Shown here: piece after piece, positions 1 to 64,000 of the stretch
Position numbering within the stretch: the first letter of the stretch is position 1
Layout of the letters: every line of letters begins with the position of its first letter
Assembly: GCA_951406725.2 (NCBI GenBank)
Contig: OX597828.1
Span: 77,190,001 to 77,254,000, forward strand
Length of the DNA stretch: 64,000 bases
Source: Octopus vulgaris
Taxonomy: Eukaryota
Direction of reading: 5' to 3'
Program-made: the position numbers and the translations under genes
Notes under the pieces: model-generated
Database searches by the model: none
What the model saw: only the letters and a program-made list of their open reading frames with translations
Told to the model about the DNA's origin: nothing

Positions 1-66
<66 letters not shown>
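1..66. repeat. (TAGA)n microsatellite abutting the 3' end of a non-LTR element
   Basis: Perfect TAGA tandem array from the window start. Confidence 0.95.
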
Positions 67-915
67 TGTTTTTATTATGGCCACACATGGCTAAACACAG
101 AAAATAGACGAAATACAATGTAGAGTTTTTCTTTTCGAGGTGAGATGGGTGGGACACATAAAAGAAAAAGTCCAATCAATAGGAATCGTTGGGCTGTGTT
201 ATGTACAAAAAAGGAAAGACATAAATATATATATAAAGTTCCAAAAAAGTGGGGACGATATTGTTTACAGTTTAGGTGTAGCCTTGGAAAGAAAAACCTA
301 CAAAAAAGACCAAGGTCACCTCAGGCAGTTCAAAATGTCCATAAGAGTAAGAACTTTTCCTCTCGTTTTCTCTTTTTGTTACAGATTTATGCTTAAAATG
401 GTCTCGTCTTTTATACTGACCATTCTTGCCACATTTACCCATTTTTTTATTGAAACTTTCATTCAACAATACTTTCCTCTCTATTCTCATCCTCCTTTTC
501 AAGTGGTACTTGAAAAAGTTGAGAGACTGACCAGAGAGGAAAGTGTTTGTTTGTAGGCCTTTCAAACGCATTCTTTCGCCATAGCTGTCAGTGTTACGAA
601 AAACGTTTTTCCTACCCGTTTAAAGGAAGGTTGCGGAACAATATTCACGATAGACTCGGTTGATAAGCGGACCCGTCCCACACGCGACACCAGCTGTTCG
701 ACGAAGGTCCACAGCTCTGAAATATCTGGACACTGCACGACTGCGTGCAGAACGGTTTCGTCGCTCTGACCGCATCTCGGGTACGTCGGTCCGGTGGTCT
801 TCGAACCGTGTCTGTAGCTCTTCTCTCGAACTGGTAGTGCGTCTCGATAGCATTGCCAAGCCTTCAAAGTAAGAGAATGCCCTGGTAGCGCTCTAGCCAC
901 TTCGTGAAAGCCTCA
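67..915 (-). mobile_element. Tx1/L1-like non-LTR retrotransposon, 3' fragment (zf-RVT and ORF2 C-terminus, 3' UTR), degraded
   Basis: ORF 562..900(-) 'WQCYRDALPVREK..RHG..YPRCGQSDETVLHAVVQCP' matches the zf-RVT C-x2-C...H-x4-C pattern (first Cys mutated). It continues after a frameshift into 'LKGLQTNTFLSGQSLNFFKYHLKRRMRIERKVL'. Confidence 0.8.
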
Positions 916-2261
916 TAGAGATCCTCCAAAGAGAAGGTTCTAGGACACTTTATCTTCAAAATGATTGCCCTGGCGTCCACTTTTAGCTTGGGGTGTAGCC
1001 ATAATTATCAGAAGGAAGATCTGGACTGTAGGGAGTTCGGATAATTGTTTTGATGCCTCTTTCTATCAAGTATTTGGTTAACCGAATGCTTCTCACTAAG
1101 ATTCCTGTGATCAAATTTTACACATATTTTACGAATGTTCTTCATGAATAATTCTGTGTACACAATCTCCAAACTGTATGCTTAATATCTTTATACGCAC
1201 ACGTCGGTTTTCGTATTTTCTCAAATAGATTTGATGATTAGACATTCCTCTCTCTCTCCTACACCTCTCTTCATTTCTTACTTCTCCATCGCCCTTGAAC
1301 CTCTTGTGCCAGCGAAAAAGTTAATCCATAAGTATTCTGGAACTTTCCATAAGTTTCTGTAACGTTTTAGCCCAGTTTAAATACGAAACTTTTTGCACAG
1401 CAAGTTCCCGAACGTTCAGACTTCATTCTGCAGTATTTAGTAGGTTTTATTCTATGTATTGTAACAGCTGTCTCCTTCAATAACAAAACTTTGCAGTTCA
1501 GCTTATTAAATGTGTAGAAATGATATACTAAAATTTTAATAATCAAGGACTGTTAAAACCGCCTCTTCAAAAGAGATCTCAAAACTTCCGTCATTCACCT
1601 TGTTTCTATCACCACTATTCTTCAACAAACTTCACAGAAATATCGTTTCATTTCACTATAAATAATTCCGCACGCATCTGATATTTCCTAGTCACCCTAC
1701 ATATATTATTTGATTGCTAAAAACAAACCAGCAAATCACAAGATACTGCTCCGGTCTCAGAGACAGCATTGTTGCTGTCACTGCTAAACACACGCACTCA
1801 CAAATAAACGCATATCTCTGATGACATCATAAAGTCCTCCAACAGAGTGACAAGCAACTGACTCATTGCAATGTTCGACACGTGACGCACTGTCCTCTTC
1901 TCTATTTCCCGATAAGAGCAATGGCTACTTTTACCACATACACACATAAATCCACCCGCTTATACCCGCTTCTTATCCAAACATCACCAGTTCTATGTCT
2001 CAGCAACCACACCACCGTCTCACCAGAGAACAGGACACTTCAAGCAAATTTTCCTGCGTGATAAACAAAAGGTTGAAATGGAATTATAACTGTATACCAA
2101 TCAAAATACACAAGATATGTGTGTGTGTGCATTGAATACACACGGACACAGACACGCGCGTGCACACATTAACACACAGACACATATGTCTGTATAAACA
2201 TATGTGTCTATATATATATATGTGTGTGTGTGTATGTGTATGTGTGCGTGTGTGTGTGTGT

Positions 2262-2590
2262 GTCTTCTCCTATAGCCTCGGGCCGACCAAAGCCTTGTAA
2301 ATGGATTTAGTAGATGGAAACTGAAAGAAGCCCGTCGTATATATATATGTGTGTGTATGTGTGTGTGTGTGTGTATGTGTGTGTGTGTGTATGTGTGTGT
2401 GTATGTGTGTGTGCCTGTGCTTCTCCCCCAGCATCGCTTGACAACCTATGCTGGTGTGTTTACGTCCCCGTAACTTAGCAGTTCAGTAAAAGATTTACAA
2501 AGAATAAGTGCTGGGGTCGATTTGCTTGACTAAAGGCGGTGCTTCAGCATGGCCGCAGTCAAATGACAGAAACAATTAAAAGAATAAGAA
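2262..2590 (+). mobile_element. tRNA-derived SINE family B, 5'-truncated, with internal (TA)/(TG) microsatellite
   Basis: Matches copies at 16232, 40200 and 55122: 'tcttctcctatagcctcgggccgaccaaagccttg..ggaaactgaaagaagcccgtcg..gtttacgtccccgtaacttagc..taaaggcggtgc..cagcatggccgcagtcaaatgac'. Confidence 0.85.
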
Positions 2591-2607
2591 AATAAAAGAA
2601 CATATAT

Positions 2608-3149
2608 ATGTATGCGTGTATGTGTGTGCGTGTATGTGTATGCGTGTATGTGTGTGCGTGTATGTGTGTGCGTGTATGTGTGTGCGTGTATGTGTGTGCG
2701 TGTATGTGTGTGCGTGTATGTGTGTGCGTGTATGTGTTTATTGCCATGATAGCACTTCATGTATGTGTGTGTCTTTATGTATGTGTTTTATGTTCGTGTT
2801 CGTGAGTGTGTGTGTGCGTGCACGCGCACGTATGCAGGTGTGAGTATGTGTGTGTGTGTGTGTGCCTGTGTGCGTCCATGCATGTGTGTGCGTCCATGCA
2901 TGTGTGTGTGTGCGTGCGTGTGTGTGTGTGTGTACCTGTGTGTGTATGTGCGTGCATGCATGTGTGTATGTTTGTGCGCTCGCGTGTGTATTTGCGTATT
3001 GATTAAATTTCTTAATTATTTGTTTCACTTGTCGATCTTCCGATATTTTCTCGTGAAGAATTCCTTAAATCACAAGCTGAAAATTATATACCCACTTCTA
3101 TACCCGCTCACGCGCGCATACATTTCTCTTTTGTTATCCACATATACAT

Positions 3150-3233
<84 letters not shown>

Positions 3234-3372
3234 TATAGATAGATAGATAGATAGATAGATAGACAGAGATAGATAGATAGATATACATATATACATATAT
3301 ATGCGCATGAGTATATACATGCATGTATACATTAATATACAGATAAATATATGTATATATATATATATATAA

Positions 3373-3431
<59 letters not shown>

Positions 3432-3560
3432 TACATATATATTATATATACATTCATATAAATAGATAGATACATTCATACATACATACATAAATATATA
3501 CATACATATATTATTATCATTATCATCACCATTATTTTGCTTACTATGCATATATGTGTG
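2608..3560. repeat. Compound microsatellite block: 14-bp GCGTGTATGTGTGT tandem, (TG)n, (TA)n, (TAGA)n
   Basis: Direct inspection; explains the overlapping HT/CV/YI ORFs. Confidence 0.9.
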
Positions 3561-4663
3561 TGTTTGCGTGTATATATATATATATATATATATTTATATT
3601 ATGATATACGACGTACTTCTTTATTTCTTTCATGTCAATTCACGATACGAGGAACTGGTCTTGAAGAGACACCATTCTGTGTGTTTTGACGCTTTCTTCT
3701 TGATATCAGCTAAGTTCATTCAACCTAACAATAACCATTTACTAAGAGTAGCAGACAAGATTCTTCAGTCGCCATTGTTGCTATTGACACAACGATAAAC
3801 TCTTTGTGAAGCGTCCAGCGAGTTGCACAGCGTTTGCAAGTTTTATAACTGCACCCCTAACGCATTGAACTTTTTTTTGTTTTTGAAACTGTATATGACG
3901 TCTCTGTCTTGAAATCTTTGAGTATTTTCAGCATTTCCGTCGGAGGCAAAGAATATTTGTGTTTGTAGTGTGAATGTAAGAATCTTGTGTTAATAAGCTT
4001 CTTTCTTTCTACGTTATATGTTCAAATATTGTCCAGTTTCTTTTTCTTGTTTGTTTTTTAGTGAAAATATGAAATATAATCTCTTCCTGTCTTGTCTGGT
4101 ACAAAAAAAGAAATACGTGTTTAAAAATGAGACTGGGACAGATTCACACGAGTGAGTGCTCAGACTTGAACCAAACAAAACTTTGGCGTTTAGCCTTGGT
4201 GAACGAAAATATATTGATTTTTTACTATGACATAAAACCTAAAACCAGAATATATTGGGAAGAGAAGTAGACGACAGTGGTGGTACTGTCAGTTAAGTCT
4301 ATCTCAAGAGTTAAATGTTATTTATTTCACTGACAACATACGTGGGAAATGCAAAGTAGCGCTCAGACGGATATTAAACTCAGGGAAATGTAATGGAGCA
4401 TTTAGGCCGGTGCTGCCATGTGGCCTTTGGTGAAGGATGGCTTTCAAGAAAGTTTATTTAAAACAACGTAAACAACATATAGACACTAAAACAACCGCCT
4501 GTATATATATATATATATATATTATGTGTGTGTATGTGCGTCTACATATGTGTATGTGTGTGTGTGTGTGTTTTGATTAAGTACATAAAGATGTGTGCGA
4601 ATATCAATATAGACGTTTAGCATATATGTGCGTGTATGTGCATGTGTGTATATATGCATATCA

Positions 4664-4705
<42 letters not shown>

Positions 4706-4714
4706 TAATTTTAA

Positions 4715-5045
4715 ATGCCGCTCTGTCAGTTACGACGACGGAAGTTCCAGTTGATCCGCTGAATGGAACAGCCTGCTGGTGAAATTAACATGAAAGTGGC
4801 CCAGCGCTCCACAGACATGCATACACTTAACATAGCTCTCAGTGAGATTCAGGTTGACACAGAGTATGACAAGACTGGCCCTTTGAAATACAGGTGGTAC
4901 TCATTGCTGCTACCTAAGTGGACAGGAGCAACGCGAAATAAAGTGTCTTGCTCAAGGACACGACGCGCCTCCGGGAATCGAACTCACGACCTTTATTTCT
5001 TACATGTCAATTGAAGATACCTTAACCACTATGCCGCGTGCCTGC
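4715..5045 (-). mobile_element. tRNA-derived SINE family C with CORE-like domain
   Basis: Reverse strand shows A-box 'cggcatagtgg', B-box 'gagttcgattccc', then CORE-like 'gtgtccttgagcaagacacttt...gtccacttaggtagcagcaatgagtacc'. A related head lies at ~16985-17100. Confidence 0.75.
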
Positions 5046-5065
5046 ATATATATATATATAGTATA

Positions 5066-5130
<65 letters not shown>

Positions 5131-5256
5131 TGTGTGCGTGTGCCTGTACATACGTATAGTTAAGACCAGTTCAAGTATGCTTGAGAGATATTTGAACCTG
5201 TAAATGCTTTACTCTGCAATTTGAGGAGAAGATTGTCTCCAGAGTATAATAAGGTG

Positions 5257-5660
5257 TGTTCAAACACCATAGTCAGCTCATGCCACCACCCCACTACTGG
5301 ACCGAAGGATGCATCTCGAACTCAGTATTTCGTGGTGTCTTAAATGAGAATTTTTCACAACAAACTGTAGTGAAAAGTCTTTACAGGTTCAAATACCTCT
5401 CAAACATAACTGAACTAGTCTTACATTTTTTTCGTTTTTTCCATGAATGCTCGCGCTCCAACTCAAGTGTTTGTTCCGGTTTGACAACTTGTGTTTGCCT
5501 TTGTTAAATGTTATTAACAGACGTTCGAAAAGGGAAGCACAACTTTGTAGTCAACTTAGAGCTACCTCTCTTAGTAACTGGTACTGAAGAGAACTAACGC
5601 GTTCTAAATTCATCTCTTCTCCCATAGAGAGCGGTCTGAGCTGAGTATGGTGTTTTGACA
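5257..5660. mobile_element. Candidate MITE with 24-bp terminal inverted repeats (TGT...ACA ends)
   Basis: tgttcaaacaccatagtcagctca (5257-5280) vs the reverse complement of 5637-5660, tgtcaaaacaccatactcagctca: 21/24 identical. No clear TSD. Confidence 0.5.
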
Positions 5661-6149
5661 GATTGAGAACTACACAACCAATTTCATTCAAATTTTACAC
5701 ATGCCTTACTTAAGGTCCGGGGAGTGTCATCGGCAAAAAAATCTTAACATTTTTCCCTAGGGCGACCCCACAACAATATCATATCTTCTCCACTATTTCA
5801 GTATTACGTGTTAAAAGTGAAACAAAAACATCTCTCTTTTGTAATGCAGACACTTTCACTTTAATACTAAAACTATTAAAGTGAAAGTATTATATAACAG
5901 GGATGAACCATTAACAATGGTCATCCATTTTGCTAGAAGAAGATCCGCTATGGTCTTATATGCTACACCACTGGTTTTCAATTCATATTAATCAAATTAA
6001 TATTCAATTTTTCACCCTTATTATGTGTGTGTGCGTGTGTATTAGCAATTCGTATAAAATTGCATCAATGACTTGAACTTGAATAAGTGGTTTCACATAA
6101 ATGGGGATAAATTAAAAAGGTTTGCTGTTATTATTATTACTGTTTGACT

Positions 6150-6525
6150 ATTGTAATCACGTTTGTTGGTTCCTCGTCAGGGAAACGTTGTTTTGTTGCA
6201 TTTGTTAAATAATTGTAAACCGTAACCCTCCCCCTTTCGGAGAAGGGGCTTTGGTTATTGTTTACAAATTGAATTGTGTCCCTGTTTGGGGAAATTGATA
6301 ATATTTTAACCGTCTTTACGGAATCATTTTTGTTAAAATGCCTTCGATAGAAGAAAGTCCCAAAATGAATTTCGCTGCAGCCGTACACTTCTATACAAGA
6401 GGGAGGACAAGATCCAATTGATCGAAATTGCAAGAGACGGGCCTACAATTCCAGTCTGTTATATATTTTGAGTATTGTTATCACTAGCGATATCAAGATA
6501 TAACTTTGTATTTTGTATTTTATGT
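6150..6525 (-). pseudogene. Possible heavily decayed Penelope-like GIY-YIG 3' end with hammerhead-core relic
   Basis: Minus translation 'TKLYLDIASDNNTQNI*QTG...CIEVYGCSEIHFGTFFY' loosely parallels 'SENIIYVIKCSGCHQDYVGSTG...HIEKCA..FLIFPFY' of the 34 kb element. Downstream is 'ctgacgaggaaccaacaaacgt'. Confidence 0.3.
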
Positions 6526-6619
6526 GTAGATGTATATATATATATATATATATATATGTACATGTAATATGTACACATATATACATGCATAATATATCTA
6601 CCCATACACACATACATAG

Positions 6620-6752
6620 GGGCAGGTGTGGCTGTGTGGTAACAAACTACGTTCCAAACACATGGTCCTGGGTTCAGTCCCACTGTGTGGTGACTTGGTA
6701 TGTGTCTTCTGCTGTAGCCTCAGACTAACAAAAGCCTTCTCAGTGGATTTTG
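6620..6752 (+). mobile_element. SINE family B 5' half
   Basis: 'gtggctgtgtggtaa...gggttcagtcccactgtgtggtgacttggtatgtgtcttct..gcctcagactaacaaagcctt' matches 16232 and 55122. Confidence 0.75.
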
Positions 6753-6879
6753 TACATATATACAGGCATACATACATATATATACTTGCATACGTACATA
6801 TTCAGCATAAACACTCTACAACTACAACTAATAACTGTTGGGAACACTTTCAAACCTGCCTTACATTCGAACCGGAATC

Positions 6880-9777
6880 TTAACGCCCGAGTTTTCCATC
6901 CGAAGTTAATCTCTCGCATGGAGCTCATACAAAAAGGGCCAGTCTTTGGGCTCATACAATGTGACATGTACACAATCGAGTGGCAAAAAAGGGGCCTTCC
7001 ACATGCTCATATCCTGCTTTGGCTCTCAGCGAAGATCAATTCCAATGACATCGACAAGATAATCTCTGCAGAGCTTCCTGATCCAGCTTTAGACAAAGAC
7101 CTATACGAAATAGTTAAAGCAAACATGGTACATGGTCCATGTGGGCGTAGATTCAACATAAACTCACCATGCTTGAAGGACAGCATATGTTCAAAAAGAT
7201 TTCCAAGGAGGTTCCTACAAGAAACTCAGACAGGTTCTGATGGGTATCCATCATACAGACGCAGAAAACCAGAAAACGGAGGTTTCACAGCAACTACCGG
7301 ACAGCACGATATTGATAATAGATGGATTGTTCCATACTGCCCACTCCTGTCAAAGACTTTCAATGCCCACATCAACGTTGAGTTTTGCAGCTCCGTTAAA
7401 TGTATCAAGTACGTTTGCAAGTATGTAAACAAAGGTTCTGGCGCTGCAATGTTTGGACTTCAACAAGAATACTGCCAGGATGAGGTGACGCATTTTCAGG
7501 TGGGACGGTACATAAGTAGCAACGAGGCTTTCTGGCGCATCTTTGGCTTTCCAATTCACCAACGACACACCGCCATTCAACAGCATGCAGTGCATCTGGA
7601 AAATGGTCAAAGAGTGTACTTCACCGATGCTAATGCTTCTCTGTTGGCAGATGAACCAAGGGATAGCACACTCACTGCATTCTTCAAGCTTTGTCAAGTG
7701 GATCCATTCGCTCAAACCTTGCTGTATTCACAGGTTCAATCGTACTACACTTGGAATGGAAAAAAATGGGCCCCACGGAAAGCAGGTCAAAATGTTCATG
7801 GATACCCTGGCATTAAGTTTCACACTTGCCTTGGGCGAGTACACACAGTGCATCCCACTCAACAAGAGCGCTTCTACCTTCGTCTACTACTGCATGAGGT
7901 CAGAGGGCCAACGTCTTTCCAGGCCCTAAAAACCGTTCATGGACATGTCTGCACAACATACAGAGAAGCCTGCTATCGACACGGTCTGTTAGAAGATTGT
8001 GCACAATGGGATGCAACTTTAGGAGAGGCTGCTTTATTACAATCCCCTAAAAGTCTCAGGTCACTATTTACAGTATTACTACAGGCATGCGAACTGTGTG
8101 ATCCGGCCACTCTATGGCTCAAATATAGAGACAACCTGGCTGAAGACTTTCAACGCCAAGCTCAACTGCTCTATCCTGACATGGAGGGTATCAGCAATGA
8201 AATCTATAACAGAACACTCATTGACATTGAAGACAGACATGCTGAACTGGGTGGAAATGAATTGTCGACGTATGGTCTGCCACAAGCATTCAGATCAGGG
8301 TCAAATAGCCTTCCCATTGCTGTCATTCGTGAAACAACCTACGACACTCAAGCGCTTTCAAAGTATATTGTTGAAAATGAGCCTAAATTACTTTCAGACC
8401 AGCTGCAGGCCTACAGAACTATTCTTAATAGTGTACGCCAACGCGAGGGACGACTCTTCTTCCTCGGGAAAAACATTTATTACAAAGCTTCTCCTTGCAG
8501 AAGTTAGGCAGCATCAGGACATTGCAGTAGCCTCCTCTGGCATTGCAGCTATTTTGTTACCCGGTGGCAGGACAGCACACTCAACTTTTAAACTCCCATT
8601 CAATTTAGCAGCATCCGAAATGCCTTCATGCAACATCAACAAAAGCTCAGATTAGGGACAAGTACTTAAAATGTGTCATCTAATTGTCTGGGATGAGTGC
8701 ACTATGGCTCACAGGGGAGCTTTGGAAGCATTAGATAGAGCCCTGAAAGACATCCGAGACTGTCAGGCTCCAATGGGAGGTGTAACGCTTCTGTTGTCAG
8801 GTGATTTCAGGCAAACTCTTCCTGTCATTACGAAAGGCACTAGAGCTGATGAAGTCCAAGCATACCTAAAGTCCTTTACCCTGTGGCATCATGTTACAAT
8901 CATCAGTCTCACCACTAACATGAGAGCTCAGCTACACGGCGACAAAATGTCCACAAAGTTTGCACAGGACATTTTGACACTTGGTGCAGGCAAGATGCCT
9001 ATCGATGCTGCAGGACAAATGGAAGCATGGTCATTTTCCTCTGTTGTTAATTCTGTAGATGACCTCAAAAACAAAGTATTTTCCAACTTCACACAAAACT
9101 ACCAAAATCACAATAAACGTCGCTGTTAACAAAATTAATCAACAGCTAATGCATTCTCTTCCCGGCACTATACACACTTACAAGTCTGTTGATACAATTT
9201 CAGATATAAATGAAGTTGTGAACTATCCTCCTGAATTTCTCAATTCAATGGAGCCTCCTGGACTACCTCCACACATATTAGCACTTAAAGTTGGAACTCC
9301 TGTAATGCTACTCCGCAATCTGGAACCACCAAAACTTTGCAATGGAACACGGCTGGTGATAAAGAAAATGATGTCACGCGTTATCGAGGCGATCAATCTT
9401 TCTGGATGTGGAAAAGGTGATGACGTCTTTATTCCAAGAATTCCTCTTACTCCATCAGGAGCAGAAATTCTATTTACATTCAGAAGACTGCAATTCCCCC
9501 TTCGTGTCAGCTTTGCCATGTCCATTAACAAATCTCAGGGTCAAAACCTCTCTGTAGCTGGTTTTCTCTTGGAAGAGCCCTACTTCTCGCATGGGCAACT
9601 GTATGTTGGCTGCTCAAGAGTAGGAACCAAACGAAACCTTTTTGTATATGCTCCACAGGAAAAACAAGGAACATTGTTTACAACGAGGTGTTATAATCTC
9701 AATAGCCAGGAGGTATATACATGATCCCCCTTTTTTTAACAAACTTCATGTACTTTCATGTATTTATATTAATATAC

Positions 9778-9811
<34 letters not shown>

Positions 9812-9885
9812 ATCCATATATATATTACAGAAAAGTCTAATTCTTCAATTGAATGTAACCGGGCAACGCCGGGTATCTCGGCTAG
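6880..9885 (+). mobile_element. Helitron (5'-truncated autonomous-type copy) with intact 3' terminus
   Basis: RepHel coding remnant, then 3' hairpin CCGG-gcaacg-CCGG (9859-9872) and CTAG (9882-9885) followed by T. Confidence 0.93.
6883..9720 (+). pseudogene. Helitron RepHel (HUH Rep + Pif1-family SF1 helicase), frameshifted
   Basis: Rep motif 2 'YTIEWQKRGLPHAHILLW', motif 3 'KYVCKYVNKG'. Helicase motifs 'VASSGIAA..LPGGRTAHS', 'LIVWDEC', 'SGDFRQTLPV', 'LCNGTRL', 'QFPLRVSFAMSINKSQGQ', 'FSHGQLYVGCSRV'. Walker A is deleted/frameshifted at ~8465, with a further break at ~9115. Confidence 0.93.
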
Positions 9886-9979
9886 TATTCAATAAAACAC
9901 GGGATGTATTTACAATTCAGTATAGAACAGTGAATGAAATTTAAAATTTCACCCCACACAACACTCTCTGCTGTCTAAA

Positions 9980-10019
<40 letters not shown>

Positions 10020-10024
10020 AGACA

Positions 10025-10620
10025 GAATAACGATATAGAAACAATCCATTAATTCATAAACCTCAGCTTCATCAGCAAACAGTAAGTCAACTATTATGTT
10101 TATCGTAAAACAGCAAACATGTCCTAGTTTACATAACACCGTTAATGTCTGAATCACTAATTGGAATAAAACATCCACCGATTCTAAAGGGATTTACTTC
10201 TAGACGTATATAATTCCACTATATCGAACTGCATAAATTTCCAAAACTGCTTATTACTGAAACCAGAGAGAAGTGACCAATTCCGAGAGAAGTGACCAGT
10301 TCAGTGTAAAAGTGATTGAATCTAAACTATTTTTTCTGGTCATTTCTGTCTCACGTCTCCTAAAATATATTTATCTGCGTTTTGGTTTGGCAAGAAAATT
10401 AACTTTATAATCTTTAAGAGTAATGTATGCGTTACGTAGCGCTAAATGTTCTAACGTATCTTTCATTCCTAGAATGACAGCGATTTCTTTTGCATCTAAA
10501 TCAATAACATGATAAGTGGCAGATACTGTATTTCGTGCAGACATTAGAAATATTGCGAAGAACTTGTTTTCGGTAGATGCAGTTTTGTACATATTTCTTT
10601 TATTGTCACCGAAGCACCAT
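10025..10620 (-). pseudogene. Decayed Penelope-like element reverse transcriptase fragment (family distinct from the 30-34 kb element)
   Basis: In order on the minus strand: 'IDLDAKEIAVILGMKDTLEHLALRNAYITLKDYKVNFLAKPKRR' (cf. AFITLKDHKxNF..PKCRLINP), 'KFMQFDIVELYTS' at ~10240-10202 (cf. FIQFDIVEFYPSI) and 'FADEAEVYELM' (cf. SFDGAEVCELVG). Confidence 0.65.
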
Positions 10621-11016
10621 ACTCCCTTAATCTTCATGTCTCTTTCGCCACAATTCCAGTCTTATTCCTATAAGAAACTTACTTATAAAGTACGCCTCAC
10701 GTGGTTCCGAGTAATGCTGTTTCAGAAATAAAACTCGTTGAAAATTCGAAGTCTGTCAACTTTTTAAAAACAAATAAATTTGTCTCCACTTAATGTATTG
10801 CCTCTTTTTCTTCAATAAAAGTCCAACTTTTTAAACTCTAAAGAAGATAGCATTTAAATTCAGATACACACACATATATGTATATATACACGTATATATG
10901 TGCATATACAAATTTATACATATATATATATGTGTGTGTTCATGTGTCTGTGTATCTGTGTGTGTATGTATAACATAGACACATTTATAAATGTATGTAT
11001 ACACAGACATTTAAAT

Positions 11017-11083
<67 letters not shown>

Positions 11084-11193
11084 TACATATATGTGTATAT
11101 ACATATATGTTTACAATATACATAGGTACATATATGTTATATATTTGTGTATACATATATATGTGTGTGTGTGTGTGTTTCTGTGTGTTTCTG

Positions 11194-11224
<31 letters not shown>

Positions 11225-11619
11225 GTGTGTGTGTGATTGTGGGTGTGTGTCGGGGTGTTAATGATATAAATAGCGGTATGAATACCTACACCTATACATT
11301 AGTGGCCTGCAGCAATCTAACATTGTTAACTAATAGCTGAGCTGTCGGACATACTTCCGCTGCTAATGATCACTTAATAAGTTGTAAAAAAAGAAATACA
11401 AGCCATTCAAAAAGGAACAGCATTCGACATGTCAGCGTACAATACACAAGTGTCCTATAATGGAGCCCTTAAGCAGACAGTATGGCTAGCTATCACTCGG
11501 TGGTGGCCCTGGTGTCGGTGGTGATGGAGAAGTTTTTGTCTTCGCAATATGGCTGACTCTGTCGATAGTGCTTCTTAATTACATTTTTTTTAATACTGGT
11601 TTTGTTAGACTATAAAGCC

Positions 11620-11690
11620 GAATGCTGTTGTGGTGATTGTTGTAATATATATTGGTGCTATAAATGTACTATTATTATTATTATTATTAT

Positions 11691-11731
<41 letters not shown>

Positions 11732-12290
11732 ATTATCGTTGTTGTCGTGGTTGTGGTAGTAGTGGCGGTAGTGGTGGTGGTGGGGGGGTGATGGCCGTGG
11801 TGGTGGTCGCGGGGGTTGATGGTGGAAATGGCAATCATTATTAGAAAAATGTTAAGAAATTCACACATAAGATGGTGATGATGATGATGATGATGAGGAG
11901 GAGGAGGAGGACGACGACGACGATGGCGACGATGATGACGACGAGGTTGGCGACGTTGATGGGGAACAAGAGGAGCGTGGTAATCATCAACTCGATCACG
12001 AGAAGGACGACGATGATGACGACGATTCTGATCATGATGATGATGATGAGGAGGAGGAGGAGGAAGGAGAAGATCAGACGCCGATGATAACGATGATCCT
12101 GATCATGGTCATCATGGACACGACCATGATGATGACCATGATGGTTATGATGTTCATGATCATGATGACAACGATGCGGGTGACGGTTGCGGCGGAGGGG
12201 GCGTTGAAGATGGCTTTTTGTCGCAATGGTCGTGGTGTAGTAGTGGTAGTAGTTTTAGTGCTCTTATTGCTGTTATTGTTATTACTATTA
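11620..12290. repeat. Compound trinucleotide low-complexity tract (ATT, AGT, GGT, GAT, GAG, GAC)
   Basis: Direct inspection; yields the poly-S/M/R/T pseudo-ORFs. Confidence 0.9.
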
Positions 12291-12348
12291 TATATGTCTG
12301 TGTATATGTATGTATATGTATGTATGTGTATATATTTACATATGTATA

Positions 12349-12428
<80 letters not shown>

Positions 12429-12898
12429 TATACATATACATATGCAAGGGTATATAGATATACATTTAGATAGATAAACATACTGATAGACAGACAGATA
12501 GATAGATAGATATGTACATGTGCATACACAAATGTATATAATATACAAGCATATGTGGGCGCATTTATCAATGTGTGTGTGTGTATGTGTGTGTGTGTGT
12601 GTGTGTGCGTGTGTGTGTGCGCGTGCGTGTGTTCTAATAGAGGGTGAGTGAGCGATGAGAAAGCAGGGTGGTGCCTAAAACAAAAATATACAGAAGAAGA
12701 AGGAACATGGCTGAACGTGGCAGCTGAGTGAAAGTCTGGGAAAGAGTAAGAAGAAAACGAGAAGGGAATGAAAGAGGAATGAGATGAATGCCAAGAAGGA
12801 TATATAAGTGACAGGAATGGAAAGAGAGAAGGAGAGAGGCGGTGTGGGGTGGAATGGTAAAGGTGGAGAAAAAGATTGAAGGAAACGCTGAATGAGTG

Positions 12899-12940
<42 letters not shown>

Positions 12941-13806
12941 AGAAAGAGAAGTGGGTTGGATGGGTAAAGGGAAACAAATATGTAAGCATTATTACTAAAT
13001 TGATCATCGTTCGATATTGATTAACAAGTAGCTACTTCATGGAATCTAGTTACTGGGTGCTTTTGAGCGTGTGTGGGGTGGGGGTGGGGGTGATTTTTTT
13101 TTTTGTCCTTTTGTGGTTTTGTAATTTCTTATTGTTTCTTTTTGTATTTGTCTTTTCTGTGTTTTGTTCTTGTTCTTGTTTTGATTTTGAGATTTTCTTT
13201 CTTCTCTTCCCATTCAGAAGGAGTCTCATTTCGACATACCAACACACCACCAAAACACACACATCTTTCAGCCCTACTCCTCTCCGTTTCCCGTTTCCCG
13301 TTTTCACGTTACCCCTTTCGCTTTCCCTCGTCCCTCACACCAAACCAATTGGCTCCGTTCTATTACCTTACTAACTGTTAATTGCTGGTACAACACTTGG
13401 GTTGATTATTAATTGGTTTGTCGTTAACATGCAGTCGAACGCTTTTTTGTTGCTGGTTTTTCTCTCTGTTACTTTTGTTTTTCCTTTCCACTTTATTTGT
13501 ATCACTTATGCACGTTTTATTAATTAGATTGCTTCCGTATTGTACTCATAAATGTGTGGGCTGGTGGTCTTTTGCGCGTGGGTATGCATATTTTTGTATC
13601 TTATATATTCACATATATACACACATATATACGTATATATATTTGTGTATCTATTCAGCTATACATGCATATAGATAACTATCTACATGCTTATGAATAT
13701 ATATCATATATATATATATATATATATATACATACAAGCTTTCTTGATTATAGATATATAAATACATATATGTGCATATTTATATATGTATATACATGCA
13801 TGTATA

Positions 13807-13881
<75 letters not shown>

Positions 13882-14599
13882 GCATATATCATATATACAT
13901 ACATTCTTGATTATAGATATATGTGTGTGTGTATATATATATCTTGTGAGTGTGTGTTAATGTGCGTTTCCTCGTGTTTCTTCGTTTTCCTGATTCTGTC
14001 AGACTTCTTGTTTTATTTGTCTGCTGGATAATTCCCGATTGATAAGATTAATAGTAATATTGATTAAACATTACATTCGCTGGTCCCTTTACCCTTCCCC
14101 CCACCCCCACTTTTTCCTCTTCCTACTCCTCTTCCACCCCATTCTTCCTCGCGTCGTTTCCCCTTCTACTATTCTGCTTCTCCAATTTTCCCCCCTTCAC
14201 GTATTCCCATATTTGCTCACGAGATCCTTCTCTCGTAGGCTTATGTTGTTGCTGTTGCTGCTGTTTGCACATTATTGCCTTTGTTACATTATAAAACACC
14301 ACAGGAATATCACAAGTCGACCTACTGACTATATACACACACATACACACATACCTATATATACACATATACAGCATACACACATACCTACATACATTCT
14401 TACAACATATGTATATATATGCGTGTGTGTGTGTGTGTGCCTATGTATATATATATATTTATGTGTGTATGTATTATGTATGTATATATATGTGTATGTC
14501 TATGTATATATATTACACACACACACACACATATATATATATATGTGTATGTATGTATGTGTGTGTATTAACATACATATATATATGGGATATATATTA

Positions 14600-14609
14600 T
14601 ATGTCTGTG

Positions 14610-14641
<32 letters not shown>

Positions 14642-14770
14642 TGTGTGTATGTATGTATGTATGTATGTATGTATGTATGTATGTGTGTATGTATGTATGT
14701 ATGTATGTATGTATGTATGTATGTATGTATGTATGTATGTATGTATGTATGTATGTATGTGTGTGTGTTA
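14600..14770. repeat. (ATGT)n microsatellite
   Basis: Long near-perfect tetranucleotide array. Confidence 0.95.
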
Positions 14771-14966
14771 TATTAATGCGCTGCTGCAATCTCAGCATCT
14801 CATTACAGAAGTCATTGTTTTACGCTGATTTATGATTTGGCCTGAACTCTACTCCATGTTGCATATCCCAGCCATTGGCGGCATAAAATTCACAAGGAAC
14901 ATCTAATCTCAATCATCATACACCAGTGTTTTGTTTATACATAAATATGTATGCATGTATGGACTG

Positions 14967-15032
<66 letters not shown>

Positions 15033-16027
15033 GTGTTTCTGTTAAGTTTGAAATTTTCCTTGTAGGAGGGGAATGGTGGAAGACTAAATCATCGGAGAAG
15101 CTGCTAAAGTGATTCTAAGAATGGCTGATGGTTGGGTGAGGAAGGAGAAGGTAGCAGAGTGTCGGCGGTGGAGAGAGTGATTTTAGTTTGGCGGGTTATT
15201 GAGAAAACACTTTTAAAGAAGTAACACGAGAAGGCTCTCAGTTATAGATAGACGGGTGTACCTATGTGAATATATATTCTTGCGAATGTGTTTGTGTGTG
15301 TGTGCCTGTATATATGTGTGAGTGTGTGTGCCTGTGTGTGTGTGTGTGTGTGTGTGTGTAGTGTGTGTGCCTGTGTGTGTGTGTGTGTGTATGCATCCCA
15401 TATATTTGAGGATTCTTTCTATTGCCTTCCAATTAATATCAGTCGAGAAAACGTCTTAGACGCTTTGTTTTTTGTTTGGTTTTTTTTTTCCATTCTGTGT
15501 AATAAAGATGCTATTGAATGGTCTATAATGCATGAAGTTCTTTTTTTTTTCTGAATAAAAGATATTTTTCATAATATTAAATATGCACAACTATCTGCTA
15601 CAGGTTAGAAAACTTTGGAAATTTTAGAGCATTATGAAGAAGCAAAGACGAATATGGCAGCAAACAGTAGTTATGCCAAAATAACATTTGATAATAACTG
15701 TGTTTTTCTATTTGGATAAGAAGAAATTTGGAAGCCATTTTAGAAAATTACTCTCTCCTAAATAGACATAGATAGTGCGAAACAATGTTAACTACACTAC
15801 CAAATATACGGAGAGTAAGTAGTAAACAGTGTATGTATTTATAGCGGTGGTAGTGTGGTGATTAGGATAACTCGAATCTCTGCAGTCTTGCTTCGAAATT
15901 AACTCAGGGAAGAAAATTATATTTCAGAAACTCCACTTTGGTTTTTTTCTTCTATATTATATAAAGCTTCCAATTAACTAAGAAAAACAACTTTCATACT
16001 TTCTTCGTTTAATATTAGCTGCAATGG

Positions 16028-16205
16028 AGGCGGCGATCTGGCAGAATCGTTAGCGCGCCGGACGAAAATGCTTGGCCGCATTTCATCCATCATTACGTTC
16101 TGAGTTCAAACACCGCTGAGGTCGACTTTGCCTTATATCCCTTTGGGGCCAATAAAACAAGTAGCAGTAGAGCACTGAGGTGGCCTTGTGCCAAAATTTG
16201 AGTCA
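16028..16205 (+). mobile_element. tRNA-derived SINE family A
   Basis: 'ggcggcgatctggcagaatcgttagc..ctgagttcaaa..gaggtcgactttgcctt...ggccttgtgcc'. Homologous copies at 22525, 22743, 51990, 55600, 58397 and 63745. Confidence 0.8.
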
Positions 16206-16231
16206 TTAGCTGTTATTTTGAAATATTAGCT

Positions 16232-16390
16232 GAAGTGGCTGTGTGGTAAGTAGCTTGCTTACCAACCACATGGTTCCGGGTTCAGTCCCACTATGTGGCA
16301 CCTTGGGCAAGTGTCTTCTACTATAGCCTCGGGCCGAACAAAGCCTTGTGAGTGGATTTGGTAGACGGAAACTGAAAGAAGCCCGTTGTA

Positions 16391-16443
<53 letters not shown>

Positions 16444-16630
16444 TTGTCTACCTGTTTTTGTCCTCCCAATATCGCTTGACAACTGATGCTGGTGTGTTTA
16501 CGTCCCCGTAACTTAGCGGTTCGGCAAAAGAGACCGATAGAATAAGTCCTAGGCTTACAAAGAATAAATCCTGGGGTCGATTTGCTCGACTAAAGGCGGT
16601 GATCCAGCATGGTCACAGTCAAATGACTGA
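16232..16630 (+). mobile_element. tRNA-derived SINE family B, near full length
   Basis: A-box-like 'tggctgtgtgg', B-box 'gggttcagtccc', CORE-like 'gcaccttgggcaagtgtctt', central (TA)(TG) run, tail 'cagtcaaatgactgaaacaagtaaa'. Confidence 0.88.
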
Positions 16631-17669
16631 AACAAGTAAACGATTAAAAGGTTGTATTGTTTTTGTGCGGAATACCTTTAACAAAACGTAAAGCCTATTT
16701 ATAATGGAGAAGAGTTTTGGTCGAAACTTATGTTTATGACATTTTTCTTGCGAAATAGTTTTGTTGTTTGGTTCGCCTGTCTTTTTTTAAAATACTGAAA
16801 TCGTTTATCGTCGAAATTATAATTTCAAACTCAAACAAAATTTCAATTCATGGACCGTATTCCATTGAAGATCATTGAAGACAAAACAGACGACGAGATG
16901 AGCGGTCATCGATATTATACTGAGGCAGAAATCAATCAACATATATATATCAATAAACACAACCAAGTAGAAACAACATGTGAGTGCGCATGGAACTCAC
17001 TATCGGACGATCGCGGTTTCGATTCCCAGACTGGTCGGTGCATTGTGTTCTTAAACAAAACACTTCATTTCACGTTACTTTAGTCCACTCATCTGAAAAT
17101 TAACGGCGCCTCGTTAATGGGAGAGTGTTGTCTTCTCAGATGAAGTGTTGCCATAGGAACCGGGTTAAGCCCCGGTTTATGTATCTTACGGCCCAAAACC
17201 GACCTAATCTAAGAAGCAACAGGTTTCTGTTAACAATGAGACAACATTGAAATGAATAGTTCGTTGCATAGAAGTTCGGTGTCAAGTTATGGCCACGAAT
17301 GCAGCCGAAGAAATCAAAGAGAAAGAGGAACAGCTTCCTGCTCTTGCTTCATTCATCTTTGGTCAATTTTGTTAGCTTGACACCAGGCTTTGGTCTCTGG
17401 ACTGCATTTGATGGCTGAGTTACAACAGAAAATATAATAAAGAAACCCTTCGGTATTGCACCTAGAAAGTTCCCCTCCGAGACAAGGCTGTTTATGGAAG
17501 ACCAGCAGTTGGCCATGCATACCAGCCTCGCTTCCCCATGCCACCGATGTTGTCCAAGGCCTGACGACACTCTTACCACTAAACCATTCATATTCAATGT
17601 TACATTTATCACATAGAAGCAACAACCACCAGGTGAGATTCTTACCTGACAACGAGGGTCTCCATTTAC

Positions 17670-18040
17670 ACTATCACCACCACCACCACGATCACCACCA
17701 CTGACATCACCAGCATCAACACTATCAGAATCGACAATACCAGCACCAGAAACAGCATCAGCGCCCTCACCATCACAACCACCACTACCATCCCCACCAC
17801 CACCACCATCATGACCGCCACCATCACCACCTGTACTACCACCATTACCAGCATCGCCAACAATATCAGTGCCACCATCACCGAAATCACTATCGACACC
17901 ATCACCCACCACCACCATAAACGCCACTATCATCACCACCATCACCAACATCACCATCACTGCTACCATCACCACCATTAATGCAATTTCCCACCATCTA
18001 CACCGCCACCGTTTCTCGATATCTCCACCGCCATCGCCAC
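17670..18040. repeat. (CAC/CAT)n degenerate trinucleotide tract
   Basis: Direct inspection. Confidence 0.85.
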
Positions 18041-21000
18041 ATATCTTTGCATATGACAAACATTAAAAGACATTCTATTCTACTTTATTCTTTCCTATTC
18101 TTCTATTCTTGTACATTCCAAATAAAAATCTACAAAACAGCAAAGAAATCATTTCTGGTCTTTGTCACGAAATGAAGCCGATCAATTAGTCAACATGAAA
18201 TCAAAGTGATCAATTAGTGATCAATAAATCAAAATTATCAAATTTTCTGTCAAAATCAAATTTTATGGTCTTACAATGTGTTGTACTTTCATCGGTGGAA
18301 ACAATTTTCAAAGGAAGAAACGAAGACAAATATCTGCGATCCCTGTAAAAACCTTGTGTGTGTGTGTGTGTGTTATACATATATATATCATACACATTAT
18401 ATAGATATATTAATATTTATATTTATATGCATATATATGTATATATATATGTGTGTGTGTGTGTGTATGTGTGTGTGTGGACATATGTGCACATATATAT
18501 GAACATATATATGCATAAGCACATATACATGCATAGCCATACATATATATATATATATATATATAAATATACACATATATATATGTGTTTGTGTGTGTGT
18601 GTATGTATCCAACATGTCTATATGTCTCTGTCTGTGTGTCTGTATATGTATATTTATACATATATATACATATGTGTGTGTTTATAGTTGTGTATGCATA
18701 TATATGCATATATATGCATATATACTCATACATGTATGTATAGGTATGTATGTATGTAAGTATGTATGTATGTATGTATGTATGTATGGGTGGGTAGGGC
18801 GGTGCGGGGAAAGAGAGTGAGAAGCAGGGAAAGACTGAGGAACGCTATACGAGATTTGTATTAGTGAGAAGTAGAGAGCTGTAAGCTCATGTACAAGATT
18901 GTAATATGAATATAAAATATATAAATATCTCATAAACCCATAAGATGTTTTAATGGCCCGTGCTTGGCTGCGGTTTTATGGCGTCGTTAAAAGGATGAGA
19001 GATAGATTTCTCCTCTGAGATCACACCAGTCTACCATAGTTAGACATTTCCAGATGACCTGCTGGCTACTGCAGACATATGGGAAATGGCCGTTTGTGGC
19101 GTGTCAGCCATTACAATAAACTTGTAATGTTTTAACGCCTGGTTTCTTGAGGTTGAGAAGAGCAACCGCTGTCGTGTTTGGACTGAGACCACCTTGTCCC
19201 TGTTTATTCAATCTCCAATTAAACAAGGGATTGATCAATGAAGTTGTCTCTATGTGCGACACTAGCTGATATAAAAAAACAACAACATCCAAACCGCTCT
19301 GAAACCACACCGTGCTTCCTTAAAGAATCCAAGCGTAATTGATATAATGTAACACTATAGGTGTGTAAACGATGAAGGATAACATAAAGCCAATAACGAT
19401 GAAGAACAGGTTTGCTTCTTCAGACCTGATCTCGGATTTAATACCGTCAACAACAAATAAACAAACGGATGTCACCCTGGAAGGTGGAGTGAGTACAGTA
19501 TGCCCCGACAGCAATGTTCATATCTGAATGTGCAGTACTAGGTAGGGCTCAATATGTTATATCGATAGATCGCTCGTAGACAATCGTCCTGTAACTTATG
19601 TCATTGGTCAGTTCAACAAGGACTTGTCTGATTTTATACATAACAACAGCAGCAACAGCAACAACAATGACAACAACGAATGATAATCATTACAAGATCC
19701 CAAAACTAACTGAATTCCTTATTGCTGACAATTTCCACTTTTGCACAATTAAAATTTGAAATATGTGGACCAGATATTTGTGGCTGAATTTCAGGGGCAG
19801 ACAGCTATGGAAGTTATACTTCTGAGGGTTTGAAATTCAAGAAAATACAAAATAGACAACCAGAATTAGAACCTTACAGGTCTTTTAAGGGTAGGGAGTC
19901 CAAGAAAACTAACGAATTACAGTGACTTATACCGGTAACTGATTGCTTTGAATAAGAAATAATTCTGTGATCTCTGGCGTATCACACTATTTGCACTAAA
20001 TTAATTACAATTCGTCTACAATTAACAGCAACCTAATACTTGAGTGAATTGTACATCAAAATACATTTTATGGCAGGTTGAGAGAATTGATTTCATTAAT
20101 GTAGCATTTATAAACAGGATGAACCCACACGAATGATAAATATTGACCTGCGAGAAAGTAGGGTCAGTTTTACACGATATACATGGAAATTCCCATAATT
20201 TTAATCAATTTGGCATCGAGTCGTATTCGAGTAAATATGATCGTTGGACTGATACGGTGAATAAGTAACAATGGTACTACAGAGAAAAATATATTGACTG
20301 GCTGTAGCTTATTTGAACGGAAAATGTGCGTAAAAAGTCCATTATTGTAATCCACTCGGTAAGGCCTCCTCCGCCGAGTCAGGAACGGATGGAAATGTGC
20401 AAGCGATTAAAACAAATGAGAAGGAATAAAGACTTGACTTCCGCTCCAGTTATCACTGCTTCTTCATGCAAAATCTAAAACTTTTAAAAGTCTAAGCCTG
20501 TTCCGCATTCGCATGTGGCATATATTTGTAAACCTTCAAATTCTTCTTTCTCTGTCGTTTGTCCCCCTCTATCTCTCACTCTCCCTTTCACTCTGTCACT
20601 CTCTCTCTCTCTTTTTCTCTCTTTGTCTCCCTCTTTATCGATCTATCTATCTAATACTCCCTCCCTTGCACTTAGGGACGATATAAATAGATATATAAAC
20701 ACACACACAGATATACATATGTATATGTACGTTATATAGAGGAAACTCAGACAATTTGTTTCTGTGTGGTCACAATTAAGCATCATTATTTGTCAAAACC
20801 TATATAAATATATACATAATTCATAAACATACAGACGCATAAATACATAAAATACACCTACATACCTGCATATTCATACACGTGCACATACAAACACGCG
20901 AAGGCGTAGATATTACACATATATACATGCATACATACATACATACATACACATACATACATACATACATGCATGCATACATACATACATACATACATAC

Positions 21001-21077
21001 ATACACACACATACACACATACATACATACATACATACATACATACATACATACATACATACATACATACATACATA

Positions 21078-21911
21078 CGAGGTCTGATGAGTAAGTATCC
21101 GTACTGTTGACATAGTACACAGAGTGAAGCCGCTTGGCAAAGATTGACCTGGAACTCTGATGTGCATGCGCACAAATTTTTAACGCTCTAGTTTACTGCC
21201 GCTGTTTACAGCAGTGCTTGGAAGGAAGGTGTGTAGCGTGTGATCATCGCATTGACCGTGACAGAGTAAGTTACCATGTTGATAACTGTTCAGAGGCCTG
21301 CGCAAAGTTGCAGAAAATGTATGGGAAGAAGCGTATGAGCCGCACGTTTCAAAGAAGTTGCCAAGATGGTCGAAAAAATGTCGATATTGACGAACGTTCT
21401 GTAAGAACCTGCAACCAGCAGAACTGAGGAAAAGATCGCAGATGTGCGTGCAGCTGAGAGGGGAAATCGTCGAATCACCATCCGAGAATTATCAGAGGAT
21501 GTGTAGATTAGTTACGGTTCAGTTCAGTCCATTATCACTTAAAATTTGGGTATGATTCGCGGTTCAGCCAAGTTTGTGCCAAAACTGCGTTCAGCAGACC
21601 AAAAAGACACCCGGATTTCAGTTACACAGGATCTCTTTGATTGTGTCGAGAACGATGAAAACTTTTTGAAAAGTTTGCGTAGGCCTCTGAGCACAAATCG
21701 CCAAGCTTTTGGCAAAATTTGAGCCAGATTTTCTGGTCAGCTTTCTTTGTCATGGTCAATGCGACGATCACACGCAACAAACCTTCCTTCTATAAAACTT
21801 AGTGCGCATGCACGGCAGAGTTCAGGGTCAATCTGCGCCAAGCGGCTTAACTCTGCGTGCTTTAACTTCGTTACTATGGCAACAGCCTGGGTACTTATGG
21901 ATCAGACAACG
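21078..21911 (+). mobile_element. Mariner-family non-autonomous derivative with TA target duplication and long inverted arms
   Basis: TA|cgaggtctgatgagtaagtatccgtactgttgacatagta versus the inverted right end ...ttactatggcaacagcctgggtacttatggatcagacaacg|TA. Internal transposase N-terminal remnant 'KLQKMYGK..MSRT..DGRKNVDIDERS..NRRITIREL..ISYGSVQSI..LGMIRGSAKFVPKL..DENFL'. Confidence 0.88.
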
Positions 21912-21944
21912 TACATAATACACGCACTCATCACACGTACATAT

Positions 21945-22008
<64 letters not shown>

Positions 22009-22086
22009 TTATATATATATACATATATATACATATATATATACATATACATTTATATATACACATATATATACATATATATATAC

Positions 22087-22117
<31 letters not shown>

Positions 22118-22524
22118 CATTTATATATATATACATTTATATATATATATTCACATGTATACATACGCATACTTATATACATACTTGTATATGTATACAA
22201 TTATGTATACGTATACATACGTATATACAAACACATACATACGGGAATTCACACATAGATGTATCCATAGGTGTAAACTGGTAATGTATACTGAACACTA
22301 AAGAGAGAAATGATTACATGAGAACATCATTTTTGTACATTATTACAACTCGTCAAAGTAATGAACTGGCACGTAAGTCCTCAGTTTGCCCACCTACTCT
22401 CATATAACTGAGAATTACCCATCCACGACTATCAAATGCTGCCCACTTACAACAGCGACTCGGAGGACAAATGCTCATGATACCAGCAGAACGTTACTTA
22501 CGTAGCTAGAGTGTATCATCAATA

Positions 22525-22720
22525 TTCTTTTCTAATCTAGGCACAAGGCCCAACATTTTGGGAGAGGGGATCAATCGACTAGCATTTAATTTATCGACCT
22601 CGAAAGGATGAAAGGCAAAGTTGACCACGGTGGAATTTGAACTCAGAACGTAAAGGCAGACGAAATACCACTGAGTATTTCGCCCGGCTTGCTAACGACT
22701 CTGCTAGATCGCTGCCTTGA
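22525..22720 (-). mobile_element. SINE family A
   Basis: 'ggcacaaggcc..atcgacctcgaaaggatgaaaggcaaagttgacc..atttgaactcagaacgtaa..gctaacgactctgctagatcgctgcc' is the reverse complement of the family A body. Confidence 0.82.
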
Positions 22721-22742
22721 GAATACTATCAATAGTGACAAG

Positions 22743-22960
22743 GCGAGTAAGGCATTCTGGTAGAATCGCTAGCACACAGGACAAAATGCCTGGCTGAATT
22801 TCACTTGTTTTACGTTCCGTGTTCAAATTCCTCCGTGACCGACTTTGCTTTTCTTTCGGTTTCGATTAAATGAGTACCAATTAAACACTGAGGTCGATTT
22901 AATCAATTAGCACCCCCAGCAGCAGCATTGCCGGCCTTGTGCTTATTGTAGAAAGTAATA
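22743..22960 (+). mobile_element. SINE family A (head-to-head with the preceding copy)
   Basis: 'ctggtagaatcgctagc..ttacgttccgtgttcaaattcc..gactttgc..gagtacca..ggccttgtgc'. Confidence 0.75.
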
Positions 22961-23519
22961 TTAACAGGAGGGGTAACCTCTCAGGGCCTATGATAGGTAT
23001 ATGACATCTGAGACGGTTACGGTTTCCGAATTTAGAAACAGGTGACGGCTGTCAATATACCTAGTATTGAAGCTTACATGTTGTAATAGAAAACATCGAT
23101 TGGGTCGTACAAGTGTGGAAGATGTCATCCACTGCACAAATATGTGGCAAGGTACCGACAAGGTCCTGGCAAGATACCGGCAGACATGATAGTGGCACGG
23201 TACCAGCTTTGTATGAAACACAAAAAAGTATTTATAACGTTATTTGAAGAAACGATTATCCTGACGAACATGCAGACGCATATCCGAATCAATCAGAATA
23301 TGTCCACATCTTTAAAAGTAACGACTGTTTATAATATAACGTTCAAATAAAAGTAGTGCTACGTTTCCAACACAAGAGATAGTGTTCCATTGGGCCAGAG
23401 AACAAATGTTATACACTGTTGTAGAAATCAGCTGCTCAAGGAAGATGAACATTATGTCTAAATTTAGAGAAAACAAAACTTTTATGGAGTAATAACATCT
23501 CTTTCTTAGTATCAGACTG

Positions 23520-23988
<469 letters not shown>

Positions 23989-24211
23989 TGTATAGATCAG
24001 ATTGTATATAAATGTTAAATGCCCTGATGAATAGTGTACCCTTCAATTATCTCTTCGCACGGGGGGGAGTATCGGAAAAGGCCTGCTGAATCCCCAATCT
24101 TCCGAGTTCTTTTACAGGGCTTAGAAAAATTGAAGGACCGCTGCAATAAGTGTGTGAATCTGAGATGGGAATATGCGGAATAAAATCATATTTAACTGAT
24201 CGTTAATATAC

Positions 24212-24254
<43 letters not shown>

Positions 24255-24643
24255 TGTGTGTGTGTGTGCGTGTGTGTGTGCGTGTACGTATGAATGAAAC
24301 ACCGTCTGTATTCTTATTCTTCTGCTCGTGGGCATTTGTAAAAACAAACAGACGTAATGATTTAACCTTTGTATTGTTAGAAATTGGCATAAACCAATAA
24401 GTAATCACTTCCGGTGATTGCATGGAATAAAAATGTGGTTTCTGGAACGTATACTTCCTCTATATACATTAGCTACCGGTCTGTAAAAGGTGGTGGCTCC
24501 ACCCGAGTTCGAACTCTGACAAATCTGTTGCAATGATTTCATTTGTCCACAGTTTATTATTGATATATTTACTGGTCTCCCTCCCTTCAAAAATATAACC
24601 ATCTGCTTTTATATGCCTCTCTTCCTCTCTCAATACATATACA

Positions 24644-24692
<49 letters not shown>

Positions 24693-25404
24693 TGGCAATA
24701 ATCCACAGATCCACTCTACAAAGTGCATCAGAATTAGTTTTAACATGACATTTTAACCATTTTGCTCTGTAAATGTCCATATAAATTATGAATTATTTGC
24801 ATCTCTGACATTAACACCATACAATAAGAGATCGTTGAGGTACATTCAAATACATAATAGAAACGAAATATGCGAGATCTTATTTCTTAACATTTAATCT
24901 ACTAAAGTAATTTTCTGTTTCGAGAACTGTTTTTCTCATCAGACAGTGTGAAAACAACATAGAATCTCTCTGTGGTCAAGAATATGTAGTCATTATGTAC
25001 TTCTAGCATTTGCTATGACCTACTGTACTTACTGTAGTTTTATATTTTCTTGGATGAAGGTATATTTCGGGGTAAAGACACGTCCAAGATCTATATTGGA
25101 TCATAATACTCAGTAACAACAGACGTTCGTACTCCACAGAGTATAATCGCAGTTAGTTTTAGCCAGTTATTTTCATTAGATGTTCAACATATTTTCATAT
25201 TCTTTCTCATGTATTTTGTGATATAATATTAAATCTATACTGAGAAAGATTAAAACGAAAGAGTTTACATCTGAAACATCAAGTGAAGAAAAGATTCATG
25301 ATTTCCCCTCAGACCAACTGTTCTCCATATACATGTACATGCATATATATAAATATATATATATATATAATGTATATGTATATCAATATGTATGTATGCT
25401 TGTA

Positions 25405-25471
<67 letters not shown>

Positions 25472-25632
25472 ATATGTATGTATGCCTGTATATGTGTGTG
25501 TCTATATATATATATACACGCACACACAAACACATGTCTGTGTGCATGTATATAAGGATGTGTGTGAATATATATATATATATATATATGCGTGGATATA
25601 TATATGTACACACACGGGCACACATACATATC

Positions 25633-25667
<35 letters not shown>

Positions 25668-25689
25668 ATGTGTATATATATGTGTGTGT

Positions 25690-26260
25690 GTTCCTACAAT
25701 TCCCCCCGTCGTGCGCTACACTTAAATGAGAGTGTTTCAATGTCATGTGCAATTAAACACCATTATGGGTATAAATTTTTGTATATATGACAATTTCTGC
25801 ACATGTATTACTACATCAATAAAAATTCCGTTAAAGCTAGCTACAGCTCTATGGGTAATAGACTATCACAAATCTCTAACTGCGACCAAAAATCGATAAA
25901 CTCCGTATAAACAACCTATATTGAATGCAATTGTAAGATGAGTTACCTTCTGGATATAAAATGCATATCAAATGTATTGATATATACAGAGTACACGTAG
26001 AATCCGTACACGCCACTGTAAAGATGTATATTGGGTTAACCGACAATACTTTTAAAACGTACAGTATTTATTCGAGCTTAAATGTATGGGCAAAGTTACA
26101 TCATTTTCAAAACTCATATGGTTTAAAGCACAGAATTAAGCACGCTTCTAAAATAAAATGAAGTGTTTCCAATTCACAGGTTTACAACTCATCTGGTGGC
26201 TCCTGTAACCTATCGGTAAATTCAAGGCGCTGAACCAACACAGAGATTATTTGAATTAGA
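25690..26260 (+). pseudogene. Decayed Penelope-like element C-terminus with GIY-YIG endonuclease
   Basis: Fragments in order: 'NSVKASYSSMGN' (cf. NTVKLSYSCMPN), 'ECNCK..LDIKC', 'KMYIGLTDNTFKT' (cf. YIGLTENTFKxR), 'YNSSGGSCNL' (cf. YNNGSKRCNLC). Confidence 0.65.
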
Positions 26261-26279
26261 AAGAATATTTTCCTCTTTA

Positions 26280-26570
26280 GGTGTGGTTCTGTGGTAAGAA
26301 TCCCACCATATGGCTCGGGTTCAATGTTCCTGCGTGACACCTTGGACATGAGACTTCTACTTTAGCTCCAGATAGGATCGAAACCGTGTGACTCGATTTA
26401 GTAAGCAGAAACTACGTAGGAGTATATACATATAATGCGCGTTCTCTTGTGCTTGTATTTGTCCTTCAAAGCCGTCTAACAAGCGGTGCTGGTTTGTTTA
26501 CACCTCCGTAACTTAGCGATTATGCAAAAGACGTCGATGGAAAAGTACCTTAAGTAAGTCATGGGTCGCA
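26280..26570 (+). mobile_element. SINE family B, degraded
   Basis: 'gtgtggttctgtggtaag..gggttcaatg..gtgacaccttggacatgagacttctact..gtttacacctccgtaacttagcg'. Confidence 0.7.
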
Positions 26571-27179
26571 AGTCTGCGATTAGTGACATAAAGCACTGGT
26601 TTAGTGACTGTAATTATACAGTCATTTTGCACTGACTATTTTATATTTTATTTGTTATATACAATGTATAAATGCGGGCGTGAATAAATTCGATAACTTA
26701 GATTGGTTTCGGCCATTATCGACCCAGGCAATGACTAACTCAATAGCCCCACCTAGAAAAGTCTTTTAGTTAATTATTTCGGGACAGCATGGACCACTCA
26801 AGCAGAGAGATGTTGCTGGCTTAGACGTATCCAGGTGAAGGGTAATTTATTCGGTATTTCCTGGAGGAATTTGTCCAGGTACCGTTTGAAAGTTGTTGGG
26901 CCTTTTCCTACTTTAATTTCTTTCGGAATAACATTGAAAAGAACAGCACCATTTGCAATGAAGAAATTGTGTCACAATGTTCTTATGTGATGTGATCTCG
27001 ACCTTTGTAGTGCACGCATTGTCTTGGGTGATTTGAAGGGGGCCTAGTCTTGGGTGAATTGTAAACATAATACCGATATCATTTGGATAATACTAGTGAA
27101 ATATTTTCCACCTGGTGCAAATAATATATCGGTCACGGCGGCGTTTCATGTATGTATACATATATATGTATATATATAC

Positions 27180-27238
<59 letters not shown>

Positions 27239-27244
27239 AATGTG

Positions 27245-27280
<36 letters not shown>

Positions 27281-27301
27281 CATATATACATACATACATA
27301 C

Positions 27302-27338
<37 letters not shown>

Positions 27339-27345
<7 letters not shown>

Positions 27346-27540
27346 TAAATTAGAGATAAAACCACTATTAGGCAAATCAAACAGTGAAAAACATAAGCCA
27401 ATACATAAAATTAATTTTAAAATATAAAAGTTAAAAATAAAAAATTATTTAAATAATTTAAACTTATAAATTTTATATATATATTTACAAATATATATAT
27501 ATATGTATATTTTTATATTTATATATTATTTTATTTATTA

Positions 27541-27571
<31 letters not shown>

Positions 27572-27813
27572 AATATTAAATATCAAAAGTATAAAAATTT
27601 AATAAAAGATAAATAAAATAATATATAAATATAAAAATGTACGTACATACATATATATATATATTTGTATATATATATAAAATTTATAAGTTTAAATTAT
27701 TTAAATAATTTTTTATTTTTAACTTTTATATTTTAAATTAATTTCATGTATTGGCTTATGTTTTTCACTGTTTGATTTGCCTAATAGTGGTTTTATCTCT
27801 AATTTAATATAAT
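27339..27813. repeat. AT-rich fold-back: ~200-bp inverted arms with ~70-nt spacer
   Basis: 27339-27537 (..taaattagagataaaaccactattaggcaaatcaaacagtgaaaaacataagccaatac..) is the near-perfect reverse complement of 27610-27813. Confidence 0.92.
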
Positions 27814-27911
27814 ATAATATAATATATTTATACTATAAAATTGGATTTAATCCTAAATCTAATTATTCCCTGTAAGTTTGGAGTTATTCCTAATATTATT
27901 ATTATTATTAT

Positions 27912-27971
<60 letters not shown>

Positions 27972-27974
<3 letters not shown>

Positions 27975-28309
27975 GTCTTGTTTGTGTCACATTTTTTTCT
28001 TTCCTTGTTTTTACCCCTCAGCTAAGTAATTTTATTTAATTATTTCGCAGGAAGGGCTAGTTCGACGAGTCGTGTTCTGTCCTCACCTTCGAAACACGCT
28101 GGAGTTGAACTAGGGGCAGCTGATGAAGGGGATTTTCCTTGTGTAGTTTGTCTTGTACTCTGTTTTTTCGTTGTTAAAAAAAGGTCCGTTCCATGCTTGT
28201 TTTTACGATTTCGTTTCTCGTTGAGTTCTACGTCTATTTGTGGTGTCCTGTACTCACGTATATATATTTATATATGCATGTATATATACATATAGATGTA
28301 GGTGCGTAC

Positions 28310-28342
<33 letters not shown>

Positions 28343-29305
28343 TGTATGTATGTATGTATGTATGTATGTATGTATGTATGCATATATCTTATTTATTACA
28401 CTATTGTATGACTGAGCGCCCTCGCGTCGATTCGATTCGATTCGTTTCGTTTCGTTTCGTTTTTTCTTCTTCAAGTACAGTTTTTATATATAATTATGAC
28501 GCGAAACTCCATAACTCTTTGCTTGACCTTCCCTTCTTTCCCTATCTCTCTCTCTCTCTCTCACTCCTCCTCATCTCTCTCACAGCCGCTTGTCTTCCAC
28601 TATCTCTCTCCCTCTCTCACTCCTCCTCATCTCTCTCACAGCCGGCTGACTACTTCCTTTCGCCTGCGGCCTCCTAACTGTAAAAACACGGTTTTTCTTG
28701 CGCTCTTTGAATCTCTCCTCATCTAGGCCAAAAAAGGCTCTCTTTGTTTGTTTTCTTGTTTGTTTTTATTTCTTGTATTGTATTTTTTGTAATTGTATTT
28801 TTATTTTGTATTTTATTTTGTATTTTATTTTGTAATTTTATTTGTATCGTTTTTACGTCTTGTTTGTGTCACCTTTTTTTCTTTCCTTGTTTTTACCCCT
28901 CTGCGAAGTAATTTTATTTAATTATTTCGCAGGAAGGGCTAGTTCGACGAGTCGTGTTCTGTCCTCACCTTCGAAACACGCTGGAGTTGAACTAGGTACA
29001 GCTGATGAAGGGGATTTTTCCTTGTGTAGTTTGTCTTGTACTCTGTTTTTTCGTTGTTAAAAAAGGTCCGTTCCATGCTTGTCTTTACGTTTTCGTTTCT
29101 CGTTAAGTTCTACGTTTATTTGTGGTGTCCTGTACTCACGTATATATATTTATATATGCATGTATATATACATGTAGATGTAGGTACGTACATATATGTA
29201 TGTATGCATATATGTTATTTATTACTCTATTGTATGACTGAGCACCCTCGCGTCGATTCGATTCGTTTCGTTTCGTTTCGTTTCTTCTTCTCCAAGTCAG
29301 TTTAT
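27972..29305. repeat. ~1.5-copy tandem of an 882-bp non-coding unit (direct repeats 27972-28490 and 28854-29305)
   Basis: Both copies start 'tacgtcttgtttgtgtcac' and share 'ggaagggctagttcgacgagtcgtg..cttcgaaacacgctggagttgaactagg..cagctgatgaagggg..ctcgcgtcgattcgattcg'. Confidence 0.9.
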
Positions 29306-29319
29306 ATATATATATATAC

Positions 29320-29366
<47 letters not shown>

Positions 29367-29430
29367 TAAGAAAGTTTGTTTGGTAAAGCACGTGGGTGAA
29401 TATATAAGAAAATAGTAAAGTGTTTATGTT

Positions 29431-29465
<35 letters not shown>

Positions 29466-29469
<4 letters not shown>

Positions 29470-32042
29470 CTTGTGACGTTATGTTTATATTGCATGGAAT
29501 ATCGTTGTTTTTATTTCCAGGGGATTTCTAAATAAGGGGAGGTAGTGAGTGATTTTTTCCGGTGTAGGGGAGATAATCGCTTAAAAATTTTTTTTTTTTT
29601 TCCTTTTTCCTTGTTAATTTCTCTGTGTCAGTATGTTCGGATGGTTGAGTCTGGGTTTGTACTTTTCAATGAAGAATGTTTCCTTGTTCAGTCTCATTTG
29701 TGTTGATGATCCGAAAGCACATTGGTAAAATGGGAAGATTAAAAATTGTGGCAGTAGTTGCTTTGCGCATTTCTCAATGTGCTCACTAAAAGGTATCATT
29801 TTATATTCTGGGAATGCAATCTGTTGTCGATGCAGTGTGCATCTGCGCCTGAGTGATAGTCCCGTGGAACCCACGTAATCTTGGTGGCAGCCCGAGCATT
29901 TAATAACATAAATTATGTTTTCAGAGGCACAAGTAAAGTTAGATTTGATCTTAAATTTCTGTCCCTCTTTAAAGAAGAATTCTGATCCTTCCAATAGGTT
30001 AGGACATGTTGCACAGTTCGATCTACCACATTTTTTTACTTTTGCATCCGTAATTTTAGAAGACAATTTTGCCTTTGTGAGAATCTTTTTAAGTGATTTA
30101 GGCTGTTTGTAGCTTTTAATGATTTGGTGTATGTTTAGAATTTCCTTTAATTTTGGGTTTTTATGAAGTATTGGTAAATTCTGGGTGATGATGGTGAAGG
30201 CTTCTTTGTTTCTGGGGTTGTATGTAGATATGTAAGGTAGTATTTTCGGGGAAGGTGTGTTGTTGTGTTGAACTTTTCTTAAAGTTTCTATGTTGATTTC
30301 TGTTGCACGTCTGATCCCATCCTCTATGAGTTGAGCTGGGTAATGTCTGTCAATTAGGGTGTTTTTGAGTTCTTGCAGTCTAAAGTTCCTGGTATTTTGT
30401 TCTGACACTATTGTGCATATCCTTCTTGCAAGGTTGAAGGGGATGTTTGTTTTAGTGTGTCTTGGGTGGCATGAATTAAAAGAAGGTATTGTTTGGCGTC
30501 TGTGGCTTTGTAAAAAATGTCTGTTTCCATTTTAAGGTTAATTTTTTTAATTAGTATATCCAAGAACGGGAGCTCCTTTTGGTTGTATTCCATTGTGAAC
30601 TGTATATTTGGGTTTATGCTGTTCAATAGGTTTTTAAATTTTAGGAGTTTATCTATGTTTTCATTCCAGAGAATGAAACAATCGTCTAGGAATCGTTTCC
30701 AATTCTCTTTTATGTATTGAGAGAGGGAGTTTCCAAAGATTGATAGAGATTCCTGGTAAATGATTATTTCCATGTATCCCATTGTTAAGTTCGCAATGAC
30801 TGGTGCTGCCCTTGTACCCATAGCAATTCCGGATTTTTGACGGTAAAATGTATTGTCAAACATGAAGTGGTTATTGTGTAGGATGAATTCAACTGATTTA
30901 GTAATGAATTCCTTACTGATCCTTTTTGGTATTTCTTCCGGAAATTGGTCTAACCAGAATTGTATTGCCTCCAGTCCATAATTATGAGGTATACTGGTAT
31001 ACAAGATGACTACATCAAATGAAACCAGGATCGTTTCTTCCTTGGTTTTTTTTGGAAGGTGGTTTAACATATCTAAGTCATCTCTGATATGGCTATCGAT
31101 ATGTTTAAGGAAGGGTTTCAAGAGGATGTCCATAAGTAGACTTAGTCTGTGTGTTTCACAGGTTGGGCCAGCTACAATGGGTTGTAGTTTTAGGTCCCCC
31201 GGATTAGGTGTGTGTATGTATGTATGTCTTTGGTGATTTTTTAATGGTTTCATTTATAATTTGACTTTTATGAATTTTTGGCAGACCATAGAAAAGGCTA
31301 GGTTTGCATTTAAAGTTTGTTAGGAAATCAATCTCTTTGGTTGTCAGTTCCTTTTCATGGGTTTTAATTAGTGAAGATAGAGTTTTCATTATTTTTTGTG
31401 GGGTGTAGTTGGTAATTTTTTCATAATGTAGGTCTTCATCAAGCAAGGAAATTACAAGATTTCTGTAGTATGATGTATCCATTATTACAACTGCATTTCC
31501 CTTGTCCGCTTCCTTAATGGTTATATCTTCATCATTTTTGAGTTCTATCAGTTCTTTCCATTGTGTAGTGTTAAAATTTGGGTTAGCTTTCTGTTTATGT
31601 ATAGTATGGTAGGGGAAGTTCTCAATGTGGTTACAGAATTCGTCAAGATCTTTATTTCTTCCTCTGTGTGGGATGTGTTCACTTTTGTTCTTGACTAGTG
31701 ATTCATCTTCAGTATTGAAACTGTTTGATGCTTCTGCTAGTCTTAATTTTCTGCAAAATTCTGTTATATTATCCTTGAGTTCATTTAGGTTTGCTCTGCG
31801 TGGAGTTGGTGTAAATTTGAGCCCTTTTGCGAGGATGTCAATTTTTATGTTAGAAAGAGGTTTGGTTGAAAGATTGATTATCTTCGGTTTTTCCTTATTA
31901 CTAGGTTCCAGCCTGTGTCCTGGTGTCCCTGGTCCCTGGCTAAAAAATGTTGGGTGTAATTTTGTTTGTATGAGTTGTCTGTGAGGTTGTGTGGTATTTG
32001 GTCGGGGGAGTGGTGGTATTGTTGCCTCCGATCGTTGTGTGT
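29466..32042 (-). mobile_element. Penelope-like element (Neptune type), inverted copy (left arm of palindrome), two frameshifts
   Basis: Reverse complement of ~32260-34787. ORF pieces 31204..31482, 30408..31253 and 29614..30408 are nearly identical to the plus copy. Confidence 0.95.
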
Positions 32043-32766
32043 AAATCTAACTTTACTTGTGCATCTGAAAACATAATTTATGTTATTAAATGCTCGGGCT
32101 GCCACCAAGACTACGTGGGTTCCACGGGACTATCACTCAGGCGCAGATGCACACTGCATCGACAACAGATTGCATTCCCAGAATATAGAATGATACCTTT
32201 TAGTGAGCACATTGAGAAATGCGCAAAGCAACTACTGCCACAATTTTTAAACCTCACATACAACCTCACAGACAACTCATACAAACAAAATTACACCCAA
32301 CATTTTTTAGCCAGGGACCAGGGACACCAGGACACAGGCTGGAACCTAGTAATAAGGAAAAACCGAAGATAATCAATCTTTCAACCAAACCTCTTTCTAA
32401 CATAAAAATTGACATCCTCGCAAAAGGGCTCAAATTTACACCAACTCCACGCAGAGCAAACCTAAATGAACTCAAGGATAATATAACAGAATTTTGCAGA
32501 AAATTAAGACTAGCAGAAGCATCAAACAGTTTCAATACTGAAGATGAATCACTAGTCAAGAACAAAAGTGAACACATCCCACACAGAGGAAGAAATAAAG
32601 ATCTTGACGAATTCTGTAACCACATTGAGAACTTCCCTACCATACTATACATAAACAGAAAGCTAACCCAAATTTTAACACTACACAATGGAAAGAACTG
32701 ATAGAACTCAAAAATGATGAAGATATAACCATTAAGGAAGCGGACAAGGGAAATGCAGTTGTAATA

Positions 32767-34632
32767 ATGGATACATCATACTACAGAAATCTTGTAATTT
32801 CCTTGCTTGATGAAGACCTACATTATGAAAAAATTACCAACTACACCCCACAAAAAATAATGAAAACTCTATCTTCACTAATTAAAACCCATGAAAAGGA
32901 ACTGACAACCAAAGAGATTGATTTCCTAACAAACTTTAAATGCAAACCTAGCCTTTTCTATGGTCTGCCAAAAATTCATAAAAGTCAAATTATAAATGAA
33001 ACCATTAAAAAATCACCAAAGACATACATACACACACCTAATCCGGGGGACCTAAAACTACGACCCATTGTAGCTGGCCCAACCTGTGAAACACACAGAC
33101 TAAGTCTACTTATGGACATCCTCTTGAAATCCTTCCTTAAACATATCGATAGCCATATCAGAGATGACTTAGATATGTTAAACCACCTTCCAAAAAAAAC
33201 CAAGGAAGAAACGATCCTGGTTTCATTTGATGTAGTCAACTTGTATACCAGTATACCTCATAATTATGGACTGGAGGCAATACAATTCTGGTTAGACCAA
33301 TTTCCGGAAGAAATACCAAAAAGGATCAGTAAGGAATTCATTACTAAATCAGTTGAATTCATCCTACACAATAACCACTTCATGTTTGACAATACATTTT
33401 ACCGTCAAAAATCCGGAATTGCTATGGGTACAAGGGCAGCACCAGTCATTGCGAACTTAACAATGGGATACATGGAAATAATCATTTACCAGGAATCTCT
33501 ATCAATCTTTGGAAACTCCCTCTCTCAATACATAAAAGAGAATTGGAAACGATTCCTAGACGATTGTTTCATTCTCTGGAATGAAAACATAGATAAACTC
33601 CTAAAATTTAAAAACCTATTGAACAGCATAAACCCAAATATACAGTTCACAATGGAATACAACCAAAAGGAGCTCCCGTTCTTGGATATACTAATTAAAA
33701 AAATTAACCTTAAAATAGAAACAGACATTTTTTACAAAGCCACAGACGCCAAACAATACCTTCTTTTTAATTCATGCCACCCAAGACACACTAAAACAAA
33801 CATCCCCTTCAACCTTGCAAGAAGGATATGCACAATAGTGTCAGAACAAAATACCAGGAACTTTAGACTGCAAGAACTCAAAAACACCCTAATTGACAGA
33901 CATTACCCAGCTCAACTCATAGAGGATGGGATCAGACGTGCAACAGAAATCAACATAGAAACTTTAAGAAAAGTTCAACACAACAACACACCTTCCCCGA
34001 AAATACTACCTTACATATCTACATACAACCCCAGAAACAAAGAAGCCTTCACCATCATCACCCAGAATTTACCAATACTTCATAAAAACCCAAAATTAAA
34101 GGAAATTCTAAACATACACCAAATCATTAAAAGCTACAAACAGCCTAAATCACTTAAAAAGATTCTCACAAAGGCAAAATTGTCTTCTAAAATTACGGAT
34201 GCAAAAGTAAAAAAATGTGGTAGATCGAACTGTGCAACATGTCCTAACCTATTGGAAGGATCAGAATTCTTCTTTAAAGAGGGACAGAAATTTAAGATCA
34301 AATCTAACTTTACTTGTGCCTCTGAAAACATAATTTATGTTATTAAATGCTCGGGCTGCCACCAAGACTACGTGGGTTCCACGGGACTATCACTCAGGCG
34401 CAGATGCACACTGCATCGACAACAGATTGCATTCCCAGAATATAGAATGATACCTTTTAGTGAGCACATTGAGAAATGCGCAAAGCAACTACTGCCACAA
34501 TTTTTAATCTTCCCATTTTACCAATGTGCTTTCGGATCATCAACACAAATGAGACTGAACAAGGAAACATTCTTCATTGAAAAGTACAAACCCAGACTCA
34601 ACCATCCGAACATACTGACACAGAGAAATTAA
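32767..34632 (+). CDS. Penelope-like reverse transcriptase / GIY-YIG endonuclease (621 aa open portion; frame extends upstream through the DKG motif and, across a 1-nt homopolymer frameshift at ~32635, to ~32260)
   Basis: 'IKEADKGNAVVIMD', 'FYGLPKIHK', 'LRPIVAG', 'LVSFDVVNLYTSIP', 'GIAMGT', 'RFLDD', 'LPFLDI', 'SCHP', Cys motif 'KCGRSNCATC' (typical of the Neptune clade), and 'IIYVIKC..DYVGSTG..LRRRCTLH..E..FI..P.LN'. Confidence 0.95.
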   Translation: MDTSYYRNLVISLLDEDLHYEKITNYTPQKIMKTLSSLIKTHEKELTTKEIDFLTNFKCKPSLFYGLPKIHKSQIINETIKKSPKTYIHTPNPGDLKLRPIVAGPTCETHRLSLLMDILLKSFLKHIDSHIRDDLDMLNHLPKKTKEETILVSFDVVNLYTSIPHNYGLEAIQFWLDQFPEEIPKRISKEFITKSVEFILHNNHFMFDNTFYRQKSGIAMGTRAAPVIANLTMGYMEIIIYQESLSIFGNSLSQYIKENWKRFLDDCFILWNENIDKLLKFKNLLNSINPNIQFTMEYNQKELPFLDILIKKINLKIETDIFYKATDAKQYLLFNSCHPRHTKTNIPFNLARRICTIVSEQNTRNFRLQELKNTLIDRHYPAQLIEDGIRRATEINIETLRKVQHNNTPSPKILPYISTYNPRNKEAFTIITQNLPILHKNPKLKEILNIHQIIKSYKQPKSLKKILTKAKLSSKITDAKVKKCGRSNCATCPNLLEGSEFFFKEGQKFKIKSNFTCASENIIYVIKCSGCHQDYVGSTGLSLRRRCTLHRQQIAFPEYRMIPFSEHIEKCAKQLLPQFLIFPFYQCAFGSSTQMRLNKETFFIEKYKPRLNHPNILTQRN

Positions 34633-34780
34633 CAAGGAAAAGGGAAAAAAAAAAAAAAAAAAAAAATTTAAGCGATTATCTCCCCTACACCGGAAAAAAT
34701 CACTCACTACCTCCCCTTATTTAGAAATCTCCTGGAAATAAAAACAACGATAATTCCATGCAATATAAACATAACGTCAC

Positions 34781-34820
34781 AAGAAATTTGAAAAGCTACA
34801 CGCGAAACCGGTAATTTCTT
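34781..34820 (+). ncRNA. Minimal type I hammerhead ribozyme, U3-A8 core variant
   Basis: AAGAAAU | UUGAAAA | GC-uacac-GC | GAA ACCGGU A | AUUUCUU. Perfect 7-bp stem I, palindromic stem III, GUA triplet, ~150 nt downstream of the PLE stop codon. Confidence 0.72.
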
Positions 34821-35519
34821 TAAAAATTTTAAAATTATGTCATTTTAAGGAAAGGGAAAAAAATTTTTCCAATATTCTCCAGACATTTTGACACAAATAT
34901 ATATATTTTTTAACATTTAAGCCTTCTGTCGTTTTTTCACACTTTACTATTTTCTTATATATATATATATATATACATATATATATGTATGTATGTATGT
35001 ATGTATATATATATATATATATGTATGTATATATATATGTGTGTGTACATGTATGTATACATATATATATACAAATGTGTGTGTGTGTGCGTGTGTACAT
35101 ATGTGTGTGTATAAATATATTAGTGTGTGTTGATAGGCTGGCTTATAATTGCATTAGTTGTATTCAACATCCGAAAAATCAGACGTGATTTTTTATGCGT
35201 TTATGAAACTTGAAGGAATGCACTTCTAAGTCAAGTTGTTAATATTTGTATTCGACGTGGTGAATGTTCATTACTTTCGATGTAGATGGAGCGAGGGGTG
35301 AGGAAGAGTAAGGACAGAACAGAAGGTAGGAGAGAAAAAGAGAAGGAAAGGCTGAAAGAGAGAAAGGATGAAAGAATGACCGAATGAGGCAATGAAAGAG
35401 AGGAGGAAAGGGTAAAAGGAAGTAATGAAAAATAAGACAAGTGGTATGGAGTAAAAAGAACGATAAAAAGAAGGAACAATCAAAAGTCAAAGATAAAAAT
35501 GAAAGAAAACTAACGGGGG

Positions 35520-35554
<35 letters not shown>

Positions 35555-35705
35555 ACGAAAGAAAGGAAGGAAGGAAGGAAGGAAGGAAGGAAGGAAGGAA
35601 GGATAGAAAGGAAGGATAGAAGGAAGGAAGGAAAAAGGAAGGATAGAAGGAAGGAAGGAAGGAAGGAAGGAGGAAGGAAGGAAGGAAAAAGGAAGGAAGG
35701 AAGGA
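35520..35705. repeat. (GAAA)n/(GGAA)n polypurine tract
   Basis: Direct inspection. Confidence 0.9.
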
Positions 35706-36368
35706 ATACGGTAAAAAGAAGGTTAATATAGAATTGTGGAAATGACTTTGAATAAATATACAAACAAAAAATCGAAGAAACGAATAAATAAAAACAATTA
35801 ACGACGATAAAATCACGTGGAAAGAAATGAGGAGTTTTGGTAAAGTGTTTGTTAAAAATATAAGTGGAGAGTTGTTGTTGTTCTGAATGCTCCTTCATGC
35901 GTAAAGATTGGTTGCAGCTTTTAACACTTAGACTCTTCTCTAATTTTCTCTACTAAAACAAATGGACGTGTTTTTTTGGTGTGTTTCGTTAGTGGTGGAG
36001 TGCATCACCAATAGAAAGCTTTTTATTTTTCCGGCTATGAATCTGGCCGACGTAATTGTCAAATATAGGCATCGAAGCAAAAACAAAGTATATTTAGCAG
36101 GTCACTGGAGATCTTCTTCGCTGGCAGACTGTGTGTTTGTTTACTTGGCTTGTCTTTTTTGTCGTGTTTGCGCTGTGTACGTGAGGTCTTGTTGTCTTGT
36201 TTGGCGGGGGTCGGGATGTGAGGACGGGCGCGGGGAGAGATGTATGTGGGGTTTCCGGATTTCTATTTGTCTGTTGTCTGCATAAGTGCATAAGTGTGGG
36301 AATACGCTTGGATGTATGTAAATATATATACATATGTGTGTGCCTGTGTGTGTGCATGTGTATGTATA

Positions 36369-36411
<43 letters not shown>

Positions 36412-37399
36412 ATATATATATACATATGTATGTATGTATGCATATGTGTATAGCTTATATATAAATAAATATATATATAAAAGTATATGAATATAACAAA
36501 TGTCTTTTTCGGAACTGTTATATATATATGGGGATGTAGAATGTGTATACGTGTATATATTGTTGTGTTATGTATGGTGCACATGAAACATATATATATA
36601 AACATATTTATTTATATACATACTCACACATGTGTGTGTCTGTGTATATGTGTATGGATGTATGTGTATATGTGAGTATATGTGTGTATGCGCATCTGTG
36701 TTTGTCACGCTCTGTATAGATATATATATGTATATATGTATAAGCGTTGTACGTCCATGGCTAATAGCGTTTGACGTCTCGTTGGTGAGACGTTATCTTT
36801 CTACATGATTTTATTTTTTCATATATCACCTCCTCTTTAGCTCCATGCCACTACGGAATGGTGTATTTCTCTCTGAGCGTTATCTACGTCCATATGGTTA
36901 TATGTATGAATATTCATGTATATATATATATATATGCGTGTATGTGTGTGTGTATGTGCATATGTATATATGTATCCAAGCACGTTTCTATAAGACATAT
37001 ATGTACAACGACTCTGTGTTTGTGCGTGTGTGTGTGTTCATGTATACGTTATGTATTTGCACAAAAGGTTGGTGCAGATGAACTCTTTGAACGACTTCAT
37101 TTGACATGGCGTTCCCTCTATCTCTTTGAAATGTATGCATATGAATATATTTATGTATGCATGTGTGTATCTGTTTGTAAGTACGTATATCTTAGTATAT
37201 ACAGTTATATTTGTGCATCAGCTATTCATACACACATACGTATGTACAACATCTTATATATATGTGTGTGTGTGTGTGTTTGTGTATTTACAATTTCAGT
37301 ATGTTAGTACATTTCAATATACACACTTATATACGTATATATAAGTATATATACTTATATACGTGTTTATACTTATAGTTATTTGCAGATTATCATATG

Positions 37400-37539
<140 letters not shown>

Positions 37540-37705
37540 GTATACATATTACCTCATTCATGCGCACATATATATATATATATACACAGGTACATGCATA
37601 CATTCTCATAACTAGCCTAAACGTTGCTTATGCCTAAACACTGCTTGGTGCTAACATTACGGTAAATATTTTACTAAATTTCAGTATACACACGCATATG
37701 TATAC

Positions 37706-37778
<73 letters not shown>

Positions 37779-38817
37779 TGTATGTATGTATGTATGTATG
37801 TATGTATGTCTGTATGTATACGCATCAGTCATACAGACGTACGCATATACACGCATACATACATTCTTGTAGCATATCCTGCTGGCAAAATATATTTGCC
37901 TCATAACATGTATTGAAATTTATTCTATTTTGAGATTGGTGAAATCATATTTTGGAACTTGGAAGAAATATATGGCACTGTTCTTCGAGCTATATTTTCT
38001 GTGTGTATGTAAGTATACACACACACACACACAATTTATATATATATATACATATAGATAGATGTCTGTGTCTTGCCTCTGTGTGTGTATGTGTGTGTAT
38101 AAATATATATATATATATGTGTGATGTGTGTGTATGTGTGTATATACGTGTGCTTCCGAGTGTTTCAGCAAATTATTATGAAGACATATGTATACAAGCA
38201 CACACATACATACATACATACATACATACATACACACCCACAGTCACATACACACACATACTCACCCACACAAATGTTATGTTGGTGCTAACGTTCCACA
38301 GAAATGTACAAACATAAGTTCCAATGAAAAGAGATTTTCAGTTCGAAGGAGATACCATTTCGATGCGTAGTTTTGATAGGATAATTCTGCACACGTTCTG
38401 GTTTCATTAAACCTCTTTAACGCTAATTTTGTCTAATTAACAATGGAGCGAATAGTAACTTCCTCTGTCGGTGTTTCATCCATTTGTTCCATATAGGAAT
38501 TCAAAAGTGCAGCATCATCATCTTCCACCACCACTAGCACCACCATCCTACCACAACCATTACCGCCACAACCACCATAACCACAACCACCATCACAACC
38601 ATTAACCCTACCACAAACATAACCACAACCACCCCCACCCCTACCCTACTTTGATTTTCAAGTTTCTTTTTCTTCGCTACTTCCTTCATTCTTATAATGG
38701 GAACTTCCTGTTTACAGATTATAAACTTTTCTTCAGTTCTTCAGCGACGTTTCAACACATGCAATTGAATCGATATAACTATAACCTCTGGTACATATTT
38801 ACAGTTTAAACCTAAAA

Positions 38818-39616
38818 TCTATATATATATAAAAGGCAGTTTGTCTGTCTGTGTGTCTGTCTGTTTGTCTGTGTGTCTGTCAGGTTGTACCCTCACCCTG
38901 ACCACGGTTTTCAACCGATTCTGATGAAACTTGACACACACATAGCCCAATGTCATAATTCAAAACAAACGCAGCGAAAATTTTGAAAAGTTCCCCCAGT
39001 TCTGAAAAAAAAAGATAAATTTGACATGGGGTCGAGAATCTAAGCTTATCATGTGCAACACATTTTCCGTTGTAGTTTTCGCAACTTACAATCGATTTTC
39101 ACCAAACTCATGGTGAAGCTTAATGTTACCCTAAGGAACTTAATTCTGACGTTAGTTTTCCATGCAATACCTTACCATTAGAAAAAAATCGTTAAAATCA
39201 TGCCATTTTGGGAAATCGCGTTCAAATTCAAGATGACATATTTTCGACAATATCTTAAACAAATTGGTAGGGATTTTTTGTGAAATTCACAGCGAGCATC
39301 ATGTCTGCTCCAAGGAGCTATATGGCCCTTTTGATTCCAATAGGATACGTTATTACTGGAAAAAATCGGTTAATTACATCATTTGTGGCACACATAGCAA
39401 ACCGATTTTTCTACGATATTTTTTGAAAGTTCACATAGATTTTCCCTACTTCTTCATGCATGCAAGGGAACGGTGCCTTGAATGCATTAATGCCTTTTAG
39501 GCTTCATTTTACAAAATAACGGTTCAATGAGTACAAAAAAGGATAAAAAAGGTAAAGGGCATTGCTTATCGACAAAGTTTCTTACATACCCGGGCAACGC
39601 CGGGCTATGCTGCTAG
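38818..39616 (+). mobile_element. Complete non-autonomous Helitron (799 bp)
   Basis: A|TCTATATATATATAAAAGGCAG start, internal (TGTC)n, 3' hairpin CCCGG-gcaacg-CCGGG (39589-39604), CTAG|T end: canonical insertion into A|T with no TSD. Confidence 0.9.
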
Positions 39617-40199
39617 TAGCATCTAAGGGGATGATCTGTCAGAATTGTTTACATGTCAGACAAATAAAGACTAAGCGACATTTCATGCGGCTCTTTTCGT
39701 TCAAAATTCAAACTCCCCGGAAGCCGCCTTCACTTTTCAGCTTTATGGAGTCAGTAAACCATTTGTTTACTGGGGTCATCAAAAATTTCAGTTCTTTGAT
39801 CCCAGAGTAGAAAAGATTACTGCCACCAACAAGCTGCAGGTGATTAGATCCGAAACACCTTGGGTACCTGTTCAGAGATTAGCTTTCAAAAAACATCCTG
39901 TTGTATATATCGAGAGACAAAAGTGTATTGACCATACTGTACACTAAACAATCATAAATCTCGTAGCTTTAATTTTTTTCTCAAACCAAATTCTAAAAGA
40001 GAAAAACGACTATATGCTGGCGTGTATAACATGTATAATGTCTGCATATTCAGGAAACGGCACAACCATTAATATTTTGCTTCGGAGAAACTTCCCAAAG
40101 TACATATGTTATTTAAGCATCATGAAAAAATGCAGTCTTTAACAGAGGAAAATATAAAGATCGTAACAGCGAACAACACAAACATGTTGTATTTTTTAT

Positions 40200-40787
40200 C
40201 TTACACTTACTTCAGTCATTAGACTGCGGCCATTAGAGAGGGGAACAAATCGGACCCAGGAGATTTTTCAAATCTAGTACTTATTCTAGCGATATCTTTT
40301 AACTAACCGTTATGCTACGTGGACGTAAACACACCAGCACCGGTGGGAGACAAAAACAGACACAAAGACACACACGCACATGCATATGTACATACATATA
40401 CATATATATGTGTATGCGTGCGTGTGTGTGTGTATGTATATATATATATAAATATCTATGTATATATATATGTGTGTGTGTGTGTGCGCATATGTATATA
40501 TATACATATATACATGCATGCATACATACACACATACATACATACATACATTAATACATACATACATACATACATACATACATACACATATACATACATA
40601 CATACATACATACATACATACATACATACGATGATATTCTTTCAGTTTCCGCGTACCAAATTTACTCGCAAGTCTTTGGTTGGCCCGATACACTAGTAGA
40701 AGACACTTGCCCAAGATACTACGCAGTGGGACTGGACCTGAAACTATGGGGTTTGGAAGCTAGTTTCGTACTCCACAACCACGCCTG
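40200..40787 (-). mobile_element. SINE family B with expanded internal microsatellite
   Basis: 'cttcagtcattagactgcggcca..ggacgtaaacacaccagca..ttctttcagtttcc..agtagaagacacttgcccaag..cagtgggactggacc..ccacaaccacgcctg'. Confidence 0.82.
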
Positions 40788-40992
40788 TGACTATATATAT
40801 ATATATATATGGTATGTATGTATGTATGTATGTATGTATGTATGTATGTATGTATGTATGTATGTATGTATGTGTATGTATGTTTATACAGCCAAACTGC
40901 AAATTACGCCATTTCGATTTAATTCTTTTTTTGATTTTACGCCTGGTTTTAAAAGAAATTTATGCGTGTATATATATATATATATATAAATG

Positions 40993-41025
<33 letters not shown>

Positions 41026-41898
41026 ATGCATGTATGTATTTATGATTATGGTGAACACGAAGTTTGAAACTTTAAAAGTCTTTCTCGCCATTAAACTAAA
41101 ATCATATTTCCCTGTTTTTTCTCCTTGTGTTGTCCGTTTTAATGTTCATAACCTTTACTTTAATACACACACACACACACACACACATACAATTACAAAC
41201 ATACTTTGATGTGTTTATACACACACACATATCTAGATATATACTTTTACATATATAATATATATAGACGGATTGTTACATTATATATACATAGATATGT
41301 ATATATTTCTGTGTGTGTGTGTATATTTATATATGTATATATATGTGTGTGTGTGTGAGTCTGCATGTGTTCCCGAAACCAATTACTGATATTCTAAATA
41401 CACTTAATATTCTATACATATACACTCGCATATGAACATAGACACATGATTGCGCGGTGGGGCTTTCATAGAAACGAAATTGTTTCCTCCGCCTCACTAT
41501 GTCTATGCACCAGATATTCTGCAATGAAACATATCTACATCTATCTCTATTGTTTGTGGAGGACATTGTGTCACATTTACCTGCCAGATACACTTATTTA
41601 TGATTTAAAAAAAACGGCAATGAATTTCCTTCGTAAACAATAAATTCCCTCGTTTCTTCCTTAATGTCCTTTTTATACAAATCTTTCAAAGAAAATGTTT
41701 CATATTTAAACATCAAACTAATATTTAGCAGCGAGAAGAACTTTGGCAATACTGTCACAGTCTCTCAAAATGTGTCATTCTGATTATCGTGTTAAAACAC
41801 ACAGCCTGGGAGTGTAACACTAAAATATACATGTTTCAACACTGATATACACAAACACCTGTATGTATAATTATATACATATATATATATATACATAT

Positions 41899-41929
<31 letters not shown>

Positions 41930-42449
41930 CACACGCACACACACACACATAAACAAGCATATCTGTATACAAACATGTATAAACATCTCTATATGCATAT
42001 GTCTATGCGCAAACATCTGTATATACAAATATACGTACAGAGACAATTACATATCCAAAAATGTATATATATATATAGAGAGAGAGAGAAAGAGAGAGAG
42101 AGAGAGTGGGGCGAGAAGGAAGCATATATACCGCTGTATATACAAGTATATAAGCACACCATCATTATATCTAAACATATATACAGAAGCATCTTTATTT
42201 ACAAGCATATACACAAACATGTGTATATACGTACTTGTGTATATATGTATATATGCATGTGTATTTCGACCAATCACTTGATGATAGAGTAATAATATTT
42301 GGTTATGCGGGTCTTATTTTCTCTTTTGTAAGTTTGACAATAAACGAGGGACTATAATCATGTAATTATACGAAACAGCAGCATAAAATGTTTTAGTCGT
42401 GGCTGAATTTGCCGAATTAAAACAATGGAAAAGTTCAGCGAAAGAATGA

Positions 42450-43320
42450 AAGAAGCAGCAGCAGCAGCAGCAGCAGCAGCAGGGTCATTATATCTCACAC
42501 CACCACCACCACCACCACCACCCTCCTCCTCATCATCATACCAATCGTCTCTAACAGTAATCCCGTCCACCACCCAAACTGCCATCTTAGCATCCGGTCT
42601 ACCAGCAAGTATACTAACCGACCGACCGAGTAACCGACCAACCAATCGACTCACTGCTTCATTTATCCCAACCAATTATGTAAAGACCACCAAAACCACC
42701 ACCACCACTACCACCACCACCACCACCAGCAGCAGCTTTGCCAGCAACAGCAGAAACAGAAACCACAAGAATAACCACTACCACTCCCACAACAACAGCA
42801 ACAACAACCACCACGACTACGACCAGGTACCAAGAAAAACCACCTATAATAGACACCACCAACAACAACAGCCGAAACAACAGACACAGCAGCAGCAACC
42901 ACCGACTGCCGCCGCCATCAACTTACGCCTATAATAACGACAACAAAAATAAAAACTGGAACTAAAACCGCCATTACAAAAACTAGCGCCGCCACCAACA
43001 ACGATGAAGAACTTTCAACACTACCAACGATAACAGCTACAGCAACTGACGTCACCACCTGTACTAGCACCACAACAACCTCCACCAACGACCACAACGA
43101 ACCTAAAACCGGTAGCAACATGAAGTAAAAGCTATAATAAACGAGTATAACAAGAAACCCCAACACCGCCGACATTGGCAACTACAACAGCAACCACAAC
43201 TACAACCGACGATAACAACCACCTATACCGGTACCAGCACCAGCACCACCATTAACAACAACAACAACAACAAGTGCGTTCCCTCCCATCAACACCAACA
43301 ATACCAACAACAATAACTAC
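42450..43320. repeat. Compound (CAG)/(CAC)/(CAA) low-complexity tract
   Basis: Direct inspection; no supported splice or protein-family context. Confidence 0.8.
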
Positions 43321-44067
43321 CTCCCATTCACATTACATAATTCTCTCCATTAACGACTGAACGCAATCGTAAGCCATACTTCCTCTAACATAGAAAATAT
43401 TCAGTTTTAAAACCCCTTTCACTTGAGACATCTATTATAGGTATCAGGTATATGGTTTGTTATGATTCACACATGCACACGCACACACACACATACACAA
43501 ATGTAAACACGCACGTACAAACACACGCTTGTGTACATGTGTTTGTGTGAGCGGGAAGCGCAACAAAACAACAAACGGCTGACATTACAATGGAGGCGTC
43601 AAAATAAACGGCTTTTAAAACTGAGTATTTTCTATGTTAAAGGAAGTTGGTGGCTTACGATTGCGTCATTCGCATGCACGCAATCATACACACACACACA
43701 AAGATGCACGCACACATACACACATACAAACGCACACACACATATATATATGTTTGGAAAGAGAGAGACACTGAAAGAGAGAATAGGAATCTGACAGGCA
43801 GAGAGACAGACCTGTGTATACACATGTGTGCGTGCATACACACACACACAAACACACACACACACACACATATACATATTCATGTATGTGGGTGTGCATG
43901 TATGTGTGTGCAGTTATCTATATCTATAAATATATATAAACATATATACATATAAATATATGCATACATATAAGTGCACACGTACATGTATATGTATATG
44001 TGCACACAGACATACACATATGCGCGCACACACACAAACACACACATACACACACACACATACACAG

Positions 44068-44157
<90 letters not shown>

Positions 44158-44796
44158 CATTTGAATTTGAAGCGATCTAGGGCCTCTTATGCTGGATTTT
44201 TGCCGACGTGCTCCAGTTCTTCTTATAATTGTTGCTGAGTCTACAGGTTGAAGCAGAGCCCCTTTCAGCCAGGCACTTTCAGACTGATGAGATTGTTTAT
44301 CGTTAATATTATATTTAAACTGTCAGCGTTCAACGCTAACAAGAAAGTTCTGAGAAAGATGAAAGATACGAGAATGGTGAAAATTCTAGAGGGTCGATGA
44401 TCTGATGGGAAAATGAACCACTCGCAGTGATGTGTGCGGGGAAAAGGCACACGAGCGGGTGGCAGAGATCTTGAGTGGTGGAACTTCGAAACCAGCTGTT
44501 TTCAGAGAACAGGAGTTGATAGTGTAAAGTAGAAATGGCAGAAACAGGGGCCAGTATCAATATGGGACAGATATTGTAGGATCGGTTAGTAATGGAGGAT
44601 CGACTATTCGATTATTAATCTCTAGATGCGGTCCAAGGTGTCTGTGTGTGGAGTGCTTCACTGTAGACCCCACTTGGACCTCGTACATTTGATAATACCT
44701 GTGTAGGTATGTGCTTGAGTATGTGTGTGTGTATGTATGTGTGCACGTGTGTGTGTGTGTCTATGTGTGTGTATGCGTGCGTGTGTGTATGTATGC

Positions 44797-44835
<39 letters not shown>

Positions 44836-45265
44836 TATGTATATATATATGTGTGTGTGTACTTATATATATTTATATATATATTTATGTATTGTATGTA
44901 TGTATGTATGTATGTATGTATGTATCTATCTATCTATTTATATGTCTGTGTGCGTGTGTGTAAATCACAATTTAGGTTAGTTGTAATATGTTTTTCACAT
45001 GTTTCAACTGCTGAAGGCAAATACACTGCAGTTACCGTGGAGAAAAAAATTCTCTCTTCTGGGAAAACACCTCATTCGTTCAGTGTCGCCCTCTCTCGGG
45101 AATCTCAGATATTGATGTTTCGAGTTTATTGACTCTTGTCGATGAGACGTACCCAAGAGATGATTCTTTATTATGATAATTAATATCGCAGACAGAAAAG
45201 GACAGTACAAACAAATAGAGAGATTATGAGTTCAATTTAAGATGGGTTTTTTAAATCTTATTGTG

Positions 45266-47246
45266 AATAAAAATATTTAAAAAGTTTTGTACCTTTTCAG
45301 ATAAACCATGACCGTGAAGTCCAGCGACTACACCTTGCTTTTACCAAGCATGAGATTAAGTAGGGTCAATCACGCCCAACTTCCTTTCTACATCCTTCCA
45401 TCTTTTCTCAAATATACTTCGCGACAGGTGTATCCTCTGCAGCCCTGCCTTCCTCTTTAGATGATATCTGAAGTAATATAGCGACCCATTGTTAAAGTCT
45501 ACTTACATTTTAAGTTTGGGGGGCAGGGACTGCACGAATTCGGCAACCTCCCCATCCTTTTCTTTCTGCAGTGTAGTCGCTGGGCTAAAGGTAAACCTTT
45601 TGCCCGCCATCTCCTCGCTTACATCATGAATGTCCTTGGCGTATTTCTCTTTGAACTCTTGGAACAGCTCTGCATCCATTCTCGCCACACGGAGGTTTGG
45701 AAGCATGTCTTTTATTGCTTTATATACACACGCCTTATGATGCGTTCGAATTACTCTTGCCAATACGTTTTTTTTTTTTTTCGTTGAAAGAAACTATTTT
45801 TCTTGTTTTTGGTGGGGAGGGGCGGAGAAAAGGGTTTTAACATGGGGTGGAGTGTGGACTTTTTTCCTCTGTGTCTGTAGTGTTTTTGTTTCTTTTCTTT
45901 GTCTGGGGAGGGGAGTGTGGGGCTTGGGCCTTTTTTTCTTTTGTGTGATACGACTGTGGTAAAATCCATCTCCGCTTCCGCCACAAGAGTTGTGTTTTCT
46001 AATTTTTTTCTGTTGGGTATTTTGCTTCTCTTTTTCCTTCTTTTCTTCTACTTTTTTCTGTTTCTTTCTCTTCCTTTTCTTGTTGGTCGTTAGGGTTTTC
46101 TTTCTGAGGAGGGGCTTCACTCTTTCTTTTGTTTGTTTTTCTCGCATTCTGAGCAGACGTGGCCTTTTTCTCCACACTTGAAACACCGAGGTCTACGTCC
46201 CTCGACCGCGACTCTGACTCTCATCCCCCTCCCCTGTAAAAACTATATCGGGCAGCGTTTCCAGCACTTCGTTCGAAGCCTGTACCAACATCTCGAGGGT
46301 CTGTCCCCTCCAATTCACTACCTCCCTCTTCTTCATTTGCAGAATCGACATCTCTTCCTCTATATCGTAAATTACAGCTGCCGCTACCATATCACATCAT
46401 ACCCTGCTGGTATTTCTTCCACCGTTATCTTTGCGGTTCTTCTCCCTAGACAGGTGGGTAGCAATATGATTTCTTCGTTTTTCAACGTTCTTGCTGACAC
46501 CGCCTTTGCTATATTAGCCTTTTCGAACTGCGCCTCCAATGTGGAGCTCCTTATCCCACGACCTACGTAGGTGGTTTGGTTCCAAATGGGCGCCAAACAC
46601 ATCTCCACTAAGTCGTTCTTCACCGACATGATTCTTTTTTCTTTAATGTGAAATATTTTGTACACCACTGTTCTTGCCATTAAAATTTGTACCGTTTCCT
46701 GCGGGGGCAGTAATTTGGTAATGGTACCATTTTTCTTGATTAAGTTGCGGTACTTGAATAATTGTTCCATGGTAACATGCATTTTTATTAAATTTCCGCC
46801 TACAGTGGCTGAAAAACTGGACTTTTCCTTATTTCCTTTTTGTACTTTTTCAACATTAGATGACTTCTCCATCTCAGGGAAATCCTTATTTGATAATAAA
46901 TTATATTCCATTTTGCAAAAAATGGCTTTCTTCAACAGGAATAAACACACAAATTTTTCAAAAATGATTTTTTGCCAGAAATGACAAAAATTAATATTTT
47001 ACCCTGCAACGGATAAAAATAACAGAAAAAAACAGTCCAATAGTAGTAATTTTCCAACAACGCACAATTTTCTGCCGCGTAGGTCGAAAAATACGTAGGG
47101 CGAAAAAAACCGTTCACGATCGATGACAGTTGAATCCGAACAAATGAAACAAACAGTGCGGTAACAATAAAGATTAAACAGAATGAAAAGCAGCAGCAGC
47201 AGCCAAACGAGATGTGCCTGAGAGAGGCGACTCAGATCGAACTGAA
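45266..47246 (-). mobile_element. Tx1/L1-like non-autonomous element: 5' UTR + decayed ORF1 (CCHC gag knuckle) + short ORF2 C-terminal remnant
   Basis: ORF1 pieces 46384..46950, 46193..46390, 'EGRRPRCFKCGEKGHVCSEC' (C-x2-C-x4-H-x4-C, ~46203-46143), Lys-rich linker and 45503..45763. Then 'SLYYFRYHLKRK..RIHLSRSIFEKRW', resembling the ORF2 end at 272..571. Possible degenerate 14-bp TSD at 45252-45265 / 47247-47260 (12/14). Confidence 0.75.
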
Positions 47247-47419
47247 TAAAGCTTATTATGTCTAGCGTTGGCAACGAGGCCAAAATATAAATTTGTATTT
47301 TCCTCACCATGGTAAAACAGAAACGAACGTAAACAACTTCACTCTCACCTTTATTTACTAATTAATGACTTGCTAGCGCAAAAGACACACTTCTGTTTGT
47401 TATTTTTCCTCCATGTTCT

Positions 47420-47458
<39 letters not shown>

Positions 47459-47463
47459 ATATA

Positions 47464-47522
<59 letters not shown>

Positions 47523-47715
47523 GTATGTATATAGTCGAAAGAAAGGCAAGTAGAGAGAGACGTGTCACCGAAGAGATTGCAACAGTGCGATGAAATAATT
47601 ATTTGTTAAAAAGGAAGGAATAACAGCACGAACAATACTGAACAATAACATTAAAGGACTGAACCAATGCGTGTGTTTATTATTACCGGCACGATGCTCC
47701 TCCCGAGGCTCAATA

Positions 47716-47875
<160 letters not shown>

Positions 47876-48054
47876 CAAGGAATAAGAGATAGGTAACTAA
47901 AGAAATGCAATGTCAAGTGACTGAATCTTGTGATATGTATGATTCCCGTAGAATAATATCGGAGAAAGACAAAAAGAATGAAAAGAATAAAAGAAAAAGA
48001 AAGAAAAATATATTCTTGAAAGAACGAACAAACAAACAAAACAGGAAATAACAA

Positions 48055-48094
<40 letters not shown>

Positions 48095-48916
48095 ACAAAA
48101 GAAAGAAAGAAAGAAAGGAAAAATCCGATTGAATGTTAAAAAACAGAGTGGATTCATTCAATAAAAGCGTGAAAGTCCATTAAAAGAAACCTACAAGATG
48201 GCGCTGAAGAAGCCTAAAAGATGGCGCAGATTAAAAAGTTAGAAACGGAACAAAGCCAAAATTAGAAACTGTCAGAATGTTGTTGTGAATATTTCTCTGC
48301 TGAGTTTGCCTTATGGAAATTATATAATAACCTGTCCGATTTGCGTGAACAAGTGCGGCGCAGGATGTCCTTACGTGAGTTCAACATGTTCGCGTTCTGC
48401 TGTGATATTAAAATCTATTCTGTTAAGCAAAAATCACAACACAGCTTCTATCTGCTGGCGCCATGCTTGTAAGCAGGTGAGAAAGTAATGATGGAACATT
48501 TTATATTGAAACTACTGTCATTAGGTTGCCTTAATCTCTCAATATATGTCGAAAGAGCGGTAGCAAATATCCTGTCTGTTCGAGTTGACCAAGGGATGTT
48601 TGCGTTAATATGTATGCGTATCCGTGCGTGTATGTGTGTATATCTGTGTGTACTCACACACATACATACACATATGTATATATGTATATATACATATATA
48701 TGTATATATACATATATATATATGTGCATATATATGTGTATATATACATATACATATATGTATATATACATATATATGTATATATACATATATATATGTG
48801 TGCATATATATGTGTATATATACATATACATATATGTATATATACATATATATGTATATATATCAATATATATCTGAATATATATGTGTATATACCCATA
48901 TATAGATAAGAAAGTT

Positions 48917-48970
<54 letters not shown>

Positions 48971-49178
48971 ATCACATGTGTAGGACAGAGAGGAAAGGAA
49001 ATGGAGATAGACAGACAGAAAGAGGAAGAGAAGGGGGGACAGTATTTCATGAATATAAACGTAATACACAAGATTAGTTATCTCCACCTCACTGTATATC
49101 TCTTAATGAACGATATATCTATCCATCTATCTGTTTATCTATCTACCTCTATATCTATCTATCTATCTATCTATCTAC

Positions 49179-49237
<59 letters not shown>

Positions 49238-51104
49238 GCTAGCTAGCTAGCTAGCTAGCTGTCTGTCTATCTATCTATGTAACTAACTATCTATGTATCC
49301 ATCTATGTGTTAGATATCGATCTAGCTACCTATGTATATATATATATATATATATAATGTGTGTGTGTGCATATCATATATTCATACATACATTCACGCT
49401 TACGTACATACATACATTTTTGTGTATTTATATTTTGCATATGTGCATACGTATATATGTGAGTGTGTGTGTGTGGGTGTGTGTGTGTGTGTTTGTGTGT
49501 GCGTGGGTGTGGGTGTGTACATCGGGAAAATTGTGGTTAATATAAATATACACACATAATATGCATATTTAAATTTACTTGCTCTGTGTACATAAAAGCA
49601 TGTTACAGAATCGCTTATATTGTACATATATACGCATATATATATACATACATACATACAAACATATATATATATATATATATATATACACATGCTTTTT
49701 TGTGTGCATATAGTGTGTGTGTGTGTGTGTTTGTGTGTTGCATTCGTTTCTCCCGGTAGTTTCAAGTGATTTAATATTTTTTTACCTTTTAAATACTCTG
49801 TGTTGTAGCGATGGGAGAAACTGCATCGACTTTGAAATTTAAATATATTTTTATACCTGATTTCATATTGATGATGCAATTAAGATTACTTCTCTCATGT
49901 TTGTTTGATTTTCTTTTTCTTTTGTATTTGTTTCTTATTTGTTCTGTTTTCCTTTGTTTTGTTTTTTTTTTCTTTTTTGCTTAAAACAAAAACATTTCTT
50001 ATTTTATTTTTTTTTTCTTTTGCAGTGATTAACCACAATAATTATGTATGCATCAGTAAATATTTCGATATGTAACACTGCCTATGTAAGTGTGCATGCG
50101 TGCGTGCGTGTGTGCCTGCGTATGTGTGCATGCATTTGTGTGTGTGTGTGAGTGCGTGTATGCGTGATTGAATATTCATGTCGATGCAATCATAAATTTT
50201 ACATTAATTCTTTCAGAATAAATGTGTTAAAAATGCTTATATTTTATAAAGTATTGCGTTGGGTGGAATTTTTCTTGTTCTTTTATTCGAGTTGTCGTCG
50301 TTGTTTTTGTCGCCAATATTTGTTGCTGTTGTTGTTGTTGTTGCTGTTGTTGTTGCTGTTGCTGTTGTTGTTGTTGTTGTTGCGACTATATTTTGTGTTG
50401 TTTTAAATTCTCCTTTCTTTGAAACGTCAGAATGTCGACTTGGTATCACACATTCCAACAACAAATTGGCAAGTTCGTACGCTGAGATAAAATCTGCAAT
50501 TTCTAATCGAAGGCATTGTTGTATGGTTAAGATGATTCCATCGCAACGATACGGTTTCGAGTTCATTTGCGCCATCAATTTTTTTTTACTCAGGGCTCGG
50601 GTCGAACAAAGCCTTATCAGAAAAATTCGGTCGAGGAAATTCCTGCGGACGAAGGACATATGGAGAGGTGCATTACGGAACGATTTATGTTTAAATATAC
50701 GAGGAGATCAAGATTAGACTGTCGTTCATTAAAGATCTGCTATAATAGTACTGATTTTGGTGTCTAACAGCGACAATTAGGCTTACAGTAGCAAACCATA
50801 CTCTGGTAGAATGGAGAATCACAATGAATTTAACGAGTGTTTTTTTAGATGCTACACAAGAACTCAGTTCCTCTTCATATCGTGAAAAAATCTGAAATTA
50901 ATGTCATATTTAATACCTATTTTTTTTATTGTAAAAATTATATTCTTTACGATCGTTAAGAACTGCTTGTTCAAAAGTTCATGAAAGAATCAACTCCCTT
51001 AATCACTGATTACAGCGACGTGATTCATAAGTGAATGTGAGGTAAAGCCATCTTATCTTACGGGTGGATAGCGCTACATACAAATCTTCAAAACAAAAAT
51101 ATAT

Positions 51105-51210
<106 letters not shown>

Positions 51211-51989
51211 GATATTGATATTGATATTATTTTATATTGGCATAGTGTAATAAATGTGCTTGGCAAGGGAATGTTGATAAAATAAAGCACAGTATAGTAG
51301 TTGGGTTGAAGAGAGAAACTATCAGCCTGATAAGGTTTGAGTAGAAAGGCGCACCTGGAAACGAAGCAGGATTTTCTGAAAGAAAATCTAGTCTTTCAGC
51401 CGCGAAGCCGTTCAGATGAGTAATCTCAGTTGATGAATTAAAGAAATGAAAGAAAGCATTGCATGTTTAGAGAGCTGAAAAGTACCAAAGGAAATGAGTC
51501 GTGGATAAAGATCATCACTGTAAACAGATTAACTAATTCCAGATATTATATGGGGGTTTTCTCCCTTTGTAAAGTTAGAGCAGAGAACCAAATATTGTAT
51601 TTCTAACAAGCCTAGAAATATCCTGAAAATATATAATTTTAAGTTAAGATCAATTAAATAGTGAGATACTATTGATAATCCAATAATTTATTTATATTAT
51701 AATATTATATGATATACTATGAATATAACACAACAATATTATATAACATAAACAATTATTAAAGAAAACCATAAAAGACCAACAAATTGTTTCAACTTAT
51801 ATGCATCCACAATGACAGTTCCCTAATACATAAGTCCCTTCAGGCCCGTGGTTTAAAGATAGTGACTTGGATGTTTAACCCCTTTCAAGGATCTATTTTC
51901 CTCAGTTTGTTACTTTAATTTTATGTAAAGATATATATTTAAGTTTTCTATGAATAAAAATGAAAGATTACCAGTAATCAGTATGATAA

Positions 51990-52410
51990 TCCTTTCTACC
52001 ATAGGCATAAGGTCTGAAATATCTTAGGGGAGGACGCTAGTCATTTACAACAAGAGCAGGTATAAAAGGTAAATTCATTTACATCAAGAGCTGGTATGAA
52101 AGGTAAATTCATTTACAACAAGAGCAGGTATAAAAGGTAAATTCATTTACATCAAGAGCTGGTATAAAAGGTAAATTCATTTACAACAAGCACAGGTATG
52201 AAAGGTAAGTTCAACTTTGACAGAATATGATCTCAGAATGTAGAGACGGACAAAATGCTACTAAGTATTCCTTTCCGGTGTGCTAACCATTCTGCCAGCC
52301 AGGCACCTCTTAAAGTAAAGCTGACCTCGACAGGATTTGAGCTCAAGGTGTAAAGAGCGACAAAGAATTCTCCCCGACGCTCAAACGATTCTGTCATTCC
52401 ACCGGCCTAT
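51990..52410 (-). mobile_element. Degraded SINE family A copy/copies containing a minisatellite
   Basis: 'ttctaccataggcataaggtctgaaat..atgaaaggtaagttcaact..ctcagaatgtagagacgga..gctaaccattctgccagc', then a second partial 'aaagctgacctcgacaggatttgagctc'. Confidence 0.65.
52041..52210. repeat. 34-bp minisatellite x5
   Basis: Unit TCATTTACA(A/T)CAAGAGC(A/T)GGTAT(A/G)AAAGGTAAAT. Confidence 0.92.
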
Positions 52411-54252
52411 TAATCAATATTATAATATACAATTAATTCAATTATTTTCCTGCTTTGTAGAATTTGAGCTAATATACAAAACCAGATGATTAATATTCGT
52501 TTTCTACAAATTCTTAAAAGTATTTCATTCAAAGAACACAGATGGTGCTGATCTTACTGTAATTGAAAGAACTAACAACATTGAAACGCAATGCTTTCTT
52601 CCTCTCCAGAGTTTATACTTCTACAATGATCTTAGAAGCTTAAAATGAAATATCTTCTGATACATAATTATTTCATACGTTCGTTGCTGTGCTCTACTGT
52701 TTCCCGTAGTTCAATGATTGCCAAACCATTACCAATAGATAGTTTATTCAAGGTGTTGACTGATACGGAGACAATCTGACTGAGAGAGCATATGCATAAC
52801 TCACCGTGTCTTTCTCTGGGAATTGTGAAGTCCAGAGTAGAGTGAGAAATGTATTCGCATATGCAATTAAATAATACACTTGCTGTATATTGTATTTCTT
52901 CTAACTGAATTCAAGAATATAAACTAGACATCTTTAGAATACGGTACAAATAAAACAAAAACGCATTACATTATCAATGTTTGGCATTGCCAGTTAATGT
53001 ATTCCGTGAAGATATTCCTCTCTCTTCCGCTTAGATTTTAAATGTCTTTATACGCTATTCTCTTTCTCGGCAGTCACAATTGCCCACGTCAACACCATAG
53101 ATTCAAGGCTATATTTATTTATCACTCATAGTAACTCTAGAATTCCCGAAACTGGAGTCCCCAATCGCCTTTGTTCCTGTCACATGGAAAACTAAGAACA
53201 TGGTGAGTGAACGTACTGCTTCTATATTTCTTTGTACATTTTATTTGATACTTCTCTCGGTTGGTTTCCATTTCCAAACCTTTTTTCCATCAAATCAATC
53301 GTTCGTTATTCAATCGTAGATGTCTCTAAGAATCTCAATCAAAGTCATGAAGGCGATTGTTACTTTGGAGATTATAGCAATATCTATTGTCTTCACACAA
53401 GCGAATTTAAGAATAATCGATGGTTTGAAAATCCTCTATCTTCTAACATAAAGATCGGGATTAGGTTCTAGCTGGGTTTACATTCAGAAGTTTTAGGGAT
53501 ATAAATACGATACACTTATAAAAATATAGACGCAGCCTTAATAAAAGTCTTGAGAAGTAACTGTATTGAAGGGACAGCGAGGTAGCTACTGTAAAACTGT
53601 TGAAAATTGTGCTTGTTGGGTTGAGGGAGACTTCTTTTGGTGGTGTTGAAAGGGAGACCTCCAGTAGTGGAATTCAATAGCGATGTTAATGACAATATTC
53701 AGTGGTAACATTTGTGGAGCTGTTATGAGAAAAGTGCAGTGGGGAGATTAAAACAAATGCAAGTAGCGGGGTTGAGATTTATTTGTAATGGATGTGTTTG
53801 AGAGTTAACCCTTGTTGGTGGAAGAGACGCAACTCTGGTGGCAATGATGAAAAGCAGATTTAAGTCATTTGAGGTAATATTCAGATGTTGAGCGACAACA
53901 CTTTGGTGGAGATATTGAGAAGTAACAGGCTAGATGATAAAATGCATGAAATGCTTTAAAAAGATGTTGTCGGTCTTCAGTTGATACAGGAATGTTCTTT
54001 AACGAAGTTTTTTCGCCTTCAAGATATTCAGAAGATGGTGTTGGAGTACAAAATGATACAAGACGTCGCAAGAACTTAATTAAACCAGAAAACGCTGACA
54101 TCCCGAATACGGTATAATATATATGTATATATATACGATGCTTAAAGCTGTATGGGAGAACTTATTCATGTGTGTCGTTAATGTTTACAATATATTATGT
54201 AATTTATATTGAAGTATCATAAAATAAATTTGATATGTATTTGTGTACACAC

Positions 54253-54298
<46 letters not shown>

Positions 54299-55121
54299 TA
54301 TATACATCTATACATGTACATATGTATGTGTGTATATATATGTATATGTATATATATATGCGTTGTAATGAGAAGATGAGAAGTAGATTAGAATTCATAG
54401 AGATAAATTGAATGGTAGATGGCTGGTGAGTCGGATGTGTGGTTGGTAGGTTGGATGAGTAAGAGAGACGCTTGATAAATCGGTAGGAACAATAGGACAG
54501 AATTTTCTATGAGATTTGTTATGATATAATAGAAGATATATAACAAATAAATTATGACAATAATCATAATAGTTGTTTATTGGAAGATCTATAGGTCGTA
54601 GTGTTAAATTTAGCGTGTTTGATATATTTAATAGTAATTTTCATCTGTTATGTATCATTACAACCATCGTCTTTGTTTTTCGCGGCAGCATTGTTTCTGG
54701 ACACTTTGATTAGTTATTGAACAGCTAACAGACATAAATTTAATACATTAAATCCAGATTTATCATTTCTTTAACACGATAATAACTTACCCTTCATATA
54801 CATATATATGTTATTGCTGTCGTAATAAATTCTATACGCGATCACTTAATTCTAAGAGAACGATAACTGTGATTTCTAACTTTGGCACAAGGCCACATAT
54901 TTAAGCTATTGCTGGTGTGTGGCGGAGATGTTGTAGTTGTTGTTGGGGGAGGTCGACGTTGTGGAGATGTAATTATGGATTTTGAGGGGGGTTTCCAGTA
55001 ATTCACTGGTACTTAGTTAATCGATCACTTAATAACAATGATTGGCCAAACTATTATTATAAGGGACGTAAAGTAAATTAGATGAAATATCGATTTCCAT
55101 CATTATCAGTAAATGATACAG

Positions 55122-55304
55122 GTGCAGGCGTGGCTGTATGATAAGAAGTTTGCTTCCCAACCGCATGGCTCCGGGTTCAGTCCCACTGTGTGGCACTTTG
55201 GGCAGATGTCTTCTACTATATCTCCGAGCCGACCAAGTCTTTTTGAGCGGATTTCGCAGACAGAAATTGAAAGAAGCACCACCACCCGCATATATGTGTG
55301 TGCA

Positions 55305-55345
<41 letters not shown>

Positions 55346-55530
55346 TTGTTTGACCCACTGCACCGCTTGACAGCGGATGTCCGTCTGTTTACGTCCCCGT
55401 AATCTAGCGGTTCGACAAAAGTTAACATAGAATAAGTACCAGTCTTTAAAAAGTAGATACCGGAGTCGTATGTCTACATTTCTTCAAGAAGGTGCCCCAG
55501 AATGGCCACAGTATAATGACTGAAACACAT
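55122..55530 (+). mobile_element. SINE family B, near full length
   Basis: 'gcaggcgtggctgtatgataagaagtttgcttcccaacc..gggttcagtcccactgtgtggcactttgggcag..gtttacgtccccgtaa..aatgactgaaac'. Confidence 0.85.
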
Positions 55531-55599
55531 CAACACTAGTACGCCATTGGTCATTTGTTTCATAGACGTCCAAAAAGATGGAAGTCAAAACGAGCAACA

Positions 55600-55800
55600 G
55601 TATAGGCGCAGGGCCCGAACTTCCGTGGGAAGTCGGCTTGTTGATTACATCGAACCCAGTTCTCAACTGATACTTATTTTATCGACCCTCGAAAGTATGA
55701 CCGGCAAAGTTGACCTCAGCAACCTTTAAACTCATAGCGTAATGCTGGATGGAATGTCGCTACGTATTTTATCCGGCATTCTGTCAGTTCGCTGCTTTAA
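55600..55800 (-). mobile_element. SINE family A, degraded
   Basis: 'taggcgcagggcc..tacttattttatcgaccctcgaaagtatgaccggcaaagttgacctc..cagttcgctgc'. Confidence 0.72.
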
Positions 55801-56048
55801 TAACCAATGCTATAGGTTTCTAAGTTTAGTACGACATTTATACAGAGATAAACTAGATTCAATCGTCCCCAATAATTTATTGTAAACAGAATGCAGAATA
55901 ACGTCATTCCTCTTCTTTATTGCAGCTATGTACGAGTAATCATTTCATCAACGCAAGGCCAGAAAAATGAAACAAAAAATACTCAAACAACAACAACAAC
56001 AACGACGACGACGACGATGATGATGATGATGATAATAATAATAATAAT

Positions 56049-56090
<42 letters not shown>

Positions 56091-56091
<1 letters not shown>

Positions 56092-56589
56092 GACTTGGCA
56101 GAGAAAACAAACCCGAAGGCATCATCGAAAGTGATAATGCAAAGATCCTGTGGGATTTTATGATTCAGTGCGACCATGAGATAGAGAATAGGAAGCCAGA
56201 TATAGTGTTAATTGAGAAAGAAAGCAAACGATGCTGGATCATAGATACAGCATGCCCAGCTGAGAACAAGGTATGCGATAAGGAAGAAAGAAAAGTCGAG
56301 GTATATGACAGGTTAGCTTGAGAGGTAAAGCAGTTGTAGTCGATGAAAAAGGTGGCAGTGGTACCAATAATTGTTGGAGCACTGGGAACAGTGAGTAAAA
56401 ATCTTGAGAAGTACATGGAACAAATAGGGGCTGCAATAAGGGTGGAGCACTTGCAGAAAACAACACTGCTTGGAACCGCTCGAATACTCCGGAAGGTGCT
56501 CGAAAAATAAGAAGTGTTACCTTAGTTCACTGGTAGTGAACAGCTAAGACCGTAGTACATCTCCAGTGTTAGAAGCTGTGCAAAGGCAA

Positions 56590-56590
<1 letters not shown>
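56091..56590 (+). mobile_element. R4/Dong-like (RLE) non-LTR retrotransposon 3' fragment 1 in (TAA)n
   Basis: 'AKILWDFMIQCDHEIENRKPDIVLIEK..CWIIDTACP..K..Y..VVPIIVGALG..LQKTTLLGTARILRKVL*' (PD..D/E-xK endonuclease); internal stops. Confidence 0.88.
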
Positions 56591-57087
<497 letters not shown>

Positions 57088-58047
57088 GAAAACAACAAAA
57101 GTTATAAAACAAATGAAATCCAAACTAAAAATAGAACAGCAACGAACCATGATAAAACGATGGCAAGAAAAGCCCCTTTATGGTAAATACTGGACTAAAC
57201 TAAACGCAAAAGAAATAGACAAAGAAATAGACAAAATCCCAGCAATGGTTGAGAAGCTCAGGACTCAAAGCAAAAACAGAGGGATTTTTAATTGCAGCAC
57301 AAGACCAAAGCCTCCCCACCAGAAATTACCAAAAACATGTAATGAAAAGAAATATAACAAGTAACTGCAGAATATGTGGAGATGGACAAGAAACAATAAA
57401 TCATATTATCTCTGGCTGCCCAGTCCTGGCTAAGAAGGAATATATTCACAGACATGACAAAGTTGGAACCTACATACACTGGAAGCTATGCCAACATTAT
57501 GGAATAACAACAGAAAAAAGATGGTATAGGCACACACCAGAAAAGGTCACAGAAAACGAGAAAGCAACCATACTCTGGGATATGCCGATACACACAGATA
57601 GAGAAATTAAGGCCAACAGACCAGATATAGTTGTCAGAGATCATGAAGAAAAAAAAAAGCTTTCTAATTGATGTATCAATACCGGCAGATGACAACGTGT
57701 CTCTAAAAGAAATGGAGAAACTCTCAAAATACAAAGACCTAGAAATAAAGATAACCAGAATGTGGAATCTGAAAACAGAAACAATTCCTATCATAGTAGG
57801 TGCATTAGGCATGATAAAAAAATATTCAGACAAATACATAACAAAAAAACCAGGACTTACAAACACATATAACATACAGAAAATTGCACTACTAGGCACT
57901 GCACACATCCTACGCAGAACACTTTCCATACAATAACCATCAGAGCATCACAACAAATCACACAGAAACTGAAAGAAGCCCGTCGTATATATGCACACAG
58001 AGCTGCGCTCGGTAGTGAAGTGAAAGCATGCTATAAAAATAAAACTA

Positions 58048-58050
<3 letters not shown>
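57088..58050 (+). mobile_element. R4/Dong-like non-LTR 3' fragment 2 (CCHC knuckle + RLE + 3' UTR, TAA tail)
   Basis: 'WQEKPLYGKY', 'TEGFLIAAQDQSLPTRNY', 'CRICGDGQETINHIISGC', 'YIHRHD', 'ILWD..NRPDIV..IDVSIP..EKLSKYKDL..IPIIVGALG..LLGTAHILRR'; frameshifts. Confidence 0.92.
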
Positions 58051-58136
<86 letters not shown>

Positions 58137-58138
<2 letters not shown>

Positions 58139-58249
58139 TGATGCATGTGCCTGGTGTACCCTTATCAGACGGGTAGTCATGATGGGTATACTGGGCTTCG
58201 TATATTTTACCCCAGTGTCACTTTGATGGCATGCTCTGCTCGCTCACTC

Positions 58250-58251
<2 letters not shown>
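58137..58251 (+). mobile_element. 3' fragment of a TAA-tailed non-coding repeat (inverted relative to 58767-58879)
   Basis: Near reverse complement of 58767-58879; flanked by (TAA)n. Confidence 0.75.
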
Positions 58252-58314
<63 letters not shown>

Positions 58315-58345
58315 TAATAACAACAACAACAACAACAACAACAAC

Positions 58346-58396
<51 letters not shown>

Positions 58397-58615
58397 TCTT
58401 TCTACTATAGGCAGAAGGTCTGAAATTTGGGGGAAGGGGACCAGTCGATTAGATCGACCCCAATACTCAACTGGTACTTCATTTATTGATCCTGAAAGGA
58501 TGAAAGGCAAGGCAAAGTCGACCTTGGCGGAATTTGAACTCAGAACGTAGTTGCAGACGAAATAGCGCTAAGCATTTCGCCCGGCGTGCTAACGACTTTC
58601 CCAGCTCGCTGCCTG
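58397..58615 (-). mobile_element. SINE family A
   Basis: 'tctactataggcagaagg..ctggtactt..gaaaggatgaaaggcaa..gtcgaccttggcggaatttgaactcagaacg..ccggcgtgctaacga..ccagctcgctgcc'. Confidence 0.85.
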
Positions 58616-58683
58616 CATAGTAGTAGTAGTAGTAGTAGTAGTAATATATTCAGCCCAGTCAAATCGAATGATATTTTTTATTA

Positions 58684-58756
<73 letters not shown>

Positions 58757-58766
58757 CATTATTATT

Positions 58767-59250
58767 GAGTGAGAGAGCAGTTCATGCCATCAAAGTGACA
58801 CTGGGGTAAAATATACGAAGCCCAATATACCCATCATGACTACCCGTCTGATAAAGGTACACCAGGCACATGCATCACAACCATATGTGCGCGACATGGT
58901 GATCTCATATCAAGATAAACAGCACATGACCTCGCAGGTGGGGCCCAGTTAGAATTTTCTTCAGGTTGAGTAGCCCATCCCGCTCAAAAGATCCTTGAAT
59001 AAGGGTTGTTTAAGGATGTTGAAAAAACCACCCATTTTTCCAGAGGTGAATTATTCAAACCCCAAAGAATCCCCCCAACACATGGCCATGATGCTCCCCC
59101 ACTACTTCTGCTCGTGATCAGAGATGTACATATCGTCAGCCACTAAGGGACATGCTCAACTGGTTAAGGTCAAACAACTGACAAGCAAATCTGTGGTATT
59201 GAGCAGAATATTTGCTGTAGCCCATCTTTTATACCAAGACAAAACAATGT
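58767..59250 (-). mobile_element. ~480-bp non-coding repeat inserted in (TAA)n, no tRNA head
   Basis: TAA arrays on both sides; its 3' 115 bp are repeated at 58137-58251. Confidence 0.65.
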
Positions 59251-59369
59251 ATATTATTATTATTATTATTATTTAGTAGTAGTAGTAGTAGTAGTAGTGT
59301 TATTGCGATGACGATGACGACGACGACGATGATGATGATGATAGCGTCAGCATGCGTGCAGTTTTTGCT

Positions 59370-59700
59370 ATTAAAATGTAAATAATCTGGGCTATTAACG
59401 CCATCTTGTAGGGCCACTCCAGAGGAATATTTCCCTTGTAATATCCAAAACCCATTATGTCAGTTCTTTGGTAGAATCGCTGGGATGACGTTCAAAATAT
59501 CTTTGAGGTAATCCTTTCGGTTCTTCTGCGTTCTTCAAGAAGATGAGGCCTGCATCCAGCTGGGAAGATGGCATTGCGTAAAACGAACTGCAGAAATCAC
59601 TTTTGTATTCGTCCACAAATATTCTCTGGCAGTTTCGTTTGTCATGAAAGTGCTGCAAGGAAGGATGATTAGTGCTATAAAACTGAACCTGTACACCAGA
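59370..59700 (-). pseudogene. Possible decayed Tc1/mariner (maT/DD37D-like) transposase fragment
   Basis: 'QFYSTNHPSLQHFHDKRNCQRIF' (cf. FSDEKxFTLQQxHNKQNDRI) and frameshifted 'MGFGYYKGNIPL..DGVNSPDY' (cf. VMVWxGIxxxGKxPL...GVKINxxxY); weak. Confidence 0.3.
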
Positions 59701-60042
59701 CCTTAAACACCATGTCATGTTGAGAATATCTATAAACATTTTAACGTTGGTGGAAGTATTACATAAATATTTTGTAATCTACCCAAGAATGTCTCGTATT
59801 CCAACAAATATTTATTTCTATAGAAAATATTTGACTCAACATCTTTAGACGGACACTTGAAGAAAGGTCAAGAAAATAAACCATGTACTAGTAATAAAAG
59901 GTTCGAATTTAGTAGGGTATATACTCAGAGTTTTTAAATTTCATCGTGCGACGTCAAGGATTAAATTTAATATGATTGTTGATAATAGGAAAATATTATT
60001 ATTACTTCAACTTAAATATTGTGGTGTTTTAACACATCAATA

Positions 60043-60946
60043 CGGGATGGATGCGTTCAAAAGGTATCCGGTTTTGTTTTTGCTTTTTTGTTGTTTTTTT
60101 GTTTTGTTTTTCACCAAAACTAATGCTACATTGGTAAAATCCTTTAGATAGAAGGAGACGACACCCTTCCTACGTGTGCGGGAACACACTTTTGTGCCGA
60201 TAGGCCGAGTCAGTTCACGGGTGTTACGCCTACAGCACAGAGGTGCAGTGCGCGCTCGTTGGATTTTCGTTTTCATGCAAGGTGACAGAATACATCGAGC
60301 AGACATGATAAACTTGTGTCTCATCACTAGTGATGATGGACTTCATGAAGCCTGGATCGTGGTTTGCACAGTCCAGCATCTTCTGAGCGATTTCCATGCG
60401 GAGTTGCTTCTTGTGGATGAATTTCGCTGACACTCTCCGCATGCACAAAACCTCAGTTAATGCACTGGCCCTGTCCTTATTCCCAATTTCCTGGAACGCT
60501 ATGTGATGGGCTTCCATCACTGCTCGCCGAACCTTCTCTTTTTTTCGGTTTCTGGATGGTCTGTCTTAGCATACCTCGCTCCCCACTAAGGTGCGGCCAT
60601 GTTTAAGGCGGTTGTACCACTCTTTGACATGAGTTTATCATCGCCAAAGGTCTGCTGCATCTCCTGGGAGATTTGAGTTTAAGAATCACCAAACTTTTCT
60701 CAAAACTGATGCAATATCTCTGCTCGATGAGTTCGGTGAAAATAAAGATCCGACGAGCGCGCATTAAAGGCCTGTAATCTAGGTAAAATAGCCGAGAACT
60801 AACACGGCCTACAACTGGCATGAAAATTTTCACGCATGCGGAGGAAGGGCAACTCATCTCCCATCCAAATGATTTTGCTCGCGCATGCAGCATTAGTCTT
60901 GGCGGGAAAAATAAACTCTGATATTTTTTTAAAAGCACTTCAGATA
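60043..60946 (-). mobile_element. Second mariner non-autonomous derivative with long inverted arms
   Basis: Minus remnant 'ELIEQRYCI..QQTFGD..EKVRRAVME..LCMRRVSAKFI..LRMEIAQKMLDCANHDPGFMKSIITSDETQVY' (up to the first catalytic D). Degenerate TIRs; 60172-60303 is inverted at 60719-60840. Confidence 0.8.
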
Positions 60947-61412
60947 TCCATTTAAAATTTCATTAACTTAAATGTGGAACAGTTTTCTATACGAATCAAT
61001 CTTTTGTTGAGGAATATCACATTTGAAAATGTTTTCTGATAAGATATGTGAAGTTTACTGAGGCAAATTGAGTTGCAGAAAATACCGATTCTATTTTTAT
61101 TTTATTTATTTATATTTTGTAGATATTCAACATCATTAATAAAATAACCACGAAATGTAATTTCGTTCAGAGTTAAACAAGTCTTTATGGGAATCAAATA
61201 TAATTTTAGAACTCAGGAGAAAATAATGGGCGTGTGAGTGTGTGTGGGGTGTATGTGTGAGTGTGTGTATGTGTGTGTGAGCGTTTGTGTATGTGTGTGT
61301 GTGTGAGTGTGTGTGTATATGTATGTGTGAGTGTGTGTGTGATTGTATGTGTGTATGTGTATGTATGTGTGTGTATGTGTGAGTGTGTGTGTGTATGTAT
61401 GTGTAAATGTGT

Positions 61413-61455
<43 letters not shown>

Positions 61456-61550
61456 TGCGTTCCTGATGAAATGAAACATTTAGAATTTGGAACTTTTAAA
61501 CAACAAAACGCCAAAGAAAATCAAGTAATATTTTCAGGCAAATCAGTTTC

Positions 61551-61733
61551 TTACATTATTTACGTTATTTACATTATTTACATTCGACGGATATTTGTCT
61601 TCATCTTGTTGGTTGTTAACACAACCTTTCGGCTGATATACCTTCCAGCCATGGGTATATGGCGTAGTGGTTAAGAGCGCGGACTACTAACACCAAGATT
61701 ACGAGTTCGATTCCAGGCAATAATAATAATAAC

Positions 61734-61774
<41 letters not shown>

Positions 61775-61955
61775 CATCGAAAAATACCTTAGAAATGAGA
61801 ACCCGGGTTCGAAATTTCCCCAAGACACCTCATGAAGGCTGGAAGGTATATCAGCCGAAACGTTTTGTTAACAACAAACAAGATGAGGACAAATATCCGT
61901 CGAATGTAAATAATGTAAATAATGTACATAATTCCTCATCTCTTAAACATAAAAC
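61551..61955 (+). mobile_element. tRNA-headed, hammerhead-containing SINE/retrozyme-like element (copy 2) with inverted terminal duplication
   Basis: A-box 61660-61670, B-box 61703-61714, (AAT)n, hammerhead at 61824-61869 (core mutated to CUCAUGA). 61551-61650 is the reverse complement of 61837-~61927. Confidence 0.82.
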
Positions 61956-62104
61956 CAGTTTCTTTACTTTTACTAACTCCAGGATTTTCTTTGTTTTCTT
62001 TGCTTGTGTTTTTTTTTTTGGTTATTTTTTATCTTGGTGGTGGAGATTTATTCTTTATCTAGGGACAGGCATGGCTTTATGGTAAGAAGTTAGCTTCCCA
62101 CCAC

Positions 62105-62660
62105 AGTCGCTACGATAAAGTGTATGTGTATCTTCATTGGCTCCTACGCTGTAAATACCAATATGAAGTAACAGAGAACTGGTATGAGCATGTACCAAGT
62201 AAAGTAAAGAGGATGGGAAAATAACGATACTCTGGGTCTATGATTTTCAGAAAGGACGTGTAATCGAATACCGTCGGCCGGGTGTTGTCATACTGAATAA
62301 GAGAGACAAATTCTGTCAGATAAGTGATTTAACCATGCCAAATGATATGAATGTTGTGAGTAAAGATGTTGAAAAAATCACCAAGTACTCCGAATTGAAA
62401 ATGGAAATGGCAAGATTGTGTGGAATGCGAGATCGTAATGTAAAAGTGTTACCAGTGATGGGACAGTTGGTCTCAATCCCATTGAAACTTCATGACTTCT
62501 TAAGGTAACTGGAAATCCCATGCAAGATTGATGTCTTGCAAAAAGCAACCTTACTGGGGGCAGCGAACATCTTAAGGAAAGTATTACCTGTCTGTGGTTC
62601 TTGTTGTGACTTGACAGATGACTAAAGACTCCGGTGCATTTTTACCTACACTGTATTACG
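62105..62660 (+). mobile_element. R4/Dong-like 3' fragment 3, followed by (GAA)n
   Basis: 'RYDKVYVYLHWLL..WYEHVP..ITILW..IEYRRPGVV..KITKYSELKME..LQKATLLGAANILRKVL'. Confidence 0.8.
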
Positions 62661-62693
62661 AAGGAAGAAGAAGAAGAAAAAAAGAAGAAGAAG

Positions 62694-62724
<31 letters not shown>

Positions 62725-63050
62725 TGAAGAAGAAGAAGAAGGAGGAGAAGAAGAAGAAGAAGAAGAAGAAGAAGAAGAAGAAGAAGAAGGAGAAGAAGAA
62801 GAAGAAGAAGAAGAAGAAGAAAAGGAGAAGAAGAAGAAGAAGAAGAAGAAGAAGAAGAAGAAGAAGAAGAAGAAGAAGAAGAAGAAGAAGAAGAAGAAGA
62901 AGGAGATGAAGATGAAGAAGAAGAAGAAGAAGAAGGAGATGAAGATGAAGAAGAAGAAGAAGAAGAAGAAGAAGAAGAAAAAGAAGAAGAAGAAGAAGAA
63001 GAAGAAGAAGAAGAAGAAGAAGAAGAAGAAGAAGAAGAAGAAGAAGAAGA
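62661..63050. repeat. (GAA)n ~390 bp with few interruptions
   Basis: Direct inspection. Confidence 0.96.
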
Positions 63051-63745
63051 GTGAATCCAAACCCCTCCAGGGCTTGAAAATGATTACATCCCACTCCTTT
63101 GGAACTTTACTGTTTAAACTGACAGAAAGGTAGATGCAAATAGGCCAAACATTATATTGAAGAATTTCAGGCGAAAATCATTCCTTCTGGTTGCTACGAC
63201 TGTCCCAATCGGCATAAATGCATCTAGCAAGACCCACCAAAAACTGAGCAAGTATAATGAACTGTAAATAGAAGCTGGAAAAATGTGGAACCTTAGGACT
63301 AAAACGATACCTGCTGTTATAGGTCCCCTAGTAATAAAAATAAAAGGGACAGATTGCTACTTAGCTCAGATACCAGGAAATCCAAATATAGAAAAAAATT
63401 TAATAAACGGTTCTGAAGGGAACTGTTCATATCCTACGAACATAGTGTCTACGTAATCCCCGAAACATTATCAAAAGTACATAACAGCAAACACCTTTTA
63501 CTGTCGTCTTAACATCAGACTATCATCTTATAATCAAATTAATTTTAATACAAACTTCTAATTTTCTTGTTTTCTCAGACATTCTCTATAAAAATAGCTC
63601 GTGCAAAAGCCAAATATGGCACCCTAGTCATAACACCAACTTGAACTTCTACCTTGTTGCCTCTTGAGTTCTCTGGGTGAGACTTGGAATCAACTTGTAC
63701 AAACACAAAGCAAAAGCCAAACATGTTATTAATAATAATAATAAT
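63051..63745 (+). mobile_element. R4/Dong-like 3' fragment 4 with 3' UTR and TAA tail
   Basis: 'LENDYIPLLWNF..TDRKVDANRPNIIL..QKLSKYNEL*IEAGKMWNLRTKTIPAVIGPL..VLKGTVHILR'. Confidence 0.82.
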
Positions 63746-63930
63746 CCTTTCTACTACAGACACAAGGGCTGAAATTTTGGGGAAGGGAGCCCAATCGATT
63801 TGAACGACCCCAGTACGCAACTGGTACTTAATTTATTGACCCTAAAAGGAAGAAAGGCAAAGTTGACCTCGGCGAAATTTGAACTCAGAACGTAGCGACG
63901 GGCGAAATACTGCCAGCTCGCTGCCTTCAT
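63746..63930 (-). mobile_element. SINE family A followed by (TAA)n
   Basis: 'ctttctactacagacacaaggg..ctggtacttaatttattgaccctaaaaggaagaaaggcaaagttgacctcggcgaaatttgaactcagaacg..ccagctcgctgcc'. Confidence 0.85.
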
Positions 63931-63931
63931 G

Positions 63932-64000
<69 letters not shown>

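Follow-up and report, generated by a model that had tools for sequence, protein, structure and literature searches.

The segment 61544-61964 of the window (the whole 64,000-nucleotide stretch of Octopus vulgaris DNA analysed here, with positions counted from its first letter) is best read as one aged insertion, with its arms head to head, of the pLTR and tail that form the terminal repeat of a Penelope/Poseidon-type element, now decayed, a reading to which we give a probability of about 0.8. The insertion is made of two arms of the same repeat in inverted orientation, with a tail on one arm only and a target-site duplication (TSD) around the pair; across the genome, paired arms share sequence variants and the repeat is contiguous with both ends of an ORF coding for a reverse transcriptase (RT) and a GIY-YIG-type C-terminus.

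Structure of the two-armed insertion

The features of the insertion, and the second copy of the repeat found in the window, are listed in Table 1.

Table 1 Features of the insertion and second pLTR copy (window coordinates, strand, description).
61544..61552, +, left TSD; 9 bp exact, 11-12 bp if one indel is allowed
61555..61650, -, inverted tail-less arm, pLTR body positions 62-157; outer edge +/-2 nt (61553-61554)
61649..61655, +, arm-to-arm junction; stem II CC meets what remains of the CCC-AC-GGG centre where the head starts, an apparent microhomology judged from the sequence; junction type recurs genome-wide
61653..61720, +, tRNA-like head within the pLTR of the PLE; boxes A (61660-61670) and B (61703-61714); cloverleaf not called
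61720..61775, +, (AAT)n/(AAC) linker; its length varies, and other elements often interrupt it
61776..61955, +, pLTR body and tail; similarity to the PLE ORF (first ~53 codons) begins at the ATG, 61795
61824..61869, +, hammerhead motif, minimal type I, stem II at 61837-61856; motif and helices matched by eye to the pattern of PMC4209133, broken in this copy
61933..61955, +, 3' tail region, on this arm only; family tail ~34 nt
61956..61964, +, right TSD, exact 9-bp repeat
23573..23988, -, second pLTR copy in the window; single, tail-less, with a (TA)n end

The arm at 61555-61650 is the reverse complement of 61837-61932, with 90 of 96 bases identical (E 3e-40). An earlier note on this DNA had described an inverted copy of the 3'-most ~90 nt at 61551-61650: the inversion is real; the copied part is not the 3'-most one, the tail being missing, and 61551-61552 belong to the TSD. 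Measured by alignment, the inverted arm falls ~23 nt short of the 3' end (61955), or ~32 nt if a 9-nt repeat is placed in its other register. Its inner end lies exactly at the GGCTGG of stem II (61837), as had been noted. The arm was also said to abut the tRNA-like head, and the two are indeed adjacent, with two bases intervening before the head start at 61653; these two bases fit the decayed centre of the CCC-AC-GGG hairpin, which implies CC microhomology at the junction. Both arms are enclosed by the 9-bp direct repeat (61544-61552 and 61956-61964).

The ribozyme core at 61829-61835 reads CTCATGA versus CTGATGA in the family majority, in agreement with the mutated core (CUCAUGA) reported earlier; the damage to the motif comprises the core change G to C at 61831 and a stem I change G to T at 61865. 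At 61544-61964 neither a hammerhead nor a tRNA was matched by Rfam, and ARAGORN called no tRNA (in one listing of these scans the best 150 of 365 rows were all microsatellite-driven), and folding of the head and ribozyme RNA gave no significant z-score.

Abundance of the repeat and pairing of its arms

The genome (2.8 Gb, 227 contigs) contains 2305 exact matches to a 32-nt motif of the repeat. The exact motif was present in 4/58 and 6/41 unselected arms, giving an estimate of ~16,000-33,000 arms with a wide interval. Three samples were analysed: motif-picked loci (90 loci covering the first 95 of 100 listed matches on contig C1, reduced to 88 after removal of two duplicates); 30 similarity-picked loci resembling the 61544-61964 copy; and 30 head-picked loci, a few of them shared with the first set.

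An inverted partner was found upstream in 55 of the 88 motif-picked loci (51% when weighted for double pick-up), in 22/30 similarity-picked and in 20/30 head-picked loci. The inverted arm, whose frequency the earlier note had proposed to count, is thus not peculiar to this locus, and the combination of inverted arm and one-arm tail is typical across genomic copies, bearing out the suggestion of a PLE integration footprint. Among the 55 pairs, 52 have a longer arm that terminates at body positions 179-182, and 53 have a shorter arm that terminates at 130-158; likewise, sequence reads pile up at two repeat ends 34 nt apart. These two ends correspond to the optional 30-40 nt tail of PLEs (PMC3846280, PMC8557442, PMC11167929).

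Direct tandem repeats of the unit occur in only a few of the 88 loci. One instance (L050/L051) shows the reverse of the usual layout, with full bodies placed tail to tail 142 nt apart. The AAT linker is often interrupted, by at least three other repeat families (L004, L015, L016, L017, L027, L037, L052, L069, L079, L105); such interruptions split the head from the body and would fragment annotation.

Two known classes were considered and set aside. A tRNA-SINE is disfavoured by the fixed non-repetitive 3' ends, the inverted pairs, the TSDs found mainly around pairs and the presence of the head in an ORF-bearing element; the poly(A)-tailed copies of a LINE-type process, named earlier as the opposing outcome, and single-armed insertions with a simple-repeat tail are not the pattern of the samples. 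A non-LTR retrozyme, which would have tandem units each with an intact type I hammerhead, is disfavoured by the rarity of direct repeats of the unit (a few of the 88 loci) and by the broken core of the present copy.

Target-site duplications and variants shared between arms

A flanking repeat of at least 8 nt was found in 43 of 68 pairs (tailed plus tail-less arm), versus 1.6% of 2000 mismatched flank pairs. The corresponding figure for single-armed copies was 2/41, in a rough test where many copies are interrupted or run on upstream. The 25/68 pairs without a TSD of 8 nt may be explained in part by decay (~4% per arm). Absence of TSDs had been put forward as a sign of PLE activity; the reverse was found, and such absence is not a valid test, since PLE inverted insertions are known with TSDs of 8-10 bp (PMC3846280).

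Paired arms agree with each other at body position 58 in 33 of 34 cases (P 5e-7) and at position 127 in 34 of 37 (P 8e-5), and non-CpG variants are common to both arms at twice the shuffled rate (P 0.002). Arms that share subfamily variants derive from one event and one template, unless conversion homogenised them. The agreement suggests that both cut strands primed on a single RNA; synthesis by fold-back, or gene conversion at a later time, could also produce it. Family-wide, position 58 marks a subfamily: the core reads CTGAAGA instead of CTGATGA in about one fifth of copies, solo and ORF-linked alike.

The repeat belongs to a Penelope/Poseidon-type element

The sequence between the arms of two loci (L081 and L107) matched a PLE protein. 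At the head side, 17 of 85 arms with an intact head start extend upstream into a common sequence coding for a GIY-YIG-type C-terminus, and the PLE stop codon lies 29 nt before the head in ORF-bearing copies. Loci collected with the ORF thumb region have the head and/or the body downstream in 26/30 cases, and in 11/30 loci collected with the ORF 5' region the body continues straight into the ORF. L190 contains a tandem junction and L206 is a near-complete ORF copy beginning at the head.

The majority sequence, to which the copies are 92% identical, has a 675-codon open frame that starts within the body and carries DKG and YVDD motifs; its protein is 29% identical to that of the other PLE of the window. 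A CCHH-type EN segment follows the frame (majority of decayed copies, with one frame break; the EN call is by motif and similarity). The ORF has 53 database relatives, most of them with RVT_1, and relatives P0001-P0014 are 65-69% identical; Pfam did not recognise four decayed ORF fragments of L181. No intact ORF copy was seen, the longest open frames being 569 codons among 150 hits and 632 in another search. The RT-EN linker has no CX2-5CxxC zinc finger (the other PLE of the window has CxxxxCxxC there), which under the criterion of PMC8557442 indicates Penelope/Poseidon; the sequence features point to this clade for the parent element.

The same variants occur in solo and in ORF-linked repeats, and at similar frequencies (body 58 A: 21/104 solo and 7/40 ORF-linked; body 127 G: 24/112 and 6/40), with divergences of 4.3% and 5.7%, and no separate SINE subfamily was found in this comparison. 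Given that head and body are contiguous with both ends of the ORF and that solo and ORF-linked copies share variants and age, the apparent SINE is the pLTR and tail of the PLE. The earlier idea of a separate SINE borrowing the enzyme of a partner is abandoned accordingly.

An independent tRNA SINE lineage that captured the 3' end of a PLE, with its own master copies and amplified by the PLE protein, is unlikely. It would account for the great excess of short copies (depth over the ORF 5' half is some hundred-fold lower than over the body), for the stopping of 33/47 head-reaching arms within 8 nt of the head start and for the resemblance of the head to genomic tRNAs. Against these points, the head belongs to an autonomous element at both ends, the solo and ORF-linked repeats are alike in variants and divergence, and the depth over the last 450 nt of the ORF is only ~4-10 times below that of the body, as ordinary 5' truncation predicts.

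Insertion mechanism and position of the break

The organisation of the pairs would be explained as follows. The PLE protein would nick both target strands ~8-15 nt apart; each 3' end would prime reverse transcription of one common RNA, starting at either of two internal sites that lie 34 nt from each other; both cDNAs would extend toward the RNA 5' end and join via 2-5 nt of microhomology, mostly at the head-start CCC-AC-GGG; and gap filling would generate the TSD. At 61544-61964 the tailed arm would have reached the head, the other arm joining at the stem II CC, one of several equivalent CC/GG sites. The RNA itself would start just before the head, from the A and B boxes, by polymerase III; this is the least certain step, for which the chances are about even. 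In vitro, both strands are cut and extended by a Poseidon protein whose predicted form is a dimer, and its two internal RT starts delimit the tail (PMC11167929). The formation of PLE inverted insertions has been described as undefined (PMC8557442).

Fold-back of one cDNA on the head hairpin or on a short match, followed by self-copying, with the asymmetry of the arms arising by slippage or by later deletion in the palindrome, is a possible though rather doubtful route. It accounts directly for the shared variants, perfect or near-perfect hairpin joints at the head occur in L020, L092 and L077, and self-priming at the junction palindrome has been proposed (PMC3846280). Clean joints, however, are mostly asymmetric, and the fuller arm may be the one with the tail or the one without it (head positions 1-5 are reached in 18 and 15 of 47 clean joints), and stopping 34 nt short needs an extra rule under fold-back, whereas two RT starts have been demonstrated in vitro (PMC11167929).

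The coincidence of the break with stem II had raised the question whether breakpoints cluster at the ribozyme stems. Stem II contained 8 of the 50 arm ends within body positions 9-130, where 9.8 were expected, and the ribozyme as a whole contained 16, where 18.9 were expected. Ends at body 59-65 were in excess (7/50 versus 2.9 expected, P 0.023), an excess swollen by the motif picking at body 69-100, which excludes ends of picked arms there and pushes ends just upstream; counted by hand, 7 of 39 ends at body 68 or below lie at 59-65, versus 4.6 expected.

Genome-wide, inverted-arm/head junctions numbered 117 with the break in body 46-75 and 85 in the ribozyme-free body 5-34, counts that are only roughly comparable given the different anchors of the two windows; the 46-75 pattern misses the 61544-61964 locus itself, which has a substitution in the anchor. 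A tally by eye of the 100 junctions listed (each count +/-~2) gave 20 at body 69-73, 16 at 66-68, 13 at 62-63 (the type of the present locus), 13 at 56-61, 17 at 53-55 and 21 at 45-52. The peaks of both windows are CC/GG runs that match the head-start CCC-AC-GGG.

These data do not favour clustering at stem II: ends follow CC/GG microhomology with the head, other CC/GG sites are used as often or more, the control window peaks alike, and stem II was rejected as a preferred break. That the ribozyme sets the breakpoint, either by stem II stalling or redirecting the RT or by ribozyme processing defining the inverted arm, is very improbable. The 13/100 listed junctions ending at the stem II edge and the 7/50 ends at body 59-65 speak for it; against it stand the use of the other sites of the same 30-nt window, the similar peaks of the ribozyme-free window, the 8/50 ends in stem II itself, a predicted cleavage site 27 nt off, and in vitro insertion unchanged by ribozyme mutants (PMC11167929). 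The position of the break next to the hammerhead is likely a matter of chance, stem II offering one of several microhomology sites.

The tRNA-like head and transcription by polymerase III

The A and B boxes of the head stand at tRNA spacing; among 35 tRNA sequences of few isotypes, the best alignment was to the genomic tRNA-Arg(TCT) (z 7.7). Of 145 arms, 53 terminate within the body, 23 within the linker or within a nested insertion, and the other 69 inside the head or upstream of it. Head position 8 is reached by 47 arms, of which 33 end no more than 8 nt from the head start (0.041 per nt versus 0.003-0.013 nearby) and 14 continue past the head into the ORF end. The sense strand contains no TTTT in 2641 nt (4.6 expected, P 0.006 by base shuffling; 2.6 expected, P 0.07 under a dinucleotide model; P 0.02-0.03 with codon shuffles of the 2010-nt frame). 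The single control is the other PLE of the window (8 TTTT versus 8.3 expected), because the hits of a search for a further Poseidon-type family belonged mostly to the family under study. RNA reads covered both strands equally, with no start or end peak at the repeat; they are uninformative on polymerase III, since intronic copies dominate and the libraries may be unstranded.

On these indirect sequence features, we give about even odds to the A and B boxes driving polymerase III, with the RNA starting just before the head. The 14 arms that continue past the head, the drop of only ~4-10 times in depth over the last 450 nt of the ORF and the lack of a cloverleaf weigh against it, as does the small hairpin at the head start, which could itself cause the pile-up of ends. 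The broader reading, in which a Penelope element captured a tRNA-derived promoter into its pLTR, polymerase III read the whole 2.6 kb, the solo repeats represent a SINE-like burst without a SINE and both target strands were primed, is tentative. PLE reverse transcription begins at a point internal to the RNA, immediately beyond the pLTR, and such transcripts would for that reason also yield the tens of thousands of solo repeats.

It is also conceivable, at somewhat less than an even chance, that the head is a passenger left by the old insertion of a tRNA or SINE that became fixed in the 3' UTR of an element read by polymerase II, the small hairpin causing the pile-up of ends. The lack of a cloverleaf, the uninformative RNA reads, the D. 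virilis Penelope internal promoter resembling LINE promoters (PMC2377424) and the tRNA-less palindromes known at pLTR 5' ends (PMC3846280) would fit a passenger, as would the 10/30 head-picked loci with no body within 1.5 kb downstream; several of these body-less heads, however, are paired with an inverted arm or have a linker interrupted by another element. A passenger is further opposed by the intact A and B boxes at tRNA spacing, by the absence of TTTT, by the near-complete ORF copy L206 beginning at the head and by the hairpin stem of merely 4-5 bp.

Other elements in the window and genome

The window contains a second PLE (29340-34970), very young and of another family, arranged head-to-head in (TA)n; 135/135 scored hits were 99-100% identical, and many copies have 811-codon open frames. 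The zinc finger in its linker makes it Neptune/Nematis-like. Its own ~34-nt tail is on the left arm, and the tail/no-tail arrangement was found in 7/8 loci with both ends visible. A minimal hammerhead with a U3-A8 core variant (PMC4209133) was recognised by eye in its pLTR (34782-34819), the fold being not significant. This 5.3-kb palindrome had been likened to the present insertion: the architecture is shared; the family is a different one, with no DNA similarity to the repeat. It was rejected as the partner, since neither head nor body was matched at the DNA level in 30 loci of its family, and is an analogue.

Further PLE-like families (e.g. C5:110721566, C20:37493467) have open frames of 900-1000 codons and are 29-30% identical to the query. 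Other elements of the window are a broken Helitron Rep/helicase coding region (6729-9724; Pfam Helitron_like_N, E 2e-11); a 205-nt inverted repeat of 94% (58137-58879), whose repeat family is also found at 16.0, 22.6 and 63.8 kb; and LINE fragments with a zf-RVT domain (57231-57947, after a long (AAT)n tract, and ~62180-62590), which, from their C-terminal motif, are putatively of the R2/R4-Dong type.

Comparison with known systems

The inverted pLTR, the tail, the TSD and the minimal hammerhead are already known for PLEs; the unusual part is the tRNA-like start signal within a Penelope terminal repeat. Among the papers searched there was none on a PLE with a tRNA-derived pLTR or on such an octopus repeat; Repbase, Dfam and octopus repeat libraries may contain the sequence. 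A 1994 octopus SINE paper, cited in PMC4758252, may already contain the repeat, and an octopus survey reports many unclassified SINEs and Penelope families, ribozymes being unmentioned in its available text (PMC13282606).

The closest systems are the EN+ PLEs of the Penelope/Poseidon type: Adineta Pen2a/Pen3a (PMC3846280), Anolis Poseidon PAc (PMC11167929) and D. virilis Penelope (PMC2377424). The octopus element is like them in its ORF (RT plus C-terminal GIY-YIG, with no zinc finger in the linker); in the hammerhead, here a motif matched by eye, and the ORF start within the pLTR; in the head-to-head inverted arm; and in the 30-40 nt one-arm tail, 8-10 bp TSD, solo pLTRs and short palindrome at the pLTR 5' end. 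It differs in that its pLTR opens with an A/B-box head and an AAT linker, unmentioned for those elements in the available parts of these papers, and in that its solo repeats number in the tens of thousands.

Other systems share single traits. Helenus, Ajax and Cassandra TRIMs (PMC10886601) have a small-RNA-derived polymerase III promoter inside a terminal repeat; they are, however, non-autonomous LTR elements with PBS/PPT and 4-5 bp TSDs, whereas the octopus element is a PLE with the head also in its ORF-bearing copies. Animal non-LTR retrozymes and non-autonomous PLEs such as MRC1 (10.64898/2026.07.22.740005; PMC8557442) are likewise non-coding, pLTR-related repeats moved by a PLE protein; the octopus unit differs from them in being rarely tandem (88 loci) and identical to the pLTR of its parent, not a separate family.

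The thousands of short two-armed copies, with one-arm tail, TSD and matching variants, constitute a natural test set for the model of two start sites. If true, a tRNA-type promoter in the repeat of an autonomous retrotransposon would blur the distinction between a SINE and its partner, and some annotation as "unclassified SINE" in such genomes would refer to PLE ends; one would also have to ask how translation proceeds from an RNA that has no cap. The schistosome Sm-alpha and Sj-alpha repeats (PMC2770079, PMC6765202) are likewise abundant short repeats; they have a tRNA-related polymerase III-type promoter followed by a hammerhead, to which the A/B-box head and the motif matched by eye would correspond here. 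Unlike the octopus repeat, which is the end of a protein-coding PLE and forms inverted pairs, they are described in the available texts as tandem, non-coding and SINE-like, with no identified ORF-bearing parent; a tRNA-headed PLE repeat offers a lead for the unexplained mobility of Sm-alpha in schistosomes.
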